A DNA stretch of 64,000 nucleotides, from the sequence record OR455461.1, one strand, 5' to 3'. Under the pieces are notes generated by a model. The model was not told the origin of the DNA, ran no database searches, and saw nothing but the letters and a program-made list of their open reading frames with translations. Made by a program: the position numbers and the translations under genes. Shown here piece after piece: positions 1 through 64,000 of this stretch (within the stretch, counting starts at the first letter, position 1; each line of letters starts with the position of its first letter). The stretch comes from Staphylococcus phage AH12.

Positions 1-64
1 ATCTCTCCTCAGAATTCAATTATTATAATATTTTATTCTTTGGAAAATATAAAAAATTAATATC

Positions 65-826
65 TTATTTTGCTTTAATACCATCATTTTCACGCAATTT
101 TCCTATGAGATTAATAAATTCATTATAATTTTTATCTACTACTTTTATATAATTGTATCCTGAATTTTTAGCAACTTCATCTTTTTTCTTTTCTTTAATT
201 TCATCACGTTTTTGATAATGATTATTTTTACCTTTAATTTCTACTAATAAATTAAAATCAGGCATGTAAAAATCAGGCATGTAAAAATGTTCTTTATTAG
301 CAAATTTATAAGGTAATGCTATATTTGATGGTGATAGTACGTTATTTGATCTAAGATCCATTTGCGTATCTAAGAAGTTAAGGAAATCTTTTTCATAAGA
401 TCCTACATATTGAGTAGGCAATCCTTTGCCAGAACTCCAATGATATTTACCTGAAATTCTTCTATTTTCTAACATTTTATTTTGCATATCTGGATCATTC
501 AGTAAAGTTGTTTTACCGTATTTTTTATTCATTCTATCTTTAAATTGTTGTCTATATTTATCTTTACATATTTTATCGTGTACACGCTCATACTTTTCAG
601 TCTGTTCATTAAATTTAGTTGGTTTTCCACATATAATACATGCACCATGAGTTTTTTTATTTCTATAATTAAAATATACATTTGCTGGAGATAAATCACC
701 CAATTCTAAAGGATGTGTTTTTTCCATATGGTTATATAAACCACTTTTGTTAATATACTTTTTATTACAGAAAGGACATTTATGATATTTTGTTGCCATT
801 ATTAAATTCACCGTTCTTTCTCTCAT
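65..826 (-). CDS. putative homing-endonuclease-like protein: N-terminal C2H2 zinc finger, KYG..P.M.N motif, C-terminal Vsr/DUF559-like 'LLVEIKGKNNH' nuclease motif
   Basis: The ORF encodes 253 aa. The N-terminus carries 'HKCPFCNKKY...HMEKTH'. The C-terminus carries 'NLLVEIKGKNNHYQ', paralogous to 'IAIECNGAYWH' (30119-31366) and 'LAIEVNGVKYH' (26707-28965). Confidence 0.45.
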   Translation of the reverse strand: MRERTVNLIMATKYHKCPFCNKKYINKSGLYNHMEKTHPLELGDLSPANVYFNYRNKKTHGACIICGKPTKFNEQTEKYERVHDKICKDKYRQQFKDRMNKKYGKTTLLNDPDMQNKMLENRRISGKYHWSSGKGLPTQYVGSYEKDFLNFLDTQMDLRSNNVLSPSNIALPYKFANKEHFYMPDFYMPDFNLLVEIKGKNNHYQKRDEIKEKKKDEVAKNSGYNYIKVVDKNYNEFINLIGKLRENDGIKAK

Positions 827-920
827 TATTTATAAGATGTTGTTTCTATCGTTTATACATAAAAAATTAAGGATATATTATTTTATATAATATAATATTA
901 TATAGTATAAATATTGAAAG

Positions 921-1373
921 TTGGTGAATTATATCGCTAAAGATACAAAACATTTTAGAAAAGAAATATTTATGGCCCAAAATGTATATAACCGTCAAAT
1001 GATGTTAGATGACATGGAAGCCATGGGACAGACGATACAGAATTTAATCATTATGAAACCTGGTACATATCCAAACACTCCTGGTTTAGGAGTTGGTATT
1101 GAAGATTATTTATTTGAAATTTTAGATAATGATACAATTATGGATATAAGTGCCAATATAAATAATCAAATAACAAGATATATAGTTTCTCAGTCAGTAA
1201 ATGTTGAAGTAAGAATAAGTAAATTGGAAAATAGTAATGCAAATATAAATAGTTTAAAAATAGATGTTAATTTATCTGATGTGTTAGATATAAATAACCA
1301 ACAACTATTTTCATTTGTATTCGCTTCAAATAATTTAACTAAGAAAATGATAACTAAATTAGTACTTGCTTAA
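921..1373 (+). CDS. baseplate wedge protein, gp25/GPW-like
   Basis: The motif 'KPGTYPNTPGLGVGIEDYLFEILD' fits the GPW/gp25 signature (PGE.p..P.fGs.l..llFe). The protein is about 130-150 aa, and the true start is probably the ATG at about 973. Confidence 0.5.
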   Translation: MVNYIAKDTKHFRKEIFMAQNVYNRQMMLDDMEAMGQTIQNLIIMKPGTYPNTPGLGVGIEDYLFEILDNDTIMDISANINNQITRYIVSQSVNVEVRISKLENSNANINSLKIDVNLSDVLDINNQQLFSFVFASNNLTKKMITKLVLA

Positions 1374-1410
1374 ATATAAAATTAAAAGAAAAGAATGGAG
1401 AATATTATAA

Positions 1411-2862
1411 ATGGTAAGAAAAGCAGACAATAATGAACTTGATAACTTCATGTCAGAAGAGGAATTAAAAGAATTAGGCGTAGAAGCTGATAAAAAACAA
1501 GAAGAAACAAATAATAATCAAAATAAATCACAAAATAATCGAAATAAAAATAATAATAGAAATAGTAATAAAAATAAACGTAAGAAAAATAATAATCAAA
1601 ATAAATCGGCTATTCCGACTCAAAGAAATAAGAATAATCAAAAACAAGATGAAGAAGCTAAAACTGATCATATTGATTTTTCTCAACCAGAACCAGCTCA
1701 AAATTATAAAGACTATGATCATTTAACTCAAAAAGACGAAGAACCTAAATTATCTTCTCCAGCAGAAGATACTGAGTCTATGACTTTAGATCAATTTGAA
1801 AGTCATCAACAAGATCTTAATAAACATCAACAAAAAGTTCAAAAAGAAATTGAAGAACTTTCTAAAATTGATTCTAATGAAAGAAATAATATTTTAAGTA
1901 ATATTAATGTAGATTTAAATAATATTGAAATTATTTCAGATATTGACTATGATGTTAATAAAGAAAATACTAATTTTGTATTAAATAGTAAAGCTACTCA
2001 TCAAGTAGTATTATCTCAATCAGCTTATATTGCTCATATGGAAAGTTTACGTAACCAAGAAATTCTTTCTATTGCAGAATCTATTGATGATGATTATAAT
2101 TCAGTTTTAAAAAGATATCAATTATACTTCCATAAAGTTAATACAAATTCATTAGGAATTAAAAACTTCTCAGATTTTGCTAAGTTAACTTCTGTATATG
2201 ATGTTAGTACTTTAGAATACGGATTATATAATATCTCTTTCCCTGGTGAGACTAAGTTTGATATTAAATGTGGTAGTTGTAAAGAAGAACTTAAAGACGT
2301 TAAAATCTCTAACGATCAATTAATGTCATTTAAAGATGAAGAAGCTTATGAACATGTAACTAAAAATGTTCATAACATTACAACTAAAGAACAAAATGAA
2401 AAGCATTCACTAATTTCTAAAACTGAAAGAATCATGTTAAACGACTCTAAGATTATATTTGATATTATTACACCTACTATTGATAAACATTTAACTGTAT
2501 TAGCAAGTATTCATACAGATGGATTGAGTCCAGAAGAAGCAGATAGATTTAAAAATAACTCAACTGCTTTAATGCATGTTAAAAATGTATACGTACCAGA
2601 TCTAAAATCTCTTAAAGAAGATGGAAAACCTAAATTCCAAAAAATTCCTGAAGAATCACTTCAAGAAATTATGACAATTATTGAGAACTTATCTGTACGT
2701 GATGGGCATCAATTAACTGATAAGATATATGATTCTGTAGGTAAAAATGCTATAGAATATGCAATTAATGGAGCTAAATGTCCTAATTGTGGAAATGATC
2801 TTGGAAAAATTGATATCGATATGACAGAAGTACTTTTCAAGGAAGCTCTTCATTTGGTTTAA
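1411..2862 (+). CDS. hypothetical protein with N/K-rich low-complexity N-terminus and C-terminal Cys pairs (zinc-ribbon-like)
   Basis: The long ORF has an RBS-like 'ggagaat' upstream. It contains 'CGSCKEEL' and 'CPNCGND' Cys pairs. Confidence 0.5.
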   Translation: MVRKADNNELDNFMSEEELKELGVEADKKQEETNNNQNKSQNNRNKNNNRNSNKNKRKKNNNQNKSAIPTQRNKNNQKQDEEAKTDHIDFSQPEPAQNYKDYDHLTQKDEEPKLSSPAEDTESMTLDQFESHQQDLNKHQQKVQKEIEELSKIDSNERNNILSNINVDLNNIEIISDIDYDVNKENTNFVLNSKATHQVVLSQSAYIAHMESLRNQEILSIAESIDDDYNSVLKRYQLYFHKVNTNSLGIKNFSDFAKLTSVYDVSTLEYGLYNISFPGETKFDIKCGSCKEELKDVKISNDQLMSFKDEEAYEHVTKNVHNITTKEQNEKHSLISKTERIMLNDSKIIFDIITPTIDKHLTVLASIHTDGLSPEEADRFKNNSTALMHVKNVYVPDLKSLKEDGKPKFQKIPEESLQEIMTIIENLSVRDGHQLTDKIYDSVGKNAIEYAINGAKCPNCGNDLGKIDIDMTEVLFKEALHLV

Positions 2863-3151
2863 TCAATACTGTCGATAGTAAGCAATATAAGAAAAAAGTA
2901 TATGAAGATGCCGCTTATCTTGCTTATCTATTGGACCTCTTTGAAGGGCGTTTAAGTTTTAATGAAATACTTACTATGGATTTGAATATACTTAATTCAA
3001 TGACAAAAGCTAAAGAAAAAGAAATGAAAAATAAACGATTACAGCAGAAAAAGGTTGAATCTGCTACTAGAAAAGATTTTGATAATGGTATGCCTAAGTT
3101 GGATTTACCTAGACATCTTAATAGTTAATAAAGAAAGGATGGATTTTCCAG

Positions 3152-3445
3152 ATGGTTCTTAGTACAAAAGAAAGTCAGAAAATCCTTCATATTTATGATT
3201 CACTAGTTGATAATGATGAAAATCTTTTATCATCTTTATGTCATTCAAATAAAGGTTTACTTTTTGTAGACCTTTTATATGACATAGATTATAAAATTAA
3301 AGAAGGGTTTTCTAAAGATAATAATGAATTTAATTACATTATATTAGAAACTGAAGAAAAAGAAAAATTAAAAGAAAAAGCTCTTTATAAAAAAAATTTA
3401 AAAATTGAAGACAACAAGGATTCTATAAGAATTTCAGTAGTATAA
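3152..3445 (+). CDS. hypothetical small protein
   Basis: The ORF has an RBS 'aaggatgg' upstream and runs co-directionally with its neighbours. Confidence 0.35.
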   Translation: MVLSTKESQKILHIYDSLVDNDENLLSSLCHSNKGLLFVDLLYDIDYKIKEGFSKDNNEFNYIILETEEKEKLKEKALYKKNLKIEDNKDSIRISVV

Positions 3446-3462
3446 AGGAGAGAATTGCTTAA

Positions 3463-5220
3463 ATGAGTGAACATAAGAAAAATAAAAAGTTGGTATCAAA
3501 TATAGTAGATGAAGATTCATACAAAGAAATAGCTGAATTAACAATTGATACTATTTCTGGAACATTAATGAAATCATTAGGTTATTATGGTTCTACTACA
3601 ATATTTGATGACGGTATTAGTAGATTTGTAACTAAAGACGGATATAATATTTTAAAGAATATTAGATTTCAAGACACTATTGCTGCAGCAATATTAAACT
3701 TCATTAAAGAAGTTTCATTATCACTAGTTAAAACTGTAGGTGATGGATCTACTTCTTCAGTAATTAATTCTCAAGCTATGTTTAAAGAAATTAATGCTAG
3801 ATTAAAAGAAAAAGATGATTTAGGTGGATTTTCTCGTAAAGAAATTTCAGATTCATTAAATAACATGAAAGATTTAATTACAGAAGGTTTAAAAGATAAA
3901 TCTATAGAAATTAATGAAGATAATTTCTATAAATTAAAAAATATTGCTACAGTATCAAATAATAATGATGAAAAATTAGGTGAAATGGTTTACGAAATTT
4001 TTTCTCAAATAGGTAAAAATGGTTTTATCACACCTGAAATTTCAGACAATGAAGAAGATTACTACTCATTAACTAAAGGTATTGAGAAAAATAATGCTCT
4101 ATTAGATAATAAATTAATTAATGATAAAGAAAATCATTCAGTTGATTTTAATAAACCTCATGTAGTAGTAGTTAATGATAAACTAAAAGAAGAAGACATT
4201 AAATGGTGTAGTGAGATTGTTACTTCATTACAACCTTTCTCTAGTAAAGGTTTAGTATTTGTTGCACCTAGCTTTTCTAAAGAGTTTATTAGTTGGGTAA
4301 AAGTATTATTAAATGCTAACCGTAATAATGGAGGTTTAAAAGCAGCTGAAGCTGAATTTGAATTATCTGTAGCATCTTACAGTAAAGACCCTGAAGAATT
4401 AGAAGATCTTGCAATATATGTAGGTTCAAATGTTATTGATATGACAATAGATCCAGAAGATTTTAAAAAGAATATTGTTGATAAATTAGAGGATTCTAGA
4501 AGTAATCCATTAAATTGGATGGAATTCCAACAACAATATGTAGGGCGTACTGAAAGATTTGTAATTGATTCTTTTAAAACTCAAATCATTGAAGGTCATG
4601 GTAATAAAACTGAAACTGGTTCTAGAAGATTGAAAGATCGTATTGCAGAAATAAATAACGAAATTAGTTATTTTGCAGATATGAATTCAGAACAAGCTAT
4701 TGGAGAGATTACTACATTACAACGTAGAGCTAATTCTTTAAATAGTGCAATTGCTAAATTATATGTGGGTGGTTCTTCTCAAGCAGAAAAAATCTCTCGT
4801 AAATACTTAGTGGAAGATTCAGTGCATGCTTCTAAATCAGCATTGAAATTTGGTTATGTATCTGGAGGAAATCTATCAGTAAATAAAGTTATCAAAGATA
4901 TTGATACAGAAAAATTATCTGATTTAGATAGATTAGTCCTAGACTTAATTGATATTTCTTCTCGTGAAGTATATCACAAAGTATTAGAAAACTTTAATAG
5001 ATTTAAAAAACCTGAAATAGAATCTATGACTCAGACTTGTATTAGTAAAGATGCAATTTATAATATTAAAACTGCCGAATATGAAGATGATGTAGAAACT
5101 GATATTATAAACTCTGTAGAAACAGATATTAAAATATTAGAAACTACAATTAGTATCATTGGTTTAATTTCATTAAGTAACCAATTCTTAACTAATTCTT
5201 TAATTATTCCACAAGATTAA
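3463..5220 (+). CDS. GroEL/Cpn60-like chaperonin
   Basis: 'TKDGYNILKNIRFQD' and 'VGDGSTSSVINSQAMF' align to the GroEL 'TKDGVSVAREIELED' and 'AGDGTTTATVLAQAII' motifs. 'KLYVGGSSQAEKISRKYLVEDSVHASKSALKFGYVSGG' aligns to the GroEL equatorial '[39 protein letters not shown]'. An RBS 'aaaggagag' lies upstream. Confidence 0.75.
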   Translation: MSEHKKNKKLVSNIVDEDSYKEIAELTIDTISGTLMKSLGYYGSTTIFDDGISRFVTKDGYNILKNIRFQDTIAAAILNFIKEVSLSLVKTVGDGSTSSVINSQAMFKEINARLKEKDDLGGFSRKEISDSLNNMKDLITEGLKDKSIEINEDNFYKLKNIATVSNNNDEKLGEMVYEIFSQIGKNGFITPEISDNEEDYYSLTKGIEKNNALLDNKLINDKENHSVDFNKPHVVVVNDKLKEEDIKWCSEIVTSLQPFSSKGLVFVAPSFSKEFISWVKVLLNANRNNGGLKAAEAEFELSVASYSKDPEELEDLAIYVGSNVIDMTIDPEDFKKNIVDKLEDSRSNPLNWMEFQQQYVGRTERFVIDSFKTQIIEGHGNKTETGSRRLKDRIAEINNEISYFADMNSEQAIGEITTLQRRANSLNSAIAKLYVGGSSQAEKISRKYLVEDSVHASKSALKFGYVSGGNLSVNKVIKDIDTEKLSDLDRLVLDLIDISSREVYHKVLENFNRFKKPEIESMTQTCISKDAIYNIKTAEYEDDVETDIINSVETDIKILETTISIIGLISLSNQFLTNSLIIPQD

Positions 5221-5232
5221 AATTTAAACTCT

Positions 5233-5275
5233 ACCGAAACCATTATGAATTTAATTAATGGTTTCGGTTTATTTT
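5233..5275 (+). terminator. rho-independent terminator: hairpin CCGAAACCATTA/TAATGGTTTCGG followed by T-run
   Basis: The inverted repeat and following T-run lie immediately after the chaperonin stop codon. Confidence 0.6.
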
Positions 5276-5395
5276 TGCAAATCAATTAAAATTATATACA
5301 TTTTTAAAATTTTGATTTTTATTAAACTTTTATTTGCTTTTTTATAAAATTTTTGTTATAATTAAAAATGTAGTAGAAAACAAGGAGGAATTTTA

Positions 5396-6163
5396 TTGGT
5401 TAATATGACAGCTTCACAATTCCTTAAAAACCCTACAGGAAAAGGTTCAGCTACAGTAGCTAGACGTGATCGTATTATTTTAGATATGAGAACACGATTT
5501 TCTTATCTATATAAGAAAAATAAAAGAAATTTTAAATTAAAGATATTTCTTCATCAAGAAAACTATTATTTCTATTTTCAAATACCTTCAGAAGATTACT
5601 TCAAAGATGAATTACATTATGACGTAATCATAGAATTCAGACCACCTAATGAAAAAGCAGCTAAAACTAAAGATCTTAATAATTATTTAATAAGATTTAT
5701 AAGTAACTCTCCAAACTTTATGTTTACATATGGTTACTTATATAATAAAGATGATTTACTTATTAGTTGGCTGAGTTATAAATTAGGTAAAAAAGCTTTA
5801 ACTCAAGCTCCAGTTGTTAGAAACCCTAGACATGAATACGGATTTGAGAAATCAGTTTATTTTGCACTATTGTATTTAGAAACAAATCCTAAAGCATTAA
5901 AAAATCCTTTACATTTAACATTACCAAATAGACAAAGAATTAAGAAAACTTTTATGCCTTCAGATTTAAAGTTAAAAGAATACAATAGAATTAAAAAACA
6001 AAATACTCAAAAAGAAAAGAATAAAAATATTGTAACTAAGCAAATAAGTAATCAATTAGATAAAAGACGACAAGAACAGCAGAGGAAAACAAAACCAATC
6101 AATCGTAAATCCAAACCTATTGGAAAAGTTAAAAAGGTAAAGACTACCAAAAAGAGAAAATAA
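5396..6163 (+). CDS. hypothetical protein with a strongly basic C-terminal tail
   Basis: The 255-aa ORF has an RBS 'aaggagga'. The C-terminus is K/R-rich. Confidence 0.45.
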   Translation: MVNMTASQFLKNPTGKGSATVARRDRIILDMRTRFSYLYKKNKRNFKLKIFLHQENYYFYFQIPSEDYFKDELHYDVIIEFRPPNEKAAKTKDLNNYLIRFISNSPNFMFTYGYLYNKDDLLISWLSYKLGKKALTQAPVVRNPRHEYGFEKSVYFALLYLETNPKALKNPLHLTLPNRQRIKKTFMPSDLKLKEYNRIKKQNTQKEKNKNIVTKQISNQLDKRRQEQQRKTKPINRKSKPIGKVKKVKTTKKRK

Positions 6164-6253
6164 AGTTAAATATATATTATAAAAATGTATTTAATATAGT
6201 AATTTTAAATACGCTTATCATTTTATTAATTATCTAAGGAGAGTGTGTCTTAA

Positions 6254-7999
6254 TTGGAAAACAATAAAGTCGTAGAGAGAGAAGCTTTAAGAGAAGAAGA
6301 TTTAAATTTGAATGAAATAGAAGAAAAGGTAGAAGAAAAGAAAGAAATACCTTTGTTATCTAGTAATGTTTTTAAATTAAAACCGGTTAAAGGTAATTTT
6401 GAGTTTACAAATAAGTATATTAATTCAATAGACTTAGAAACTTATGAGAAAGAAGTAACTCAGAAAAATGGTAATAAGAAGATTGAAACTAAAATCATTC
6501 AGCGAGATGATATTGAAGAATTAATAAAATTTGTTGATGATACTAATGATACATTATTCATTAATGTACATAAGATATTAAACAAACCTAATTTGAATAC
6601 TGATTATGTTAATGACATATTTACAATCCAAATCAAACAACGTTCTTATAAGAGTATATTAGAGTACATTGTCAATGACATGAATTTTATATTTAATGAA
6701 ATACCACATATCATATTAAAATGTGCTAATATTTGTCAAAAAATATTTAGTAAAAAAGATGAATATAGTGAAGAAGAATTCTTCCAAGATATTCAAGATT
6801 TAATTGAAGATGAAGATTTAAGAAATGTTGTTTGTACTATCGTTAATGATAATTATTCCATTGATTTAGATAAGACAAATGCTGAAGCAATGTTACAAAG
6901 TAAAAAAATCATTAAAAAAGATTTACAAGTTACAGACCAAGTCAATAAGTCATTTTTATCAACTGCATTATTGCAAAGATTTATTATACCTTTTATTAAT
7001 CAGTATTATGTACTTACTAATAAATATCATTGTAAGAATACAGATGAAGATAAAGAGAGAACTAAGAATGGATATTTTAAAGCATTTAATTATTGTATGT
7101 GTATTACATCTTTAGATTATAATGTAGCTAATAATAATAAACTTTATAAGATAGTAGAACCTAAAGTAATTAAAACAAAATATAATGACAGAGTTATGTG
7201 GAAGTTTTTAGATTTACGTTCTATAGATCCAGATACAGTAATCAATAAAATAATGGATAAGATTATAAGACAAATAGTATGTAAATTATTAGTTGATACT
7301 TCTGCAGTATCTTATTTCACTTCTGTTATCAAATTCTCAATAGATTATGAATTCCAATTCAAATATCCTATTAAGTTCAGATCAATTAAATTAACTACAG
7401 ATGATGACGATGATGAAGATGGTTTTGATAAATTCCAAATGAATAATTTCTTTAAGCAAAATGAAAGATTAGATATTGCTAATAAAATAACTATTGATCG
7501 TTATATCACTGAAAAATTAAAAGAATTAAATATCAGTGAAGAATATATTAAGCATTTATATGACAAATTTGATTATATAAATGATTTACAATCTCATTTA
7601 ATTAAAGTTTATTTTGCTGAGCATTTTGATGTTAATACAAATGATAGAAAGAGCATTGTATCATTATTAGCAATTATGTCTAAAGAATTAATTGAAAATA
7701 ATATGGATACTTTAGGTAAGATAGTTGCTTCAAAAGTAGTTTCTGGAACTAAAGCTAAGAATGTGGGTAAATTATCATTAGATGTTATTGCAGATAAATA
7801 CTATGTATCTGCTTGGGATAAATATAAATTTATTAATGATATTACTGAAAAAGATAATTTCATATTAAGAATTGCATTAGTTAATGGTTACAAGTTTAGT
7901 TATACTCCTGAAGATTTAAATTCTGAAGAAGAAGTAATTGCTGATATTGATAAAAAATATTTCATTTCTGAAGTATCACAATTTATATCAAATTATTAA
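6254..7999 (+). CDS. hypothetical protein
   Basis: The 581-aa ORF has an RBS 'aaggagag' and a TTG start. Confidence 0.5.
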   Translation: MENNKVVEREALREEDLNLNEIEEKVEEKKEIPLLSSNVFKLKPVKGNFEFTNKYINSIDLETYEKEVTQKNGNKKIETKIIQRDDIEELIKFVDDTNDTLFINVHKILNKPNLNTDYVNDIFTIQIKQRSYKSILEYIVNDMNFIFNEIPHIILKCANICQKIFSKKDEYSEEEFFQDIQDLIEDEDLRNVVCTIVNDNYSIDLDKTNAEAMLQSKKIIKKDLQVTDQVNKSFLSTALLQRFIIPFINQYYVLTNKYHCKNTDEDKERTKNGYFKAFNYCMCITSLDYNVANNNKLYKIVEPKVIKTKYNDRVMWKFLDLRSIDPDTVINKIMDKIIRQIVCKLLVDTSAVSYFTSVIKFSIDYEFQFKYPIKFRSIKLTTDDDDDEDGFDKFQMNNFFKQNERLDIANKITIDRYITEKLKELNISEEYIKHLYDKFDYINDLQSHLIKVYFAEHFDVNTNDRKSIVSLLAIMSKELIENNMDTLGKIVASKVVSGTKAKNVGKLSLDVIADKYYVSAWDKYKFINDITEKDNFILRIALVNGYKFSYTPEDLNSEEEVIADIDKKYFISEVSQFISNY

Positions 8000-8016
8000 A
8001 AAAAAAATAATTTTAA

Positions 8017-8048
8017 ATCCCATACACTCAATTATAGAGTGTATGGGA
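8017..8048. terminator. bidirectional hairpin terminator (CCCATACACTC/GAGTGTATGGG) flanked by A-run and T-run
   Basis: The perfect inverted repeat sits between convergent genes and has poly-A on the 5' side and poly-T on the 3' side. Confidence 0.6.
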
Positions 8049-8064
8049 TATTTTTGTTTTTTTT

Positions 8065-9207
8065 TTAGTTTCTGTTAATTTCTCCTTCAAATAAATAATC
8101 TATATTTATAAATGAATTTATAAATAATTCATCATTAAGTCTTTTTATTTCTAAGGGATCATTAAAATCTATTATTTGAGAAGATAAAATATTTTGTATC
8201 TTACTCCCATCAATTTCATCAACAATGTGTTTTTGATCAAATAACTTAAAGCGTTTGATTAACTCTTCTAATTTTTCTTCTTTTAAATAATCTTTAAAAG
8301 TATCTCTTAAAAGTGTCTCATTATTATATTCTTTTAAAGGAGATAATTTTGTATCTTCTATCATTCTATCTAATAGTTTAATTGTAGTTACTGGACCATA
8401 TCCAGATATAGATTTGTATTCTTGATCTTTATGATCTGAAAATAAGTTAAAAATATCTATGATACCAGAATCAATATTCATAAAATCATTAATATCTTTC
8501 TTTGTACTGGAACTGAATATTTCCCCTTTTATATTTTCTTTAGATATAACCTTGCTCTTTTCAGACCCTCGTAATTCTAAAAGTAATAGTCTATCTTTAT
8601 AATCTAATAATTGTCTATATATTTTATCATTACTTACAATTAAAGAATAATCATTTTCATTATCTATAGTTGTTTTTTCCATAATATAATAAGGTAATAT
8701 AGTAGGTTCTATTTTATAAGTATCAATATAATATGCATTAGGTATATACTTTACGATTGTTTTAACTAATTCTAATGTTATTGATATAGTCTTATTTATA
8801 TCTCTATAAGTTATATTATCTTCATTCATTTTCTTGTAGTATTCTTTTTTATAATCAGGATCAAATGAAGTGTGATATATTGATTCTTTATCTGAATAGA
8901 ATAAAAAGAATCTAGAATGCATATTTAATCTACTTGCAAAGAAATGTCTATAATGTCCTATAATATTTACTAATTCAACAACTAAATTTAATCTATTTTT
9001 AGTTTTTAAATGAGTAAAATTCTCTGAAACTTGAGGAGAATATAATTGCTTAATAACATTATTAATGTCTATATAAATGGTTACATTGTTGTTATTAGTA
9101 TTTCCTCTAAATCTTCCTCCTTCTATATAAGGTCTAACCAATTCTGTCATTTTATTGTAATTTAATTTTTTAGAATTTATTATTCTTTCAATTATTTCTA
9201 CATCCAT
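8065..9207 (-). CDS. possible 5'-3' flap endonuclease / RNase H-like nuclease (FEN family); otherwise hypothetical
   Basis: 'SISGYGPVTTIKLLD' resembles the FEN H3TH motif (GvpGIGekTAakLL). An N-terminal 'VTIYIDINNV' block is also present. The similarity is weak. Confidence 0.3.
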   Translation of the reverse strand: MDVEIIERIINSKKLNYNKMTELVRPYIEGGRFRGNTNNNNVTIYIDINNVIKQLYSPQVSENFTHLKTKNRLNLVVELVNIIGHYRHFFASRLNMHSRFFLFYSDKESIYHTSFDPDYKKEYYKKMNEDNITYRDINKTISITLELVKTIVKYIPNAYYIDTYKIEPTILPYYIMEKTTIDNENDYSLIVSNDKIYRQLLDYKDRLLLLELRGSEKSKVISKENIKGEIFSSSTKKDINDFMNIDSGIIDIFNLFSDHKDQEYKSISGYGPVTTIKLLDRMIEDTKLSPLKEYNNETLLRDTFKDYLKEEKLEELIKRFKLFDQKHIVDEIDGSKIQNILSSQIIDFNDPLEIKRLNDELFINSFINIDYLFEGEINRN

Positions 9208-9307
9208 TGATTATCTACATCCTTTCAGTATTATAATATATAATTAATTATTCATTTGTAAATTTATAAAAATCCATGTATAGCAATAACATCATTTTAT
9301 TAATGAT

Positions 9308-10600
9308 ATGAAGAAGAAAGTCGGTGAAAAAGAGTTGATAGAAAGTTTAGTAAGTAAGAAATTGTTTAATATAAAACTTATAGCATTATATTCTGATGGA
9401 ACAACAGAAGATATTTCTCAGTATGTTAAACGTTCTAGAATTGAAATGAACTTCCAAGAGTACATTATGCCTTATTATAGATTTATATTAAGACCTCCTA
9501 AAGAGACTATTATAAAAATAAATACAGATAGAGAAAAAGTTGTATTTTCATTTAGTTCTAATATGACAACTAATGATACAGAAGATGTTAAATTAGATGT
9601 TCCTTTTCATGAAGAAATAATTTTAAAACCCTTAATGGATTTAAATAATATTATTGATTATGATGATAGAATTACTAAAGATGATAATGATCGTAAAAAT
9701 CTATTTGATAGATATGAAATGGTTGCAATATCAGAAGAAATATTAAAAACAAATAAACCTATAGTATCTGGTATATACAATAATTGTACTGTAAGTGAAG
9801 TAGTTACTGATTTATTATCTCAATTTAATAATAGGGATATATATTTTCATGAAGTTGATAATAATAGAATATATGAACAGATAATGTTATTACCTGCAAA
9901 TATATATGATAATCTTAAATTCATAGATGACGTTTATGGAATATATGACAGAGAGATAAAATTATTTAATCATCATACAGGTTTAAATATATTACCTATG
10001 TCAGGATTTGATCCTAATACAATTGGTAAAGTTAAAATACAAGTTAGGTTTCCATCAAATCAAACTGATGAAGAAATAATAGAAGGTAGTTACGAACAGA
10101 TAAATCAATTAGATGATACTATAAGAAATAAAAACATAATAACTAAAATTAATAATGTTAGTTTAGTGGATAATACAAGATTATTTAATGAACTAGTTGG
10201 ATCTGAAATAAATCTGTTTGGAATAGATAATGAAAATGAAGGAACAAAATTATCTACATACAGAAGAAAAATAGAAGATCGTAATGGAGAAGTTAATAAA
10301 GTTAAAGTATATGATGATATATTTGATAACGATTACAGTTTAAAGAAAGAATTCAATAATAGTAAAGATATAATATTAAGAATGCAATTAAATGATGTAG
10401 ACCTAACATTAGAAGATACATTTAAACAATTTGACATAGAATTCTTTAATGATTACTATAAACATTATAATGGAATATATGAACTTCTTGGAGTTAATCA
10501 AGAGTTTAAAAATGCTAGTAAAGCATTAGTTTTAAGTAGCTTTATAACTTTAAGAAAAGTATCAGATCATTCTTTTACAAAAAATAATCCCAATACCTAA
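9308..10600 (+). CDS. hypothetical protein
   Basis: The 430-aa ORF is followed by a terminator hairpin at about 10596-10626. Confidence 0.45.
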   Translation: MKKKVGEKELIESLVSKKLFNIKLIALYSDGTTEDISQYVKRSRIEMNFQEYIMPYYRFILRPPKETIIKINTDREKVVFSFSSNMTTNDTEDVKLDVPFHEEIILKPLMDLNNIIDYDDRITKDDNDRKNLFDRYEMVAISEEILKTNKPIVSGIYNNCTVSEVVTDLLSQFNNRDIYFHEVDNNRIYEQIMLLPANIYDNLKFIDDVYGIYDREIKLFNHHTGLNILPMSGFDPNTIGKVKIQVRFPSNQTDEEIIEGSYEQINQLDDTIRNKNIITKINNVSLVDNTRLFNELVGSEINLFGIDNENEGTKLSTYRRKIEDRNGEVNKVKVYDDIFDNDYSLKKEFNNSKDIILRMQLNDVDLTLEDTFKQFDIEFFNDYYKHYNGIYELLGVNQEFKNASKALVLSSFITLRKVSDHSFTKNNPNT

Positions 10601-10626
10601 TTTTAATTAAAGGTATTGGGATTTAA
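10596..10626. terminator. hairpin terminator of the CCCAATACCTA...TAGGTATTGGG family
   Basis: The inverted repeat 'cccaatacctaattttaattaaaggtattggg' lies between convergent genes. Confidence 0.6.
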
Positions 10627-10627
10627 A

Positions 10628-11449
10628 TTATTGAAATGCTTTATTTCTTTGGGCATTTTCAGTTTCTACTAATTTTACACTTACACCAAAGTTAACAATA
10701 ATGTTACTTAGAATGTAGTCTTGTTTTAAGAATTGTGTTGAAGCTTGACGATTCATACTGAATAATTTATTTGCTCTAGTAACGTAAGTTTTTTGTTCGT
10801 TTATTTTTTCTTTTCGGTCAGTTTTTCCTTTTTCTAATTCTTTGATTTCACCAATAGCAATTTTACTATCTTTTTGGATATCATCTTTTAGTTGTTTACA
10901 TGTTTTAGCAGCACCTTTAGAGAATTTTACAAGTTGTTCACTTTGTTTCAGTAATGTTTCAACATTTTTTAAATTACCTAAAGCGATGTGATCATCTTCT
11001 TCATTCGCACTGTTATTTTTCAATTCATCGTATTCTTTATCAAAATCATCTGAATAGATCTTATTACTTAAATCAGTTAATTTCTTATAATTTTCTGATT
11101 TAGCTAATTTACCAATCGGTATTTCCATTTGTGATTTAGATGCAACAAAATCTGCAATTAATTTTTTGTCTTGTTTAAGTTTAGCTAGAACTGTTGCAGC
11201 TAATTCATGTAATTTAGTTACTTTACCAAAATGTGCTACAAAGAAAGTAGAGAATTTTTTCATAGCTTCTTGGATTGCCTTAACAATCTTAACAAAGAAT
11301 TCTTTTAATTTTTTAACCGTTTTTTTAATGTTAGAATCTTTTTTATCTTTAACAACTTCTTGAACTGCTTCATTCATAGAAATTGATTCTGTAACTATTT
11401 CTATTTCTTCATTTAAAAAACTTTCTTCAATACTGACATTTTTAATCAT
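10628..11449 (-). CDS. hypothetical alpha-helical protein (paralog of 12282-13088)
   Basis: It shares the block 'FFVKIVKAIQEAMKKFSTFFV' with 'FFIKIAKAVAEAFKKFTTFFV' in 12282-13088. Confidence 0.5.
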   Translation of the reverse strand: MIKNVSIEESFLNEEIEIVTESISMNEAVQEVVKDKKDSNIKKTVKKLKEFFVKIVKAIQEAMKKFSTFFVAHFGKVTKLHELAATVLAKLKQDKKLIADFVASKSQMEIPIGKLAKSENYKKLTDLSNKIYSDDFDKEYDELKNNSANEEDDHIALGNLKNVETLLKQSEQLVKFSKGAAKTCKQLKDDIQKDSKIAIGEIKELEKGKTDRKEKINEQKTYVTRANKLFSMNRQASTQFLKQDYILSNIIVNFGVSVKLVETENAQRNKAFQ

Positions 11450-11467
11450 CTTATATTTCCACCTTTT

Positions 11468-12076
11468 TTATTTTATATATTCTTCAACTTTACTTAATAA
11501 CTCATTATGACTTTTTAATGAATTATTAATGACTTTTCTATATAATATATTTAATTTGTTCAAGTCATTAACAAGTCTTTGATTTTCTTTTATTTTTTCA
11601 GCTTCAATTTCTTTAGTAGCAAATTTAATTGAAGTTTCGGAAGCACCTTTCATAGTGTCTGAAGATATTTTAAAAGATTTAGCAAAATTCTTTGAAGCAT
11701 TAAACTGTTCAAATGATTTTTCAACTACATATTTTAAATCTAATGACATTGTTAAAGGTATTTCTAAATAATGATTATTCTCATTTAGATCCATTTCAAA
11801 TTCTTTGTATTTTAAATCAAAACTACTCTTACCTGCATGTTTTAATACATCTTCATATTTCTTAAGATCTTTAGCTTTCCATATATAAAATATAGATGCT
11901 GAACCAGATAAATTACTCATTGCAACATTTATATTTTCTTTATTCTTTTCTATTTTCTTAAGTATACTTTTTGTTTTTAGTGTAGTTCTATTAAAATGCG
12001 TATTAAAGAATTTCATAAATTTAACTAATGCATTCTTAATAAGTGATAGTATATTTAGAAAGAATTCTTTAACCAT
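11468..12076 (-). CDS. hypothetical protein
   Basis: The ORF sits inside the minus-strand gene block. Confidence 0.4.
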   Translation of the reverse strand: MVKEFFLNILSLIKNALVKFMKFFNTHFNRTTLKTKSILKKIEKNKENINVAMSNLSGSASIFYIWKAKDLKKYEDVLKHAGKSSFDLKYKEFEMDLNENNHYLEIPLTMSLDLKYVVEKSFEQFNASKNFAKSFKISSDTMKGASETSIKFATKEIEAEKIKENQRLVNDLNKLNILYRKVINNSLKSHNELLSKVEEYIK

Positions 12077-12281
12077 TTCAAAGAAATCACCAACAGGGGA
12101 TTCGTTTAAAGAATTTATATTTTCATTAAATAATATTGATTCATTAACTATATTAATTTCTTCTTTAAGAATATCTTCCGTATAATTTTTATTAGATAAT
12201 AAAATTTTAATACCCCTTTCTTATAAAAATAAATTGACCTAATACCCAATTTAAAGGTATTAGGTCAATAAAAATTATTTA

Positions 12282-13088
12282 TTATGCAGTTGCTGGTTTA
12301 GTTTCTTTTTTATCACTTTTTTTCCCGGCAGCATTGATAGCTTTAGCAGCCGAGAATGCAGTAGCTAAAGTTTGGTTAGAAAGTTTAATTGATTTAGATA
12401 CAGCTGTACGAGATAATGAGTTAGCTTTACTAGCATTAGATGCTACACGTTTTTTCTCATTAATAGCTTCTTTATCTTCTTTGGCAGCAGCAGCTACACC
12501 ATCTTTAGCAGCTTGTTGAGCTGATTTATTAGTTTGAGAAACTAAGCTAGCTGCAGCCTTAACTTGTTTAACTGAACCGGCAGCAGCTTTAGCAGCCTTA
12601 TCAGCTTCAGAGATTGTTTTAATTGAACCTTTTACAACATTTGCCTCATCATTAAGACCAGATTTAGCATTTTCAAATCCACGATCAAAATGAGGACTAT
12701 CAGCTTTAGCTAATTCTTGTAAGTTTTTCAAAGCACTTGGAGCTAATAAAGAATATTCTCTAGCTTCACTTAATTTAGCACCAGATTTAACTCCACTAAT
12801 ATATTTTTGAACGTTAACTACACGAGATTCTAATTTTTTATACATTTCTACAAAGAAAGTAGTGAATTTTTTAAATGCTTCTGCAACAGCTTTAGCAATT
12901 TTAATAAAGAAATCTTTAGCTTTCTTAGCAAGTTCTCCTGCTTTTGAAGCTCCTTTTTCTTCTTCATCAGCTTCGTTTAAAGCATTAACGCTTTCTAAAA
13001 CAAAAAGTTCTGTTTGAGATGCAGAAAGTTCTTCTTGTAAGAAAGACATTTCAAATGATTGATTTTGCAACATTATATTTTCCTCCAT
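12282..13088 (-). CDS. hypothetical A/K-rich helical protein (paralog of 10628-11449)
   Basis: The homology block is noted under 10628-11449. The C-terminus is Ala/Lys-rich. Confidence 0.5.
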   Translation of the reverse strand: MEENIMLQNQSFEMSFLQEELSASQTELFVLESVNALNEADEEEKGASKAGELAKKAKDFFIKIAKAVAEAFKKFTTFFVEMYKKLESRVVNVQKYISGVKSGAKLSEAREYSLLAPSALKNLQELAKADSPHFDRGFENAKSGLNDEANVVKGSIKTISEADKAAKAAAGSVKQVKAAASLVSQTNKSAQQAAKDGVAAAAKEDKEAINEKKRVASNASKANSLSRTAVSKSIKLSNQTLATAFSAAKAINAAGKKSDKKETKPATA

Positions 13089-13122
13089 TTATTTTTAATT
13101 TATTTTTAATTTATTTTGATAT

Positions 13123-14235
13123 TTAGAATTTAATATCAAAATCATTTTCTAATTCTTTACTGATTTCAGAATCTATTTTTTCAGATTCAGATCTAGCTTG
13201 AACTTCAGCTACACCGTCCTCAATATCTATTTTATCAGCTAATTTACTTAATCTTTCAGCCATTTTTTCCTGTTTCTCACGTGTTGTTTTATCAATATTA
13301 TTATCTTTTTCACCTTCAATAATACTAACAGCGTCACGTAAGTATTCAGCAAAATCTGAACGGAATTTAATAAATTTAATATATGCTTGCTTTGTTGCCC
13401 ACATTACTAACATGGACACAGCTAATGCACCAATACTACCAAAGATAACTAAAGATGCTTTTTGAGATCTATTTAGTGCTGTTCCAGCTTCTTTTGCTTT
13501 ATTTATTGTATCTTTGCTAATATCTGCATCCATAACTTTACCAAAATTTTCTTTATATTTATCTTTATTTTTCATAAATGATTTATACATACTATCGAAG
13601 CTCTCATTAGTATTAACAATAGAGCCATCAATTTTAAAGATATCTCTAAATTTTTTATTTTTTTCTATCATTAATATATTATTTAAAGTCTTTAATTCAA
13701 TTGAATCTTTATTCTTCAATTTATTATTAGTAATTTCTAATATTCCTTTTTCATTTTTCTCAAAACCTAAAAAGAATATTTGAGTCACAACTAATAAAGC
13801 TGAAGCTGCAATTGATGCATATGTTATCTGACCAATTTCATTTCCATTAGTAAAACTTTTTTTGAAATCACTTTTATATTTTTCAAGCAATTTTACAGAA
13901 TTCTCAACTGTATCAAAAGCAGAAACAATGGTAGGATTAAAACCTTTAGATTTTTGAACTTTTATGTAATTAAAAGTTTTTTCAAAATCTTTATATGCTT
14001 TAATTTTCTTAAAATCACCTTTACTAGAAAGAATTGATTTTAAGTTTTTGTTTCCAGATTTTTTCAACATTTTTTCAGACATTTTAGATAAAGAATTAGC
14101 GAATGCTTCCGCTTGTTCTTCAGGTTCTAAACGTTTAAAAGGTCTGAAGGGTAAAGAGAATTCCTGTAAAACTTTTTGAGACATCGCATTTTCATTCAAG
14201 AGATGTTTACGTTCAAGTTCCACAGAGAATTCCAC
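13123..14235 (-). CDS. hypothetical membrane-associated protein (two hydrophobic segments)
   Basis: Hydrophobic stretches 'ASALLVVTQIFFLGF' and 'LVIFGSIGALAVSMLVMWA' are present. Confidence 0.45.
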   Translation of the reverse strand: MEFSVELERKHLLNENAMSQKVLQEFSLPFRPFKRLEPEEQAEAFANSLSKMSEKMLKKSGNKNLKSILSSKGDFKKIKAYKDFEKTFNYIKVQKSKGFNPTIVSAFDTVENSVKLLEKYKSDFKKSFTNGNEIGQITYASIAASALLVVTQIFFLGFEKNEKGILEITNNKLKNKDSIELKTLNNILMIEKNKKFRDIFKIDGSIVNTNESFDSMYKSFMKNKDKYKENFGKVMDADISKDTINKAKEAGTALNRSQKASLVIFGSIGALAVSMLVMWATKQAYIKFIKFRSDFAEYLRDAVSIIEGEKDNNIDKTTREKQEKMAERLSKLADKIDIEDGVAEVQARSESEKIDSEISKELENDFDIKF

Positions 14236-14400
14236 TTCCTTTCTAGTGTTAATTTATAATAAAAATAAAAATATAGAATCACTACACGCTAATATAATTT
14301 TTCTAATTTTATATTTTATAAATAAATGTTTAAAGTAAATAAACCTTAATTTTCTTCGTTTTAAGATTTTGTATATATTTTTTAACTAAAACTTTCTAAT

Positions 14401-15930
14401 TTATCTTTTTAGTAATTTTTCTAATGCTTTTGAATCTAAATCACCTTTTTTACTATCACTACTAACTTTAAGTGCACCAAGTTTATTTTGCTTAATGACT
14501 TCAAATTTACGATGATCTGGAAGGTATTTATAAACTATTTCTCTAGCTTCATCAATTACAATAAATTCTAATAAGAAGAATTCTTTATAGATTTTATCTA
14601 CTGCACGTCTATCTGAAATTAAATCAATACCTGTCTTACGCTTAACTTCTTGAACTTCATCAATACTAATCATTAATGCTGTTGTAGGAATATAGTTACC
14701 TGATCTAGAACGAGTAATACCACTAGCTCTATCAACTGTATAAATAGAATTTAATTTATTCCAAATAGCTCCAGTACGTCCACGTTTAGAATCTCTAGCA
14801 ATTTTCTTAGTTCTTTCAGTATCTAATAATAGATCTTTGAATAATCTTAATTCACCTGTAGTAAATTTAACTAATTTAGTTACAAGATTAGATTTTCTAG
14901 ATTTATCAGATAGATAGAAAATTACATCTTCAGTTTTAACAGGATGAACTACTGTCTTAACACCAAATTTAACTTGTTTAGTTGGATGTTTTACACCTTG
15001 TATTGCTTCACCTTTAGAATCTGTTAATAAGAATGTAACTTCTGTAGTGACCATTGTAGGTAATGAAGAATTTAATTTATCTTTCTGAATAGTTGTAGTA
15101 GATCCAAATTTTTCAGAATACTCTTGTTGCATGTTATTAGTAACACCTTGCAGTTGTTCTAAACGTTCTTTGAATGCTTGAGCTAAAGGAAAACTGCCGT
15201 ATGCAAAAGTAGTCCCATTATCTGCTTTCACTTCACGTGATTCTTTTAATATATCAAATAATGAACGTGTACTATTGTCTCCTGTTTCTTTTAGATTTTT
15301 AAAGACAAATATCTCTTGTTCTCCTTTCTTCGTATCTACATAAATCGTAGCATCATAAGTATTATCATTTCTAGGATCTAAAGATTTCAAAAGTTCTTGT
15401 GTATCAAATTCAATAGATATTAAAGTTCCTTCTTCTTGAGGGTAGTCGTAATTAACAACCTCTTCATTTAATAAATCCATCTCTTCTTTAGTAATTGACA
15501 TATCATTAATAGATGATAAATTAAATTTTTCATCCGGAGTTTCTATTAAATAATCATTGACACGTTTTATATCATTTGTTGTACTTTCGTTAAAGTTTAC
15601 ATTATTATGCAAATTACCCATAAATGAAGTAGAATCTTTAGGATTATATTCTTGTACTGCAGTATTAGTCAGTACAAAATCGAATTCATATGCTCTTTCT
15701 AATTCTAATTGATTTCTCATTAATTCTACTGTATCATTATCAATAGAATCAGAAGTTACAAGTGGAAATTGTAATATGAAATCACCAGCTTTTCCTCTTA
15801 GTGATCTATCAAATGGTCTTTTTCGTTTATTGTTGTTTTTATAGTTACTGCTTACGTTACCAGGAGTTGTATCCTTAAGTAAACCAATAACATCTGAAAG
15901 TATATTTACTTTTTTAGCCAAAACTTTCAC
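14401..15930 (-). CDS. hypothetical protein (509 aa)
   Basis: This is the first long ORF of the minus-strand block. Confidence 0.5.
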   Translation of the reverse strand: MKVLAKKVNILSDVIGLLKDTTPGNVSSNYKNNNKRKRPFDRSLRGKAGDFILQFPLVTSDSIDNDTVELMRNQLELERAYEFDFVLTNTAVQEYNPKDSTSFMGNLHNNVNFNESTTNDIKRVNDYLIETPDEKFNLSSINDMSITKEEMDLLNEEVVNYDYPQEEGTLISIEFDTQELLKSLDPRNDNTYDATIYVDTKKGEQEIFVFKNLKETGDNSTRSLFDILKESREVKADNGTTFAYGSFPLAQAFKERLEQLQGVTNNMQQEYSEKFGSTTTIQKDKLNSSLPTMVTTEVTFLLTDSKGEAIQGVKHPTKQVKFGVKTVVHPVKTEDVIFYLSDKSRKSNLVTKLVKFTTGELRLFKDLLLDTERTKKIARDSKRGRTGAIWNKLNSIYTVDRASGITRSRSGNYIPTTALMISIDEVQEVKRKTGIDLISDRRAVDKIYKEFFLLEFIVIDEAREIVYKYLPDHRKFEVIKQNKLGALKVSSDSKKGDLDSKALEKLLKR

Positions 15931-16059
15931 TGCCTTCCTTATTTTTATTAAGATTTTTATAAAATTATGTTTGATGATGATTTTTAGTAAAAAAAGTAAA
16001 AAAAAAATTAGCTATTAATGACTCCATTTAAGGAATCACTAATAGCTAATTTAAGATGA

Positions 16060-16150
16060 GCTGTTTTTAAATACTGTTATATTTAAGAAGGTTATCGCTT
16101 TGGGCTTTCGCCTGCCATACACTAGAAGCGATAAAATACGTATATGACTA
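16060..16150. ncRNA. candidate structured RNA element (locally GC-rich hairpin TTATCGCTT...AAGCGATAA) in a 700-bp non-coding divergent region
   Basis: The inverted repeat 'ggttatcgctttgggctttcgcctgccatacactagaagcgataa' sits in DNA that is otherwise under 25% GC. No convincing ORF covers it. Confidence 0.25.
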
Positions 16151-16728
16151 CTTTCCTGTTTTCCGATACAGTTCCGTTCATTAAGTTTATCTATATTAAT
16201 TAATATATTAAATATCTCTAAATTTCTTAGGAATATATAATAATTCATCTAAAATAAAATTTTCTGTACTCATATTTTTATCTTTATTCTTTATCTCACT
16301 GTGAACACTTTCATTCTTCTTTCTTAATTCCTTAATTTCTTCTAATGTCATTTATTTTTATTCCCCTATACAAGCAACATATCTCTTACGCTATCTTATA
16401 AACATGTGTAGACTATATTAATTTTTCAATTAATATACCTAAATATAACAGTATAACTTTTTGATTATCGAGTATTTCATCGATTTGGAAATCTTTTATT
16501 TAACTCATTTGTCTACAATTGGCGTTTATTTCCTATTCGATAACTGGGAGGTCCCAGACCTTCTTCTCAATACTTTATAGGGTAAAGTAATAAGTCAGGC
16601 ATATTTATAGACTAGTTATAAGAGCGAAGAAAGATGACATTCTCTCTTCCATTATTATAATATAAATTTAAAAATTAAATTAAAATAATAAGTGTGCTTT
16701 AACATGTACTTATTAAAATTTTAAGAAA

Positions 16729-17718
16729 ATGAATGGTGGTGAAGAAAGATTGGCTGAAGATGATAAAAGCTTAGAAACTTCTTTTAAGGAAGAAATCAAA
16801 AAAGAAGGTAATGTAAAAGAAATAGAATCCTTTAACCCTTATAGAATGAAGGATAAAAATTCAGAAATATTTAATAAAGGTTTACCTTATATTTTCTTTA
16901 CTGCTCCTCGTTTAAATTTAGTAGATGGTAATATAAATAGAGATAGTTTCTTTTCATATCTTAAAAGTGTTAAACCAAAATTATTAGAAACTTTAAATTT
17001 TAGTAATTTAAATGCTATAAGTTCAGGTAAACCTTTTATTCCAATCCTTTCAAATAGATTTATGGGTATATCTATACCCGATACACAAACTACAATGAAA
17101 GAATTCCATGAAACATTCTACGGATATAAACAACACTTACCGGTAGGAACAGTTAATTCAGTTGCTGGTGGAGAAATTGCTGTTGACTTTGAAGAAAATA
17201 AAAATATAGACATTATACATTTAATAAAAGCTTGGAGTGAATATATTGAAGGAGTTACTAGAGGTTATATGTATCCTTCAGAAGATGCGAAAAGTAAAAG
17301 GTATATAGATTATACTAGCTCTATATATTATTTCTTATTAGATTTTGATGGAGAAACTGTTTTACATTATTCTAAATACACAGGTTGTTTCCCTATTAAT
17401 GTACCATATGATATATTCTCTCAAAATGTTGGTGAAGATGTAGATGTTCCACATGTATCAGTTAACTTTGCTTATTCGTATAAAGAAGATATGAATCCAG
17501 ATACCTTAGTTGATTTTAATACAGTATCAACAATGGGAAGTTCAGTTGCAAATGCTTCAGGTGCTTCTCCTATAAGAGCTAATATAAATGCAGTAACAAT
17601 GGGTGTTAAACTCAAATACGATGAAATGTATCCTATTAATACAGGTAGTCCTTATATTGCAATGGGATCAAGAAGTGAAGATGGATCACAAAATAAATAT
17701 AGATTAAGATTTTTATAA
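16729..17718 (+). CDS. hypothetical protein (possibly virion structural)
   Basis: The 329-aa ORF has a TTG/ATG start after a long leader. Confidence 0.45.
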   Translation: MNGGEERLAEDDKSLETSFKEEIKKEGNVKEIESFNPYRMKDKNSEIFNKGLPYIFFTAPRLNLVDGNINRDSFFSYLKSVKPKLLETLNFSNLNAISSGKPFIPILSNRFMGISIPDTQTTMKEFHETFYGYKQHLPVGTVNSVAGGEIAVDFEENKNIDIIHLIKAWSEYIEGVTRGYMYPSEDAKSKRYIDYTSSIYYFLLDFDGETVLHYSKYTGCFPINVPYDIFSQNVGEDVDVPHVSVNFAYSYKEDMNPDTLVDFNTVSTMGSSVANASGASPIRANINAVTMGVKLKYDEMYPINTGSPYIAMGSRSEDGSQNKYRLRFL

Positions 17719-17741
17719 GAAAGTGAGTTGAAATTAATAAA

Positions 17742-20732
17742 ATGGCTATAACACAGTATTTCTCTAACGAACAAGAGAAATTAGATTTTTTAAATAATGC
17801 TAAGATAGATACGGATAGTGTTATTAAAATAGGAAGTACTTCATACGATGTTAAAGAAAAATGGTTTAATATGGCTAGCAAATTCTTTGAAATTGATACT
17901 GAAAATACTCCTATTGATGATAATGAAAATGAAGAACTTATTAGTTTACTTAAAGCAGGTTTATTTGGTTATATTAATGAGATTAATTCTCATGAAGTTA
18001 AAAATGCTATATATCATAGAAACGTTTTGTATGATGAATTATTCTTAAATACAGCATCAATACCAATGTCAATTTATAACTTTGCTAAATTATATAATGT
18101 ACCTATTCAAATGGCCACACCTGCTAACTTTAAAGTAGATTTAGTAGTTAGAAAAGAAGATATATTAAAACTTCCAACTAAAGAGATTATATCTACTAAA
18201 ACTATTGATAAAGAAAAATCTCTAAAAACATACGAAGCAACTATATCTAAAAAACAAGATTTCACTATAGGTAACTTTAAATATAGCTTACCTTATGATG
18301 TTTCTATTATATTAAAACAATATCCAGTTACTAAAGATGGTAAAGAATTAATTGATTATAAAATATCAGCTAATTATAATATAGATAACAACTTATTTAA
18401 ATTCTCATCTATACTAGACAATAACGTTAAAGTAACTAAAAATATTTCTAATGGAATAGATTATTTATTCTTTAGTTTAGATCTATATCAAATTGATAGA
18501 GTTGAAAAAGAATTTAATATTACAAGTAATGATATTGCAGAAAATATTTATCTAGATAGTAGTTATGAAGGTCAATTAGCTGGATTTAATGTATTTTATG
18601 AATATATGGGTGAAAGAATTCCTATGGAAACTTATTTCAATAATACATTTACTCCAGATACGGATAATCCTTTCTGTTATTACAATTTTAAAGAGGAAAA
18701 TAAATTAGAAATATCTTTCTCTAATATTGCTAATTCATTTAGACCTAAAGCAAATAGTAGAGTTGTAATTGAAACTTTAACTACTAGAGGTGAACAGGGT
18801 AACTTTAATTATAATGATGCATTAAATGTATCATTAGAATCTGGAATTAGTACATTTGAAAAAATACCAGTTACAGTATTACCTAAAGGAAATTCTGTTA
18901 ACGGTAGAAATAAACCTACAGTAAATTCAGAAAAAAGACGTATTATTAATAAAGCTATAACTAGAGATAATATTATTACAGATTTTGATATTAAAAATTA
19001 TTTTAATGAAGTTAATGACAGTAATAATATTAATAATTCATTTATTAATTTTGTTAAGAAACGTAATGATCTATATACACGTATGTATAATGCATTCTTA
19101 TTATTAAGAGATAGTAATAATAAAGTTATGCCTACAAACACTGCACCTTATTTAGATTTCCCTAAGCAATACTTCATTGGAAATACTTCTTTAGGAAATG
19201 AAGAAAATGGTTATGTTATTCCAGAAAATAGTCTATTTAAATACGATCATGAAGAAAAAGAATATGTCCATATACCTGATGGTTTAGATGATAAAGATGA
19301 AAAAGAAAAATTTGAAAAAGATAAAGATTCTTTATATTATGTAAATCCTTTCTTAATCAAGATTAATAAGTATCCTTTCTTATCTTCCAACTATTATAAA
19401 CTTCATGTAAATGATTTATTCTCAACTGAGTATAAATACATTAATGATTTAATACCTAGTAATATAACTACAACTGATTTATATGTAGAAAAATTAAATG
19501 ATTTCAAAAATACATTAGAATCAGATACATTTAAATTTAGTGTAGAAATTGGTATGGATACATCATTACAAGAAATGAAAGATTTATTAAGTGTTAGAGT
19601 AGTTCTATTATCTCAAGAAACTGGAGAGAAGTATGGTTACTTTGAATTAAAACCAGAAGAAAATATTGAATCTGAAAATAATATTATTGATGACAGTGAT
19701 AGTAGTGTTGATAAATCTTCACTATATACAGGAATGATATCTACAAACAGATCTTTCCATGAAGGAAAACTAGCAATCACAGATTCATTATATGATTCAA
19801 AAGGTATTGTACAAGATAATGTATTTATAGATGAGAAATTTGTAGTTAAAATTGGAATTATGTATAAAGATGAAGATATGAGATATTTTAATGAATTAGA
19901 TTATTCTGATGAAATGAATTTCTTTAAAGATGCTTTTCCTAATCATGAAGATAATGTAATTAATGACTATACATTAGCTTGTTCTATGGAAACTTTTGAA
20001 GGAGTATCTATCTATAAAGATATGTCAAATGTAATGAATAGTACAATATCTATGGATGATTCTAAATGTAGAGTAGAATTAATACCAATGTTCTCATTAG
20101 GTTACTTCATGAATAATTATGAAGAAGTATATAACGTATTAGATAGTTATAAAGATATACTAGAAGATGCTATTCCTAGATTACAAAATAATACTAGTAT
20201 AGATATGAAACTGTATAATACAAAAGGTCCTTCTAATAATTATTATTTAGATACTAAATTAAATGATGATAATGTAGAAAATAAATATATCTCTAGAACT
20301 GATATATTACTAGATCTAAATATAACACTATACGCTCCAATTAATGATTTCTTAGATAAAGAAATTAAAAGATATATATCAGATTTTATTGAAGCATGTA
20401 ATGAAAATGGTATTATACCTATATCGAATTTAATAAGATTATTAGAACAAAATTTTGATATCATTAAATATATTGTATTTAATGGAATTTCAGGCAAATA
20501 TGCAGAGAAAGTTGATAATCACTATCAAAAACTTCTTAACACTAATTTAGGTTATAACGATCTAAATAAACAAGAAATTATCGAATATGTTCCAGAATAT
20601 ATAAACATTAAAAAGAATCTTAGAGATAATAAAGTAGAAATTGAAAATGAAGATAATTCAACAGGGACTACAGTTATAGATTTAGGATTAACTTATGATG
20701 ATGTTGTAAATATTACTTATTCAGTTTCTTAA
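17742..20732 (+). CDS. hypothetical large protein, 996 aa (possibly virion structural)
   Basis: This is a long uninterrupted ORF. Confidence 0.55.
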   Translation: MAITQYFSNEQEKLDFLNNAKIDTDSVIKIGSTSYDVKEKWFNMASKFFEIDTENTPIDDNENEELISLLKAGLFGYINEINSHEVKNAIYHRNVLYDELFLNTASIPMSIYNFAKLYNVPIQMATPANFKVDLVVRKEDILKLPTKEIISTKTIDKEKSLKTYEATISKKQDFTIGNFKYSLPYDVSIILKQYPVTKDGKELIDYKISANYNIDNNLFKFSSILDNNVKVTKNISNGIDYLFFSLDLYQIDRVEKEFNITSNDIAENIYLDSSYEGQLAGFNVFYEYMGERIPMETYFNNTFTPDTDNPFCYYNFKEENKLEISFSNIANSFRPKANSRVVIETLTTRGEQGNFNYNDALNVSLESGISTFEKIPVTVLPKGNSVNGRNKPTVNSEKRRIINKAITRDNIITDFDIKNYFNEVNDSNNINNSFINFVKKRNDLYTRMYNAFLLLRDSNNKVMPTNTAPYLDFPKQYFIGNTSLGNEENGYVIPENSLFKYDHEEKEYVHIPDGLDDKDEKEKFEKDKDSLYYVNPFLIKINKYPFLSSNYYKLHVNDLFSTEYKYINDLIPSNITTTDLYVEKLNDFKNTLESDTFKFSVEIGMDTSLQEMKDLLSVRVVLLSQETGEKYGYFELKPEENIESENNIIDDSDSSVDKSSLYTGMISTNRSFHEGKLAITDSLYDSKGIVQDNVFIDEKFVVKIGIMYKDEDMRYFNELDYSDEMNFFKDAFPNHEDNVINDYTLACSMETFEGVSIYKDMSNVMNSTISMDDSKCRVELIPMFSLGYFMNNYEEVYNVLDSYKDILEDAIPRLQNNTSIDMKLYNTKGPSNNYYLDTKLNDDNVENKYISRTDILLDLNITLYAPINDFLDKEIKRYISDFIEACNENGIIPISNLIRLLEQNFDIIKYIVFNGISGKYAEKVDNHYQKLLNTNLGYNDLNKQEIIEYVPEYINIKKNLRDNKVEIENEDNSTGTTVIDLGLTYDDVVNITYSVS

Positions 20733-20760
20733 TATAAAATAAAAAGGAGAATTTAAACTT

Positions 20761-21741
20761 ATGTCTAAACCATTCATCTCAAAATATCGTCAAAGTCAAG
20801 CTGACTTAAATAAAAAAGCTAATACAGCTTTAGAACAGAAAAAATACAACGATATGGTCAATGAAGAATTACAAGTTTCAAAAGAGAAAGATTTAATTTC
20901 AGGAAGAAATAACCAAATCAAGGCTACAAATAAAAGAGCTATAGATAACGCTAAAAATAAAAATGATAGAGATTTATTATCATTAAACACTCAAACTATT
21001 ATGACTACTCTTTTTTCAGCATTAGTATTTAATACTTTCCCTAACAAAATTGCTGATAAAAGTAAATTACGTGACCATATTGTAAACAAGAGTCGTGTTT
21101 TCTTTAATGAAGCAATTGATGCTGAATTAGCTGATTATCAAGGTAGTGAAGTATTTAAAAATGCAAAATTCAATGCTGCAACTTATGCTAAAGACGCTCA
21201 TGGAGTTATTGATCCTAAAGACTCAATTAAAGGAGCTAAAGTAGTTTATAAAAAAGGTAGTACTGAATTTGACTACTTAGTAAATGTAGTTGCTAAGAAA
21301 ATTGAATCTGCTGTAATCAGAGAATCAGAACTAGTTGATGTACGTGAAAAATTAAACGAAGGTATTGCTGATACTCATAAAAAACAAAGTAAAACATTTT
21401 TCCGTACATTACATGAAATGGCAATTAATGATATTGTAAATAATGAAGAATATCTTAAAGAAGAAATTTCTGCTGAAGAAGTTAATATGAATGCGTTAAC
21501 TGAAGCTGTTTTAGACTATACTATTATGGAATTAGTTCATACAGCTAAATTAAGTACATTTAATATGTCAGAAGTTCAAAAATCTATTAAAAATGGATCA
21601 TTGAAAGTTAATACATCTCAATCTTCTAAAGTAAATCCTGAGAATGGTTCTACTAAACCATCTGGCGATGGTGTAAAACCTAGAGTCAGAGATAATGAAA
21701 ATAAACCGAAGTCAGGAAAAGTTCAATTAAACGAAGAATAA
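20761..21741 (+). CDS. hypothetical helical protein (scaffold-like?)
   Basis: An RBS 'aaaggagaat' lies upstream. A terminator hairpin follows at 21752-21795. Confidence 0.5.
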   Translation: MSKPFISKYRQSQADLNKKANTALEQKKYNDMVNEELQVSKEKDLISGRNNQIKATNKRAIDNAKNKNDRDLLSLNTQTIMTTLFSALVFNTFPNKIADKSKLRDHIVNKSRVFFNEAIDAELADYQGSEVFKNAKFNAATYAKDAHGVIDPKDSIKGAKVVYKKGSTEFDYLVNVVAKKIESAVIRESELVDVREKLNEGIADTHKKQSKTFFRTLHEMAINDIVNNEEYLKEEISAEEVNMNALTEAVLDYTIMELVHTAKLSTFNMSEVQKSIKNGSLKVNTSQSSKVNPENGSTKPSGDGVKPRVRDNENKPKSGKVQLNEE

Positions 21742-21751
21742 AAAAAAAAAT

Positions 21752-21795
21752 AATAAAATTTCCCCAATACCTATTAATTTAGGTATTGGGGATTA
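21752..21795. terminator. hairpin terminator CCCCAATACCTA..TAGGTATTGGGG
   Basis: A perfect inverted repeat lies between convergent genes. Confidence 0.65.
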
Positions 21796-21800
21796 TATTT

Positions 21801-22271
21801 TTAAATAGATTTTTGATACTCATTTCTTTCTTTTACATATAGTGTTAATTTGTAGTACATTATATCTAATATAATATTTGGTAATTCTTCATTATCATAA
21901 ACTTTATAGAGTTTTTTCTTAAAATCTTCAGATATATAACTCATGTATCTATTATAAACATCTTCCAATATTGTATTCTTTCTTTGTTCCGTAATACTTA
22001 CATTAGAAAATTTCATAGATGGATTTTCTAAATATACATCTAGATATATTTCTTCTATTGTTATATCAAAAGTAGGTTTTAAGAAGTTATCAATAGAATA
22101 ATCTAAATCATCAATAATACTTTTACCATCAAATTTATCTTCCATATCTTTTACTTTATATTGGAGTTGATTAACATTTTTTAAGCTTTGTTTATACTTA
22201 TAATAATAATGTCCTATGAATATACCTAGAAGTATACATATAAATATTAAAGCTGTAACTAAAAACCACAT
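21801..22271 (-). CDS. hypothetical membrane protein (N-terminal TM helix)
   Basis: The N-terminal 'MWFLVTALIFICILLGIFIGHYYY' is hydrophobic. A further small TM ORF, about 45 aa on the minus strand at about 22290-22430, is not in the ORF track. Confidence 0.45.
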   Translation of the reverse strand: MWFLVTALIFICILLGIFIGHYYYKYKQSLKNVNQLQYKVKDMEDKFDGKSIIDDLDYSIDNFLKPTFDITIEEIYLDVYLENPSMKFSNVSITEQRKNTILEDVYNRYMSYISEDFKKKLYKVYDNEELPNIILDIMYYKLTLYVKERNEYQKSI

Positions 22272-22431
22272 TCATTTCACCTCCTTTTTATTCTTCTTAA
22301 TTTATTGAATCTTTTTCTTTTATTCTTAATTTTAATTTTTTCACTACGTTCTTTTTTAAGAATATCATTTGAAATATTTGACACTATAAGTAATACTAAA
22401 GATATTATGAAAACCATTACAATATAAATCA

Positions 22432-22986
22432 TTACAGTTCACCATCTTTAATTCTAATGAAGTTAACATTATTTTCTATTAATAAATCCATAACAGGTTC
22501 ATAATCATCATAGAGTTCATTAAAGTAAACTGTTTTTATTCCTGAAGCTATGATATTCTTAGCACAATTGTAACATGGTGAATGTGTGCAATATAAATCA
22601 AGTCCTTCTGTAGATATTCCTTTTTTACTCATTTTAGTCAACGCATTTATTTCTGCATGAACTTCATTAAGTAATGACCATTTATGATGAAGTTCTTGAT
22701 CTTCGCATTCTATTAGCTCATCTCCATTAATTTCATACCAAACATTATCTTTTTTCTTAAATATTTCATTACAATTAACTTTACCAGGAAATGATCCATT
22801 TACTCCTATAGAATATATTGAAGAATTATCTGCAATAATTGAACTAACTTTTTTAGCTGCACACTTACTCAATTCAGAAGCTTCTTTACAATATTTCATA
22901 CATAATATGTTCCATTTATTGATTTCATAAAAATCATTAAATTCATTATCATTAAAATCTATTTTTGTAGTCATAATTAAATTCAT
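22432..22986 (-). CDS. dCMP/cytidine deaminase (zinc-dependent CDA fold)
   Basis: The 'HAEINAL' and 'PCYNCAKNI' motifs match the H-A-E...P-C-x-x-C zinc-binding signature. Confidence 0.75.
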   Translation of the reverse strand: MNLIMTTKIDFNDNEFNDFYEINKWNILCMKYCKEASELSKCAAKKVSSIIADNSSIYSIGVNGSFPGKVNCNEIFKKKDNVWYEINGDELIECEDQELHHKWSLLNEVHAEINALTKMSKKGISTEGLDLYCTHSPCYNCAKNIIASGIKTVYFNELYDDYEPVMDLLIENNVNFIRIKDGEL

Positions 22987-22995
22987 AAACTCCTT

Positions 22996-23607
22996 TTATT
23001 TTAAATTATTAACAAATTCAGTTATTTTCTCTATAATATAATCATATGAATAAGCTTCATCATTATTTTCATAAGCGAGTAATTTTCCTTTATTTGCATA
23101 TTCATCAGCTAATTCATTGTATTTTGAATCTTGGTCAATTGATTTATTATGTCCTTTTGTCCATGATAAATTTATATTAAACCTCATTCCTAAATTATAT
23201 TTTATATCATCTATTAATGACCATAGTTCTTTATTTTTTATAGGAGCTCCTGTATTTGTTAACCAACCATTTTCTGACCATTTTGAAAGATATTTATTAA
23301 AACCATCAACAACATATCTAGAATCTGTTTTAATATTTATATTTAATTTTCCCTCACCTTTATACGTTTCTATAGCAAATAGAACGGAAAATATAAATGA
23401 TAATATTTCTAAATTGTTATTAGTTAATTTTTCATCCATCACAGGTATTCCCATAGAATCAAAAGGTCTATCTTCTTCAGGCAAATATATACCTAACCCA
23501 CCATATTTAGTTCCTTTAGATTTAACACCTTTTATTGCACCATCACAATAAATTATTACTTTATCACTGTTTTTATCTAAATATTTTTTAAAGTCTATCA
23601 AATTCAT
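22996..23607 (-). CDS. ribonuclease H (RNase HI-like)
   Basis: 'IYCDGA', 'WTKGH' and 'NELADEYA' match the RNase H catalytic DEDD/His pattern. Confidence 0.7.
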   Translation of the reverse strand: MNLIDFKKYLDKNSDKVIIYCDGAIKGVKSKGTKYGGLGIYLPEEDRPFDSMGIPVMDEKLTNNNLEILSFIFSVLFAIETYKGEGKLNINIKTDSRYVVDGFNKYLSKWSENGWLTNTGAPIKNKELWSLIDDIKYNLGMRFNINLSWTKGHNKSIDQDSKYNELADEYANKGKLLAYENNDEAYSYDYIIEKITEFVNNLK

Positions 23608-23635
23608 ACACCGTCCTAGAATTTATAAAAAAAAA

Positions 23636-23668
23636 TAAATGAAGAGAGATTAGATCTCTCTTCATCCT
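23636..23668. terminator. hairpin GAAGAGAGAT/ATCTCTCTTC
   Basis: The inverted repeat lies between minus-strand genes. Confidence 0.4.
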
Positions 23669-23706
23669 TTATATAATTAAAAAGTTTTTACCATTTATTA
23701 ATTTTA

Positions 23707-25779
23707 TTAAACCATAAATGAATCTAAGATCTCTTCATCTAAAGATTTAACATCAGTTTCTTCACCAGTAATTAATTTAACTAAATCTTCGTCACTATCT
23801 AAATCTTTATTAGTAACTTTAATTCTAATGTCTTCTAAAGTATCTGTTCCTTCAAGAACATCAATATAATCACTAACAAATTGAACTTCACCATCAATAT
23901 TAGTAACTTTAATAGTATGACTATCCGAGAACTCTACGCTATCTACGAAAGCAAATTTAGTATTATCATTAATTAATTTATTAATGAATAATTTACGTTT
24001 AGCGATTTCTAATTCAATATCGCCTTTACGAATTTTATCAATTCTATGTGTAGAACCTGCATATTTAAACGATACATCCTTAGTGAATTTGTTTTCTTTA
24101 ATAATTTGATATGTCATATTTAATTTCTCCTCTTTATTATCATTTTTAGTTTCTTTTACATTTTTTATAGTAGATTCTTTTGATTTAATTTCTTCCTGTA
24201 CCTCTTTTAATTCATCTTCATTATTAATTTCAATAATACTTTCTTTTTCAGGTTTAGTAAATGCATATTTTCCTTCAATTATATTTTGATATTGATTAGT
24301 AAATGCATCAACGTAATTTTTATCCTCATCAAATATGTTATCCAATGAAGATTTTAAACTTAGTTTTAGATTTGAATATCTATGTGAAGTTGTATCAATA
24401 CGTTTACTACTATTAAATATATCTTTTCTTGAAGTAAAGACATTTTTAATATCTTCATTAAAATCAGTGTTATTATTTTCAAAAGTAATGAATTTCATTA
24501 ATTTTATAACATTGAAATCATCAAGTTTTATAGTTTGGTTACTTGATTGTATATATTCAAATAAGAAGTTATTGAATAAAGTATAACCTACTATATGAGT
24601 ACTAGTGCTTAATGTTTCTGATATGTTCATTTTTAATGGATATTCATTTTTCTTCTTCTTAGTATAACCACGTTTATTTTCTGAATTCAATAAATATGAT
24701 TTGGAAGTGAATTCATTAACATTCCCTTTAGAGTATATTCCTGAATAAACACCTTGAAGAAGTTCAAATGTAAATCTTTTTAAAGTATACTCAATATTTT
24801 CTATGCCTAAGAAACTTAAGAATAAATCATATATCAATGTCTCTCTAATAGGATGGTCATAACTAACTGACAAGAAGCGTTGTCTAAATGGATTGAAATA
24901 TAAATTTTCTCTAGTTAAGATATTTGTATCTCTTATTTTTTGTTCTTTTCCATTTGTACATATAAATAAATCTAATCTAGTATCATCCCTTGCATCACTT
25001 ACTTTTGGAATATTGAATAATGGATTACTAGCGAAATAATAATCTGAACGTTGACTAAATGTAAACACTTCAGAATATGTTCTATTTGAAAATATATCAT
25101 TTCTTTCAATCTTTCCAGTCAATTTACCTTCTTTACTTCTAATATTTATATTAGCATCCATTAGTAAATCAAAATAATTAATTGCGTCATAAGATTTATT
25201 TAATAGCTCCTCATTGTTTAATGAAATTAAATAACTACCTAAATTATCTACACTTAATTCTTTATACGCTGCCATAATAGAATCTTTATTAATTTCAGCA
25301 ATTAAATCGTATAATGTATTTCTTTCATAATTACCAAAACTGCTTAGTTTTTTATGGAAACTAAAATCTGCAGTTTTATAAAATTTATAAACCATTAAAT
25401 TGTCAACGATACTTGATTTAATAAATTTTAATAATGCATCTACATTTACATCACTATTTTTATCTTTAACATTCATTTTTGGACCATATACTCTAGTAAC
25501 AAAAGGAATACTATCAATTGAATAAATGATAAAAATATTTCTAGATTCTTCATTATTATCATTAGAAATAAATCTAAACATTGTATCTGTTATTTTATTT
25601 TCTTTCATAATATTAATAACGCCATCAAAAAGATTATTTACATTATTTACATAATTTTCATCATTTACCATTTTAGATGGTTGATTAACATCTATTTCTT
25701 TCTTAAACCAACGTTTAACTTCCTTTAAACTGATATTACTTTCTGACAAATTGTTTTTCTTTAGTATTATTCTACTCAT
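23707..25779 (-). CDS. hypothetical protein (690 aa)
   Basis: The long ORF has the motif TTATAATATATATTTAAAA about 60 nt upstream. Confidence 0.5.
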   Translation of the reverse strand: MSRIILKKNNLSESNISLKEVKRWFKKEIDVNQPSKMVNDENYVNNVNNLFDGVINIMKENKITDTMFRFISNDNNEESRNIFIIYSIDSIPFVTRVYGPKMNVKDKNSDVNVDALLKFIKSSIVDNLMVYKFYKTADFSFHKKLSSFGNYERNTLYDLIAEINKDSIMAAYKELSVDNLGSYLISLNNEELLNKSYDAINYFDLLMDANINIRSKEGKLTGKIERNDIFSNRTYSEVFTFSQRSDYYFASNPLFNIPKVSDARDDTRLDLFICTNGKEQKIRDTNILTRENLYFNPFRQRFLSVSYDHPIRETLIYDLFLSFLGIENIEYTLKRFTFELLQGVYSGIYSKGNVNEFTSKSYLLNSENKRGYTKKKKNEYPLKMNISETLSTSTHIVGYTLFNNFLFEYIQSSNQTIKLDDFNVIKLMKFITFENNNTDFNEDIKNVFTSRKDIFNSSKRIDTTSHRYSNLKLSLKSSLDNIFDEDKNYVDAFTNQYQNIIEGKYAFTKPEKESIIEINNEDELKEVQEEIKSKESTIKNVKETKNDNKEEKLNMTYQIIKENKFTKDVSFKYAGSTHRIDKIRKGDIELEIAKRKLFINKLINDNTKFAFVDSVEFSDSHTIKVTNIDGEVQFVSDYIDVLEGTDTLEDIRIKVTNKDLDSDEDLVKLITGEETDVKSLDEEILDSFMV

Positions 25780-25835
25780 ATCCGATTCACTCTCCTAGTG
25801 TAATTTTTATGAAATACTATTAGCTAATTAGTACT

Positions 25836-25860
25836 TCACTTTTATAATATATATTTAAAA
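25836..25860 (-). promoter_or_regulatory. conserved upstream motif TTATAATATATATTTAAAA (candidate phage promoter), about 60 nt upstream of the 23707-25779 start
   Basis: The same 17-19-mer recurs at 29016-29034 (upstream of the 28965 start) and at 52395-52411 (upstream of the 52355 start). Weaker versions lie upstream of the 9207, 58127 and 56134 starts. Confidence 0.35.
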
Positions 25861-25957
25861 ATTGATATAAAACGGTAATATGTAACTCATATAGTTTAAA
25901 ATATTATGATAACATATTATTATAATAATACAAACAAAATTATTCAGAAAGAAGGTC

Positions 25958-26650
25958 ATGAAATCTATGCAAATGCCAAAAGTAGATAAAAAAGACCTGC
26001 CAAAATTAATAGAAACAATAGAGTTAAATGTAGATGAAACTAAAAAATTTGATATGTACAATACTGAAGATGAAATCAAGTCTGAAGAGACTTTTAATAA
26101 ATATGTAGAAAAAATAATTAGAAGCTCATTTGAATATAAATCATTTATTAAAGCTTTGAAAACTGAAATGGATCTAACTAAATGTAAATTTATTCCAGAG
26201 GTAGATATAAATGATGATAAAAAGCTTACTATTGAGATGCATCACTATCCACTTTCATTGTACGACATCGTTTCTAGTTATCGTGAAAAATTAAAAACTA
26301 ATTATGAATATAAACAGTCATATGAAAGTTTTACTGTAGCAGAAGATGTTATTAAAATGCATTTTGAAGGTAATATAGGTATTGTACCATTATCATATAC
26401 TGCACATGAGTTAGCTCATAATGGTGATCTGTTTATACCATTAAATGAAGAATTTGTTTTTGGTAATTTTGAAGGTCTTTTTGATCAGATTGAGTTAGAA
26501 GCTCCTTTAGAAAATAAAATAGAAGCAGTTAAGAAAATGACTAAGAAATATGAAGAAGATCCGTCTCTATATGAGTCAGAGGTTCTTGATAAAGTTAAAA
26601 CTGAAATAAAAATGAAAAATGAAGTTAAACCAAATAAGATAATACAATAA
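25958..26650 (+). CDS. hypothetical protein
   Basis: The 230-aa ORF is followed by a terminator at 26663-26700. Confidence 0.45.
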   Translation: MKSMQMPKVDKKDLPKLIETIELNVDETKKFDMYNTEDEIKSEETFNKYVEKIIRSSFEYKSFIKALKTEMDLTKCKFIPEVDINDDKKLTIEMHHYPLSLYDIVSSYREKLKTNYEYKQSYESFTVAEDVIKMHFEGNIGIVPLSYTAHELAHNGDLFIPLNEEFVFGNFEGLFDQIELEAPLENKIEAVKKMTKKYEEDPSLYESEVLDKVKTEIKMKNEVKPNKIIQ

Positions 26651-26662
26651 AAAAAATAATAA

Positions 26663-26700
26663 AATTCCCCTAACCTATTAATTTAGGTTAGGGGATATAT
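26663..26700. terminator. hairpin CCCCTAACCTA..TAGGTTAGGGG
   Basis: A perfect inverted repeat is present. Confidence 0.6.
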
Positions 26701-26706
26701 TTTTAA

Positions 26707-28965
26707 TCATTCAAATATAAAATTAGTTGAACCTGTATCATATACTTTATTTATATAAGTTTTATTTTTATCAATCTTATGTCTTATATAACTATCATTA
26801 CTTGTACCTTTTAAGAAAGTCTTTTCAATAGGTAATTCATTACCTACTTTATACATTCCAAATTTCTCAAATTTATAACATGTATATGAATCAGATTTTA
26901 CATTAAAAGTTAGACTTGGAAATATCTTTTTAATTTTAATTAAATCTGCGTCTGTATTTAAAAGTGAAATAAAATTATGTGATACATTAGTCTTATTATT
27001 AAAAGAAAATGCACAAATAATATAACCTTTATAATAAAGAGCGAAGAAGTCAGAATCTTTCCCATAAAAGTCTTCTGTTGAATGATTTTCAAAGAAATCT
27101 TTAAATGTAAAGAATCCCATAGATTTAATTTTTATATCACCATAATCTAATACAGAATAATCATCTTTAAATAGTAACAATTGATGTAAGAATTTAGCAT
27201 AATTCTTACCATCAATTCTTTTAGTTTCATTACGGATATCATCATCAAATAAATTAAGAAGATGGTACCCTTTTTCTTTAAGTTCATTGTATTTCTTAAG
27301 TTGATGATATTTAGCATTTATATCAGATTTAGTTTCATTGGAATGATATTTAACTCCATTAACTTCAATAGCCAATTTATACTTTTCAGAGAGTATATCA
27401 ATTTCTTTACCATCTAACAAATCTCTATTCTGTCTTTCTATATCAAAACCTAAATATTTCATTTCATCAGATACTTTTGATTCAGCAATAGAAGATTTTC
27501 CATTACTACATGACGGACAATTAATACCTTTTTCTATTAAATCATTTGCATTTATTTTAAATTCACCATGGTCTTTACATATTACTATTGATCTTTCATA
27601 TTTATCGTTAGGTCTAAATTTACTCATATTATATTTATCTTTACCATGTTTAATATTTGCAAGTGTTTGATATACTTCAGTCTTTTCTTCTTCAGTATAA
27701 TCAAAGTTATTAAGATTTTTAATCTTAGTATTAAGTGACTTTATACGTTTATACTCTTTTAATTCCTGAACAGAATATTTTCTCTTATTCTTTATTTTTG
27801 GTATTGATACTGATACTGAAACTATTTCTTTTTGATCTTCATTTGAATCTTTAACTTTATCTTTAACTTTATCTTTAACTTTATCTTTAACTTTATCTTT
27901 AATATTATCCTTAACTTTATCAATATCAAAATTATTAGAGATTTCTCTTTCTATATTTTCTTTCTTCATATTCTTTTTAATTTTCGGTGTTTTCTTTATA
28001 CCTTTAAGTAATTTCTCAGTTTCTTCTTCACGTTTCTTTTTATTATTCTCTACGATTTTTTCCCAGTCTTTATCTATACTAAGTTTTTCTTCTTCACATT
28101 TAGGACAAGCTAATTTTTTATCAAATAACATTTCGTGTATAGATGTTTTAAATTCACCATGTTTTTCACATATAATTGGTTGAATATCTTTTTCGTTAAT
28201 AGGTCTAAATTTAGAAAAATCATAGTTTGTATTATTAGCTTTATTTAGAGCTAAATCATAAATATGGTTTTTCTCATCTTCTGTATAATCTTTAGTCAAT
28301 TCTAAAAATAAATCAGGATCTATGTCTTTTAAATTATTAAAGATATTTTCAGTAGTTGCAACTTCTCCATCTTTCTTACAACCTGGACAGCCATCAAGAT
28401 TATTTATAAGAAAATTTTTAACTGAACTTTTAAAGCTACCATGTTTTTCACAGACTATATTTTGTTTAGTATTTATACTGTTCGGTTTAAAATTAGATAC
28501 ATCATAAGGAGAATATAGTCCATATTTAGCTATTGTAATATTATAGAAGAATAAATATTTTTCTTCTTTACTTTTATTCTTTAAATATCTAACTTTATCT
28601 TTCATTTTAGTAGAGCTATTTAAGAAAAATGTATAAGGTTCTAAAAATTCATTAGGATCTTCTACCATAGGAGATTCAAGTCGCTTAGTTCTTTCTTTAT
28701 TTTTTAAAAATTTCTCAGCGTTAACTTTATTTTCATTTTCTCCTGATTCAATTATTCTTAAACAGCTTTCAAAATAATTATCGAACCATTCTTTACTTTT
28801 AGTATATTTAATCATTCTTATTTTAAAATCTTCAGATATTTTTCCTTTATATGTTACTTTTACTTTATCTTCATTTATTTGATAATCTTTATCATTATCT
28901 ATATTAAATGTATAGTCATTACCTAATTTTTCTTTAAAGCTTTCTCTTAATTTTTTACCTAACAT
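26707..28965 (-). CDS. putative free-standing homing endonuclease: three zinc-finger-like repeats (CEKHGxFK...CPxC) plus a Vsr/DUF559-like PD-(D/E)XK nuclease motif (LAIEVNGVKYH); internal (KVKD)n repeat
   Basis: The 752-aa ORF carries 'CEKHGSFK..CPGCKK', 'CEKHGEFK..CPKCEE' and 'CKDHGEFK..CPSCS', then 'GKEIDILSEKYKLAIEVNGVKYHS'. A 12-bp tandem repeat lies at about 27845-27905. Confidence 0.5.
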   Translation of the reverse strand: MLGKKLRESFKEKLGNDYTFNIDNDKDYQINEDKVKVTYKGKISEDFKIRMIKYTKSKEWFDNYFESCLRIIESGENENKVNAEKFLKNKERTKRLESPMVEDPNEFLEPYTFFLNSSTKMKDKVRYLKNKSKEEKYLFFYNITIAKYGLYSPYDVSNFKPNSINTKQNIVCEKHGSFKSSVKNFLINNLDGCPGCKKDGEVATTENIFNNLKDIDPDLFLELTKDYTEDEKNHIYDLALNKANNTNYDFSKFRPINEKDIQPIICEKHGEFKTSIHEMLFDKKLACPKCEEEKLSIDKDWEKIVENNKKKREEETEKLLKGIKKTPKIKKNMKKENIEREISNNFDIDKVKDNIKDKVKDKVKDKVKDKVKDSNEDQKEIVSVSVSIPKIKNKRKYSVQELKEYKRIKSLNTKIKNLNNFDYTEEEKTEVYQTLANIKHGKDKYNMSKFRPNDKYERSIVICKDHGEFKINANDLIEKGINCPSCSNGKSSIAESKVSDEMKYLGFDIERQNRDLLDGKEIDILSEKYKLAIEVNGVKYHSNETKSDINAKYHQLKKYNELKEKGYHLLNLFDDDIRNETKRIDGKNYAKFLHQLLLFKDDYSVLDYGDIKIKSMGFFTFKDFFENHSTEDFYGKDSDFFALYYKGYIICAFSFNNKTNVSHNFISLLNTDADLIKIKKIFPSLTFNVKSDSYTCYKFEKFGMYKVGNELPIEKTFLKGTSNDSYIRHKIDKNKTYINKVYDTGSTNFIFE

Positions 28966-29012
28966 ATCATGTTCATCTCCATATTATAATATTAAGATTA
29001 TATTTTAATAAT

Positions 29013-29040
29013 CTCAAATTTATAATATATATTTAAAACG
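29013..29040 (-). promoter_or_regulatory. same upstream motif, about 50 nt upstream of the HEG-like gene 26707-28965
   Basis: The motif is recorded under the 25836-25860 feature. Confidence 0.35.
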
Positions 29041-29054
29041 TAAAATAAAATAAT

Positions 29055-29150
29055 CCCAATATCTAATTTAATAGATATTGGGAAATATGTATAAATTAAC
29101 CCTAACCTCTTCGACTAATTCAAAATCAATCTGTAGGTTAGGGTTAATGT
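29055..29150. terminator. two tandem hairpins (CCCAATATCTA..TAGATATTGGG and CCCTAACCT...AGGTTAGGG)
   Basis: The inverted repeats lie downstream of the minus-strand tRNA-like genes. Confidence 0.5.
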
Positions 29151-29519
29151 TACTTTTACGAGAAAAGTATAAAGTTGCTTTAATAATTTTTTATATCCTA
29201 TAAAGCATAAGAAGGATTAAAGAAACCAATATATGCATGGAACATATTAGGAATCTTATAGTGATATTTTAATAGTCTAGTTTTTCTTATATTAGGAACT
29301 AAAACTAGAAAACCTAAAGTGTATTAAAGTCAGATACTTATCACAAATTAATGTAAAATAAGTCCTCTTTAATACTTCTTTTTTAATACTTTTTTACAAC
29401 TAAAGATATGCCTTAACTTTAGTTGAATCTAATAAATTAAGTTTGGCATATCACTTAATTTATATTTTATTTATAGCAGGTCTGCAGCCAAGCTATAAGG
29501 ATGATTAATCCTATAGGGT

Positions 29520-29604
29520 TGTTCCTAATGAGATTCGAACTCATAACCTACAGATAAATTTTAATTCATAAATCTGTACGCTCTGACCATTGAGCTATAG
29601 GAAC
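29520..29604 (-). tRNA. tRNA-like gene (85 nt) with canonical acceptor, D and T arms but a non-canonical, expanded anticodon region (7-bp stem, 16-nt loop)
   Basis: The minus-strand sequence reads GTTCCTA-TA-GCTC-AATGGTCA-GAGC...ATGAG-TTCGAAT-CTCAT-TAGGAAC. The acceptor stem has 7 bp, the D-loop is TAGCTCAATGG and the T-loop is TTCGAAT. The anticodon arm does not fold as 5 bp plus 7 nt. Confidence 0.5.
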
Positions 29605-29964
29605 ATAGAAATTTAAAAAAAAATTAAAAGAGTACATTTATCATCTATGCACTCTTTTAAGTAAATAAATATATAATAATATCTATTAATTTTTAATTAT
29701 ACGTAAGGAGGCGTATGGATTTCTATTTAAAACCATGACATATTAAAAATAGAAACAAGAGAAACCAAAGAAACATTTTTAAACCAACAACGAGTGACAA
29801 AGTAAGTTATAATAGAATTTAATCTATTATATTTTTTAGTTAAATCAAAAACTAAAAAAAATCTATAATAATTTGACGAGAATCATTATAGATTTATACT
29901 ATATAGTTAATTAATATTTTTAAATAAAATTTTTTTAATAAATAGGAATTTTAGACCAAAAAAA

Positions 29965-30034
29965 AGCTTATCCGAGGGATCGAACCCCGGACACATGATG
30001 AAAATCATTGCTCTACCAACTGAGCTAGATAAAC
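29965..30034 (-). tRNA. tRNA-like gene (~70 nt) with canonical acceptor/D/T arms but a shortened anticodon arm (ATGAT-TTTC-ATCAT)
   Basis: The minus-strand sequence reads GTTTATC-TA-GCTC-AGTTGGTA-GAGC-A-ATGATTTTCATCAT-GTGTC-CGGGG-TTCGATC-CCTCG-GATAAGC. The anticodon loop appears to be 4 nt. Confidence 0.45.
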
Positions 30035-30072
30035 TTTCTTCATTATTATAATATATGTTTATATTTCACTAT

Positions 30073-30135
30073 ATTACGCTTTTAATAAATATAATCTTCT
30101 ATATCAATTTCATTTTGTTTAATTGTCATATATTC
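30073..30135 (-). repeat. duplicated 3' end of the beta-prime gene (15 codons MTIKQNEIDIEDYIY + stop), differing from the copy at 31402-31452 only at synonymous positions
   Basis: Alignment of 30088-30135 against 31405-31452 shows 3 mismatches, all synonymous in the beta-prime frame. Both copies are followed by TAA. Confidence 0.8.
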
Positions 30136-31366
30136 CTGAATTATGATAATACAATTTTCTTTTATTATCAAAAATTTTCATGGGTTCTTTGATTTCTATT
30201 TTATCTTTCATTTTTAAATAATGACTATATTTCATATTATCTAAAGAATTTGTTTTTACTTCTTTTTTGATAATATTTTCTAATTTTTCTTTTAAATTAT
30301 AATTTTCATTCTCATATAAAAATACAGTAGAAAATTTATTTTCTAAAAGAAATAGAGCTTTTTCTTGATGATAATATTTATCTTTAAATATTTCTGAATG
30401 CCAGTAAGCTCCATTACATTCGATAGCTATTTTTTCTTTAATATCATCAATATATAAAATTATATCAATTTCTCTTTTACCAATAAATTTATTATTTTCA
30501 ATATGATAACTATAATTTTCGTTGTCTAAAATTTCTTTTAATTCATCCAATACATTAATTTCAAATAATGAACGTTGTTTAGAATTACATTTACAACCTC
30601 TAGGACGATATCTATCATAATTTATATAATCTTTAAAAATAGTATTACATTTATTACATCTAAATGAATATATAAATTCTGAATTTATACCTTTAAATTC
30701 ATCATAAGTGTTTAAAATGTCTATATCATATTTTTTTAATAAATTCTTTAAATTATAATAAGTTTTATTTTTTCTAATTTTATTTAATTTTTCTTTTATG
30801 GTGTCATTTTTCATAGGATTGTCTACACCATATCTATTGATAAAAGATTCTTTTATTATATTTGACATATTAGGTATTTCATAAATATTATTAGCATCAA
30901 ATTTATTTTTTATTTGATCTTTAATATTTATGAAATTCCCATTATTTTTTAAAGTATTATGTGATTTAGAAGATATTACTTTATTTTTCATAGGATTGTC
31001 TACACCATATTTATCAATAAAAGCTTTCTTTCTTTTAATATTAAAATCTTCTATTTTATTCATATTGCTTGTTCCATACTTATCTTTTAAAGTTTTTCTT
31101 CCTTTTTCATATTTTTCAGGATCTTTCATAGAACAACTTCTAGAACAATATACTCCTAATTTATGTTTATTTTTTACAAATTTAACTTTATTTTTTCTAC
31201 AATACTTACAGTAAATTACAGAATTTATATCATTTCTTATATAGTACATTCTTTCAGATAAATTTACATCTTTAAATTCATTTAAAAAATCAGTGTATTT
31301 AATAATATCATTTTTATATTTATTTAAAGCAGGTCCTTTTATTTTCTTAATTTGTTCTAATTGCAT
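30119..31366 (-). mobile_element. free-standing homing-endonuclease gene (415 aa) inserted immediately downstream of the beta-prime stop codon; three KYGVDNPMKN repeats, Cys pairs, Vsr/DUF559-like motif IAIECNGAYWHSE
   Basis: The protein carries 'REIDIILYIDDIKEKIAIECNGAYWH', comparable to Vsr 'RPDIVFP..AIFVHGCFWH', and three 'KYGxDNPMKN' repeats. Its position and the flanking target duplication are recorded under the 30073-30135 repeat. Confidence 0.55.
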
Positions 31367-31401
31367 ATTATCACCCTTTCTAAAATGATAATATATATTT
31401 A

Positions 31402-32956
31402 TTAATAAATATAATCTTCGATGTCTATTTCATTTTGTTTAATTGTCATATCATGGAAAGACTTCATAGAGCTTGTTACAATTGCTTGAGCTACCTGATT
31501 GACTAATAAACCAATATTTTCTATACCTAATTTGTAAGGGAGTTCTCCTGCACATTTACTACAGATATCTTCACTTGCACAATACATAGGACTTCTGAAG
31601 TTCAATACTTTCCCAATATGCTCATCTACATTTGAAGTAGTTAACAGTGTTAATTGACCTTTTCTTCCTGAATTATCTTCAAAATATCTATAAAGTAAAA
31701 GATTCGCATTATCTTTAGTTAAAGTTAATTTTAATGTATGTTTTGTTCTACAATCAGAACCTTGTTTATCTAATACAGTTGTTTGGAAAGCAGACATAAG
31801 TTTTTTAGCTTGATCATTTTATTATCTATATTTTATTATAGATTAGACTATATCTTATGAATTTAATCATTTCTATATTTAGTCGTTGAACAACTTAATA
31901 AAGTTGATGCTAGTTAGTTTTTAACATTCTAGCAATTAATAGAATTTATTGTGAGCATCTAATTTACCCACCTTCTTGAGTCATTTATGTTAATCTATAT
32001 TAATTTAATATAGATCAGACTATATCAAAAACTCTTTATGAGTTTAATTATATTTAGTCGTTGAACAATCATTCTGATTGATGCTGATTAAGTTTATCTC
32101 TTCTCAGCAATTAATAATTTTTCTATTATTACATTACTATAATAAAGGGCATTCATATACCTAAAGCACGTCCAGCTGAACCAGCAGTCATAATGTCTCC
32201 AAACATATATAGTTCTTCTGGATCAATTCCATCAGCTAAAGAACTCTTAGCAATACGTATTTTACTAGGATCAGCGAAGTTTTTATTTGCTCCACGTATT
32301 AATGCAGTTAACTTGAAGTTATTTCCAAAACTACCTCTTGATCCACTATCATAAATATCAAGGTCTGCTAAACCTTCTAATTCTTCTTTACTTAACTTAA
32401 TTAATTCTTTTTCAATAGCACTAATAGCATTCAATTCTTCACCAGGAGTATTTAATGCTTTACCATATTTCTCTAGTAATTCTTCTTTCTTTTGTTTAAC
32501 TTTATCAGGAGCAACCATCATTGTAGTTGTCAAACTAGAATTAATAAATCCTGCTATAGAGAAACCAAGCCATTGAAGTTTATCAATATACATATTCATA
32601 TCTTTAGTTGTAATAACATCATTAAGTAATAAACTAGATAACTCAGATTGTAGATTTCCTACACCTGATCCTCCCATATCTTTATTCATATATCCTATAA
32701 TAGGTCCTATTTTATTGTCTAATATAAATTTATTAAATATATATCTTCCAACTGTTGTTCTTTCATCTTTACTATTATAAACTAAATCTTTTTTAAGTTT
32801 AAATCTATCGCTAGGATTAAACATTGGTTGTGTATTTTGTCTAAATGCAAATAATTCTTTAAGTTTATCAAGAGTAATATCTTCTTTTTTTATACTTAAT
32901 AAAGTTGATACTTCTTTCTCAGATAAATCTTTTTTATCATAAGTCATATTAACCAA
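31402..32956 (-). CDS. RNA polymerase beta-prime-like subunit, C-terminal half, interrupted by two group I introns; proposed exons 32956..32155, 31981..31962 (mini-exon), 31794..31402
   Basis: 'FRSPMYCASEDICSKCAG...IENIGLLVNQVAQAIVTSSMKSFHDMT' aligns to E. coli beta-prime '[21 protein letters not shown]...[25 protein letters not shown]'. 'KQGSDCRT' aligns to 'TEDDCGT'. Exon A ends GRALGI. The mini-exon restores 'YSRRWVN' (compare 'GYLTRRLVD'). The joined exons total 1215 nt and are in frame. Confidence 0.7.
31795..31961 (-). mobile_element. group I intron (beta-prime intron B), ORF-less, ~165 nt
   Basis: Minus-strand core elements are present: P AATTGCTAGAAT, Q AACTAGCATC, R GTTCAACGACTAAAT and S AGATATAGTCT. 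A 5' junction GGTAAAT|TAGATGCTC is also present. Confidence 0.65.
31982..32154 (-). mobile_element. group I intron (beta-prime intron A), ORF-less, ~170 nt
   Basis: Minus-strand elements are P AATTGCTGAGAA, Q AATCAGCATC, R GTTCAACGACTAAAT and S TGATATAGTCT. The 5' junction is GGTATAT|GAATGCCCTTTATTATAGTAAT and the 3' junction is ATAAATG|ACT. Confidence 0.7.
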
Positions 32957-33272
32957 TTTAATTTCACTTCTTTCATATATTATTTGTAATATTTGAATGT
33001 TATCGTCAATTTTATATTTTTGTAATTTATAAAAATATCTCGTAAAAAATTTGAAAACGCCCGGAATATTATATTTATATAATAATATAATTATTATAAT
33101 ATATTAAAATATTTAAATATTTTAATATATAAAAAATATAATATTAGAGGGGGTATATTTAGATTTTGATTATATCAAAATCTAATAAATTATTTCTTCT
33201 TAAATTACATAAGAAAGATAAAGAAAACAAGTACATATATAAATTTATTAAATGAAAGGAATTGAATAATAA

Positions 33273-36200
33273 GTGAAGTATCTTAATAGATTAAAGAATT
33301 TAAAATTCTATTCAATTTCAGGATATAAGATTAAAGCTATAGATGAAAATATTAAGGATCAAAAGAAAAACCAATTAATAATTTATAAAGGTTTTAAAGA
33401 AAATTCATTTATAGAATTCTTAAATAGTGGTATATTATATTATCAAAATTTCAAGAATATTTATACTCCTAGAATATATAGAACAGCAAATAGAAAATCA
33501 AGATTAATTACTAATATTTCAGATTATCAACAAGAAATTAAAAGTAAATCAATTAAATCTTATAGAGTTGAAAGAAATGAGAAATTATTTAAAGGAAGAA
33601 ACTATATAGTTGATTCAAGTAAATTTATCAATCTTGAAGATAAATCTTTAATGACTAAGAATTTTAAAACTGTATCAGATTCAATTAAAAATACTTATAA
33701 TAATTTAAATAATCCAGAAGAATATGAAAATTTATTATATGTAATTAATGTAGATGGATACAATAAATCTTCTCAAGAAGCTATTAGACCAAATACAAAA
33801 GATTTTATGTCAAGTTTATTTATGATGATTAAGAATCAGGAAGAATTACCTCATAAAGAAAATCAAAATGTAGTAGCTTTATTTATTTCTATTGAGAACG
33901 GTATAATGTTTAAATTTGATTTTAAAGATTATAATAAATTCAATAATAGATTAAGACAAAGATTAAGAAGAGCTATTGATTTAAATACACAACAAATAGA
34001 TACAGATGAAATTTCTAATGTTGAAGATGATGATAATACAGAAGCTATAGATTCAACTATTAAAAAGAAATCATTTAGCAATGTTAAAGATATTGATCCA
34101 GTTGAATTACAAGATAAGAATGAAGATGAAGTTAATCAGGATATTGAAGATTCTAAGATGGAAAAAATATCTAAGAAAATAGATGATACATTAAGATATA
34201 TTAAATCTAATGATAATATTGATATGGATATTAATGATGAATATAATATTGCAATGATAATTGAAAAAGAATTAAACAATAATAATGATCTTATTGATAT
34301 TGATGAAGATACATTATACAATGATGTACTTGATAAGAATGATTCATTTAAATCAATTAAAAGAGATATTAAAAATAAATCATATATTGGAGACACTGCA
34401 TTAAAGAATTCTAAAAAGATATTATCACTAGCTAAAAATCAAGATGAATATCTTGAAAAATTAGAAGATTTTAGTTTCTCTGAAGATAGTATTATTGATA
34501 GAGAAATTAATGAAAATGTCAATAGTATTAATGATGAAGCAATAAACAATGTATCTTCAAATGATTTTGACTTATCTTATATGAAAAAGACATTTAATAA
34601 AGACTTTGTAAATATTATGAAGAGTTTTAATGATAAGGAAGAAATACCAGTATTCATTAACAAAATGAATGTAGAAGATAATTCAGATTCTCAATCATTA
34701 AAGAATACTGTAAAAGTTCAATTTAAGAGTCCTGATGGAATTAACCATAATGTAAAATTTGATGTACCTAAAATTATTGATGGTAAATATTTAAAATTAA
34801 ATGGTGGTAAAAAGGTTCTAACTAAACAATTAATGATGTATCCTATTGTTAAATATAGACCAGATACAGTTTGGATTACAACTAATTATAATAAATTTAT
34901 CATTGAAAAATTTGGTACTAAAGAGAATTCTGAAACTGAATGGCTTAAAAAAGTTATTGAAGATAAACAAGTACTAGAATACATTAAAGATAAAAATGAT
35001 ATTAATATTCAAAAAGGTAACTCATCTTTAATTAATAAAGAATATTTAACTTCTGTGTTGTATAATAATTTATCTAAAAATATATTAAGATTCTCTAAAG
35101 ATGATTTGATAATTGATTTTAATCAAAGAAATCTTAAAAAAGTTATTTCAGAAAGTAAAACTTTAAGTGAAATTGATTATGATAAAGATAAATACTATCC
35201 TATCGGTTATAGTTCAAACAAATCTAAATTAATATTGTCAAATACTACAGAATCTATTATTTTTAAAGCTACTAAAAGTAATATAGAATCTATGAATATT
35301 AATATTACAGATTATATTATTGAACAACTTGAAGATAATATTGATTTTAGTCTAATAGATAAAAAATTCAGTAAAAATATTCAAGCTAGTAAAACAATGG
35401 CATTTTCTCGTGTTAAAATTACTAATAAATTAATTCCTACAATAGTATTATTAGGTTTCTATAAAGGTTTAACTAGTATTCTTGATCTTTATGAAGTTGA
35501 TTATAAGTTTGTTGAAGAAAATGAAAGAATAACTATTAAAGATAAGAAGAATAAAATTAAATTCCAAAATGGTTATCTTATTTATTCAACAGATAAATTA
35601 AGATATGATTTATTATTATCAGGATTAAATACTATTCCTACTTCACAATATGACTTTGAAGAATTTAATAGTGAAACACCTTACTTAGAATACTTTAATG
35701 ATAAGTTCTATAGTCGTAATGTTGGTAAAGGAATTAAAAATGCATTAGATTTAGCAATGGATCCTATTACAGAAGATGTATTAAGAGATTTAAAATTACC
35801 TGAAACTATGGTTGAGTTATTACTCTTAGCTAATACCATGCTAGAAGATGTAACTGCTAGAGAACACAATGACATGGGAATATATCGTGTACGTGGTCCA
35901 GAACAAGTTAATGCTTTAATGTATAAAATGATTGCAAATGCATATAAAGAATATTCTGACTCTTACAATAATAAGAATCCTAAGAATATTTCAGTTAAAC
36001 AAGACCAATTAATTAAAACTATTATGGAACAACCTACTGTAGATGAAGTATCTGATCTTAATCCATCTTTAGAGATTGATAAGATGACTTCAGTAACTTT
36101 TAAAGGTCCAGCAGGACGTAATAATGAACAATCATATGAACCTGATATTCGTTCATATAGTGAAAGTATGCAAGGCGTATTAGGAATATCTAGTCCTGAT

Positions 36201-38095
36201 AGTAATAAAATTGGGGTAGTTAGACAGCTTTCATATAATTCATTAATTAAATCTACTAGAGGTTATACTGATGGCGGTAAAAAAGATGCTAATGATACAT
36301 CTCTATACACTCCATTAGAATTACTTAACCCTTATTCTAGTAGACATGCCGATAATCAAACATGGATAGTCGGCTTAAAAACTATTTAATTGCTGAAATT
36401 ACTTTAAAGTTAATCAGCATCAATCAAATTGTTCAACGACTAAATAATAGATACTAATTATATAATTAGTAATGATATAGTCTCAACTATGTATAAAGTA
36501 TATAGAAATAAGATAATGTCTCCACGTATTGGAATGACTGGTATATGAATGCCCTTTATTATAGTAATATAATAATAGAAAAATCTTTAATTGCTGAGAA
36601 AATAATAATTAAGTTAATCAGCATCAATCAAATTGTTCAACGACTAAATAAGATTATACCTAAACGGTATTTGATATAGTCTCAGCTTTAATTTATTTTA
36701 AAGAAGTTCATTAAGAACTAATACACAATAAACAAAGTGTATTAAGATAATCTGACTCAAGCCAAGCACGTAATTCCAACAAAAACTAATAGTAAACCAT
36801 TAGTTGGATCTGGTGTTGATAAATCTTTAGCTTATCAATTATCAGATACATTTGCTTTTAAAGCTAAACAAGATGGTAAAGTATTAAAAATTAACGAGAA
36901 AACTGGTTTAATGACAGTAGAATATATCAATGGTGAAAAAGATATTGTTGATATATCTGAAAAATTAGCCAAAAACTCTAACTCAGGTTTTTATCAATCT
37001 AATAAACTTGATCCACAATTTAATGTAGATGACACTTTTAATAAAGGTCAAATACTTGCTAAAAATAATAATTTCTTTGCTGGATCCGGTAAAGATAATG
37101 ATATTCAATTTACTTCAGGTAAATTATCTAAAGTATCTGTAGCTAGCTCATATGGTATTATAAATGCCTTTCATTATAGTAATGTAATGTCAAAAAATTA
37201 TTAATTGCTGAGAAATATTAAATTAATCAGCATCTCTACATTTATAGAGTTCAACGACTAAATATGATTATTCATTAATACTAATGAATTTGATATAGTC
37301 TAATCTATTATAAAAATATAATAGCTAATATAAATGACTTATGAAGATAGTTCTATTATTTCTAGTAGTATGTCTGAAGCAATGTCTACTAAAGTTACTA
37401 TGAAGAAAACAGTAAATATTCCATCAAACACAAATATTCAATATATAGTTAAAGAAGGTCAGAAAGTACGTACAGGTGATCCTTTAATGATATTTGAAAC
37501 TTCATTTGATGAAGAAGGTATTGGTTCTTTATTAGATAAAATCGGTAGTGAATTTGAACAAGATATTCAAGATATAGCTAATCGAGCTGTTAGAAGTAAA
37601 TATACAGGTAATATTAAAAAGATTAATATTTATTATAATGATGATATTGAAAATATGACTGATAGTTTAGCTAAATTAGTTAATAATTACATTAAAAAAT
37701 CAAATGATAAATATAAAGAATATAAATCTGGAGTTAAAAATAATAAAGAAACTTTACCTGGTATTGATGTAGATATTGCAGCTGTAGAGAAAATTAATAC
37801 AGAGAAAATTAAAGGAGAAAAAGTTGACGGAGTTCTTATTGAAATCTTCACTGAATATGAAGATGATATGAGTGTTGGAGATAAAATTAGTTTCTACGGA
37901 GCTTGTAAAACTGTAGTTGCTGATGTAACTCCTCCAAATGAATCACCTTATTCTGAATATAGATCTGATGAAGAAGTTGAAGCTGTATTCTCTCCATTAA
38001 GTATTGTCTCTCGTATGACAGTTGATATTTATATGATGTTATTCACAAATAAAGCTTTAATAGAATTAAAACGTAAAGTAAAAGATATGGTATAA
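33273..38095 (+). CDS. RNA polymerase beta-like subunit interrupted by three group I introns; proposed exons 33273..~36383, 36513..36546 (mini-exon), 36747..~37160, ~37337..38095
   Basis: The exon-1 C-terminus 'GPAGRNNEQSYEPDIRSYSESMQGVLGISSPDSNKIGVVRQLSYNS' aligns to E. coli beta '[46 protein letters not shown]'. 'LLNPYSSRHADNQ' aligns to 'LIPFLEHDDANR'. Exon-3 'QAKHVIPTKTNSKPLVGSG' aligns to 'QRQAVPTLRADKPLVGTG'. The in-frame stops at 36387 and 37202 fall inside intron cores. Confidence 0.65.
36384..36512 (+). mobile_element. group I intron (beta intron 1), short-form 5' region, ORF-less
   Basis: P AATTGCTGAAAT lies at 36388, Q AATCAGCATC at 36412, R GTTCAACGACTAAAT at 36431 and S GATATAGTCTC at 36474. 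A P8-like hairpin is TACTAATTATATAATTAGTA. The 3' junction is TAAG|ATAATG. Confidence 0.6.
36547..36746 (+). mobile_element. group I intron (beta intron 2), ORF-less, 200 nt
   Basis: The 5' junction is GGTATAT|GAATGCCCTTTATTATAGTAAT. The P, Q, R and S elements lie at 36589-36683. The 3' junction is TAAG|ATAATC. The exon joins are in frame and give ...MTGIY|NLTQAKHVIP. Confidence 0.65.
37160..37336 (+). mobile_element. group I intron (beta intron 3), ORF-less
   Basis: The 5' junction is GGTATTAT|AAATGCCTTTCATTATAGTAAT. P lies at 37204, Q at 37226, R at 37250, a P8 hairpin is ATTCATTAATACTAATGAAT and S lies at 37286. The 3' junction is ATAAATG|ACT, analogous to beta-prime intron A. The exact splice sites remain ambiguous, since both 37336 and 37350 are possible 3' ends. 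Confidence 0.55.
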
Positions 38096-38185
38096 AATTT
38101 ATAAGATGATTAATATCTATTTAATCATCTTTTTTTTATTTTAACACTATAATATTAATAAACATATAGAAAAGAGGAAAATATA

Positions 38186-39448
38186 ATGAATTTGGAATCA
38201 TTGGAAGAATCATTAGATAAAGAATTTAATTTAACTAATGAAGAATTAGAACGTAAGGTAGATACTGATAAAGAAGAGCCTATTTGTGAGGATTGTGGTT
38301 CTAAAAATTTATCTCTTAACGAATCAAATCAATTAGTATGTGAAGATTGTGGTTCTGAGAACAGTAAAGTAGTCAAAGAAGAATTATTAACTGAAGGAAT
38401 TAGTGAATTCTTTGCTAAACATGATGTTAAGAAAATAACTAAAAAAGCAATTAAAAGAGGTGCTACTAAAGTTGTAGTTAAAGAAATTGCAGATTTAGAT
38501 ATGATTGAAAAACTTAAGAAAGATAGAAGAATCAAAAAGTTACTACCATTAATAGGTGTAGTTGGTATGGCAATAAATAAGAAAAGTCCAGCTCAGATCG
38601 TAGCAAATATCGCAATTATTGGGTTGGGTGCAGCACATAGTGAAATATCTTCTAAAACTGAAGCAGGTAAAGATAAAGGATTAACAATTACTTTCACTAA
38701 TGAGGAAAAAGAACTTGTTCAGTCAATTGTTTTTACAACCACTGGATTAGACTTTAATAAAGCTGATGTAAAGAAAACTATTAAATCTTATATTGATAAG
38801 AAAGATAAAGAATTAATTGTAGAAAATATGAATAAATTAAATGAGCTAGATGGTTTGATGGAAGATATTTATATTCAAGAAGGTAAAAAATTAGATAAAG
38901 CTAAAAAAGTGGCTAGAAAAATTTTTGTGGGATTAACTCCTGAAGAAATTAAAGAAAAATTTGCTATACGTGTAGCTAAAAAGAAATATAATATTGAAGT
39001 TAAAAAAGGCTATAAGATAAATTATTCTGACGCTAAATTGTTTACACATGCAACTACACGTAAGGATTCACATACTATAGATTACGAATTAAGTTTAGTA
39101 TTTTCTTTTACTAAACCTAATGGTAAGAAAAGTTTCTTGGATAGAAGCGTTTTCATTTATAATCGTTTCTCAACAATGCAAGAAGCTGTATCATTCCAAA
39201 ATAAACATGGAAAAGATTTATTAAAAATATTTAAAACAACTAAAGCAGATAAAAAACCTAAGAAATCTAAATCAGTTAATGAAGGCATGGAAGAATTAGG
39301 TATTAATGAAGATTTTGAAGACAAATTATTTGAATATTTAGAAGGCGTTACAGAGCAAATCTTATCTGAAGAAAATAAAGAAGAACAACAAACTAATGAA
39401 GATATTACATCTTTAGAAGAATCTTTAGATAAAGAATTCAGTTTATAA
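38186..39448 (+). CDS. hypothetical protein with N-terminal zinc ribbon (CEDCGSKNLSLNESNQLVCEDCGS) and matching terminal direct repeats SLEESLDKEF(N/S)L
   Basis: The 420-aa ORF is a paralog of the zinc-ribbon module in 40881-42797. The first 12 codons are repeated at the C-terminus. Confidence 0.5.
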   Translation: MNLESLEESLDKEFNLTNEELERKVDTDKEEPICEDCGSKNLSLNESNQLVCEDCGSENSKVVKEELLTEGISEFFAKHDVKKITKKAIKRGATKVVVKEIADLDMIEKLKKDRRIKKLLPLIGVVGMAINKKSPAQIVANIAIIGLGAAHSEISSKTEAGKDKGLTITFTNEEKELVQSIVFTTTGLDFNKADVKKTIKSYIDKKDKELIVENMNKLNELDGLMEDIYIQEGKKLDKAKKVARKIFVGLTPEEIKEKFAIRVAKKKYNIEVKKGYKINYSDAKLFTHATTRKDSHTIDYELSLVFSFTKPNGKKSFLDRSVFIYNRFSTMQEAVSFQNKHGKDLLKIFKTTKADKKPKKSKSVNEGMEELGINEDFEDKLFEYLEGVTEQILSEENKEEQQTNEDITSLEESLDKEFSL

Positions 39449-39449
39449 T

Positions 39450-39490
39450 ATTTATCCCAATACCTAAATTAATAGGTATTGGGATTTTAT
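39450..39490. terminator. hairpin CCCAATACCTAAATTAATAGGTATTGGG + T-run
   Basis: The hairpin belongs to the same family as those at 10596, 21752 and 50178. Confidence 0.65.
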
Positions 39491-39553
39491 TAAATTTCAA
39501 GTTAACATTAACATATCGTATAAATAATAATAATAAGAAAGTGAGGAAAATTA

Positions 39554-40822
39554 ATGGGTTATTTTATTAGTAATGATGATCTTCAACCGAAAGATATTGT
39601 AAATAGTTATGTATCTTCATATCTTTCAGGTACTGAAAAGTATAGTAAATTCCAAGCTGGAGCTCCTAGTTTTGTTACTTATTACAGTAAAGATCATGAG
39701 AACTCAACCTCAGATAGATCGTTAGATAATGTTGAAGAAATTATTGGTGATAATTCACCACTTAAATATAATAAATTAAAAGATTTTCCATTATATTCTG
39801 TTACTGAAATGACACCTGGTATGGAATGGGATGAAGAATGGGGAGTTGATAAAGATCTTGAAAGTGAAGCGGTTATATTACCAGGTACTATTGAACCTCT
39901 TCCAGATGATTTTATTGTATTTCAATATCAAACTAAAGAGAATTCAACTAGTAGAATATATCGTATAACTAATGTAGAAATTAGTTCTTTAGAAAATTCA
40001 TCATATTATAAAATAAGTTACCAGAATTTTAATGTAAATACAGATGATATAGAGAGACAAGTTACTAACACTTATAGAACTGTATTTTCTAATATTGGTA
40101 CAGATAATAAATCATTAATATTAGAAGAAGATTTCTATCAAGTTAATAATAGTATTAAATACTCCGATGAAATATCTGCATTAATTATTGATAATTTCTA
40201 TAATTCTTCACTAAATACATTCATTTATTATGAAGATGAAATTAGTGCAGTAGCAAATGTAAAATATATAGATTTAAATTTATCTAGATTTATATACGAT
40301 AATAATTTATTAGTAAAGTCTAGTACCTATTTATCAAACATAATGCCTTATAAAGATAAAAATCCTAAAAATGAAAGAATAAACCAAAAGAATTATAAAT
40401 ATTCTCTATATGAAAGATTGAAAGATAGAAAAGAATTACCTAATATAATAACTTTAAATGAAACTAAAGATAATTTTTTAAAGATGTTTAGAGAAAAATA
40501 TTTAGAGATTAACTTTATGAATAAAGCTCTTCATGATACAAAAATATTAAATGATATGAATGATTTCACTGAATTATCTAATATAAGTAAAATTAATAGA
40601 ATTAATGAAGATTATCAAGGTGTAAATAGTTTAACTGATCTTGATGAACGTTATAAATTAATTGTACTATATTTACAAAAAGATAATATTGATGAAAAAA
40701 TTCTTGATAAAATATTTAAGTATTACGATGATAAGTTTGAATTAGATATGGAAGATTATATATTATTACCATGTATATTATTTATTATAAAGAATAATAT
40801 TGAATCTAAATTTAAAAAATAA
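39554..40822 (+). CDS. hypothetical protein (422 aa)
   Basis: The ORF has an RBS 'gtgaggaaaa' upstream. Confidence 0.45.
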   Translation: MGYFISNDDLQPKDIVNSYVSSYLSGTEKYSKFQAGAPSFVTYYSKDHENSTSDRSLDNVEEIIGDNSPLKYNKLKDFPLYSVTEMTPGMEWDEEWGVDKDLESEAVILPGTIEPLPDDFIVFQYQTKENSTSRIYRITNVEISSLENSSYYKISYQNFNVNTDDIERQVTNTYRTVFSNIGTDNKSLILEEDFYQVNNSIKYSDEISALIIDNFYNSSLNTFIYYEDEISAVANVKYIDLNLSRFIYDNNLLVKSSTYLSNIMPYKDKNPKNERINQKNYKYSLYERLKDRKELPNIITLNETKDNFLKMFREKYLEINFMNKALHDTKILNDMNDFTELSNISKINRINEDYQGVNSLTDLDERYKLIVLYLQKDNIDEKILDKIFKYYDDKFELDMEDYILLPCILFIIKNNIESKFKK

Positions 40823-40880
40823 TATATTATAAATCAAAAGAATTAACTATAAAATACAGAAAATAAAGGAGAATTTTAAT

Positions 40881-42797
40881 ATGTCTAAAGAAATAAATAA
40901 AACAGATTTAAATGAAGAAGATATGTTTTTATATGAAGGAAATGATTTAGATAGTAATGATGAGGAATTAGAAAGAGATATTCCTGAAGATGAGGAAGAA
41001 ATTGAAGAAACTTTCAATAAATTAATCAATGAAGAAGAAATTGATGATAAAGAAACTGATGATCTTGATGAAATAGAAGATGCTGAAGAAGAAGATGATG
41101 TAAAAGTTATTGATTCTGATGATCCTGAATACGACAGTCCTATTATCTTAGATAAAGATGATGTAGTTGATGATGATACCGCAAATAATGATGTTCAAGA
41201 AAATCTTTTATTTAATGAAGATGATAAAGAAGATGAAGAAGAAACACAACCTGGTTATACTGAATTAAGAGCTAAATTCTTAGATTCTCAAATGGTAGTT
41301 CCTACTACTTTTGGTCCTCATTCAACTTATGGAGTTAATACATCTAGTGCAAGTACTTCAGCATCTTCTGTTAGTGATGGAGGAATGTCAACAGCTAACG
41401 GTACAGCTAGTGTTGGTGGAGCAGTTACTGAAACTTATTTATACAATAAAGATCCTAAACCTGAATTTACTTTTGTAGATTTAAAAAATGCTTTGTTAGA
41501 TACCGATGCCGAAGTAGGATATACAATAGGTACACCTGAATCTAGTGAAGTAAAAAATCAAAGTAAAAATATTGTTGCTAATGAAGCTTATGTAGATGAG
41601 GAAAATAAAGCATTTCCTTTTGTTAAAGTAAATGAAAATTACGATACTGCAATTGTAAAAGCTTTTAACGGTGAAGTTAAGAAAATTAATGAATCCATTT
41701 TAAATACTTTTAAATTAGAATCTAAAAGTAGAAAACAAATTTTTGTTACTAATGAATCAATTGAAACTATGCGTAGACTATTAAATGAAACTGGAAAAAT
41801 TAAAAATGGTCAACAAATTTGTGAAGATTGTGGCAGTAAACTTTCTCTTAATGAATCTAATGAATTAATCTGTGAAAGTTGTAGCAAAGATATAAATGAA
41901 GCAATTAAACAAGAAAAAGAAGTTGGAGAAGTTATCTGTAATGAGTGTGGTGTACAAGAAGAAGTTGACCCTAACGTTAATGAAGCTGAATTAGTTTGTG
42001 AAAATTGTGGTTCTGATGATGTTGAATTTAAAACTAAAGTTATTAATGAATTTGAAACTAATGAAGAATTTTCACCTAAAGATTTATTAAGATATGCAAC
42101 TACAATTTCCGAATCATTGGGTAAACGTGTAGATATAGTTGTGTCTAAAGAATCTTATTCACAAATTCCTTCTGTATATGATCCATCTTCTTTACTTGTA
42201 GATAAAGTTGACTTTGGTAAAGGATTTAAAAAAGTAATTGTTGTATCTCCTAAAGGAAATAAATTACTTAAAGAACTTTACACTAGTAATGAAATTAATT
42301 TTGATTCACTTAAAGAAGAATTCAATAATCAATTAATACAACGTGTTACTAATGAATCACTAAATGGAATTTTAGAAAACTTTTTAAATCCTTTAGATGA
42401 AGTTAATCATAGTGTAAAAGAAGAACTTAATAATAATGAAGTTGATCTAGAACAATTAGAAGAATCAATTAATAATGAAATGAAAAATAAAGATGAAGTA
42501 TTATATGAAGGTCATGAAGAGTCTTTAGAAGAATTTTATGAAGATATTGTTTTTGAAGCTTATGAAAATGTACCTAATATAGATGAAGAAAAATTCAAAA
42601 AAGCTTTAAGTGAAAATATCAATGATCTTAATGTTAATAAAGAAATTAAAGTTAGTGAATCATCATTAATTATCAATGGAAAAACTATTGATTTTGAAGA
42701 TAAAAATGAAAAAGAATTAAAAGAAATGCTAATGAATGAAGATAGATTAGAACAAAACCTATTAAACGAAAATATTTTTAAAATTATTAATGGTTAG
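40881..42797 (+). CDS. hypothetical acidic protein with two zinc-ribbon modules (CEDCGSKLSLNESNELICESC; CNECG...CENCGSDD)
   Basis: The 638-aa ORF has an RBS 'aaaggagaat' and a D/E-rich N-terminus. Its Cys motifs are paralogous to those in 38186-39448. Confidence 0.5.
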   Translation: MSKEINKTDLNEEDMFLYEGNDLDSNDEELERDIPEDEEEIEETFNKLINEEEIDDKETDDLDEIEDAEEEDDVKVIDSDDPEYDSPIILDKDDVVDDDTANNDVQENLLFNEDDKEDEEETQPGYTELRAKFLDSQMVVPTTFGPHSTYGVNTSSASTSASSVSDGGMSTANGTASVGGAVTETYLYNKDPKPEFTFVDLKNALLDTDAEVGYTIGTPESSEVKNQSKNIVANEAYVDEENKAFPFVKVNENYDTAIVKAFNGEVKKINESILNTFKLESKSRKQIFVTNESIETMRRLLNETGKIKNGQQICEDCGSKLSLNESNELICESCSKDINEAIKQEKEVGEVICNECGVQEEVDPNVNEAELVCENCGSDDVEFKTKVINEFETNEEFSPKDLLRYATTISESLGKRVDIVVSKESYSQIPSVYDPSSLLVDKVDFGKGFKKVIVVSPKGNKLLKELYTSNEINFDSLKEEFNNQLIQRVTNESLNGILENFLNPLDEVNHSVKEELNNNEVDLEQLEESINNEMKNKDEVLYEGHEESLEEFYEDIVFEAYENVPNIDEEKFKKALSENINDLNVNKEIKVSESSLIINGKTIDFEDKNEKELKEMLMNEDRLEQNLLNENIFKIING

Positions 42798-42844
42798 AAT
42801 TTTATAACATTATTATATAATATTAATTATTTTTCGCTGTTTTA

Positions 42845-42940
42845 AATAAAACCCTAATACATTACTAAACGATGAGCCAATTTAAAAATAAGAAACTCTC
42901 ATCAGTTTAAAAAATGTATTAGGGGGTTTTATTTGAAAAA
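42845..42940 (+). terminator. long-loop hairpin (AAACCCTAATACATT ... AATGTATTAGGGGGTTTT) after gene
   Basis: A 13-bp inverted repeat encloses a loop of about 55 nt and is followed by T residues. Confidence 0.4.
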
Positions 42941-42966
42941 ATTAAACAGAAAGTAGGAGAAAACTT

Positions 42967-44121
42967 TTGAATAACGAAGATGGTAAAGTTTTAATAACGG
43001 TTCCCCATAGAACATATATACCTAATAAAGGGATGGGTCCAATAAATAAACCCTTTTATGTTAATAAAGATATTTTAAAATTGTATGACTTAATGAATAT
43101 ACAATATAAGAGAATAACTGAGTATGATTATGTAGATATAAATGAAGATGGAAAATATGAAGTTGAAGAAATTAAATCAGTAGAAGATTATATTGAAATG
43201 AAGTACTTACAGGTTAATGAAATACTTAAACAGATAAAAATTATATCTAATGACAGTGAAAAGATTAATAACGAAATGGAAGACAAATTTAAAAAAGTTA
43301 AAGAAAATTTAATCGATACTGACAATCTTAATGAATATTTAAGTGACCTTGATAAATTTAAATATAATATAGAAGATAAAAAATTAGATCTTCAATCTGA
43401 AAAAGAAGATGTTATTTCAACAATAGAAGATATGAATAATAAATTGAGTAATATGAAAGATACTTTATCAGATTTTGAAAAAGTAAGAGAACAGTTCAAT
43501 AGTAATTATAATAATACAATGAGTCTTAATGATGAAATGCAGAATCTAAGTGAAACTGCAAATTATATTAAGAATATGGAAAATGATGTAGTTAAGGTTG
43601 AAGAAAAATTAAATCTTATAAAAAATAAATCTGAAGAACTAAAATCTTCACAAGATTCATTTAATAATAAAATAGATGATTTTGAAAATAAATTATTAGA
43701 TTATAAAGAAAATCTTAAAAATTATATGATAGAAAATGCTGAAAAGTATAAAGGTGATCCAGGTATGCAAGGTCCAAGAGGTGAACCTTTCAAATATTCC
43801 GATTTTACTCAAGAGCAATTAGCTGAGTTAAAAGGAGATAAATTCACATACGAAGATTTTACTCAAGATCAATTAGACTTATTAAAAGGTGAAAAAGGTG
43901 ATAAATTAACTTTTAGTGATTTAACTACTGAAGATAAAAAAGAACTAAAAGGTGATAAAGGGGATAAATTAACTTTTAATGATCTGTCTAGTGAAGATAA
44001 AGAAGAATTAAAAGGTGAACAAGGAGATAAGGGTGATTCAGCTCCTCCTAAAGTATTCACTAGAGATGAGTATGATACTTTAGAAGAAAAAGATCCTAAT
44101 ACGCTTTACTTTATTATATAG
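42967..44121 (+). CDS. collagen-like repeat protein (tail-fiber/appendage candidate); N-terminal module shared with 47912-48475
   Basis: Gly-X-Y runs such as 'GDPGMQGPRGEP' and repeated 'KGDKGDKLTF.DL' are present. The N-terminal 'VPHRTYIPNKGMGPINKPFYVNKDILKLY' parallels 'VPGKGKGPFVKPFIATGSQIRLY'. Confidence 0.5.
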   Translation: MNNEDGKVLITVPHRTYIPNKGMGPINKPFYVNKDILKLYDLMNIQYKRITEYDYVDINEDGKYEVEEIKSVEDYIEMKYLQVNEILKQIKIISNDSEKINNEMEDKFKKVKENLIDTDNLNEYLSDLDKFKYNIEDKKLDLQSEKEDVISTIEDMNNKLSNMKDTLSDFEKVREQFNSNYNNTMSLNDEMQNLSETANYIKNMENDVVKVEEKLNLIKNKSEELKSSQDSFNNKIDDFENKLLDYKENLKNYMIENAEKYKGDPGMQGPRGEPFKYSDFTQEQLAELKGDKFTYEDFTQDQLDLLKGEKGDKLTFSDLTTEDKKELKGDKGDKLTFNDLSSEDKEELKGEQGDKGDSAPPKVFTRDEYDTLEEKDPNTLYFII

Positions 44122-44126
44122 AAAGG

Positions 44127-44957
44127 ATGATTGAAATGTTAAATATAGGAAGTCTTAAATCATCTTTTCTATATAAAGGTGATAATTTAATTTATCCCAA
44201 TCCTATTAAAGATGGTTTAATACTATGGTATGATTTTGCAGGAATGAAAAATGATAGTGTTAATAAAAATATTACAAAAGATTTAACAAAGAATACAAAT
44301 GAAAGTGCTAAACACTTTAATTTTTTATACAATTCTCAAAGTGGATATAATAAAGGAATAAAGTTTGATGGTATTGATGATAGAATTATTCCAATAGCGA
44401 AACATGTAGATGATGGTACAACAGGTCAATTGGATATGAAAAAAATAAATAATGGACAACTTTTCTCCGTTGAAATGACAATAAAGATGTCTGACACGCT
44501 TATAGAACAAGGCTCAGAAATATTTATGACTAGTAAGACATACGGTAGATTTTGGTTACAATTTTTGAAAGATAATAACCACACTGAATCCGATGAGTTT
44601 GTTATATCCACTTCAACATATTATGGAAATGAAGGCGGAAGAAGTACTTACGTATTTAGTAAAGAAGAATCATATAAATATGGAGATGAATTTCATTTAA
44701 CTGCTACATTAGATAAAAATGATAAAATCATATTATATGTAAATGGAATAAAAAAAGACGAAAAACCTTTAGACGATATCAAAATTACAACTCCTCAAGA
44801 ACAAGACTTCTTAGTCTATATGGGTCAAGGAGATTCAAGTGCGTATTATCGTAGATTTGACCATGAACTATACTCAATGAAAATATACGACAGAGTTCTT
44901 ACTGAAGAAGAAATCCAATATAATTATCAATTAGAAAAAGAAAGATGGGAGTTATAA
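44127..44957 (+). CDS. LamG (concanavalin A-like lectin/glucanase) domain protein
   Basis: 'NPIKDGLILWYDFAGMKND' and a C-terminal 'YNYQLEKERWEL' are present. The protein is a paralog of the next gene. Confidence 0.55.
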   Translation: MIEMLNIGSLKSSFLYKGDNLIYPNPIKDGLILWYDFAGMKNDSVNKNITKDLTKNTNESAKHFNFLYNSQSGYNKGIKFDGIDDRIIPIAKHVDDGTTGQLDMKKINNGQLFSVEMTIKMSDTLIEQGSEIFMTSKTYGRFWLQFLKDNNHTESDEFVISTSTYYGNEGGRSTYVFSKEESYKYGDEFHLTATLDKNDKIILYVNGIKKDEKPLDDIKITTPQEQDFLVYMGQGDSSAYYRRFDHELYSMKIYDRVLTEEEIQYNYQLEKERWEL

Positions 44958-45688
44958 TTATGAGTATAATTAAATTAGGCAATGATCCCATATCTTTTGT
45001 TTATCAAGGTAATGAGTTGTTATATCCTAATCCAGTTAAAGACGGTTTATTATTATGGTATGATTTTAAAGGTATAAAGAATGACATGAATAAAGATGTT
45101 GCTATAGATTTAAGTGGAAACGAGAACAATGGGACTTTACAAAATTTTGCTTATACAAGCGATAGTGGATATGATGACGGATTGAAATTTGACAATATCG
45201 ATGATAGATTGGTTACAAATACTAATATTGAGTCTAATTCATTTACTTTATCTATGACTATTGATATAAAAAATCAAAAAGATATAAATTTTTTATTTGG
45301 TGGCAATATTTCTGCGTTTTATATGAGAAAAAATTACAATGATTTACACGCTTCTATTTTTACTGACAAACAAGTAACTTCTTCATCCGGAAATAAATTC
45401 TTCTATAATCTATTTAATGAAGGTAAATCAAAATGTCAGGTTATATTAAAAGTCGATGACGATAATAAGACACTTTCAATATTAGGTAATGGAATATTGC
45501 TTGATGAAAGAATATTTGAAGGTATAATAAATAAATGGAGGGTAACTAGTTTGGGAGCATGGTCATCATCATCTAATAATGACAATCTCAATGGTAAACT
45601 TTTATCATCCCATCTTTACAATAGAGCATTATCTCTAGAAGAAATAAAACATAACTTTGAGTTAGAAAAAGAAAGGTGGAACTTGTAA
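44945..45688 (+). CDS. LamG domain protein (paralog of 44127-44957)
   Basis: 'NPVKDGLLLWYDFKGIKND...DLSGNENNGTLQN' and a C-terminal 'HNFELEKERWNL' are present. The true start is probably the ATG at about 44960. Confidence 0.55.
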   Translation: MGVIIMSIIKLGNDPISFVYQGNELLYPNPVKDGLLLWYDFKGIKNDMNKDVAIDLSGNENNGTLQNFAYTSDSGYDDGLKFDNIDDRLVTNTNIESNSFTLSMTIDIKNQKDINFLFGGNISAFYMRKNYNDLHASIFTDKQVTSSSGNKFFYNLFNEGKSKCQVILKVDDDNKTLSILGNGILLDERIFEGIINKWRVTSLGAWSSSSNNDNLNGKLLSSHLYNRALSLEEIKHNFELEKERWNL

Positions 45689-45909
45689 TGAAGTTTGTAA
45701 TTGCAGATGTGGAATTTTTTGAAAGATTGGGTTATAGCACTAAATATTGGAGAAAATCTGTAGACGGAAATAAAACTATATGTCATCTAGAATATGCAGA
45801 AATTTTAGATAACGGTATTCAAGAAGAAGAAGATGTTTTAGTCGTTGATGCAACTGAAGCTCAAGATATTATGAATACGGAAGAATGGTCTAGTAAAGAA
45901 GAAGAATAA
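45676..45909 (+). CDS. hypothetical small acidic protein
   Basis: Its start overlaps the stop of the previous gene (ATGA). Confidence 0.35.
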   Translation: MELVMKFVIADVEFFERLGYSTKYWRKSVDGNKTICHLEYAEILDNGIQEEEDVLVVDATEAQDIMNTEEWSSKEEE

Positions 45910-45950
45910 GAACAAGTAAATATAATAAAAATAAATGGAGGAAATTTTTT

Positions 45951-46913
45951 ATGGCTAAAAAACATATCGGTACATGGAACGGTGTTCCTGTTTATACTGA
46001 TTTTTTACCAATAGGTACACGTAGAGCTGGAGATAAGCTTAACGGACCTAAATTTATTGTTGCTCATGACACAGGAAACCCTAACACTACTGCTCAAAAT
46101 AATGTCGATTACTATCGTAATTCATATAATATCGACTGGAACTATACTGCTTCAGCACATATTTTTGTTGATGATAAAGAATGTATTATCTGTGTTCCTT
46201 TAGATGAAAAAGCATGGCATGTTATGTATAATACACCAACTGACAATGCTTGGTATGGAGCAGATGCAAACGATGCAGCTATTGGTGTTGAAGGATGTTA
46301 CTTCTCTAATAGAAGTCGTTCATTAAAATCATTTGATAACTATTGTCGTATTCTTGCTTTCTTATGTAAAGAATATAAAATTAATGCAAGCACAAATATG
46401 CCTGGTCACCAAGATATTCAGGCAGATAAACAAGATCCAGGTAACTTATTAGCTGCATGCGGTATGTCTCGTAGTGTTTCTAATGTAGATAAAAAAGTTC
46501 TAGCTTATATGAAAACTGGTGCTACTTCTACAGCTAAAACTTCAACAGCAACTAAAGTTGCTACTAAAGAAGAAGTTGCTAAGAAAGCTCCAGCTAAACC
46601 AGCTAAAACTTCAACTGCAACTTCTAAAACTTGGAAACGTAATTCTGCAGGTATTCTATGGAAAACTGAAAAAGCTACATTTAAATGTGGTGTTGCAGTA
46701 GGTATTAAAACACGTAAAGGTGGTCCATGGACTGGATGGCCGCAAGGTCCATTTATGGCTAAAGGAGATACTATTAAATATGATGAAATTCAAGATTTTG
46801 ATGGATATATTTGGGTATCAGGTAACTTTAAAGGCCAATACGTTTATGTACCGGTTGGTAAATCAACAGGAAATGGTAAACGTGTAGGTCCAGCATGGGG
46901 TACATTTAGTTAA
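45951..46913 (+). CDS. endolysin 1: N-acetylmuramoyl-L-alanine amidase (Amidase_2/PGRP) + SH3b (SH3_5) cell-wall-binding domain
   Basis: The amidase motifs 'IVAHDTGNP', 'WHV' and 'GVEGCYF' are present. The C-terminal 'WKRNSAGILWKTEKATFKCGV...GPAWGTFS' aligns to staphylococcal lysin SH3b domains. An RBS 'aatggagga' lies upstream. Confidence 0.8.
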   Translation: MAKKHIGTWNGVPVYTDFLPIGTRRAGDKLNGPKFIVAHDTGNPNTTAQNNVDYYRNSYNIDWNYTASAHIFVDDKECIICVPLDEKAWHVMYNTPTDNAWYGADANDAAIGVEGCYFSNRSRSLKSFDNYCRILAFLCKEYKINASTNMPGHQDIQADKQDPGNLLAACGMSRSVSNVDKKVLAYMKTGATSTAKTSTATKVATKEEVAKKAPAKPAKTSTATSKTWKRNSAGILWKTEKATFKCGVAVGIKTRKGGPWTGWPQGPFMAKGDTIKYDEIQDFDGYIWVSGNFKGQYVYVPVGKSTGNGKRVGPAWGTFS

Positions 46914-47028
46914 TTCATTAATTTAATTGTCCTAACGTTCATATAGAGCGTTAGGACTTATTTCTTTAATAGAAGAACAGGTTATTATAAATATATAAAA
47001 TGGAATAAAGAAAGGATTTGAATTCTAT

Positions 47029-47826
47029 ATGAAAACAAAAACTCAAGCTCTTGATTGGGTTAATAATCGTATTGGTCGCAGACTAGACTTTGATGGTTGG
47101 TATGGAGCTCAGTGTATGGATTTAACTATAGGTTACTGTGATTATATTTCAGGAGGTTCATTCCGTCCTTGGGGTAATGCAATTAATCTTAAAGACAATA
47201 CAATGCCAGCTGGATGGGAATTAATTAAAAATACTACATCATTCCTACCTCAACCTGGTGATATTGCTATTTGGGCTTATGCACCTTACGATGTTTATGG
47301 TCATACAGGTATTATTACTTCAGCTAACTTAAATAATTTCTATTCAATTGATCAGAACTGGTTTAACGCAGGAAGTAATGGTTCACCTGCTGCTAAAGTA
47401 TTTCATGATTATACAGGTTTCTGGGGAGTAATTCGTCCAGCTTTTGGTAGTACAACTACTAAGAAAGCAGTTACTAAGGAAGTCGCTACTAAGAAAGCAG
47501 TTGTTAAGAAAGCAACTCCTAAGAAAGCAACTACAACAGCTACTTGGAAACGTAACTCTGCAGGCATTCTATGGAAAACTGAAAAAGCTACATTTAAATG
47601 TAATGTATCTTCAGGAATCATTACACGTAAAAATGGTCCATGGACTGGATGGGCTCAAGGTCCATTTATGAAGAAAGGCGATAGTATTAAATATGACGAA
47701 ATTCAAGATTTTGATGGTCATGTTTGGGTATCAGGTAAATTTAAAGGACAATATGTATACGTGCCAATTGGTAAATCAAATGGTAAAGGACAACGTATTG
47801 GTGCCGCATGGGGTACATTTAGTTAA
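47029..47826 (+). CDS. endolysin 2: CHAP peptidase + SH3b (SH3_5) domain
   Basis: The CHAP Cys 'GAQCMDL' and His 'YGHTGII' are present. The C-terminal SH3b is about 85-90% identical to that of 45951-46913. Confidence 0.8.
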   Translation: MKTKTQALDWVNNRIGRRLDFDGWYGAQCMDLTIGYCDYISGGSFRPWGNAINLKDNTMPAGWELIKNTTSFLPQPGDIAIWAYAPYDVYGHTGIITSANLNNFYSIDQNWFNAGSNGSPAAKVFHDYTGFWGVIRPAFGSTTTKKAVTKEVATKKAVVKKATPKKATTTATWKRNSAGILWKTEKATFKCNVSSGIITRKNGPWTGWAQGPFMKKGDSIKYDEIQDFDGHVWVSGKFKGQYVYVPIGKSNGKGQRIGAAWGTFS

Positions 47827-47835
47827 TTAAGTTTT

Positions 47836-47868
47836 TAAAGGGATTTTTATAAAATCCCTTTCTAACTT
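47836..47868 (+). terminator. hairpin AAGGGATTTT..AAAATCCCTT + T-run
   Basis: A perfect inverted repeat lies directly after the lysin stop codon. Confidence 0.6.
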
Positions 47869-47911
47869 TTTTATATAATAAAATAATAAAGATGAAAGGA
47901 AAGAAAATTAT

Positions 47912-48475
47912 ATGTTAAAATTTAATGAAGATAATAATTTCATTATTATTAATGAAAAAGCATTTGTACCTGGTAAAGGTAAAGGTCCTTTTGTTAAACC
48001 ATTTATAGCTACAGGATCTCAAATTCGTTTATATAGACGTTTAGGTTTACAAGTAACAGTAGTAGATGAAGATTATGAATATCCTAGTGATAAAGATAAT
48101 AAAAAAGAAGAAAAAGCTGAAAAGAATGAAAAAGTCAGTGTTGAAAAAAGTAATGATACAACAACTGAAACAAAGAAAGATGAGAAAAGTGACTCTTCAG
48201 AAAGCAAAGAAGAGAGCGAAGTTTCTGAAGAAAGTAATGAAGAACAGTCAGTTGATGACAAAGTAGATGAACCTCAAGAAGATTCTAATGAAGAAAAAGA
48301 ATCTGATAAAGTTGAAGAAGATAGTTCTGAAGAAGAATCAGAAATTAGTGAAGAAGATTTAAATGAATTCACTGTAGCTGAACTTAAAGAAGAATTAGAT
48401 TCAAAAGGCGTTGAATATCCAAATAATGCACGTAAAAAAGATTTAATTGAATTATTAAAAGAAAACTCAAAATAA
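47912..48475 (+). CDS. acidic protein with N-terminal module shared with 42967-44121 and a C-terminal SAP/HeH-like motif
   Basis: 'EFTVAELKEELDSKGVEYPNNARKKDLIELL' resembles a SAP/HeH motif. The centre is E/S-rich. Confidence 0.4.
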   Translation: MLKFNEDNNFIIINEKAFVPGKGKGPFVKPFIATGSQIRLYRRLGLQVTVVDEDYEYPSDKDNKKEEKAEKNEKVSVEKSNDTTTETKKDEKSDSSESKEESEVSEESNEEQSVDDKVDEPQEDSNEEKESDKVEEDSSEEESEISEEDLNEFTVAELKEELDSKGVEYPNNARKKDLIELLKENSK

Positions 48476-48495
48476 GAAAGGAAGTTTAACTGATA

Positions 48496-50163
48496 ATGGC
48501 AACTACTAACTTTTATAAAGTGAAAGTATTAGATGAAAAAATAATTCCATTTTTAGGTTATAAAGAATACGGTCCTAGAGAAAATGTTATTCTTTCTGGT
48601 AGTGATTTAGCTAGTTTAAAACAAGCTGGTTGGACTATTACTGATGTTACACCTTTACCGGAAACTGGAAAAATTAAATATGATAGACGTACTATTTATT
48701 TCAAAACTGAAGGAGAACAAGGTAAATTTATTAATGTTCCTTTCTATGTAAATCCTGTTGATGCTCGTGATGTATTTGGTTTACTTAAACTTGATTTAAT
48801 CAAATTATCTGATGAAACAGTTGTAAGTACACATAATGTTAAAGATATTAAAAATGAAATATTAAGTATACCTACTTCTGATCTTGAAATTGGTGAAGAA
48901 TATAAATTAAGATTATACTTCCCTAAAGATGCAGATGAAGATTATGATATAGCTATTTCTGAAGGTCATAAAGATCTTTTTGAAAGAGTTCATGATGAAG
49001 TAACTATTAAAGTAAAAGAATATGGTAAAATTACAGGTCGTCTTGTTCAATTACAACAAGATATTAATGTATATAAAGAATCTGTATTACCTTTAGAGAA
49101 AATTGTAGGATATAAAGACTTTGATTCTAAAGAGGTAACTCCTATAAGTAAAGAGAATTTATTACAATTATTATCAGTTGAAGTTAGTGATACTAGCTTT
49201 GCTAAATTTGAACGTAATAAAAATCGCTTATTCTTCTATAGTAAAGAAGGAAAAATAGTTGTTAAAGTTATTGAAAAGAATATTCAAGACAATATCATTA
49301 ACTTTAACGTACGTATTTTAAGTGAAGAAACAGCACAAAAAGAAATTGATAAAAAACTTGAATATTCTGTTTATAATCCTGAAGATGGAAAATTTGAAAG
49401 CATTAATCAAACTAAAAGTATAACTGTTACTCCAGAGACAGTTAATATTGAAGCTGAAGGAACTCAAAAATTAGAAGTTACTACTGAACCAGAAGGAAGA
49501 AAAGTGAGCTTTGAGTTAAAAGACGGTTCTGAATTTGCTTCATTAGATAATAAAGGAAATATTACTGGTATTTCTGAAGGAACTGCAACTGTTACAGTTA
49601 AATCAGATAATGTTTCTAAAGATGTAAAGGTTAATGTAAGCCGTTTAAAGACTAAGAGTCTAACTGTTACTCCAGAAGAAATTAACATAGATGCAGAATC
49701 AACTCAACAGTTAGACGTTAAAATTCAACCAACTACAAACTCTGTAAGTTATTCTATTACTGAAGGATCTGAATTTGCTTCAGTTAATAACAGTGGTCTT
49801 GTAACTGCTAAAGCTGTAGGAACTGCTAAAGTTAAAGTAAGTTCTGATTCCATTAGTAAGACAGTTAATGTTAATGTAACTAGAGTAAAAACTAAAACTC
49901 TAAATGTTACTCCTAATAGTGTTGATATTAAAGATAATGAAACACAACAATTAACGGTAACTACGGATCCTAAAGGAAACCCTGTAAGCTATTCTATCTC
50001 TGAAGGATCTGAATTTGCTTCAGTTAATAATAGTGGTCTTGTAACCGCTATATCTGAAGGAACTGCTAAAGTTAAGGTTGTTTCTGATAGTGTAAGTAAA
50101 GATGTTAGTATTAACATATCTACTTCACAAGTAGAAGAATCTCCTGAAGAACCTTTAGAATAA
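48496..50163 (+). CDS. protein with three C-terminal tandem Big_2 (bacterial Ig-like) domains; virion decoration/adhesin candidate
   Basis: Three repeats of about 90 aa each match 'LTVTPE..NI.A..TQQL.V...P....VSYSI.EGSEFASV.N.G.VTA...GTA.VKV'. At DNA level this is a tandem repeat at about 49390-50150. Confidence 0.6.
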   Translation: MATTNFYKVKVLDEKIIPFLGYKEYGPRENVILSGSDLASLKQAGWTITDVTPLPETGKIKYDRRTIYFKTEGEQGKFINVPFYVNPVDARDVFGLLKLDLIKLSDETVVSTHNVKDIKNEILSIPTSDLEIGEEYKLRLYFPKDADEDYDIAISEGHKDLFERVHDEVTIKVKEYGKITGRLVQLQQDINVYKESVLPLEKIVGYKDFDSKEVTPISKENLLQLLSVEVSDTSFAKFERNKNRLFFYSKEGKIVVKVIEKNIQDNIINFNVRILSEETAQKEIDKKLEYSVYNPEDGKFESINQTKSITVTPETVNIEAEGTQKLEVTTEPEGRKVSFELKDGSEFASLDNKGNITGISEGTATVTVKSDNVSKDVKVNVSRLKTKSLTVTPEEINIDAESTQQLDVKIQPTTNSVSYSITEGSEFASVNNSGLVTAKAVGTAKVKVSSDSISKTVNVNVTRVKTKTLNVTPNSVDIKDNETQQLTVTTDPKGNPVSYSISEGSEFASVNNSGLVTAISEGTAKVKVVSDSVSKDVSINISTSQVEESPEEPLE

Positions 50164-50177
50164 AAAAAAAATAATAA

Positions 50178-50222
50178 AATTCCCCAATACCTAAATTAAT
50201 AGGTATTGGGGATTATATTTTT
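50178..50222. terminator. hairpin CCCCAATACCTAAATTAATAGGTATTGGGG between convergent genes
   Basis: The sequence is identical in family to the hairpins at 39450 and 21752. Confidence 0.65.
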
Positions 50223-51069
50223 AACCTCTAATAATATCATCATCAGAAAGTTCTATTTTAGAACTTGCATCCATTTTATTTATTTCATCTGTATCTATTG
50301 TTTCTTTAATGAATTCTATTTTTAAATTCATTCCTAAAGAATTGATAACTGTTTCCATAGTCTTCCAAGTTAATTTTCCTTGTTTGATCATTTTATCTAA
50401 AGATGATTTTAGTTTACTTACTACATTAACTTCATCTGAATTCTTTTCTATCTCACCAAATAACATTTCAAATGTATAACCTTCATTACCTAATATTTCT
50501 AAGAAATCCACAAATTCTAGTATATATTCTTCATATAAAACATCTGGCATTAATTTAAATCCTAGTTTACCTGAAAATTTAGATGTCTTAGTTTTTCTTT
50601 TAGGATTATATAAAGTTAATTCATCTTTATCTTTAAATTCCTCTGAAACTAATGAAGCTTTATATCCAATTACTTCACAAATACTAATTAATGAATGTAT
50701 AGTAAATACTTTACTACTCTTCAATCTATACATAGTGTTTTTAAATGAATCGATTTCACCTTCACCATATACTTTAGCATATCTTTCAAAATATTCTTCG
50801 AAAGTCATTCCTTCTTTATCGCCTACAATATTTTCCATAAATTGAATTACCTTTTTACCTAAATAAGGTAATTTATCATATTCTTCTTTAGTAACAATTC
50901 CTTGTATACTACCATGATATTTTGAAGAATTTGATTGTTCTTCTTGATCTTCCATTTCATCATTTAATTCAGTATATCTGACATCTTTAAATACCGATTT
51001 AACATCAACTTCGTCTACATTAGATATAATTCTTTCTAATTCGTCTGAAACATCTCTATTGTTTTTCAT
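50221..51069 (-). CDS. hypothetical acidic protein
   Basis: The ORF encodes 282 aa. Confidence 0.45.
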   Translation of the reverse strand: MKNNRDVSDELERIISNVDEVDVKSVFKDVRYTELNDEMEDQEEQSNSSKYHGSIQGIVTKEEYDKLPYLGKKVIQFMENIVGDKEGMTFEEYFERYAKVYGEGEIDSFKNTMYRLKSSKVFTIHSLISICEVIGYKASLVSEEFKDKDELTLYNPKRKTKTSKFSGKLGFKLMPDVLYEEYILEFVDFLEILGNEGYTFEMLFGEIEKNSDEVNVVSKLKSSLDKMIKQGKLTWKTMETVINSLGMNLKIEFIKETIDTDEINKMDASSKIELSDDDIIRG

Positions 51070-51149
51070 TTACATAATCTCCTTACAGTATATAAAAAAT
51101 AAATATAATATTGGTATAATGTGAAATTAATCACATTATACCGTATTTA

Positions 51150-52355
51150 TTAAATTCCTAAATCATCATCTTTATCTAATTCTTTACTTTTACTTGTAAA
51201 TTTATCTAATAACGATTTTGATCTACCTTGGTCTTCTTCATTTTCTTCATTTACATTATTCGATAAGTCTTCCATAGATCCAGATTCTTTATTAACCTCT
51301 GCATCTTTAAACATTGTAGATTTATCAATTTGTCTATCTTCTTGTTGATTTTTAACTTCTGTTTTATCAGCAAAAGGTAAATCGTCATCAGTAATGTTAT
51401 TCGCTGCACCAAAAGGATTTTCTGGAGTACTTTGTTGTTGATTTTGAGGTGTATTATTTACATTGCCGAAAGGATTTGGATTTGATTGTTGCTGTTGTTG
51501 AGGTTGATTAAAATTACCAAATTGATTATTTGATTGTTGAGGAGCATTATTCTGTTGTTGATTAAATCCTCCATTATTATTACCAAAATTTCCAAAACCA
51601 TTATTTTGTTGATTAAATCCACCTGAGTTATTTTGTTGTCTTGGAGCGTTATTATATGAAGCTTTCTCATCCATATGGTGATTAGACATATCAGTTGGTA
51701 AACCTTGAGCTCTTAGTAATCCTTTAAGTAATTGATTATTCTCAATTTCTTTAGCTTGCATTTCAGCTTGTACACATTGATTTCTAAATGTTAAAGGATC
51801 ATTAGTAATTCTAACTAATAAATTAACTAAATTAATAAAAGCATTTGCTGAAATGAAATCATATTTATTATTATCATTTACAATAATAGCAAAACCGATT
51901 TCAGTTGAATTAGTACGTTTATTAACAATTGTAGTTGGAGCGAAAGCAATACCTTTACCTGAAACTAAGCTAGGTGATTGCCAAATATGATTTTGATACT
52001 CAGCAGTTACTTGATTATTTTGGAAAATACTATTAAAGTTTTCACCAATACTCTTGTAAGTAGCTTTTAAGAAATTATTAAATTCTTGTAAGTGTGGATA
52101 ACTAATTAATACATCCTCTGAAATAGGTGCTTGACCTTGTTGGAATTTACTGTAAGAGAATGAAATATAATGGTTGCCGTTATTTTCAATTTCACTTAAA
52201 AATGGAATATTGTTATACTGACTTGATTTATAAGTATTGATATATTCACCATTAATAGCATTACCAGTGTTTTTATTCTTTCTAGCAAATAGTGTGTAAA
52301 TTGAAACTGAAACATTTTGTCCTCGGTATAGATGGTCTTTGAAATTTGTTAACAT
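51150..52355 (-). CDS. possible single-stranded DNA-binding protein: Q/N/G-rich linker followed by SSB-tail-like DDDLPF motif
   Basis: 'GGFNQQNNGFGNFGNNNGGFNQQQNN...' is followed by 'ITDDDLPFADK', comparable to the bacterial SSB C-terminus DDDIPF. An extra extension of about 60 aa follows. Confidence 0.35.
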   Translation of the reverse strand: MLTNFKDHLYRGQNVSVSIYTLFARKNKNTGNAINGEYINTYKSSQYNNIPFLSEIENNGNHYISFSYSKFQQGQAPISEDVLISYPHLQEFNNFLKATYKSIGENFNSIFQNNQVTAEYQNHIWQSPSLVSGKGIAFAPTTIVNKRTNSTEIGFAIIVNDNNKYDFISANAFINLVNLLVRITNDPLTFRNQCVQAEMQAKEIENNQLLKGLLRAQGLPTDMSNHHMDEKASYNNAPRQQNNSGGFNQQNNGFGNFGNNNGGFNQQQNNAPQQSNNQFGNFNQPQQQQQSNPNPFGNVNNTPQNQQQSTPENPFGAANNITDDDLPFADKTEVKNQQEDRQIDKSTMFKDAEVNKESGSMEDLSNNVNEENEEDQGRSKSLLDKFTSKSKELDKDDDLGI

Positions 52356-52387
52356 AATAAAATCTCTCCTAATAAAATAATTTTTGT

Positions 52388-52415
52388 ATTACTACTTTTA
52401 TATAATATATATTTA
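52388..52415 (-). promoter_or_regulatory. same upstream motif, about 40 nt upstream of the SSB-like gene
   Basis: The motif is recorded under the 25836-25860 feature. Confidence 0.35.
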
Positions 52416-52420
52416 AAATT

Positions 52421-53029
52421 TTAGTCTAAAATTTTTGCTTTCTTAATGAATGACAATAATAATGATGCAATTGATAATGATGAATCAGTCATAGATTCAT
52501 TTGTTCCCATTAATTCTTCTGCATAAGAATAATCGCCATCTTTAATACTAGACATTCTTACTACTGATTTCACATCAATAGGTTGGAAATCAATGTATGA
52601 AGGAAATTCATAAGTGTTATCTGAAGATCCACCGTATACCAATTCAATTAATTGACTCCATAAAGTTATTTCATCTATCCAGAAAACTAATTTATCTGCA
52701 TATTCAGAAAGTCCTTCAAAATAATCTCTAATACGTTGAACTTGAATAACCGTATCATCTTTAACTAATCTCAAGTTATAATCATCTAATGTTTTATCAA
52801 TCTTAGTATAGCTAGACAATTGACCTTTTTCATATGCATCTTTAAGCATTTCATTCTTAAATACTTCATTTAGATCTATATCTGAGAACTCTAAATACAA
52901 GTCTTTAAATTTAGGACTATCTACCATGAATGTCATATTGATAAATTCAGTATTAGTTTTAGGTGAAGTAGTTACCGCTGAAACTATTACATTTAACGCT
53001 GGCAATTTTTCTTCAATATATTCTATCAA
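52421..53029 (-). CDS. hypothetical protein
   Basis: The ORF encodes 202 aa. Confidence 0.4.
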   Translation of the reverse strand: MIEYIEEKLPALNVIVSAVTTSPKTNTEFINMTFMVDSPKFKDLYLEFSDIDLNEVFKNEMLKDAYEKGQLSSYTKIDKTLDDYNLRLVKDDTVIQVQRIRDYFEGLSEYADKLVFWIDEITLWSQLIELVYGGSSDNTYEFPSYIDFQPIDVKSVVRMSSIKDGDYSYAEELMGTNESMTDSSLSIASLLLSFIKKAKILD

Positions 53030-53031
53030 TC

Positions 53032-53745
53032 TTATAACCTACCTTCATATTTAATGTAAAATTCAAAACCATATTCATTTTTAAAATACTGTAAGAAATC
53101 ATTTATCTTATTCATAATGAAATCTTTATTAGCAAATCTGAAGTCATATTTACTAATTGTATCTTTTTCTTTTTGAAGAGAGTTTAATTCTTTATTATTC
53201 TTATCCAATAACTCTTCATTACTAGATATTCTCTCTTTTAATTCATTTACTTCTTTTTTAAGTTTAAATGAATTATTCATACCTACTAGATTTAATAATG
53301 CATTAGATAAAGAACCTAGTTTAATTTTTTCATCTAGTTCATTATTTTTATCTTCTAATTCTCTATTATATTTTTTATTATTTCTATTCATAGTTGCAAT
53401 AGCATTTTTTCTGGTATCTATTTTATTTTCTAATATATTTATTTGATTATTAATTGATTCTTTTAAAAAATCAATATTCTCTTCTAAGCTATATAAGAAT
53501 ATAATACCTTCATAAATATCAAATTCAATAAATTTGTTCAAGATTAAAAGAGATATATTATTTTTATTCTCAACTATATCAAAATTAGATTTAATATTTT
53601 TAATAATAGATGATTTAAAACTAGTGTGGTTAATTTTAAATATCTCATCTGACAAAAAGTTATTAATATCTTTTCTTACATTTATAAATAATTCGTTGAG
53701 GTATTGATAATTATCAATTGCCTCTTTACGAGATATATGTGACAC
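53032..53745 (-). CDS. hypothetical coiled-coil protein
   Basis: The ORF encodes 237 aa, and its stop is adjacent to the start of the next ORF. Confidence 0.4.
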   Translation of the reverse strand: MSHISRKEAIDNYQYLNELFINVRKDINNFLSDEIFKINHTSFKSSIIKNIKSNFDIVENKNNISLLILNKFIEFDIYEGIIFLYSLEENIDFLKESINNQINILENKIDTRKNAIATMNRNNKKYNRELEDKNNELDEKIKLGSLSNALLNLVGMNNSFKLKKEVNELKERISSNEELLDKNNKELNSLQKEKDTISKYDFRFANKDFIMNKINDFLQYFKNEYGFEFYIKYEGRL

Positions 53746-53765
53746 AATACCTCAACTACCTTTCC

Positions 53766-55322
53766 TTATTTTAACTTAAAATCAGTAACGTTTAAAGCCT
53801 TTTTCTTAAATACATTTTTTAATCTATTATTAGCTTGTGTTACTAGTTTTTTAAATCCATGATCGACAAAATCAAAATACATCAATTTTTCATTTTCAAT
53901 ATAGCGTAATCTTCCCATTATCTGTATAACTTTACTTTCAGATGATAATGGAACTGTATTAATGACAGCTTTGAGACCAGGTATATCTATACCTGTTCCT
54001 AAAGATAAATCTGTAGTAATTATTAGATTAGATTCTAATACTTTAGATTTTTCTTCTTTATCAATTCCATCATAGTAGCGAATACAGTTTAGAAATTCTA
54101 ATCCTTCTTTACCTAATTTTTCTTCTAAATAGTAATAAAACTCATCTATCATATTTTTCAATTTAAACATAACGACAGTTTTTCTTATTTCTTTTTTCAT
54201 AATAACTTCATTAATGATATTAAATATCATATCAAAATATTCATCTTTTCTCTTATCTTTATCTATAAGATATTTACTGTAATGATTTATATTAAGACCA
54301 TTTCTTCTTGATGCTGAAACAAAATCAGCTAGTTCTGTTTCACTAGGTTCACTATTGTAGCGTATAATGAACACATCATGATATTTAGATGGTATCTTTC
54401 TATTAGAAGCTATTTGTCTATCATAATTATCTGATCTAAACATTGGTACGTTAAGGAATATATTACTGAATACCATATTCTCTGATTTATCAGATCTTTC
54501 AGGAGTTGCAGAAAGATATATAGATGGTAAATCTGTTTGTATATCTATATTTGTTAAACTTCTAAAGTCTAAATGTGCTTCATCAAATATTTTAATAGAT
54601 ACTTTAGTTTTAAATATTAGTTCTTGTAATTTTTCAATGTCGTCTTCTATAAATGAATTTAATGTCTTATACATAACTATATAGAAATCTATTTTACTAC
54701 GTTCATCAGACTTCATTTTAAATAATTTATTAATACTTGATTTACCTTGAATAATATATATTCTTTCGTCATCAATATTGGTATATTCTTTAATTTTATC
54801 AAACCATTGTTCTTTAAGTTTGTTATTATTAACAAATATCATAGGAACTAGCTGACGATCAATAACACTTTTTAAAGCACAAAAAGTTTTACCTTCACCA
54901 GTTTTAAGTGATAAAAATTTCTGGGTTGAAGCTTCATATATACTAAAAGCGTTTAAGAATTCAATAGATTTCTTTTGTAATAAATCTCTTGGTTTAAAAT
55001 TCATTTCCACATCATAATTCTTTTTAGGTTTAAAATATAAATTGTCTACTTTTCTAAAATCTTGAAAATCTACTTCTCCATGATTTTGTAATGACTGAAT
55101 TAATATCTTCATATTTATTCCAGCAGGAAATGATATAGTTTTCTCTTCCTCATTATATATGAAAGCTTTATAAGTATATTTAAAGTATATTTTATCCCAT
55201 ACAGATAGATACTTCTCTATTGCTGAGCAATATCCTAGTTCATAATTTTCAACAAGAATTCGTGTCGGATAAACCGACACTTTTATTTTTCTTGTCTTAT
55301 TTAAAACTACCATAAATTTCAA
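53766..55322 (-). CDS. SF2 DEAD/DEAH-box helicase
   Basis: Motif I is 'LKTGEGKT', motif II is 'IFDEAH' and motifs V/VI are 'ITTDLSLGTGIDIPGL'. Confidence 0.7.
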   Translation of the reverse strand: MKFMVVLNKTRKIKVSVYPTRILVENYELGYCSAIEKYLSVWDKIYFKYTYKAFIYNEEEKTISFPAGINMKILIQSLQNHGEVDFQDFRKVDNLYFKPKKNYDVEMNFKPRDLLQKKSIEFLNAFSIYEASTQKFLSLKTGEGKTFCALKSVIDRQLVPMIFVNNNKLKEQWFDKIKEYTNIDDERIYIIQGKSSINKLFKMKSDERSKIDFYIVMYKTLNSFIEDDIEKLQELIFKTKVSIKIFDEAHLDFRSLTNIDIQTDLPSIYLSATPERSDKSENMVFSNIFLNVPMFRSDNYDRQIASNRKIPSKYHDVFIIRYNSEPSETELADFVSASRRNGLNINHYSKYLIDKDKRKDEYFDMIFNIINEVIMKKEIRKTVVMFKLKNMIDEFYYYLEEKLGKEGLEFLNCIRYYDGIDKEEKSKVLESNLIITTDLSLGTGIDIPGLKAVINTVPLSSESKVIQIMGRLRYIENEKLMYFDFVDHGFKKLVTQANNRLKNVFKKKALNVTDFKLK

Positions 55323-55330
55323 CTACTTTC

Positions 55331-55789
55331 TTATTTATTAATTTCAATTGTAGAAGAAAATACATTATTAATTGTTTCAAAGATATCAGGTCCATCAGCT
55401 TTAAACATCCCTGAAAGATCAAATGTGGCATTTTCATCTTCTAAATTAACATATACAGGCATAGGACCAAATAAAATATCAGAAACCATATAGAATAAAC
55501 CTTCTTTGAATTGATTATTTTCTTCAGCTTTAATTAAAGTAATCTGTTGATCTTCTTCTTTATCTACAATAATATTTAATTTATAAATATCTTTAGAAGT
55601 AATACCATCTTTTGAATATTTTAAATAATCTTCAACATTTTCATTAATTAATTTAGTAATAGCAAAAGTACCTTTTTCTGAATTGAAAAAAGCATCTTTA
55701 ATCTCTTTTAAATATTTATCCTCTGTATTTAATTCAATTGTAACTTCTTTAGGGTATTCTAATTCTTTTAATTTAGTAACTTTCATCAT
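55331..55789 (-). CDS. hypothetical protein
   Basis: The ORF encodes 152 aa. Confidence 0.4.
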   Translation of the reverse strand: MMKVTKLKELEYPKEVTIELNTEDKYLKEIKDAFFNSEKGTFAITKLINENVEDYLKYSKDGITSKDIYKLNIIVDKEEDQQITLIKAEENNQFKEGLFYMVSDILFGPMPVYVNLEDENATFDLSGMFKADGPDIFETINNVFSSTIEINK

Positions 55790-55858
55790 ATTGAAAATTC
55801 TCCATTCTATATAATTTTAAAATTTTATATCTATCAGTTATTATGAATTTTTAATTTT

Positions 55859-56134
55859 TTACGAATTAATTTCTTTAATTATCTTTTTATTTAAATCTTC
55901 AAAATCATAAATAGCTTCAATAGAAAAACTATGTGAAGACACAGGTATATCATCTTTAGTTAATAAGAATGAAAGTACATATTTATCATCAATATCAGCA
56001 TCAGAAATTAAATATATATTTCGCTCACCATCGTCATTAATATTATCAAATACCACATTACAATTTTTAAATATCGCCTTCAATAATTTATCTTTATCAT
56101 AATGAAATTTCTCTAATAAGTTATCATTAGTCAT
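55859..56134 (-). CDS. hypothetical small protein
   Basis: The ORF encodes 91 aa. Confidence 0.35.
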   Translation of the reverse strand: MTNDNLLEKFHYDKDKLLKAIFKNCNVVFDNINDDGERNIYLISDADIDDKYVLSFLLTKDDIPVSSHSFSIEAIYDFEDLNKKIIKEINS

Positions 56135-56210
56135 ATTTAAATTCCTCCTTAGTAATTTTTATATAATATACCAAACTCTAAAGTTAATTAGAGTTTGGTT
56201 AAATCAATTG

Positions 56211-58127
56211 TTAAATATCAAAATCAAATAATGGATCGAACATAGATTCATTATCTTTACTGAAAAATCCATTAGTTTCATCTGTAGTAAGCTGAGCACG
56301 AACATTTTCAAATATCAGTGAATGTACTGGTGAAGGTGAATTTAATATAGAGTTACCTACATTACGTAAAGTAATTTTAGGATTAAATTCAGGATCTTTA
56401 TATTTCACTCTATCTTCATATATCGTATCATTCAAGAATACCATATTACGAATAATAGTCTCTACATGTACTGACATAACATCTGTACCTGACTTTAATA
56501 ATAGATCCATTACATCATTAAACATTCTTTGATAATCTTTTTCTTCATAATCATTCTTAATAAAATTACTTCTTTCTAATATAGAACGAATTTTTAGAAG
56601 TGGATCGGCTACACCTTCATTTTTAATTTTAATATTAAATAAGAAATTCTCTCCTAAATCTTTCATATTAAATACATAAGCATTTTCATCTTCATTGTAG
56701 AATTTTTCAATTGAATCAAATTTCTGATCTGGTATTCTAAGAATAACAGGTGATTTAACTTCATGTACCTTAGTACCTATTTTAAATTTAAATGATTTAG
56801 CTTTATATTTTCCATAATCAATATCTTCATTAATAATCATATCATCTATAATAACTTTAGTTTTCTCATCACGAGGAATAATATTATCTCCAGAGAATTC
56901 AAAGTGTTCATTAAATATATCTGGCCATGAAAATTCAGAAAGTTGAACAGCTTGAAGATGTTTTGTTGAAAGTAATTTCTGTGTCATAGGTTCTGTTAAC
57001 TGTAATGTAGCTATGATACCTACTGCTAAATTTCTATTAATATCATATAGTCTTCTTCCATAACACACTTGACATATTTTACCATTCGGTTCAGCACATG
57101 TTATAGGAGATCTTAATGGTACAATTTGACCTATTAAATGAACATCATTTCTACTATCAATTAATTTAAATTCTTGATCATTATCATCATAATAGTATCT
57201 ATCATTAATACGATCTAATTTTTCCTTACTATCTACATTGAAGTAAAGTAAATGCTTACTACCACAATCATGATTATCTGATAATTTTAAATCTGAAGTT
57301 AATAATGTAATCTTACGATTTAAATAACCTGATTCTCTAACTTTATTCTTAGAGTTCATTAAAGCATTTAAAGAAGATTCTGCATCAATAGCAAATTGAG
57401 TTGTATTCTTTAATCCACGCATAAATGAAGTATCAATAATATCAGTAACAACATCTCCACGAATATCAGGTTTAAATCCTACAAAACTTAATACCTCATT
57501 CAATTGTATTTTATTTATACCTGTTCCAGATTCTAAGAAAGTTTTATAATCATTTTCTTTATCCATCTTAATATGTTTAATAAGATTATCCATATTAGGT
57601 TTTTGAACTTCATTAATAATTTGTTGATACGTTAAATTAGGATCAATATCTTCATTATCAAAGTTAATTAATCTTTCAATTTCTTTATCTTCATTAGCTA
57701 ATCTCATAATATCATATAAAGATATAGAAGGTCCATCTACAGGAAGTATATATTCATTTGAGAATATAGTAAGTTCATCAATGATATAAGCTATTGATTG
57801 ACTGATTTTAATAGGGTCATGTCCTTCTTTAATAAAGTTCACTACAATTTTATCAAAATAATCATAGTAATCATTAATATTAGTTGGATTAACTAAATAC
57901 TCTTCTGTAAATTCCTTATTCATTTCTCTAAAAGGTTTTCCTAAAATTAATAATGTTAAATAATTACTTTTAGAAATATTATCTTCAAAGTAGTCACTCA
58001 TTCTGTCTTTAGGGTTATTAATAATATCCTGCTTTAATTCTTCTATTATTTTATAATAATTATCCGAATGTAAATAGTTATTATATTTACCCAATTTTAA
58101 ATCTAAAACTAACTTTTCTTCACTCAT
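56211..58127 (-). CDS. second RNA polymerase beta-prime-like subunit, C-terminal half (paralog of 31402-32956, intron-free)
   Basis: 'ESGYLNRKITLLTSDLKLSDNHDCGS' aligns to beta-prime '[25 protein letters not shown]'. 'CAEPNGKICQVCYGRRLYDINRNLAVGIIATLQLTEPMTQKLLSTKH' aligns to '[42 protein letters not shown]'. Confidence 0.7.
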   Translation of the reverse strand: MSEEKLVLDLKLGKYNNYLHSDNYYKIIEELKQDIINNPKDRMSDYFEDNISKSNYLTLLILGKPFREMNKEFTEEYLVNPTNINDYYDYFDKIVVNFIKEGHDPIKISQSIAYIIDELTIFSNEYILPVDGPSISLYDIMRLANEDKEIERLINFDNEDIDPNLTYQQIINEVQKPNMDNLIKHIKMDKENDYKTFLESGTGINKIQLNEVLSFVGFKPDIRGDVVTDIIDTSFMRGLKNTTQFAIDAESSLNALMNSKNKVRESGYLNRKITLLTSDLKLSDNHDCGSKHLLYFNVDSKEKLDRINDRYYYDDNDQEFKLIDSRNDVHLIGQIVPLRSPITCAEPNGKICQVCYGRRLYDINRNLAVGIIATLQLTEPMTQKLLSTKHLQAVQLSEFSWPDIFNEHFEFSGDNIIPRDEKTKVIIDDMIINEDIDYGKYKAKSFKFKIGTKVHEVKSPVILRIPDQKFDSIEKFYNEDENAYVFNMKDLGENFLFNIKIKNEGVADPLLKIRSILERSNFIKNDYEEKDYQRMFNDVMDLLLKSGTDVMSVHVETIIRNMVFLNDTIYEDRVKYKDPEFNPKITLRNVGNSILNSPSPVHSLIFENVRAQLTTDETNGFFSKDNESMFDPLFDFDI

Positions 58128-58233
58128 ATCCTAATCTCTCCTTAATTATAAATAAATCAAATATTGTTACATATTTATAATATATAATTGAATAATGGTT
58201 TGTAATAAACCATTATTCAATTATTTTTATATC

Positions 58234-60708
58234 TTAAAAACTACTATCATCATCTGCATTATCATCGGAACCAAATGAATTATCATCATCAGAACCAAAT
58301 GAATCATCTTCGGATTTTTTTGATAGATCCTCTTCTCTGTTATCTTTTTCTATATCTTTTTTAACATTCTCAATAATATTTTCAAATCTATCATAAGATA
58401 AATTAGACATAAACTCTTGAGTTACTAATTCTTTTCTAAATAATCTCTTAAGTTTATCATTTTCAGTCTCGTCTTCAGTTTCTGGAGTATATAAAGGAAC
58501 TAAGAAATCTAACATTTGTGTTACTGCACCAACTTCTTCATTTAAATTACCTAAATTTAAAAATACTGGTGGTGGGAAATATGCTTCTATTTCCGATATA
58601 GTTCCTAATAGTTCTTCATAATCTTTTTCATCACTAGTTTCCTTATTCTCTAAATAATATAAACGTCTTAATACTTTAGTAAAGAAATCTCCAAATGAAT
58701 TTTGATAGTTAACTACTTTTCTTACAAAACCATTATTTTGCATTGCTAATGATCTTGCATAATCAGTTTCAGCTTCTGAATCAATATAATTCAAAGGTAC
58801 TCCTGTACCTGAAATAACAGATTTCTTAAGCCATTCTAAGAACTCATCATTAATATCAATTTGAATACCTGAAATGGTATCTATTTCTAAAGGTGTATTA
58901 CCGTCTTTATTCTCAGGAATGTACATGTTCTCTAAATTACCTACTTGATTAAACATTGTTTGAACTGATGTTCCATCTCCAAACATACCAGAAGACATTT
59001 CACTAGATCTTACATTACGAATAACTTCCTCTACAGTTCCTTCATAATCATCATCTAATCCAGATTTAACTCTAAATACACGTCTATCTCTTGACTGATT
59101 TATTTTAACCATCATGGTAGTAATTAATGTACTTAAATATAATTTAGCAAAGAATAATGATTTATATAATCTTGAAACTCCATATGTCTTTTGACTATCA
59201 AGTTTATGATGTACAACTTCTTCAGGTTCTAAGTAAGTTAATTTAACACCATTTTCAATAATATAATTTTTACGTATTAAACGATATATAACATCTTTAA
59301 ATGAATCGTTCTTATTAACAAAATCCATATCAATTTTCTGAGCTATACCTTTAACCATTACATCTACAAGACCTTGATAAGCCATCAATGTATTACCATT
59401 TTCAAAGTAAGAACCTGATGTAGCATTCATTCCAGCATTTGGATTTTTAGAATTCGTGGTTGTTCCTCCCATAGCTGAATTACCTGTAACAGGATCTAAA
59501 TTAGTTATTCCCATTCCATTTGACATAGAACCCATTTGGGATTGTTTTTGATATCCATCTCCCATAATACCGTTCATAGCACTTAATAAAGGATTTGCTC
59601 CTCCTCTAATATCAGTACCAGAATCAGGTTCAATATAAAGATAACCAATACATAAACCATCTACTTCTAATTTAATCATATCTTCTGGATTAACATTTCG
59701 GAAATATGTAGTTCCACCTTTAATCTTTTTATCTTTGTTACTTCCTTGAGCTTTATCTAAGAAAGATTGAAGGTCATTTGAACCTTTATATTTACCAACA
59801 TCAGAAAGTAATTCAGAAGAATTTTTAAAGAATTCTACATTTTCATTAATACTCTTAAGAATCTCATTTTTAAAATTTTCTTTTTGTAATTTAACATTCT
59901 TTTCATCTTTATATATTGATCCTTCATCAATATGATTATTTAATTCCTTAAGTAAGATATCTAAATCTTCATTATTAATTTCTTCATCTAAAAATGATTC
60001 ATTAATAACTTTAGCATCATCAACAGAAGAACTTTCTCTACCTAAAACATCATCGTTCTCAGTAAGTATTTCTTCAAAATCTTTTCTAGTATCTTTAATA
60101 ATATAGAAAAGGTCACCTAACATTAATCCTTCTCTTACTGAAGGATATATTAATTTATTTAAATCATATTTTTCCACAATACGATCTAATTCTCTTTTAA
60201 CTTTTCTATTCTCTTCATTATTTTCATTAATGTCAGATTTATATCTATACATTAATGATAATTTACTAGTATCATCAGGAGCTATAATTGAAGTTGAGAA
60301 TACATCTATACTAGAAGAAATTTCTGGTATAAATTTATCTATAATACGATAATCGTCATATCTAGATATTCTAGCTACTTCAGTACTAAAATCTTGATCA
60401 TCAATATTCTCTTTAATAAAATCATTAACAAAGTTTTGTCTATCATCTTTAGATACAGTTTTATTCTTTCTACTGTTACTCATTTCTTTAGCAGTAACCT
60501 TAGCACCTAAAGATAATAAATCTCCACCATTGTCATCTCTATGACTAGTTTTTCTTCTTATATTAGGTAATCTTTTATTAAAATCGTTAATACTATTTCC
60601 TAGTATTTTAGGATTTTCTTCAGGATCTAAACTTTTAATAATGTCTTTATTTAAATTATTAAAAGAATTATTTATTTTATTATTTTCATCAGCCAAATTC
60701 CATTTCAT
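58234..60708 (-). CDS. hypothetical large protein (824 aa) with Gly/Asn/Met-rich segment and acidic C-terminal tandem repeat (SFGSDDDN)x2
   Basis: The function is not recognised. A DNA tandem repeat of about 42 bp lies at 58240-58300. Confidence 0.5.
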   Translation of the reverse strand: MKWNLADENNKINNSFNNLNKDIIKSLDPEENPKILGNSINDFNKRLPNIRRKTSHRDDNGGDLLSLGAKVTAKEMSNSRKNKTVSKDDRQNFVNDFIKENIDDQDFSTEVARISRYDDYRIIDKFIPEISSSIDVFSTSIIAPDDTSKLSLMYRYKSDINENNEENRKVKRELDRIVEKYDLNKLIYPSVREGLMLGDLFYIIKDTRKDFEEILTENDDVLGRESSSVDDAKVINESFLDEEINNEDLDILLKELNNHIDEGSIYKDEKNVKLQKENFKNEILKSINENVEFFKNSSELLSDVGKYKGSNDLQSFLDKAQGSNKDKKIKGGTTYFRNVNPEDMIKLEVDGLCIGYLYIEPDSGTDIRGGANPLLSAMNGIMGDGYQKQSQMGSMSNGMGITNLDPVTGNSAMGGTTTNSKNPNAGMNATSGSYFENGNTLMAYQGLVDVMVKGIAQKIDMDFVNKNDSFKDVIYRLIRKNYIIENGVKLTYLEPEEVVHHKLDSQKTYGVSRLYKSLFFAKLYLSTLITTMMVKINQSRDRRVFRVKSGLDDDYEGTVEEVIRNVRSSEMSSGMFGDGTSVQTMFNQVGNLENMYIPENKDGNTPLEIDTISGIQIDINDEFLEWLKKSVISGTGVPLNYIDSEAETDYARSLAMQNNGFVRKVVNYQNSFGDFFTKVLRRLYYLENKETSDEKDYEELLGTISEIEAYFPPPVFLNLGNLNEEVGAVTQMLDFLVPLYTPETEDETENDKLKRLFRKELVTQEFMSNLSYDRFENIIENVKKDIEKDNREEDLSKKSEDDSFGSDDDNSFGSDDNADDDSSF

Positions 60709-60733
60709 CTCCTTTTTAGAATTTTTCCTTATA

Positions 60734-61519
60734 TTATATATTATAAATCAAAAAATCTAAATTTGCTATAAATTTATCTTGAGAAATTGAAAATTTTAGT
60801 AAGATAAATTCACTATATACATCTGTTTCCGGAGCAAAGATATCTACATGAACTTCAGGACAAACAATATTTCCTTTTGTAGTTTTATATTTTAATCCTA
60901 ATAAATATTTCTTTGAAGTTCTGAAATCAATTAAATAATCATCTTCATCATAAATATAATACGGTTCTCTTACAAACATTTCATTTTCAGTAAATACACA
61001 TTTAAAGAATTCAGAAGGTTTACATTCTTTAATATATAATAAAGATTTTTCATCTAAATTAAAAGAATAGAAAGGATCTAATTCTTTAAGAAATTTAATA
61101 GCATCTTCTGTATAATTATATTCTTCATTGATATTCTCTTCATTATGATAATCTTTATCATCAATAATTGTTTCTAAATCCGATTCTCTAGTAAACTTAA
61201 TACCTTTATTATCTTCATCATTAAAGAATTCTACTTTAATAATTTTATCAGCTTTATTAGTTCTAACTTGTATAAAATCTTCTACATTAAAACTACAATA
61301 CTCAATTGGAAGAAGATAATCATAAATTGGATTATCTTCTTTAATTTGTACATTAACATTATTAGGTATAGTTTCTAAATTAGAACCATTAGTAAATACA
61401 TTATTTTTGAAATCTATCAATTTACTTCCATTTTCAATATTATTAAATAATTTAGAAATTTCTTCAAAGGTCATGACTAATTTATTTACTATTTTACTTT
61501 CTTCAATTAAAATACTCAA
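60734..61519 (-). CDS. hypothetical protein; in the same frame as the upstream polymerase ORF, separated only by a single TAA
   Basis: The ORF has a TTG start. One stop codon (61520-61522) separates it from 61523-62806 in the same frame. Confidence 0.4.
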   Translation of the reverse strand: MSILIEESKIVNKLVMTFEEISKLFNNIENGSKLIDFKNNVFTNGSNLETIPNNVNVQIKEDNPIYDYLLPIEYCSFNVEDFIQVRTNKADKIIKVEFFNDEDNKGIKFTRESDLETIIDDKDYHNEENINEEYNYTEDAIKFLKELDPFYSFNLDEKSLLYIKECKPSEFFKCVFTENEMFVREPYYIYDEDDYLIDFRTSKKYLLGLKYKTTKGNIVCPEVHVDIFAPETDVYSEFILLKFSISQDKFIANLDFLIYNI

Positions 61520-61522
61520 AGG

Positions 61523-63392
61523 TTAAGCTCCTTTACTTTTTATTTTATCAGATACTTTCTTAGCTGCAACATTCAATGGAGGTAAACCATGAAATTCTTG
61601 AGCAAAGGATACACTATCTTGACTGTTAAATTTACTAATAAATTCAGTATTAAAGTCATAATTTAATTTGTCTTCTTCATACTTAGGAACTGTCATTGTA
61701 GATTTATCTCGTATTTGAATTTTACCTATGTGTCCTTCAGGAGTTATATTAAATCCTCTAATAATTGAAGGATATAGTGAACTCAAGTCAAAGTCACATA
61801 CATTACTAAATATTCTATTAGATCTAATATCTTTACCTTTAACTAAAATATCTCCCATACGTTCTATTAAAGTCATATTAGCTACAAATCCACCACGTAT
61901 TTTATCTGCATTTGGATCAGATAGTATTTTAGAGTGATTATTACTTAATACAAATCCTTGATTTTCAAAGAAGACAGAACTACGATTTCTTAAACAAATA
62001 GTTTTCTTAAGTGCTTTACTTGGTCTAGTTCTAGTCATATCTACAATAGAGAATAGTAAATCAAACATATTAGTGTTCTTCTCTATTAAAGCAGTTAATA
62101 TGGTATCTTTAATATTATAAAGAATGAATGTGTAATAATCTCTAAAATGTAAATCAGAGATAGAGCCTTCATATACATCCTTTTTAATTCCAGTTTCTTT
62201 TTCACCAACATCATTTAACTTAACTGATTCCATTACACCGTTCGGTTTATTCACATTTGCATATAAAGCTAATTGGTCAATCCAGTTAGTGTATGAGTTA
62301 GTTTCGAATGTAGATGATCTATTAGCTGCATCTGTAGCATTCTTATCTAATCTATAATAAGCTTTTTTATCTTGTAAATCTTTAGAACAGAAATAATCTG
62401 CTGGATCTTCTCCATTAACTTTAATTCTTTCAAATATAGTTGCAAAGTCAAAATCTAGATTCCATGCGGTACATATATCAGGCTTACTAATTTCATTAAT
62501 ATAGTATAAGAATGATTTAATAATTTCCATTTCAGTATCTAATTCATATATTTCAAATTCTAAACCTAAATCTTCTCCAATCTCACTATCTTTATTATTA
62601 TAAATATTATTTAGATCTTCCATTAATTTAGTTTTATCTGTCATAACTTCATTATAATTATCCGTATCATATTTTAATGCAAATGTTAAACATTTACGTT
62701 TACTCCAATCAACTACAGTTATAATATTAATTTCAGCCATTCCTGGTTCAGGGACATTTATATTAACTTCATACAATTGTATAAAGATTAGACTATATCT
62801 TATCAATATCAGTGATAATTATATTTAGTCGTTGAACACAATTAAATGTGATGCTGATTGTCTTTAAACTTTTCAGCAATTAATAATTTTTTAATTGAGC
62901 TACCTAAAACCCAATTACATTTGATCCATCTACCTCTATATCAAATAGACATATATCAATTCCAACTTTACTATCTAAGTTTTGTTTGATATATTCATTG
63001 ATATTATAATCTTCAATATTAATATCAGATCCATGAACATTATTCATTAAATGAAAATCTTTTAATTTTCTAAACTCTTCATAATTACCTGAAGATAATA
63101 TTCTATCGTATTCTGATTTATCTTGAGCATTACCTGCTTCTCTAACTATAGATTTAATAACATCTTTATGTTTACAATGTACAGTTCTAACTTTCTCTTT
63201 TGCCATAGAACCTACAACTTGACCAGGTGGTAACCAATATTCATCTTTAGTAACATAATAGTGCATCATTGGATCCACTATTTCCATATGTTTTTTAGTT
63301 CCATCTTCTTCTTTAACAACCATTACTACTTTTTCTTTTTTATTAGATGTTTCTTTTTTATTCAAATATGTTGATTTTATAAAACGACCCAT
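61523..63392 (-). CDS. family B DNA polymerase, N-terminal part (3'-5' exonuclease motifs I-III + polymerase motif A), interrupted by a group I intron; proposed exons 63392..~62906 and 62754..61523
   Basis: Exo I is 'LFDIEVDG', Exo II is 'TAWNLDFDFATIFERI' and Exo III is 'YYTFILYNIKD'. Motif A is 'DFDLSSLYPSIIRG'. Motifs B and C were not found in this window. Confidence 0.65.
62755..62905 (-). mobile_element. group I intron in polB, ORF-less, short-form 5' region
   Basis: Minus-strand elements are P AATTGCTGAAAAG, Q AATCAGCATC, R GTTCAACGACTAAAT and S AGATATAGTCT. The 3' junction ATAAATG|TCC matches the other introns. The first about 17 codons of track ORF 61523-62806 are intronic. Confidence 0.65.
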
Positions 63393-63477
63393 AACTAAAA
63401 ATTCCTCCTAATTCAAGTTATTTCATAATTGCTAGTTATTATAATTTTGTAAAAAATTAAAAATATAATGCCAAACA

Positions 63478-63510
63478 ACTTTATTAAAGTTGTTTGGCGT
63501 GTTTTATATT
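63478..63510. terminator. hairpin CCAAACAACTTTATTAAAGTTGTTTGGCG + T-run
   Basis: A perfect inverted repeat is present. Confidence 0.5.
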
Positions 63511-63557
63511 TATTTAGTCCAAATAAAACCTGTTTCTTTAGTAGTTTTTGATTCTTT

Positions 63558-63842
63558 TTAAATTTTCCCTTTTGATTTTAATTCTAAGTAATAATCATTT
63601 AACTTTTCACAAATATTTAAAGATAATCCACCTATTTCTCTTTTACCATTCTTAAGTTTAGATATTTGTGATTGATCTACTTTTGTTTCTTTTGCAATTC
63701 TACTTCCATTTATATTACTTTTAAGTAATTTTTCTATATTATTTCTCATCTCACTCATATATAAACTCCCATTCCATATTTTATAATAATTTATCTTCTT
63801 CATTATATACATATTTTTCTGTATCAACTGTGTCGATATCAT
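63558..63842 (-). CDS. XRE-family helix-turn-helix DNA-binding protein
   Basis: 'MRNNIEKLLKSNINGSRIAKETKVDQSQISKLKNGKR' is a typical HTH_3 pattern. The true start is probably an internal Met. Confidence 0.55.
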   Translation of the reverse strand: MISTQLIQKNMYIMKKINYYKIWNGSLYMSEMRNNIEKLLKSNINGSRIAKETKVDQSQISKLKNGKREIGGLSLNICEKLNDYYLELKSKGKI

Positions 63843-64000
63843 CTTGCTGATATCTAGTTCTTAAATGTTCAAAGAATAAGTTAAGTGGTAAAGCAATTGC
63901 AATAGTCATTAAAGTAGATATTAGTAGTCTTTTTTTATTCATTTTTAAAACATCCTTTTCAAATTTAATTTAATTTAAATAATACATTTTTACCTTGCAT

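Follow-up and report, generated by a model that had tools for sequence, protein, structure and literature searches.

The window, which is the whole 64-kb stretch of DNA that was analysed, comes from an AR9/PBS1-like Staphylococcus jumbo phage, with the Staphylococcus phages PB50 and Machias being ~92% identical to it, and contains two tRNA-shaped genes on the minus strand, here called T1 and T2 (Table 1). Their matches to the tRNA family (RF00005) were the only Rfam matches at gathering score in the window, with 60.0 bits for T1 (E = 1.8e-10 over the 64 kb) and 45.8 bits for T2 (E = 1.5e-6 over the 64 kb), at a gathering score of 29. Weak Rfam matches to Plastid-ycf2 were also recorded, and these represent the antisense strand of the tRNA-like genes. 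To our knowledge, the Staphylococcus jumbo phages discussed here are the sole known jumbo phages of S. aureus, and phages of this clade are plasmid transducers.

Table 1. Features in and around the T1/T2 locus (positions in the window)
Feature	Position	Strand	Description and basis
Homing-endonuclease-like ORF, 752 aa, downstream of the non-coding unit	26707..28965	-	PHROG phrog_3339, E 4e-19
GC-rich hairpin CCCTAACCT...AGGTTAGGG, then T-rich tail	29090..29143	-	Conserved in all relatives (alignments)
Conserved structured RNA, four hairpins H1-H4	29391..29519	-	Directly 3′ of T1; RNAalifold
T1 tRNA-like gene, 85 nt	29520..29604	-	G1 at 29604, discriminator A73 at 29520; Rfam tRNA
T1 anticodon arm	29549..29578	-	7-bp stem TACAGAT/ATCTGTA, 16-nt loop 29556-29571
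Junction lacking the tRNA-Asn(GTT) of Machias and PB50	29613..29614	-	Three-way alignment, 74 columns cleanly missing
Hairpin AAAAGAGTGCAT...ATGTACTCTTTT, then T-run	29615..29658	-	10 nt upstream of T1; sequence and alignments
Run of 8 T after T2 acceptor stem	29957..29965	-	Terminator scan match 29993-29969 plus tail; sequence
T2 tRNA-like gene, 70 nt	29965..30034	-	G1 at 30034, discriminator T at 29965; Rfam tRNA
T2 anticodon arm ATGAT-TTTC-ATCAT	29995..30008	-	14 nt instead of 17; sequence
Early-promoter-like motif AAACATATATTAT	30041..30060	-	Motif 30060-30048, 6 nt, G at 30041; motif scan
Homing-endonuclease-like ORF, 415 aa	30119..31366	-	PHROG phrog_3339, E 4e-26

With the anticodon loops in square brackets, T1 reads GTTCCTA-TA-GCTC-AATGGTCA-GAGC-G-TACAGAT-[TTATGAATTAAAATTT]-ATCTGTA-GGTT-ATGAG-TTCGAAT-CTCAT-TAGGAAC-A, and T2 reads GTTTATC-TA-GCTC-AGTTGGTA-GAGC-A-ATGAT-[TTTC]-ATCAT-GTGTC-CGGGG-TTCGATC-CCTCG-GATAAGC-T. 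The acceptor, D and T arms are intact in both genes, as judged from the Rfam tRNA scores and the ARAGORN drawings, and U8, A14, G18-G19, A21, T54-T55-C56 and A58 were all found in both by direct reading of the sequence. The minimum-energy fold of T1 is the cloverleaf (z = -4.1); T2 has a weak acceptor stem, and its cloverleaf is not its minimum-energy fold. CCA is not encoded by T1, which has ACCC as trailer. The sequence-only reading had described both genes as tRNA-derived with aberrant anticodon arms, a 7-bp stem with a 16-nt loop in T1 and a 5-bp stem with a 4-nt loop in T2, and this description was reproduced in coordinates, Rfam scores and arm sequences. It had allowed for misfolding on its own part, but ARAGORN called both genes 'tRNA-???' with a 2-base 'anticodon', and a 5-bp anticodon stem with a 7-nt loop carrying U33 and a purine at position 37 was found neither in T1 and T2 nor in the relatives of T1. 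Sequencing errors are excluded as the source of the aberrant arms, T2 being 100% identical in Machias and PB50 and T1 occurring in both phages with another insert. Judged by their sequences, both loci are genuine tRNA-derived genes, neither of which appears able to serve as an ordinary decoder.

T2 was labelled 'tRNA-?(Lys|Glu)(tt)' by ARAGORN, which draws its anticodon arm in an alternative pairing with a 4-bp stem and a 6-nt loop TTTTCA; the canonical tRNA-Lys arm used for comparison is GCTGA-CTTTTAA-TCAGC. The D arm of T2 is identical to that of the canonical tRNA-Lys(UUU) of phage Snenia, and the T arm is identical save for one stem position, suggesting that T2 is a tRNA-Lys(UUU) derivative specific to one sublineage. 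Only the window phage, Machias and PB50 carry T2, and the zero differences among these three genomes are not significant, with ~2 differences expected in 70 nt at the local identity of 97%. The gene lies alone between the promoter motif, of the early (virion RNA polymerase) type, and the T-run. The motif predicts a 7-nt leader, and in the motif scan of the window a G was present at the +1 position in 9 of the 12 matches, versus a G frequency of 12.5%. The early promoter consensus of AR9 is AAATATATATTAT-(6N)-G+1 (PMC5312081), and since the motif ahead of T2 has one mismatch to this consensus it is treated here as a putative promoter, one single-mismatch early motif having been inactive in the AR9 study (PMC5312081). 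The T-run looks like a terminator, which would give the transcript a U-rich trailer. With its anticodon arm 3 nt short, T2 may be a pseudogene of recent origin or else a tRNA-Lys mimic that does not decode.

At the corresponding site, a T1 homologue is present in each of the nine GenBank relatives (Machias, PB50, PALS_2, S6, Madawaska, MarsHill, DC4, LY01 and SA1), while a metagenome scan gave one further copy of the MarsHill/PALS_2 type (contig L014), so that the comparison set including the window comprised 11 sequences, with genome-wide identity down to ~61% (Korn et al.). A genome scan for T1-type homologues yielded only a chance match, located in a kinase-like gene (L015). Within the family, 98.8% of the cloverleaf pairs are kept, versus 32-44% when the pairing partners are slid, and 8 of the 21 pairs show changes on both sides, a number reached in none of 500 shuffles, with ~4-5 independent lineages and hence few events behind these counts, and with a shuffle control that overstates significance for related sequences. 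The nucleotides of the tertiary contacts (U8, A14, G18-G19, T54-T55-C56 and A58) are invariant throughout, and variation in the T-loop is confined to positions 57 (G or A), 59 and 60, with TTC.A fixed.

The hypervariable part of the T1 family is the anticodon arm, and in the alignment of the window, Machias and PB50 the changes are concentrated there, with the remainder of the gene nearly invariant. The loop is non-canonical in all 11 sequences: next to the 16 nt of the window, Machias and PB50 have 34 nt which fold into a rod of ~21 bp, and the other relatives have either an 8-nt loop (TTTGAATA) or a 7-nt loop with G33 or A33 (AGTAAAT or AACAAAT, the latter in LY01, where it would read as CAA). 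No anticodon is common to the orthologues, the ARAGORN calls being Ile(UAU) in the window, Arg(UCG) in Machias, (tgaa) in SA1 and Leu(taa) in DC4, and CCA is encoded by none of them (trailers after position 73: ACC, CGC, CCC, AAC and CCG). The insert differs by several indels among phages that are 92-97% identical. The Machias insert has no second copy in the window when up to 3 mismatches are allowed, and a mobile or repeated element was therefore rejected as its origin. In DC4, T1 is kept despite rearranged flanks, and the broken stems and patchy loss expected of a neutral pseudogene were not observed, as all 11 sequences keep T1 with its pairs intact. Different tRNA genes swapped into one site and subsequently damaged might imitate the covariation, but homology is favoured by the GTT...GAACA ends and the T arm, which the copies have in common. 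The pattern suggests that T1 is held by the whole clade under selection for the L-shaped tRNA fold (arms, closed anticodon stem and tertiary contacts) and not for the anticodon loop, and T1 thus looks like a working tRNA mimic rather than a dead gene.

A canonical tRNA-Asn gene is located immediately 5′ of T1 in five phages (72.1 bits against the Rfam tRNA model for the gene of Machias and PB50), and is missing in 6/11 sequences (the window, DC4, MarsHill, LY01, SA1 and L014), with near-identical pairs such as Madawaska and MarsHill differing in its presence. A true tRNA-Asn that is dispensable, beside a non-decoding T1 that is not, offers a direct genetic test. A hairpin comparable to the one upstream of T1 in the window precedes T1 or tRNA-Asn in the alignments of every relative. 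Incoming transcription could end at this hairpin and its T-run, or alternatively the structure could be a leader hairpin. No recognisable promoter was found directly ahead of T1, and the 360 nt between T2 and T1, read by eye for the late-promoter motif AACA-(6N)-T[A/G], contain no AACA on the tRNA strand.

Downstream of T1, the H1-H4 RNA of ~130 nt begins within 7-8 nt of T1 in every genome. RNAalifold predicted 35 pairs, of which 15 show compensatory changes, and the G-U pairs are compatible with this strand only; no variation was seen in the loop sequences GCTGCAGA, ATATGCC and GGCATAT, the last two of which are predicted to form a kissing interaction. A covariance model of H1-H4 gave 148 bits at the window locus, and the Rfam search of the window gave no family matching this RNA, nor any match to tmRNA, Y-RNA-like or other curated families besides RF00005, with ARAGORN likewise detecting no tmRNA. 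By blastn, H1-H4 was found only in the nine Staphylococcus jumbo phages. Beside the same polymerase gene in AR9, BpSp and Listeria phage LPJP1 there was no tRNA-like gene, and the best match of the H1-H4 model there had an E-value of ~0.1, while scans of IMG/VR with T2, the polymerase neighbour and the H1/H2 motif as queries gave zero matches. The GC-rich hairpin further downstream is likely to be the terminator of the non-coding unit headed by T1. T1 and H1-H4 would together make up a conserved, structured non-coding RNA of ~215 nt, with T1 as its 5′ module, within a unit of ~500 nt. A tRNA-like fold, a non-decoding arm and joining to another conserved RNA, as seen in tRNA-like handles, were found together for T1 in every genome.

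The sequence-only reading had placed the tRNA-like genes between two homing-endonuclease genes, and both flanking ORFs indeed match the PHROG family annotated as 'homing endonuclease'. Each has its own early promoter motif, at 31388-31400 for the 415-aa ORF and, as an exact match, at 29022-29034 for the 752-aa ORF. The 415-aa ORF is contained in a 1320-bp cassette, flanked by a 50-bp direct repeat and inserted 22 nt from the T2 promoter motif, which duplicates the end of the polymerase gene and not a tRNA-like gene; the cassette is absent from this site in Machias and PB50 and is a recent insertion. An ORF that looks homologous to the 752-aa ORF is the neighbour in 9/9 GenBank relatives. With one recent insertion and one conserved neighbour, the tie between the tRNA-like genes and homing endonucleases is circumstantial.

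On balance it seems probable that T1 is a tRNA-type punctuation mark or handle heading a conserved non-coding RNA, and that T2 is a derivative of tRNA-Lys(UUU), with both of them non-decoding. T1 would most likely serve the H1-H4 RNA as a tRNA-shaped handle on which RNase P, RNase Z and the CCA-adding enzyme act. Host RNase P would cut at G1 of T1, and as CCA is not encoded, host RNase Z would cut behind A73; RNase Z cleavage agrees with a missing encoded CCA. Next, the CCA-adding enzyme would handle T1 like a tRNA. These cuts would free T1 from the upstream tRNA-Asn, where there is one, and from the downstream H1-H4 RNA, which would gain a defined 5′ end. A processing signal had been among the suggestions made from the sequence, and for T1, which in every genome is joined to a structured RNA that is conserved, this is the best supported of them; we infer the cleavage itself, as we do transcription of T1 and T2, CCA addition and any downstream function. 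A bolder version, which is unlikely as a whole, is that T1 with H1-H4 represents an undescribed class of phage non-coding RNA, in which a tRNA-shaped 5′ domain would recruit host enzymes that act on tRNA (RNase P, RNase Z and the CCA-adding enzyme), and perhaps also an aminoacyl-tRNA synthetase or the phage's own retron-like reverse transcriptase, for the maturation, stabilisation or priming of a structured effector RNA that has kissing loops, and in which T2 would be an early tRNA-Lys mimic directed against host tRNA-targeting defence. A literature search on phage tRNA-like processing elements yielded no counterpart of T1 with H1-H4.

The published view of the genes in Machias, Madawaska and DC4 is that these are 'degenerating pseudo-tRNAs' resulting from simple degeneration (Korn et al.), and pseudogenes were also considered when the genes were noticed in the window. 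T1 and T2 would then be neutrally decaying remnants of an unneeded tRNA set, which is an improbable explanation for the two together. It is consistent with the 'aberrant pseudo-tRNA genes' and tRNA loss described for the clade by Korn et al., with the pseudo-tRNA given for the T1 locus in the DC4 paper, with the patchy tRNA-Asn gene beside T1, with the indels of the T1 insert between close relatives and, for T2, with the 3-nt deficit, the weak acceptor stem and the lack of a comparative sign of constraint. Neutral decay would, however, break stems and delete the element, as befell tRNA-Asn, whereas T1 combines retention in 11/11 sequences with 98.8% intact pairs, eight compensatory pairs and untouched T- and D-loop contacts, and survives the flank rearrangement of DC4; T2 retains its T-run and a promoter motif at the correct spacing. 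The pseudogene interpretation thus fails for T1, while for T2, identical in its three genomes, it stays one of the two options given above. Alternatively, as had also been suggested from the sequence, T1 and T2 may be decoys or sponges, in which closed-loop, uncleavable bodies of the tRNA-Lys/Asn type titrate defence nucleases or other tRNA-binding proteins, but we consider this quite unlikely. Reportedly, tRNA-Lys and tRNA-Asn are classic targets of anticodon nucleases and PARIS (PMC10264068, PMC11464382). The bodies of T1 and T2 resemble these tRNAs, the L-shape is conserved while the loop, as the cleavage site, is closed or replaced, and the virion-polymerase promoter motif predicts that T2 is early, when defences act. 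Against this, most anticodon nucleases recognise the loop itself, no cognate defence system was identified, and decoys leave the physical joining of T1 and H1-H4 without an explanation. Furthermore, the known phage counter-measures are reported to be functional tRNAs with canonical 7-nt loops and point changes, not loop-less mimics (PMC10264068, PMC11464382).

Two further explanations are decoding and a role at the DNA level or as a primer. The remainder of each molecule is a good tRNA, and one could envisage unconventional decoding tRNAs, either through splicing of a micro-intron from T1, as the sequence-only reading had proposed next to small indels, or through frameshifting or doublet/quadruplet reading by the 6-nt loop of T2 or the 8-nt loop of SA1. 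Loops of 8 nt are known from +1 frameshift suppressor tRNAs, and the intron mode of ARAGORN can draw a 7-nt loop for T1, but this drawing is inconsistent in both anticodon and position, with Ile(UAU) and an 11-nt 'intron' at 39/40 in the window versus Arg(UCG) and 29 nt at 37/38 in Machias. Enumerated excisions gave UUU for the window versus UGG, UUG or UUC for Machias, and the insert-free relatives still lack U33, so that a micro-intron or small indel does not account for T1. No Rfam intron match overlapped T1, we know of no tRNA splicing endonuclease in bacteria, and inserts of 13-31 nt are far below the size of group I introns and cannot self-splice. With G33 or A33, an 8-nt loop or a ~21-bp rod and no shared anticodon in the T1 family, and an arm that is 3 nt short in T2, decoding is extremely improbable. 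A role at the DNA level or as a primer, that is as homing-endonuclease target, recombination site or CCA-tailed primer for a retron-like reverse transcriptase, is very improbable. Such roles would fit the homing-endonuclease-like genes on both sides, the 1320-bp cassette near T2 and the sharp boundaries of tRNA-Asn presence and absence. A retron-like reverse transcriptase of 501 aa is encoded by MarsHill, Madawaska and Machias and absent from AR9 (Korn et al.), and T1 with H1-H4 were not found near the polymerase genes of AR9, BpSp and LPJP1. Pfam scans detected no reverse-transcriptase domain in 16 ORFs of the window, however, among them every ORF close to 501 aa in size, nor was there any complementarity to a primer-binding site. 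Covariation specific to one strand, together with the G-U pairs, indicates an RNA and not a DNA signal, and it was the polymerase-gene end rather than a tRNA-like gene that was duplicated by the cassette.

As a tRNA-shaped handle, T1 can be compared with several known systems. In the TMERs of Murid herpesvirus 68, too, conserved hairpins directly follow a viral tRNA-like module that is not aminoacylated, and host RNase Z releases these hairpins, but TMERs are eukaryotic, use a pol III promoter located within the tRNA and have pre-miRNAs as their hairpins, whereas the host of T1 is a bacterium and its processing would proceed as outlined above. YrlA (Y-RNA-like) and tmRNA resemble T1 in joining a tRNA-like acceptor/T/D module to another RNA domain, but in those RNAs the additional domain takes the place of the anticodon arm, while in T1 it follows the 3′ end; covariance models for both Y-RNA-like RNAs and tmRNA are available in Rfam. 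The tRNA cluster of phage T4, with SegB, likewise has free-standing homing endonuclease genes amid its tRNA region, and includes tRNA-linked stable RNAs of unknown function that are processed by RNase P, but its tRNAs are canonical decoders, unlike T1 and T2, and share no homology with them. The mascRNA-type elements of MALAT1/MEN-beta have a tRNA-like fold with a non-functional anticodon arm, and are reported to be substrates of RNase P, RNase Z and the CCA-adding enzyme that define the ends of longer non-coding RNAs (PMC8457004). Elements of this type are located at the 3′ end of the long RNA, whereas T1 occupies the 5′ end, and the sequences are unrelated. Phage tRNAs of the Lys type whose anticodon loops are altered, and which evade anticodon nucleases or PARIS, are reported for mycobacteriophages and as T5 tRNA-Lys (PMC10264068, PMC11464382), but these keep 7-nt loops and decode, which T1 and T2 cannot.

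Several of the genes had been noted before, as CPT_Machias_173/174, the pseudo-tRNA-Leu of DC4 and the 'tRNA-Ser' of SA1 are at the same loci as T1 and T2; CPT_Machias_173 is identical to T2, the DC4 and SA1 genes are members of the T1 family, and the T1 copies of Machias and PB50 are unannotated in their records. In the pseudo-tRNA literature such genes are taken for unrelated decaying tRNAs (Korn et al.), whereas the T1 copies form one family, and the clade-wide retention, the covariation and the attached structured RNA seen in the alignments appear new relative to those descriptions.

If T1 is a conserved tRNA mimic at the head of a structured RNA, it would be a bacterial-virus counterpart of the tRNA-like handles of herpesviruses and mammalian long non-coding RNAs, and would define a new phage non-coding RNA of ~200-500 nt with a testable function. 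In that case, 'tRNA-???' and 'pseudo-tRNA' calls in phage genomes can conceal selected RNA elements, as may be the case for the few 'tRNAs' of Staphylococcus jumbo phages that have so far been dismissed as decaying genes.

The two tRNA-like genes lie in a 64-kb window with a G+C content of ~25%. Around them the sequence is ~92% identical to two Staphylococcus jumbo phages related to the Bacillus phages AR9 and PBS1, namely vB_StaM_PB50 and Machias. A search of the whole window with Rfam detected T1 (60.0 bits, E 1.8e-10) and T2 (45.8 bits, E 1.5e-6) with the tRNA model (gathering score 29), with no other match at any family's gathering score, and ARAGORN called each of them 'tRNA-???' and gave it an anticodon of two bases, thus bearing out the aberrant anticodon arms described in the sequence-only reading. 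T1 has a 7-bp acceptor stem, U8 and discriminator A; its D and T arms read GCTC/AATGGTCA/GAGC and ATGAG/TTCGAAT/CTCAT, and its 16-nt anticodon loop sits on a 7-bp stem (TACAGAT/ATCTGTA). T2 combines D and T arms (GCTC/AGTTGGTA/GAGC and CGGGG/TTCGATC/CCTCG) with the anticodon arm ATGAT-TTTC-ATCAT, which is 14 nt rather than the 17 of a tRNA. The flanking ORFs are indeed homing-endonuclease-like (PHROG phrog_3339, E 4e-19 and 4e-26). Weak Rfam matches to 'Plastid-ycf2 5'UTR RNA' (20–36 bits, threshold 65.7) at 29519–29604 (plus strand) and in three compared sequences (L007, L009, L010) are simply the antisense strand of tRNA-like genes.

Features of the tRNA-like locus, in window coordinates unless another sequence is named
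Feature	Position	Strand	Description
T1	29604–29520	minus	85 nt, tRNA-like
T2	30034–29965	minus	70 nt, tRNA-like
Early-promoter-like motif	30060–30041		upstream of T2; AAACATATATTAT, 6 nt, G
Canonical tRNA-Asn(GTT)	L001 3657–3728		Machias and PB50
Hairpin with loop CCUCC	29699–29716	minus	ATACG-CCUCCUUA-CGUAU, anti-Shine-Dalgarno-like loop; then TATAAT
Hairpin with T-run	29658–29615	minus	10 nt upstream of T1
H1-H4 RNA	29391–29519	minus	conserved, four hairpins, directly 3' of T1
GC-rich terminator-like hairpin	29143–29090	minus	T-rich tail; after conserved hairpins
1320-bp cassette			early promoter and 415-aa homing-endonuclease-like ORF
50-bp direct repeat	30082–30131 and 31402–31451		flanks the cassette

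Homologues of T1 were found at the same place in one metagenome contig and in each of the other seven clade members in GenBank. On one side lies the gene encoding the middle portion of virion RNA polymerase beta', or genes that have inserted behind it, and on the other a conserved endonuclease-like ORF of 650–750 aa. Over the eight distinct sequences compared, representing ~5 independent lineages, 98.8% of the cloverleaf pair cells were standard, versus 32–44% with partners slid by 1–3 columns. Both sides had changed in 8/21 pairs, including four of the five in the anticodon stem, the first T-stem pair (A-U/G-C) and, in the acceptor stem, pairs 5 (C-G/U-A) and 7 (A-U/G-C). U8, A14, G18-G19 and A58 are constant, and variation in the T-loop is limited to positions 57 (G or A), 59 and 60. 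These comparisons show that selection acts on the fold. The anticodon loop is non-canonical in every member: 16 nt in the window, 34 nt in Machias and PB50 (predicted to form a continuous helix of ~21 bp), AGUAAAU with G33 in six sequences and AACAAAU with A33 in LY01. Several homologues are annotated as pseudo-tRNA-Leu or 'tRNA-Ser', or lack annotation; in MarsHill a 36-aa CDS annotated on the antisense strand (CPT_MarsHill_163) is probably spurious. The 94-nt 'tRNA-Phe' of DC4 (L008 2144–2237), called by ARAGORN with anticodon aaa, had no Rfam tRNA match even at E<=1, and this annotation is doubtful.

A micro-intron in T1, suggested earlier as one explanation of its anticodon arm, was rejected. 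With introns allowed, ARAGORN read the window copy as tRNA-Ile(UAU), placing an intron of 11 nt at 39/40, and the Machias copy as tRNA-Arg(UCG), placing one of 29 nt at 37/38; other excisions give further anticodons, and family members free of any insert still do not have U33. Inserts of 13–31 nt are far too short for group I introns, and bacteria are not known to have a tRNA splicing endonuclease.

In Machias and PB50 a canonical tRNA-Asn(GTT), with a score of 72 bits, stands between T2 and T1. This tRNA-Asn lies directly 5' of T1 in five genomes only, and in the window the alignment shows a clean 74-column gap in its place, at 29613/29614 (minus strand); its presence or absence separates the near-identical Madawaska and MarsHill, PALS_2/S6 and DC4, and Machias/PB50 and the window. 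Short TTTAT repeats bound the gap in MarsHill. Since tRNA-Asn is patchy and T1 is always kept, the true decoder is dispensable, whereas the non-decoder has never been lost.

Within 7–8 nt downstream of every T1 discriminator begins a stretch of ~130 nt which folds as four hairpins (H1-H4). H1 (AGGAU/UAAUC/AUCCU) is invariant, H2 has a covarying 9-bp stem with a constant loop (GCUGCAGA), and H3 and H4 have covarying stems of ~10 and ~9 bp, with constant, mutually complementary loops (AUAUGCC and GGCAUAU) that could form a kissing interaction; in DNA letters the constant loops read GCTGCAGA, ATATGCC and GGCATAT. Of the 35 pairs predicted by RNAalifold, 15 show compensatory changes, and several are G-U pairs that on the opposite strand would become A-C mismatches, which points to an RNA of the tRNA-sense strand. 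A covariance model built from H1-H4 scored 148 bits at this site and gave nothing significant in the rest of the window or around the same polymerase gene of AR9, BpSp and LPJP1 (best E about 0.1); blastn confined H1-H4 to nine Staphylococcus jumbo phages, and no Rfam family matched. Further conserved hairpins downstream (including GGTTTTCTAGTT...AAAACTAGAC at about 29310–29265) and the GC-rich hairpin come before the following gene and its early-promoter motif (an exact match, 29034–29022); together these features suggest that T1 heads a non-coding unit of ~500 nt.

No promoter was recognisable directly before T1. The hairpin with the CCUCC loop has a covarying stem (AUGGG/CCCGU) and is kept in most relatives, with the exception of SA1 and DC4; its plus strand reads AGGAGG plus ATG, and the ORF so started is not conserved (7 codons in the window, ATG-TAA in PALS_2). 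The 50-bp repeat is the 3' end of the beta' mid-domain gene, and its copies differ at three positions, all synonymous (ATA GAC ATC versus ATT GAT ATA); the cassette, absent from Machias and PB50, has the look of an endonuclease gene that inserted recently and whose target site was recoded. The beta' mid-domain gene occupies two ORFs (32153–32956 and 31402–31797, gap 31798–32152). The annotations of PB50 and Machias show the same split, which fits the intron reported in this gene. In Listeria phage LPJP1 (L013 6227–6822), Rfam group II intron domains D1–D4 and D5/D6 (66 bits) sit in the gap of 866 nt that follows the homologous RNA polymerase gene.

T2 is confined to the window, Machias and PB50, where all three copies are identical and thus give no gauge of constraint. 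Its body is of the tRNA-Lys(UUU) type (ARAGORN '?(Lys|Glu)(tt)'), with the D arm of the canonical tRNA-Lys of phage Snenia and the same T arm bar one stem position, versus an anticodon arm of GCTGA-CTTTTAA-TCAGC in Snenia. The minimum-energy fold is not the cloverleaf. T2 ends in eight T's, and in Bacillus RNase Z is also favoured by a trailer rich in U. The upstream motif has one mismatch to the experimentally defined early promoter of the AR9 virion RNA polymerase, AAATATATATTAT-(6N)-G+1, and that polymerase ignored one single-mismatch site (PMC5312081). In the window, 9/12 motif matches have G at +1, with G making up 12.5% of bases, and exact copies precede ORFs; the putative promoter would give T2 a 7-nt leader. 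A young pseudogene and an early-expressed tRNA-Lys mimic are about equally likely.

The genes at this locus have been published as pseudo-tRNAs and read as 'degenerating tRNA genes'. Neutral pseudogenes are one explanation for T1 and T2, yet retention of T1 with loss of tRNA-Asn is the opposite of what degeneration predicts. Unconventional decoding is another: the SA1 homologue (L006 2629–2704, annotated tRNA-Ser) has an 8-nt anticodon loop (UUUGAAUA, ARAGORN '(tgaa)') and formally resembles a +1 frameshift-suppressor tRNA. Alternatively, both genes may be decoys for tRNA-targeting defences or DNA-level signals, or a primer for the retron-like reverse transcriptase of the clade.

Every L-shape determinant read by the T-loop modification enzymes, the CCA-adding enzyme, RNase P and RNase Z is conserved, and the part read by the ribosome is not. 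As T1 is also fused to another conserved RNA throughout and no family member encodes CCA, it most likely serves as a handle or punctuation mark of the tRNA type. Cleavage by RNase P at G1 would free the upstream tRNA-Asn where present, and cleavage by RNase Z after A73 would release H1-H4 with a defined 5' end, similar to the tRNA-like modules of MHV68 TMERs and mascRNA of MALAT1. We are fairly confident that T1 is a tRNA-like RNA which is under selection and does not decode; the specific processing role, with its inferred enzymatic steps, is put forward tentatively, at somewhat less than even chances. Neither the published accounts consulted nor Rfam contain the clade-wide retention and covariation of T1, its contrast with the dispensable tRNA-Asn, or the attached structured RNA, and we place T1 with the tRNA-like processing or mimic elements.

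What the first reader, a model, noticed from the sequence alone, without database searches (positions are those of the whole stretch)
30073..31452. Homing-endonuclease gene inserted at the beta-prime stop codon, with a synonymously recoded duplicate of the final 15 codons
The beta-prime reading frame ends ...HDMTIKQNEIDIEDYIY* at 31402. Thirty-five nucleotides later a 415-aa ORF begins that carries a Vsr/DUF559-like PD-(D/E)XK motif. Immediately after that ORF's stop codon, in another frame, the last 15 beta-prime codons plus TAA are repeated (30073-30135). The two copies differ at only 3 nucleotides, and all 3 changes are synonymous. A recoded target site flanking an inserted endonuclease gene is the classic footprint of homing: the recoding makes the site resistant to re-cleavage. 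It records the insertion event and preserves the probable recognition site (about 48 bp).
Basis: partly seen in the sequence, partly recalled or inferred. Interest (0 to 1): 0.85.

Follow-up and report, generated by a model that had tools for sequence, protein, structure and literature searches.

The report
Truncated homing endonuclease gene after phage beta-prime
One lineage of a Staphylococcus jumbo phage has gained a selfish, 3'-truncated endonuclease gene just after its RNA polymerase beta-prime gene, leaving a second 50-base copy of the gene's end; the event is real but of an ordinary kind, and nothing shows the copies were recoded for protection.

Summary
A 50-nt direct repeat (31402-31451 and 30082-30131) has 3 mismatches, all synonymous in the beta-prime frame. 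It brackets a 415-aa Hef-like (Vsr-like/EDxHD) homing endonuclease ORF at 31366-30119 on the minus strand.

All nine related Staphylococcus jumbo phages carry one copy of the site and no endonuclease gene. In PB50 and Machias the single copy is followed by the same 46 nt and tRNA that follow copy 2 here. This is therefore a true insertion polymorphism.

The "recoded for immunity" reading is not supported:
- Each of the three variant bases also occurs in endonuclease-free relatives.
- 3 differences in 50 nt matches the local divergence between these phages.
- Canonical homing does not duplicate its target.

The endonuclease lacks the roughly 170-aa C-terminal domain of its family. Homology ends at the junction with copy 2, and copy 2 supplies the stop codon. 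The right-hand junction is therefore most likely an illegitimate join.

The cassette carries an exact AR9-type early-promoter 13-mer and a Shine-Dalgarno sequence.

The closest known architecture is the mitochondrial "mobile ORF" gene hybrid (Allomyces atp6, Glomus atp6/atp9/cox2/nad3). I rate it a new member of a known kind, of moderate interest.

The parts
31402..31816 (-). Last exon of the phage RNA polymerase beta-prime (mid-domain) gene, including the TAA stop at 31404-31402
   Evidence: tblastn of the uninterrupted S6 beta-prime protein aligns residues 273-399 to 31812-31432. Annotated as viral RNAP beta-prime in Machias and PB50.
31402..31451 (-). Repeat copy 1: the last 47 nt of beta-prime plus the stop codon, in frame and in use as the gene's 3' end (variant codons ATA GAC ATC)
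   Evidence: (D16)
31388..31400 (-). AAATATATATTAT, an exact match to the AR9 early (virion RNAP) promoter consensus, starting 2 nt after the beta-prime stop. Position +1 after the 6-nt spacer is A, followed by G, where the consensus has G.
   Evidence: The consensus AAATATATATTAT-(6N)-G was established experimentally for AR9 (PMC5312081). There are 5 exact matches in the window against 0.24 expected, and each lies 20-75 nt upstream of an ORF start on the same strand.
31371..31380 (-). Shine-Dalgarno-like GAAAGGGTGA, ending 4 nt upstream of the endonuclease ATG
   Evidence: Read directly from the sequence
30119..31366 (-). 415-aa free-standing Hef-like homing endonuclease ORF. It has an N-terminal Zn-ribbon and DUF7487 helical repeats, and a Vsr-like/EDxHD nuclease at about residues 266-372. 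The C-terminal family domain is missing, and the last 13 nt, including the stop, lie in copy 2.
30082..30131 (-). Repeat copy 2: a non-functional remnant of the beta-prime 3' end (variant codons ATT GAT ATA), contiguous with the native downstream flank
   Evidence: 0/198 differences to PB50 in the flank 30081-29882; no longer ORF in the beta-prime frame
30036..30081 (-). Native 46-nt beta-prime/tRNA spacer, carrying the promoter-like AAACATATATTAT at 30048-30060. It matches the spacer in PB50 exactly and differs from Machias at one base.
29964..30035 (-). tRNA gene that directly follows beta-prime in genomes without the endonuclease
   Evidence: Machias annotates it as a tRNA-Asn pseudogene

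Best explanation
The window comes from a Staphylococcus jumbo phage of the AR9/PBS1-like group, about 95-97% identical to PB50 and Machias. A free-standing Hef-like (Vsr-like/EDxHD) homing endonuclease cassette sits directly after the stop codon of the RNA polymerase beta-prime gene. The cassette consists of a family-specific early promoter, a Shine-Dalgarno sequence and the ORF.

Shown here:
- The cassette is present in this genome and absent from all nine sequenced relatives.
- Those relatives have one copy of the 50-nt gene end, followed in PB50 and Machias by the same spacer and tRNA.
- The nuclease domain is intact.
- The protein lacks the family's C-terminal domain, and its ORF runs into copy 2, where it finds a stop.

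Inferred:
- The left side was joined by homologous recombination within beta-prime. Copy 1 and perhaps some upstream sequence came from the donor allele.
- The right side was joined by illegitimate, microhomology-level recombination. This fused codon ~411 of the endonuclease to position -50 of the resident beta-prime gene. One event thus both truncated the endonuclease and left the resident 3' end as a remnant (copy 2).
- The three synonymous differences are allelic differences between two phage lineages that were both under coding constraint before the join. They are not protective recoding.
- Expression is probably early, from the virion RNA polymerase promoter.
- The protein may still cut endonuclease-free relatives in or near beta-prime during co-infection and spread by double-strand-break repair. 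Its target site is unknown.
For: - Insertion polymorphism with exact empty sites.
- Endonuclease family and intact catalytic core: PHROG 3339 at E=4e-26; DUF7487 above the Pfam cut-off. D301, E316, G319, Y321, W322, Y332, H333 and K336 are invariant across 36 family members, and H323 is nearly invariant. The family profile hits 3r3p (I-Bth0305I) at E=2.6e-7, aligning D301 and H323 to the mutated catalytic D196 and H213. Foldseek matches 3r3p_B at probability 0.99.
- Truncation at the junction: homologues are mostly 500-720 aa, against 415 here. Alignments end at subject residue ~386-394 of 557-562. Annotated Hef-like genes in Mutine and RaK2 are 591 and 569 aa. In the AlphaFold model residues 1-373 are confident, while 374-415 have pLDDT around 30.
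- Own promoter.
- Not inside an intron: no Rfam hit and no group I P/Q/R/S core elements in the insert.
- Copies diverged under coding constraint: 3 of 3 changes are synonymous, against 15% expected per random change (p about 0.004 if all were unconstrained).
- The same gene-order architecture is documented for mitochondrial mobile-ORF gene hybrids (PMC3630166).
Against: - No donor or close relative of the endonuclease (above 34% identity) was found in any collection. The donor structure is therefore hypothetical.
- Similarity cannot tell which copy is resident. Copy 1 matches Machias at 49/50 and PB50 at 48/50; copy 2 matches PB50 at 49/50 and Machias at 48/50.
- The divergence hot spot in the last beta-prime exon is three-way, also seen between PB50 and Machias. 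It is not specific to the genome carrying the endonuclease.
- An in-situ duplication followed by mutation is not excluded. With outgroup polarity, only one or two changes need to have fallen in the unconstrained copy (p about 0.02-0.15).
- Activity of the truncated protein is untested.
Confidence: 0.6

Rival explanations
1. The 48-50 bp is the endonuclease's recognition site, and the synonymous differences are protective changes that stop it from re-cutting its own genome.
For: Both close endonuclease-free relatives read GATATC in adjacent codons, whereas neither copy in this genome does: copy 1 reads GACATC and copy 2 GATATA. So each copy carries one private change, relative to its nearest relatives, within the same hexamer. 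I-Bth0305I, the structurally characterised family member, is most specific at the centre of its site, which is pseudopalindromic (PMC3239194).
Against: - GATATA and GACATA are the normal alleles in seven more distant endonuclease-free relatives.
- Two private third-position changes landing in adjacent codons has a chance probability of roughly 0.15-0.2 (my estimate from about 14 synonymous-capable positions).
- For I-Bth0305I, few single substitutions abolish cleavage.
- 3 differences in 50 nt equals the background divergence.
- Free-standing phage endonucleases often cut at a distance from their own gene (PMC2790892).
Confidence: 0.15
2. The endonuclease targets beta-prime further upstream, for example an intron insertion site. 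Immunity then comes from the ORF-less group I introns that interrupt beta-prime 400-750 bp upstream (collaborative or trans homing). On this reading the 50-nt duplication is an unrelated junction scar.
For: - Two ORF-less group I introns lie in beta-prime at about 32152-31985 and 31968-31817.
- The introns are polymorphic among relatives: S6-like phages have none, PB50 has one, Machias and the window have two.
- The exon just downstream of them is a divergence hot spot in all pairwise comparisons, as expected for co-conversion tracts.
- Precedents are T4 mobE with I-TevIII and collaborative homing, within a co-conversion range of about 2 kb (PMC2790892).
Against: Machias has both introns but no endonuclease, and PB50 has intron B but no endonuclease, so the two features are not linked in the available genomes. 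There are no cleavage data.
Confidence: 0.15
3. The duplication arose within a single genome and the copies then drifted. It could be a transposon-like target-site duplication or an unequal crossover between sister genomes that already carried a cleanly inserted full-length endonuclease.
For: - The copies differ by only 3 nt.
- An unequal crossover between a genome with the endonuclease and a sister or relative would produce the same truncated gene plus remnant.
- With outgroup polarity only one or two changes need have occurred in the unconstrained copy.
Against: - 50 nt is far longer than a typical target-site duplication.
- There is no transposase and there are no terminal inverted repeats in the insert.
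- All differences are synonymous.
- The 198 nt downstream of copy 2 show no change relative to PB50, while copy 2 itself has one change and copy 1 has two.
Confidence: 0.1

Closest known systems
Mitochondrial mobile-ORF (mORF) gene hybrids: Allomyces macrogynus atp6; Glomus sp. atp6, atp9, cox2 and nad3; Rhizopus atp9; Mortierella cox2 (PMC3630166 and references in it)
   Same: The order is identical: gene core, then an in-frame C-terminal copy that is used, then the endonuclease ORF, then a second unused native C-terminal copy. Close relatives lacking the ORF have a single uninterrupted gene. The two copies encode the same or similar protein but differ at the DNA level.
   Different: The host here is a bacteriophage, not an organelle. 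The endonuclease belongs to the Vsr-like/EDxHD (Hef-like) family, not LAGLIDADG or GIY-YIG. The duplication is only 50 nt and 94% identical, against 64-81% in Glomus, so foreign origin of the upstream copy cannot be shown. The endonuclease is truncated and ends inside the remnant. It has its own promoter and is not fused in frame to the host gene.
Hef-type free-standing phage homing endonucleases (phage U5 Hef; Hef-like genes of Campylobacter, ViI-like and RaK2-like phages; PHROG 3339 / Pfam DUF7487)
   Same: Same protein family by profile. The gene is free-standing and intergenic, sits next to an essential nucleic-acid-metabolism gene, and shows presence/absence polymorphism.
   Different: At most 34% identity to any known member. 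It lacks the C-terminal domain of about 170 aa found in nearly all members. Its position is flanked by a duplicated host-gene end.
I-Bth0305I (EDxHD family prototype; PDB 3R3P)
   Same: Homologous Vsr-like catalytic domain (profile E=2.6e-7; fold probability 0.99). The Asp and His that were mutated in the crystal structure align with the invariant D301 and H323.
   Different: I-Bth0305I is encoded inside a group I intron in recA and has NUMOD-type N-terminal modules. This protein is free-standing and has DUF7487 repeats. The last acidic residue of the EDxHD motif aligns with an invariant His (H333) in this family.
T4-type intronless, collaborative or trans homing (SegF/SegG, mobE with I-TevIII, F-CphI with the psbA intron)
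   Same: A free-standing endonuclease gene lies between conserved genes, within co-conversion distance of ORF-less group I introns in the neighbouring gene.
   Different: Those systems have no target duplication. The cleavage site here is unknown.

Membership tests
Free-standing homing endonuclease gene (HEG) | Encodes a nuclease of a recognised homing-endonuclease family | tested here: met
   PHROG 3339 'homing endonuclease' at E=4e-26; profile hit to I-Bth0305I 3r3p at E=2.6e-7; Foldseek 3r3p_B at probability 0.99.
Free-standing homing endonuclease gene (HEG) | Presence/absence polymorphism at one precise site among close relatives | tested here: met
   Absent from 9 of 9 related Staphylococcus jumbo phages. 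The empty sites in PB50 and Machias are colinear to the base.
Free-standing homing endonuclease gene (HEG) | Not embedded in an intron or intein; has its own expression signals | tested here: met
   No Rfam match. No P/Q/R/S core elements in 30082-31401. Exact early-promoter 13-mer plus a Shine-Dalgarno sequence.
Free-standing homing endonuclease gene (HEG) | Cleaves the allele lacking the gene and is copied in by double-strand-break repair | not testable with these tools
   Needs cleavage assays or co-infection crosses.
EDxHD / Vsr-like homing endonucleases (I-Bth0305I, Hef) | Vsr-like PD-(D/E)XK-derived catalytic fold | tested here: met
   AlphaFold model with mean pLDDT 82. Matches to 3r3p_B (TM 0.63 on the target, rmsd 3.8) and to the DUF559-like 3hrl (TM 0.67).
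EDxHD / Vsr-like homing endonucleases (I-Bth0305I, Hef) | Composite catalytic motif E...D...x...H...D | tested here: inconclusive
   E269, D301 and H323 are conserved and align with the family and with 3r3p. The final Asp (D222 of I-Bth0305I) aligns with the invariant H333 in this subfamily (alignment).
Hef-like phage HEG subfamily (PHROG 3339; about 560-600 aa) | N-terminal Zn-ribbon plus DUF7487 repeats, followed by the nuclease | tested here: met
   DUF7487 at E=4.8e-10, above the cut-off. C56, C74 and C78 are conserved.
Hef-like phage HEG subfamily (PHROG 3339; about 560-600 aa) | C-terminal domain of about 170 aa (consensus IYARKC...NHxQG...RIWDCGN) | tested here: not met
   Only the first ~35-45 residues of this domain remain, and the ORF then ends in copy 2. 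The tail 374-415 is modelled as disordered.
mORF-type gene hybrid (Allomyces atp6 type) | Order: gene core, in-frame C-terminal copy, endonuclease ORF, second C-terminal copy; relatives without the ORF have a single copy | tested here: met
   description of the type in PMC3630166.
mORF-type gene hybrid (Allomyces atp6 type) | The upstream copy is foreign; the downstream copy matches the relatives' native sequence better | tested here: inconclusive
   Copy 2 matches PB50 at 49/50 and Machias at 48/50; copy 1 matches PB50 at 48/50 and Machias at 49/50. The downstream flank is identical to PB50 (0/198), but the divergence upstream is three-way.
Transposon with target-site duplication | Transposase, terminal inverted repeats, short identical duplication | tested here: not met
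   No transposase domain. No terminal inverted repeats among the reported pairs. The duplication is 50 nt with 3 differences.
Intron-encoded HEG (group I) | ORF embedded in a ribozyme with a P/Q/R/S core that splices to restore the host ORF | tested here: not met
   Beta-prime is complete without any splicing of this region.

The most novel reading that the evidence does not exclude
This would be the first phage counterpart of the mitochondrial mORF 'C-terminus swap'. On this reading, a Vsr-like/EDxHD endonuclease recognises a site centred on the GATATC hexamer in the last codons of beta-prime. It invaded while carrying a replacement gene end, and both retained copies escape cleavage through different single synonymous substitutions in that hexamer (GACATC and GATATA). 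The locus would then give a natural cleavable/uncleavable site series for an uncharacterised endonuclease that works on uracil-containing phage DNA.
Probability: 0.12. Interest if true: 0.55.

Novelty: new member of a known kind. Interest (0 to 1): 0.35.

Why it matters
This is a clean, datable example of how a selfish endonuclease gene enters a jumbo-phage genome next to an essential RNA polymerase gene without damaging it. It also shows that such an entry can be imprecise: the endonuclease is truncated and the host gene's end is duplicated. The locus gives annotators a rule for this phage group, which is to expect free-standing Hef-like genes, ORF-less mini group I introns and remnant gene ends around the RNA polymerase genes. 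The locus also supplies candidate target sites for testing an uncharacterised endonuclease of the Hef-like Vsr/EDxHD family. It does not change current understanding of homing.

Tried and rejected
- Searched for a donor or any second genome carrying the gene: tblastn and blastn against 50,697 phage records, the 5.8-billion protein index, IMG/VR, JGI metagenome contigs and GTDB genomes. Nothing above 34% identity was found.
- Searched for more beta-prime alleles in IMG/VR. Only relatives at 45-48% identity turned up, too distant to be informative.
- Tested whether a co-conversion tract specific to this genome marks the donor side. The divergence hot spot at 31800-31500 is also present between PB50 and Machias, so it is not diagnostic.
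- Tested the intron hypothesis for the insert using Rfam at gathering and at E<=1, plus P/Q/R/S motif scans. All were negative.
- Tested whether copy 2 is part of a longer ORF. It is not.
- The sigma-70 promoter scan was uninformative in this AT-rich DNA: 33 hits against 27 expected.
- phmmer of the single protein against PDB sequences found nothing. Only the family profile reached 3r3p.
- The original Hef paper (PMC1275590) is not held.
Full report
**What is in the sequence.** All relevant genes lie on the minus strand. The reading frame ending ...SFHDMTIKQNEIDIEDYIY* stops with TAA at 31404-31402. After 35 nt, a 415-aa ORF runs from 31366 to 30119. The repeat finder reports a 50-nt direct repeat, 31402-31451 and 30082-30131, with 47 of 50 positions identical and a spacing of 1320 nt (D16; D12). 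The three mismatches are third-codon positions (ATA/ATT, GAC/GAT, ATC/ATA), and both copies translate to MTIKQNEIDIEDYIY*. The copy also does not follow the ORF's stop codon. The last 13 nt of the ORF (…GGA ATA TAT GAC AAT TAA) lie inside copy 2 in another frame. In the beta-prime frame, copy 2 is preceded by a stop 14 codons upstream, so it is not part of a longer ORF in that frame.

**Where the window comes from, and the empty sites.** blastn against phage genomes places the window among Staphylococcus jumbo phages of the AR9/PBS1-like group. PB50 (OR770614) is about 95% identical and Machias (MW349128) about 97%. Seven others (LY01, S6, DC4, PALS_2, Madawaska, MarsHill, SA1) are about 81% identical. 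The gene is annotated there as the viral RNA polymerase beta-prime subunit, mid-domain.

In PB50 and Machias the gene ends with a single copy of the 50-nt sequence. It is followed by AAGCGTAATATA(G/T)TGAAATATAAACATATATTATAATAATGAAGAAA and a tRNA, which is the same 46 nt and tRNA that follow copy 2 in the window. A whole-genome search with copy 2 finds exactly one place in each of the nine relatives. The 1270 nt between the copies has no DNA homologue in any of them.

**What the inserted gene is.**
- Pfam gives DUF7487 (E=4.8e-10, above the cut-off) and a sub-threshold REase_MTES_1575 hit at residues 268-335.
- PHROGs gives phrog_3339, 'homing endonuclease', at E=4e-26.
- tblastn hits are Hef-like homing endonucleases of Campylobacter, ViI-like, RaK2-like and other phages, at 26-30% identity.
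- In the 5.8-billion-protein index the best hit has 34% identity.
[quoted passage not shown] The family's invariant Asp (D301 here) and His (H323) align with the two residues mutated in that crystal form (PMC3239194).
- That paper places Hef-type phage endonucleases in the Vsr-like 'EDxHD' family.
- An AlphaFold model (mean pLDDT 82) matches 3r3p_B (probability 0.99, TM 0.63 on the target) and other PD-(D/E)XK nucleases.

**The gene is truncated at the junction.**
- Family members are mostly 500-720 aa.
- The annotated Hef-like genes in Mutine and RaK2 encode 591 and 569 aa.
- Pairwise alignments of the 415-aa protein stop at subject residue ~386-394 of 557-562.
- The multiple alignment shows that only the first few dozen residues of the conserved C-terminal domain are present before the ORF enters copy 2. 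That domain has the consensus IYARKC…NHxQG…GLYY…RIWDCGN and shows a weak GNAT-like signal.
- The model's tail, residues 374-415, has pLDDT around 30.

The right-hand border is thus not a clean element end. It is a fusion of an internal point of the endonuclease gene to position -50 of beta-prime.

**Expression signals.** Two nucleotides after the beta-prime stop lies AAATATATATTAT (31400-31388). This is the experimentally defined early-promoter consensus of AR9, AAATATATATTAT-(6N)-G (PMC5312081). The window holds five exact copies against 0.24 expected. Each lies 20-75 nt upstream of an ORF start on the same strand. Here the position after the 6-nt spacer is A, then G. A Shine-Dalgarno-like GAAAGGGTGA precedes the ATG. 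The cassette is therefore adapted to this phage group's virion RNA polymerase, and I infer early expression. The insert has 17-20% G+C against 22-30% in its neighbours.

**Are the three differences protective recoding?** I find no support for that reading.
- All three variant bases occur in relatives that lack the endonuclease. Position 1 is A in Machias and T in PB50. Position 2 is C in Madawaska and MarsHill. Position 3 is A in seven relatives.
- Copy 1 differs from Machias at one base and from PB50 at two. Copy 2 differs from PB50 at one and from Machias at two.
- 6% divergence equals the local level in the last beta-prime exon, 4-10% per 200 nt in all three pairwise comparisons.
- Canonical homing splits its target rather than duplicating it. 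With this duplication, any native site shorter than the repeat plus one flank survives intact in one copy.

Both close relatives read GATATC, and neither window copy does (GACATC and GATATA). I estimate that two private changes would fall in adjacent codons by chance about 15-20% of the time. This is a testable hint, not evidence.

**What the synonymous pattern does suggest.** A random substitution in these 48 nt is synonymous 15% of the time. Three out of three points to divergence while both copies were still coding, that is, in two separate genomes before they were joined. With outgroup polarity the statistical support is modest, p about 0.004 to 0.15 depending on how many changes are assigned to the unconstrained copy.

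**Most likely history (inference).** A donor phage of the same group carried promoter plus full-length endonuclease directly after beta-prime. Recombination into the resident genome was homologous on the left, within beta-prime, and illegitimate on the right. The product is beta-prime (donor end, copy 1), then the promoter, then the truncated endonuclease, then the resident last 50 nt (copy 2), then the resident spacer and tRNA. An unequal crossover between an endonuclease-carrying genome and a sister genome would give the same product. Which copy is resident cannot be decided from similarity. The downstream flank is identical to PB50 (0/198), but the upstream divergence is three-way.

**Comparison with what is known.** The gene order matches mitochondrial mobile-ORF gene hybrids: Allomyces atp6, Glomus atp6/atp9/cox2/nad3, Rhizopus atp9 and Mortierella cox2. 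In those, an endonuclease ORF arrives with a replacement C-terminus and the native C-terminus stays downstream (PMC3630166). The protein belongs to the Hef-like/EDxHD lineage but fails one subfamily criterion, the C-terminal domain. The setting also resembles T4-type free-standing endonucleases near ORF-less introns, as in trans or collaborative homing (PMC2790892). Beta-prime here carries two ORF-less group I introns 400-750 bp upstream. However, Machias has both introns without the endonuclease.

**Verdict.** The immunity-by-recoding mechanism is unsupported. The added findings are the truncation at the junction and the cassette's own early promoter. This is a new member of a known kind and of moderate interest.

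Noticed in passing
window 31817-32152 (-): Beta-prime is interrupted by two ORF-less mini group I introns, A at ~32152-31985 and B at ~31968-31817, separated by a 16-nt micro-exon (ACTCAAGAAGGTGGGT, coding TQEGG). They carry the classical P/Q/R/S core elements; the 5' exon ends in T and the intron ends in G. PB50 has only intron B, and S6-like phages have none. Rfam reports nothing here even at E<=1.
   Followed up: partly
window 36354-36518, 36543-36754, 37157-37336 (+); also ~62790-62890 (-): Three more mini group I introns of the same family (165-212 nt, no ORF) split the RNA polymerase beta gene, again with a micro-exon (SPRIGMTG). A sixth set of core elements lies near 62.8 kb between two minus-strand ORFs. 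None was reported by Rfam at gathering threshold.
   Followed up: partly
window 32095-32152 (-) versus 36543-36600 (+): Beta-prime intron A and beta intron 2 share a roughly 95% identical first ~58 nt. They sit in the same exon context, GGT^ACTCAAG (G|TQ), in two different genes. PB50 lacks beta-prime intron A, which suggests a recent ectopic spread of one intron to a look-alike site.
   Followed up: partly
window 26707-28965 (-): A second, full-length Hef-like endonuclease ORF of 752 aa (phrog_3339; DUF723/DUF4379 zinc-finger modules; nuclease; C-terminal domain). It is preceded by an exact early-promoter 13-mer at 29022-29034 and is conserved in PB50 and Machias, where it is annotated as hypothetical. 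It contains a 12-nt tandem repeat (KDKV)n at 27832-27930, next to which the alignments with PB50 and Machias break.
   Followed up: partly
window 29517-29605 and 29964-30035 (-): Rfam supports both tRNA genes (60 and 46 bits), but ARAGORN cannot assign an anticodon to either. Machias annotates its two tRNAs in this region as tRNA-Asn pseudogenes.
   Followed up: no
window 31500-31800 (-): The last beta-prime exon is a three-way divergence hot spot: 13-20 differences per 200 nt among the window, PB50 and Machias, against 0-9 in most neighbouring 200-nt windows. The divergence drops to about 0-2 per 200 nt just past the stop codon. This looks like a recombination boundary at the end of the gene.
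   Followed up: partly
window 30048-30060 (-): The native beta-prime/tRNA spacer holds AAACATATATTAT-(6N)-G, one mismatch from the early-promoter consensus. It also contains AACA, the first element of the AR9 late-promoter motif. It may be the tRNA promoter.
   Followed up: no

What the first reader, a model, noticed from the sequence alone, without database searches (positions are those of the whole stretch)
31402..32956. RNAP beta-prime C-terminal gene split by two back-to-back mini group I introns flanking a 20-nt mini-exon
The protein matches the beta-prime conserved regions (CxxCYG...[13 protein letters not shown]-like, and DCGT). Two ORF-less introns of about 170 nt with canonical P/Q/R/S cores interrupt it. 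The proposed join restores 'YSRRWVN' (beta-prime 'GYLTRRLVD') and keeps the frame. Both introns begin at GGTA(T/A)AT| and use ...AAATG| or ...ATG| 3' sites. A 20-nt exon between twin group I introns in an RNA polymerase gene is unusual and worth recording.
Basis: partly seen in the sequence, partly recalled or inferred. Interest (0 to 1): 0.8.

Follow-up and report, generated by a model that had tools for sequence, protein, structure and literature searches.

The report
Two mini-introns split phage polymerase gene
A Staphylococcus jumbo-phage RNA polymerase gene is interrupted by two very small group I (self-splicing type) introns that lie only 16 coding bases apart; this is real and the public annotation misses it, but it is one more case of a habit already known in phages and mitochondria.

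Summary
The core observation holds, but the splice sites are wrong. The window comes from a Staphylococcus jumbo phage about 97% identical to phage Machias. The minus-strand gene 32947..31402 encodes the middle fragment of the virion RNA polymerase beta-prime subunit, not the C-terminal one. Two ORF-less introns interrupt it: 32158..31982 (177 nt) and 31965..31815 (151 nt). They flank a 16-nt exon, ACTCAAGAAGGTGGGT (31981..31966), not a 20-nt one. This join gives 405 aa that align without gaps to intron-free homologues in phages S6 and Madawaska (...GRALG|TQEGG|YQAKKL...). Phage PB50 lacks intron 1 precisely and keeps intron 2. Both introns have a group I core (P1, P3-P9, U.G at the 5' site, terminal G). 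Compensatory changes across 30 copies in Machias support it. Rfam scores them only 23-26 bits, against a threshold of 50. No RNA data exist, so splicing is inferred. The window holds four more family members, including a second tandem pair around a 24-nt exon. Machias has tandem pairs around 11-nt and 6-nt exons. Published precedents are Twort orf142 (23 nt), Coxiella 23S (34 nt) and fungal mitochondria (12-15 bp). I class it as a new member of a known kind, of moderate interest.

The parts
32159..32947 (-). Exon 1 of the virion RNAP beta-prime middle-fragment gene (ATG at 32947; ends ...GCT TTA GGT, Gly263).
   Evidence: ORF list, translation, and gap-free alignment to the S6 and Madawaska proteins.
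31982..32158 (-). Intron 1, 177 nt, ORF-less and group I-like. It starts ATATGAATGCC and ends AAATG (terminal G at 31982). Helices: P1 32161-32157/32152-32148 (GGU.AU/AUGCC, with U32159.G32150 at the splice site); P2 32145-32138/32133-32126 with a GUAA loop; P3 32119-32114/32051-32046; P4 32109-32104/32087-32082; P5 32100-32098/32092-32090; P6 32080-32075/32071-32066; P7 32061-32055/32022-32017; P8 32044-32040/32034-32030; P9 about 32016-32006/32002-31992.
   Evidence: Absent precisely in PB50, S6 and Madawaska. Rfam Intron_gpI scores 23.4 bits with E 3e-4 over model positions 1-253 in a narrow search. The CM built from intron 2 scores 49.8 bits, E 7e-6. MFE fold z = -3.76. Helix coordinates.
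31966..31981 (-). Mini-exon, 16 nt, ACTCAAGAAGGTGGGT. It encodes Thr-Gln-Glu-Gly-Gly plus the first base of Tyr. Its last 6 nt form the 5' strand of intron 2's P1.
   Evidence: Intron-free alleles read GGT-ACTCAAGAAGGxGGGT-ATCAxGC. TQEGG is invariant in S6 and Madawaska. It aligns to TADSG of the bacterial beta-prime bridge helix.
31815..31965 (-). Intron 2, 151 nt, ORF-less and group I-like, with no P2. Helices: P1 31971-31965/31957-31951 (GUGGGU.A/U.GCUCAC, with U31966.G31956 at the splice site); P3 31944-31939/31876-31871; P4 31934-31929/31913-31908; P5 31925-31923/31919-31917; P6 31906-31901/31896-31891; P7 31886-31880/31850-31845 (C31885 bulged); P8 31870-31867/31860-31857; P9 31842-31837/31830-31825. 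Terminal G at 31815.
   Evidence: Absent in S6 and Madawaska; present in PB50, Machias and LY01. Rfam Intron_gpI scores 26.0 bits with E 4e-5 over model positions 1-253. MFE fold recovers P1, P4-P6, P8 and P9, z = -3.26. Pair list.
31402..31814 (-). Exon 3 (ATCAAGCT...; completes the Tyr codon, then QAKKLMSAFQ...DCRT...CSKCAG...SFHDM..., stop at 31404-31402).
36354..36518 (+). Family member: intron A (165 nt) in the virion RNAP beta gene (P1 GCCGAU/GUCGGC).
   Evidence: CM hit, sequence, and colinearity of the spliced product with DC4, S6 and SA1.
36519..36542 (+). Second mini-exon in the window, 24 nt (TCTCCACGTATTGGAATGACTGGT = SPRIGMTG), between beta-gene introns A and B.
36543..36754 (+). 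Family member: intron B (212 nt) in the beta gene. It is of the intron 1 type and has the same insertion site, GGT^ACTCAAG.
37157..37336 (+). Family member: intron C (180 nt) in the beta gene. It is of the intron 1 type, with insertion site GGT^ACTTATG.
62755..62908 (-). Family member: 154-nt intron in a family B DNA polymerase gene (FDIEVDGSNVIG|FPEPG). It is of the intron 2 type (P1 UUGGGU.U/A.GCUCAA).
   Evidence: (72.9 bits).

Best explanation
The gene for the middle fragment of the phage's virion RNA polymerase beta-prime subunit carries two independent, ORF-less, very compact group I introns. They sit 16 nt apart, inside the codons for the bridge helix.

Each intron RNA is predicted to fold into the standard group I core (P1, P3-P9; intron 1 also has a P2 with a GNRA loop). 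A free guanosine bound in P7 would attack after the U of a U.G wobble pair in P1 (after 32159 and after 31966). The freed exon end would then attack after the intron's terminal G (31982 and 31815). Ligation gives exon 1 + 16-nt exon + exon 3, which encodes a 405-aa protein with an intact bridge helix (...GRALG-TQEGG-YQAKKLMSAFQ...).

The 16-nt exon serves both ribozymes. Its first bases can pair with intron 1's internal guide (P10) and its last six bases are the exon strand of intron 2's P1.

Shown here: the boundaries, the colinearity, the core helices and the covariation. Inferred: that splicing happens at the RNA level, that it is autocatalytic, and how the introns got there. The likely history is that intron 2 arrived first and intron 1 came later as a copy of a subfamily that targets GGU^ACU sites.
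For: (1) Boundaries. Intron-free alleles in S6 and Madawaska read ...CTAGGT|ACTCAAGAAGGxGGGT|ATCAxGC.... PB50 lacks intron 1 exactly and keeps intron 2. Machias and LY01 have both.

(2) The spliced product is 405 aa, 85% identical and gap-free against the 408-aa intron-free proteins across the junctions. Other relatives have ORFs that stop just after ...GRALG or ...GTQ(A/E)GG, so both sites are occupied independently elsewhere.

(3) Group I features. Every one of the six window copies has U at -1 and G at the 3' end. All have a U.G pair in P1, a P7 matching the G-binding consensus, and A-rich J4/5.

(4) Rfam RF00028 aligns both introns end to end (model 1-253) at 26.0 and 23.4 bits, E 4e-5 and 3e-4 in narrow searches. 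The same R...S signature marks bona fide Rfam group I hits in other viral contigs.

(5) Covariation. A model built only from intron 2 finds intron 1 (E 7e-6) and exactly four other copies in the window. On 12 distinct sequences, 96.4% of cells pair against 30-50% when partners are slid, and 31 of 38 pairs show double changes. On 30 Machias copies the figures are 95.5% against 32-48%, and 32 of 38.

(6) P10. Loop L1 reads UGAAU in intron 1 and beta intron B (3' exon ACUCA) and UAAAU in beta intron C (3' exon ACUUA). That is a compensatory G-C to A-U change.

(7) The protein is a beta-prime homologue: phmmer to bacterial beta-prime gives E 3e-6, with GY..KKL....Q...DCRT aligned to GY..RRL....Q...DCGT, and PHROG 2962 gives 1e-76.
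Against: There is no transcript, RT-PCR or proteomic evidence, so splicing is inferred from comparative genomics only. Both introns fall far below Rfam's gathering score (50 bits), and the standard window-wide scan missed them. Intron 1's P1 uses only 3 exon nucleotides (GGU), and its P10 contains an A.C mismatch. The introns are 21-23% GC and lack all peripheral stabilising domains, so unaided self-splicing at physiological conditions is uncertain. P7 and most of P4 are invariant, so they give no covariation evidence. Alignments A5 and A6 were fitted to the model, and in P2-bearing copies the model's P1 was aligned to P2, so the helix 1 counts are mixed.
Confidence: 0.9

Rival explanations
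1. One reading: 5' sites after GGTATAT and GGTAAAT, a 20-nt exon, and intron 2 ending at the ATG 31797-31795. This gives ...GRALG-IYSRRWVN-SAFQ....
For: The join is in frame (401 aa). Both proposed 5' exons end in U and both proposed introns end in G. RRWV loosely resembles the bacterial TRRLV.
Against: Intron-free alleles contain ACTCAAGAAGGxGGGT followed directly by ATCAxGCTAAxxAxCTxATG, so those 20 nt are exon. ATAT and AAAT are absent from the intron-free alleles, so they are intron. All homologues read TQEGGYQAK(K/Q)LM at this point. The U.G wobble pairs of P1 sit at 32159 and 31966, not 4 nt downstream.
Confidence: 0.01
2. There is a single intron of about 360 nt (two exons), as in the GenBank annotation of the identical locus in phage Machias. 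Equivalently, obligatory exon skipping removes intron 1, the mini-exon and intron 2 together.
For: Machias CPT_Machias_171 is annotated as a join of 2 pieces, and the locus tags skip only one number. Exon skipping by tandem group I introns is documented for Twort orf142 and Coxiella 23S rRNA (PMC10136302).
Against: Joining exon 1 directly to exon 3 shifts the frame and stops after 19 codons ('SINGLE'). Any in-frame two-exon join must drop the invariant bridge-helix residues TQEGG(Y). PB50 carries the mini-exon fused to exon 1 with only intron 2 present. The two units are each complete group I cores.
Confidence: 0.03
3. There is no splicing. The interruption is a genuine gene split, and two polypeptides (267 aa and 131 aa) assemble into the polymerase, as PB50 and LY01 annotate it (two CDS).
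For: Jumbo-phage beta and beta-prime subunits are naturally encoded in pieces (PMC7598289). PB50 and LY01 records list two CDS. An ATG opens the downstream ORF.
Against: This would delete 11 conserved bridge-helix residues that are encoded in the gap in the correct frame only after removal of two group I-shaped units. No Shine-Dalgarno sequence precedes ATG 31797 (sequence). The 16-nt exon is identical in LY01 although the surrounding introns have diverged to about 80% identity, which indicates selection on it as coding sequence.
Confidence: 0.04
4. The introns are spliced at these sites but are not autonomous ribozymes. Being so small and AT-rich, they need a phage or host protein (a maturase or chaperone) or low temperature to fold.
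For: The introns are 151-177 nt and 21-23% GC, have no peripheral domains, and have MFE values of only -32 and -42 kcal/mol. Intron 2 has no GNRA loop-receptor pair. Korn et al. report that these phages do not form plaques or grow efficiently at 37 C.
Against: All catalytic core elements are present, and intron 1 keeps a GNRA L2 loop. No intron-encoded protein exists. Nothing here tests protein dependence either way.
Confidence: 0.3

Closest known systems
Staphylococcus phage Twort orf142 introns I2 and I3 (group I, subgroup IA2)
   Same: Both are Staphylococcus phages with tandem group I introns in one protein-coding gene separated by a very short exon (23 nt in Twort). The upstream intron's P10 and the downstream intron's P1 must share that exon. 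Exon skipping is possible (PMC10136302).
   Different: The exon here is shorter (16 nt). The introns are much smaller (151 and 177 nt) and fall below Rfam's threshold. They lie in a multisubunit RNAP gene of a jumbo phage. blastn finds no similarity to Twort-like phages. Splicing is untested here, whereas Twort's is experimentally shown.
Intron-disrupted RNAP genes of AR9 and the MarsHill/Madawaska/Machias phages (Korn et al., bioRxiv 10.1101/2020.12.14.422802)
   Same: This is the same phage group and the same gene. [quoted passage not shown] Machias annotates this very gene as joined.
   Different: The Machias record joins only two pieces, so the second intron and the 16-nt exon are not annotated. 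The paper's text, as far as I read it, does not assign a ribozyme class or structure. AR9's homologue has no intron at these sites.
Coxiella burnetii 23S rRNA tandem group I introns
   Same: Two group I introns flank a short exon (34 nt), with exon skipping observed (PMC10136302).
   Different: That case is an rRNA gene in a bacterium with introns of different subgroups. This case is a protein-coding phage gene with two related introns.
Micro-exons between mitochondrial introns in fungi (for example Armillaria cob, cox1 and cox2 exons of 12-15 bp)
   Same: Exons of similar or smaller size lie between organellar introns and are missed by automatic annotation (PMC6506933).
   Different: Those are organellar, with introns that are usually long and often carry homing-endonuclease ORFs. 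I did not check that both flanking introns are group I in those cases.
Collaborative homing of ORF-less group I introns with free-standing homing endonucleases (reviewed in PMC3984707)
   Same: ORF-less introns sit in conserved sites of essential phage genes. A free-standing homing-endonuclease-like ORF lies directly next to the gene (30119-31366, phrog_3339) and is absent at that spot in Machias.
   Different: The endonuclease's target site is unknown, and no link to these intron insertion sites was tested.

Membership tests
Group I intron (Rfam RF00028 Intron_gpI) | Conserved core of paired regions P3-P9, comprising the P4-P6 and P3-P7-P8-P9 domains | tested here: met
   All helices can be drawn for both introns, and the MFE folds recover most of them. 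Covariation: 96.4% and 95.5% of cells paired against 30-50% in slid controls, 31-32 of 38 pairs with compensatory changes, and 0/500 shuffles reaching the observed values. Caveat: the alignments were fitted to the model.
Group I intron (Rfam RF00028 Intron_gpI) | 5' splice site follows a U that forms a U.G wobble in P1 with an internal guide sequence | tested here: met
   Intron 1 has GGU|AU / AUGCC (U32159.G32150). Intron 2 has GUGGGU|A / UGCUCAC (U31966.G31956). The same holds for the other four window copies. The positions coincide with the boundaries defined by intron-free alleles.
Group I intron (Rfam RF00028 Intron_gpI) | Terminal guanosine (omega-G) at the 3' end of the intron | tested here: met
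   All six window introns and both LY01 copies end in G exactly at the boundary given by intron-free alleles.
Group I intron (Rfam RF00028 Intron_gpI) | Guanosine-binding P7 with conserved R/S sequences and a bulged nucleotide | tested here: met
   A.C(bulge)GACUA pairs with UAGUC.U. The strings UUCAACGACUAAAU and GAUAUAGUCU match the Rfam consensus (UUCAaAGACUAAA, AAGAUAUAGUC) in the cmscan alignments. They are invariant in all copies, so sequence supports this feature but covariation does not.
Group I intron (Rfam RF00028 Intron_gpI) | Score at or above the curated gathering threshold (50 bits) | tested here: not met
   There was no hit in the window-wide scan or in a 1.8-kb scan at E<=10. 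Narrow scans of the introns alone give 26.0 and 23.4 bits. The alignments are full length (model 1-253) with large deletions in P2, P5, P6 and P8, so the shortfall reflects miniaturisation and not a different fold.
Group I intron (Rfam RF00028 Intron_gpI) | Guanosine-dependent self-splicing | not testable with these tools
   This needs an in vitro transcription and GTP-labelling assay or RNA from infected cells.
Multisubunit RNA polymerase beta-prime subunit (jumbo-phage virion RNAP, middle fragment) | Homology to beta-prime regions F and G (bridge helix, DCG(T) loop, CxxC...FH trigger-loop start) | tested here: met
   phmmer to bacterial beta-prime chains gives E 3e-6 to 1e-2, aligning GY..KKL....Q..DCRT with GY..RRL....Q..DCGT. 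PHROG 2962 'RNA polymerase beta subunit' gives 1e-76. The Machias annotation reads 'viral RNAP beta-prime, mid-domain'. There is no Pfam hit.
Twintron (intron inserted within an intron) | One intron interrupts the sequence of another, so that the inner one must be removed first | tested here: not met
   The two introns are separate complete cores. They are divided by 16 nt that are coding sequence in intron-free alleles.
Mobile group I intron with homing endonuclease | Intron-encoded homing endonuclease ORF | tested here: not met
   The longest open frame inside the intron pair is 27 codons. Endonuclease-like ORFs are free-standing nearby.

The most novel reading that the evidence does not exclude
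The roughly 150-nt, 22% GC introns may be complete, protein-independent self-splicing ribozymes. By my recollection that would make them smaller than the roughly 205-nt Azoarcus intron usually quoted as the minimal natural group I ribozyme. The family (at least 30 copies in Machias) may have spread within the genome by guide-sequence-directed reverse splicing into GGU^ACU-type sites. Its micro-exons (24, 16, 11 and 6 nt) would force neighbouring ribozymes to share one exon for P10 and P1, so their splicing would have to be coordinated to avoid lethal exon skipping.
Probability: 0.25. Interest if true: 0.7.

Novelty: new member of a known kind. Interest (0 to 1): 0.45.

Why it matters
- **Annotation.** It corrects public annotation of an essential gene. 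The Machias record joins two exons and omits five bridge-helix residues or misplaces a junction. PB50 and LY01 list two unrelated CDS.
- **A detection blind spot.** Rfam's group I model at its gathering score misses a whole family of compact introns. That includes 6 copies in this window, 30 in Machias, and 12 of 13 model-matching copies in metagenomic jumbo-phage contigs. Rfam-based surveys of phage introns therefore undercount them.
- **An experimental system.** The locus offers natural test cases for two questions: how small a group I ribozyme can be, and how two ribozymes share a 6-16-nt exon without skipping it.
- **Insertion sites.** The introns sit in catalytic-centre codons: the bridge helix here, the Mg-binding aspartate motif in Machias, and ExoI of the DNA polymerase. 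This fits the known preference of selfish introns for sites that cannot tolerate imprecise loss.

Tried and rejected
1. Rfam at gathering score on the whole window, and at E<=10 on 1.8 kb, found no intron hit. Only scans of the introns alone gave sub-threshold hits.

3. Pfam on the spliced protein gave nothing.

4. I asked whether the phage reverse transcriptase explains intron spread or precise loss. Its homologue is present in all nine Staphylococcus jumbo phages, including the four intron-free ones. There is no correlation, so the idea is neither supported nor excluded.

5. My first model of the Machias scaffold-gene mini-exon (15 nt) gave an in-frame stop. An 11-nt exon, using the next G as the terminal G, is in frame and colinear.

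6. Literature searches for the smallest known group I intron and for the AR9 genome and Twort orf142 primary papers returned nothing usable. The size comparison with Azoarcus therefore rests on my memory.

7. I considered a P8/3'-exon resemblance in intron 1 (AACUCA versus ACUCAAG) as a guide element. I dropped it because the sister intron beta-B has a different P8.

8. I did not attempt a subgroup assignment (IA2, IC3 and so on), because no tool here classifies subgroups.
Full report
**What is there.** The region is read on the minus strand. ORF 32956..32153 (267 aa; the likely start is the ATG at 32947) and ORF 31797..31402 (131 aa) are separated by about 355 nt. That gap consists of two tandem, related units with 172-175 nt spacing. 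It has no open frame longer than 27 codons on either strand. Each unit carries the strings TTCAACGACTAAAT and, 30-40 nt downstream, GATATAGTCT. Both strings occur exactly, in that order, at six places in the window and nowhere else: 31877-, 32052-, 36432+, 36636+, 37250+ and 62823-. With 25% GC I estimate about 0.002 exact matches of the 14-mer by chance, so this is a repeated element family and not a coincidence.

**Source and gene identity.** The region is 96.6% identical to Staphylococcus jumbo phage Machias (MW349128), 93% to PB50 and 81% to LY01. It is related to S6, PALS_2, DC4, SA1, MarsHill, Madawaska and, distantly, Bacillus phage AR9. In Machias the gene is annotated as 'viral RNA polymerase beta-prime subunit, mid-domain', joined from two pieces. 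A separate gene encodes the C-terminal fragment. The spliced protein has no Pfam hit. It matches PHROG 2962 (RNA polymerase subunit, 1e-76) and bacterial beta-prime chains by phmmer (E 3e-6). In that alignment ...TQEGGYQAKKLMSAFQ...SDCRT... lies on ...TADSGYLTRRLVDVSQ...TDCGT.... From my own knowledge of beta-prime, that is the bridge helix (region F). The C-terminal CSKCAG...SFH stretch corresponds to the start of the trigger loop.

**Splice sites.** Group I rules require a U.G wobble in P1 at the 5' site and a terminal G. By those rules I placed the junctions as follows:
- Exon 1: 32947..32159.
- Intron 1: 32158..31982 (177 nt).
- Mini-exon: 31981..31966 (ACTCAAGAAGGTGGGT, 16 nt).
- Intron 2: 31965..31815 (151 nt).
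- Exon 3: 31814..31402.

This join gives a 405-aa ORF. It aligns without a single gap to the uninterrupted 408-aa proteins of S6 and Madawaska (85% identity), and ...SAGRALGTQEGGYQAK(K/Q)LMSAFQ... is invariant.

The DNA alignment is decisive. The intron-free alleles read ...CTAGGT-ACTCAAGAAGGxGGGT-ATCAxGCTAAG.... PB50 lacks intron 1 exactly at my boundaries while keeping intron 2. Machias and LY01 have both introns. In LY01 the introns have diverged but the mini-exon is identical. Database proteins that terminate just after ...GRALG or just after ...GTQ(A/E)GG show that each site is occupied independently in other phages.

It is in frame, but it yields GRALG-IYSRRWVN-SAFQ and removes 20 nt that are exon in every intron-free allele. 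Only its intron 1 3' site is right.

**Are they group I introns?** Rfam found nothing at its gathering score or in a 1.8-kb scan at E<=10. When each intron is scanned alone, RF00028 aligns it end to end (model 1-253) at 26.0 bits (E 4e-5) and 23.4 bits (E 3e-4), against a threshold of 50. The alignments have deletions in P2, P5, P6 and P8.

Both introns can be drawn with P1, P3, P4, P5, P6, P7, P8 and P9. Intron 1 also has a P2 capped by a GUAA tetraloop. Unconstrained MFE folds recover most of these helices, with z-scores of -3.3 and -3.8. P7 (A.C-bulge.GACUA / UAGUC.U) and the flanking J6/7 and J8/7 strings match the group I consensus. The same R...S signature marks more than 120 IMG/VR contigs, many of which are strong Rfam group I hits in tandem arrays.

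A covariance model built only from intron 2 (window, Machias and PB50 copies) finds intron 1 (49.8 bits, E 7e-6) and exactly four further copies in the window. It also finds 30 in the complete Machias genome. Pair counts are as follows:

| Alignment | Cells paired | Slid controls | Pairs with double changes | Shuffles reaching observed |
|---|---|---|---|---|
| 12 distinct sequences | 96.4% | 30-50% | 31 of 38 | 0/500 |
| 30 Machias copies | 95.5% | 32-48% | 32 of 38 | 0/500 |

There are three caveats. These alignments are fitted to the model. In P2-bearing copies the model's P1 was aligned to P2, so helix 1 is mixed. P7 and most of P4 never vary. P3, P5, P6, P8 and P9 carry the covariation. 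For example, P3 is UUCUAU/AUAGAA in intron 2 and AAUUAU/AUAAUU in intron 1, and P6 is CAACUU/AAGUUG versus CAAUCA/UGAUUG. I conclude that they are genuine but miniaturised group I introns. The one membership criterion they fail is the Rfam score cut-off.

**How the pair would work (inferred).** Intron 2's guide GCUCAC pairs with the last six bases of the mini-exon (GUGGGU), and GAU just upstream of the guide can pair with AUC of exon 3 (P10). Intron 1's P1 is a short hairpin, GGU|AU-AUGA-AUGCC, that uses only three exon bases. Its loop UGAAU can pair with ACUCA at the start of the mini-exon, with one A.C mismatch. In the related beta-gene intron C the loop reads UAAAU and the 3' exon ACUUA, which is a compensatory change that supports this P10. 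So the 16-nt exon provides P10 for the upstream ribozyme and P1 for the downstream one, with 5 nt to spare. Skipping it would shift the frame and truncate the protein, so inclusion must be efficient. Work on engineered tandem Tetrahymena introns found that different splice-site recognition elements in the two introns suppress skipping (PMC10136302). Here the two introns do have different P1 and guide sequences.

**Origin (inferred).** The six window introns are 57-81% identical to each other. Intron 1, beta-B and beta-C form a P2-bearing subgroup inserted at GGT^ACTCAAG, GGT^ACTCAAG and GGT^ACTTATG. Ten identical bases at two unrelated sites argue for sequence-directed insertion. That could be reverse splicing guided by P1 and P10, or an endonuclease with that target (both routes are reviewed in PMC3984707). 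The phage's reverse transcriptase is present in intron-free relatives too, so it offers no correlation. By blastn the family is confined to five Staphylococcus jumbo phages: Machias (at least 27 places), LY01 (at least 28), PB50 (20), Madawaska (12) and MarsHill (8). It is absent from S6, DC4, PALS_2 and SA1. PB50 has intron 2 only, and another lineage also has only that site occupied. This suggests that intron 2 came first.

- In this window, the virion RNAP beta gene (33273..38095) has three family members. Two of them flank a 24-nt exon (36519..36542, SPRIGMTG). The spliced product is colinear over 208 aa with DC4, S6 and SA1.
- In Machias, the scaffold/protease gene has three introns (annotated as two), with an 11-nt exon TATGACTGGGT.
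- Also in Machias, the non-virion RNAP beta-prime N-terminal gene is annotated as unspliced. It has two introns around a 6-nt exon, GCCGAT, encoding the Ala-Asp of the catalytic GADYDGD motif. The spliced stretch is colinear over 100 aa and exactly 300 nt with seven intron-free phages.
- In the literature, Twort orf142 has a 23-nt exon and Coxiella 23S rRNA a 34-nt exon between group I introns (PMC10136302). Armillaria mitochondrial genes have 12-15-bp exons (PMC6506933).
- Korn et al. already state that RNAP genes of these phages are intron-disrupted.

What is new is the two-intron, 16-nt-exon structure of this gene, which no record annotates. Also new are the group I assignment and structure of this compact family, and the fact that Rfam's threshold misses it. 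Of the 13 model-matching copies in metagenomic contigs, only one passes the threshold, and that one is really a 296-nt intron. The DC4 paper's 'Rfam found no introns' happens to agree with blastn for that phage, but the method would not have seen this family.

**Verdict.** It is a new member of a known kind (phage group I introns in tandem around a micro-exon). It is of moderate interest, mainly as an annotation correction, as an Rfam blind spot, and as a natural minimal-ribozyme and micro-exon system.

Noticed in passing
window 33273-38095 (+): The virion RNAP beta gene carries three introns of the same family (36354-36518, 36543-36754, 37157-37336). The first two are back to back around a 24-nt exon (36519-36542, SPRIGMTG). 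The spliced 1421-aa ORF is colinear with the intron-free DC4, S6 and SA1 genes.
   Followed up: yes
window 62755-62908 (-): A 154-nt family member interrupts a family B DNA polymerase gene right after the ExoI motif (FDIEVDGSNVIG|FPEPG). It joins ORFs 63392..62909 and 62754..61523 into a 571-aa frame.
   Followed up: partly
L126 (Machias MW349128) 2799-3166: The non-virion RNAP beta-prime N-terminal gene is annotated as an unspliced 374-aa CDS. It actually contains two mini group I introns (182 and 180 nt) around a 6-nt exon, GCCGAT (2981-2986), which encodes the Ala-Asp of the catalytic GADYDGD motif. The spliced form (436 aa) is colinear with seven intron-free phages.
   Followed up: yes
L127 (Machias record 50924-52258), locus 1273-2035 (-): The prohead scaffold/protease gene has three mini-introns (154, 179 and 159 nt), although it is annotated as three exons. 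Two of them flank an 11-nt exon, TATGACTGGGT (locus 1442-1432), confirmed against S6 DNA.
   Followed up: yes
L126-L131 (whole Machias genome): The covariance model finds 30 copies in Machias. Some are tandem pairs in the TerL region, the vRNAP beta-prime-N gene, the vRNAP beta-N gene and the nvRNAP beta-C gene. One (L128 15612-15767) overlaps the annotated 3' end (15638) of the beta-prime-N CDS and extends about 130 nt beyond it, which suggests a missed downstream exon.
   Followed up: partly
L130 5564-5644 and 27914-28072; L127 29283-29431: Full or partial mini group I cores lie directly upstream of TnpB/IS605-like 'transposase' ORFs in Machias (CPT_Machias_208, _224 and _089). One of these sits inside the intron of a virion protein gene. 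The arrangement resembles IStrons.
   Followed up: no
L060, L086, L077, L031, L032, L037, L090 (IMG/VR jumbo-phage-size contigs): Twelve full-length matches of 140-175 nt to the mini-intron model occur in metagenomic viral contigs, and Rfam reports none of them at its gathering score. Compact group I introns therefore look systematically under-detected.
   Followed up: partly
window 30119-31366 (-) and 26707-28965 (-): There are two free-standing homing-endonuclease-like ORFs (phrog_3339; Pfam DUF7487/DUF723 plus a weak, sub-threshold REase_MTES_1575 match). The first abuts the 3' end of the beta-prime gene and has no counterpart at that position in Machias. It could be a partner for collaborative homing of the ORF-less introns.
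   Followed up: partly
window 29517-29605 (-) and 29964-30035 (-): There are two tRNA-like genes with abnormal anticodon arms. One has a 4-6-nt loop (ATGAT-TTTC-ATCAT). The other has an 18-nt insert between the anticodon stem strands. ARAGORN calls a 2-nt anticodon in both, and Machias annotates the homologues as pseudo tRNA-Asn.
   Followed up: no
L021, L023, L048 (IMG/VR contigs): Dense tandem arrays of canonical Rfam-positive group I introns occur in other large viral contigs: up to 11 within 4 kb in L023, with 60-140-nt exons. Intron clustering is therefore widespread in big viruses.
   Followed up: no
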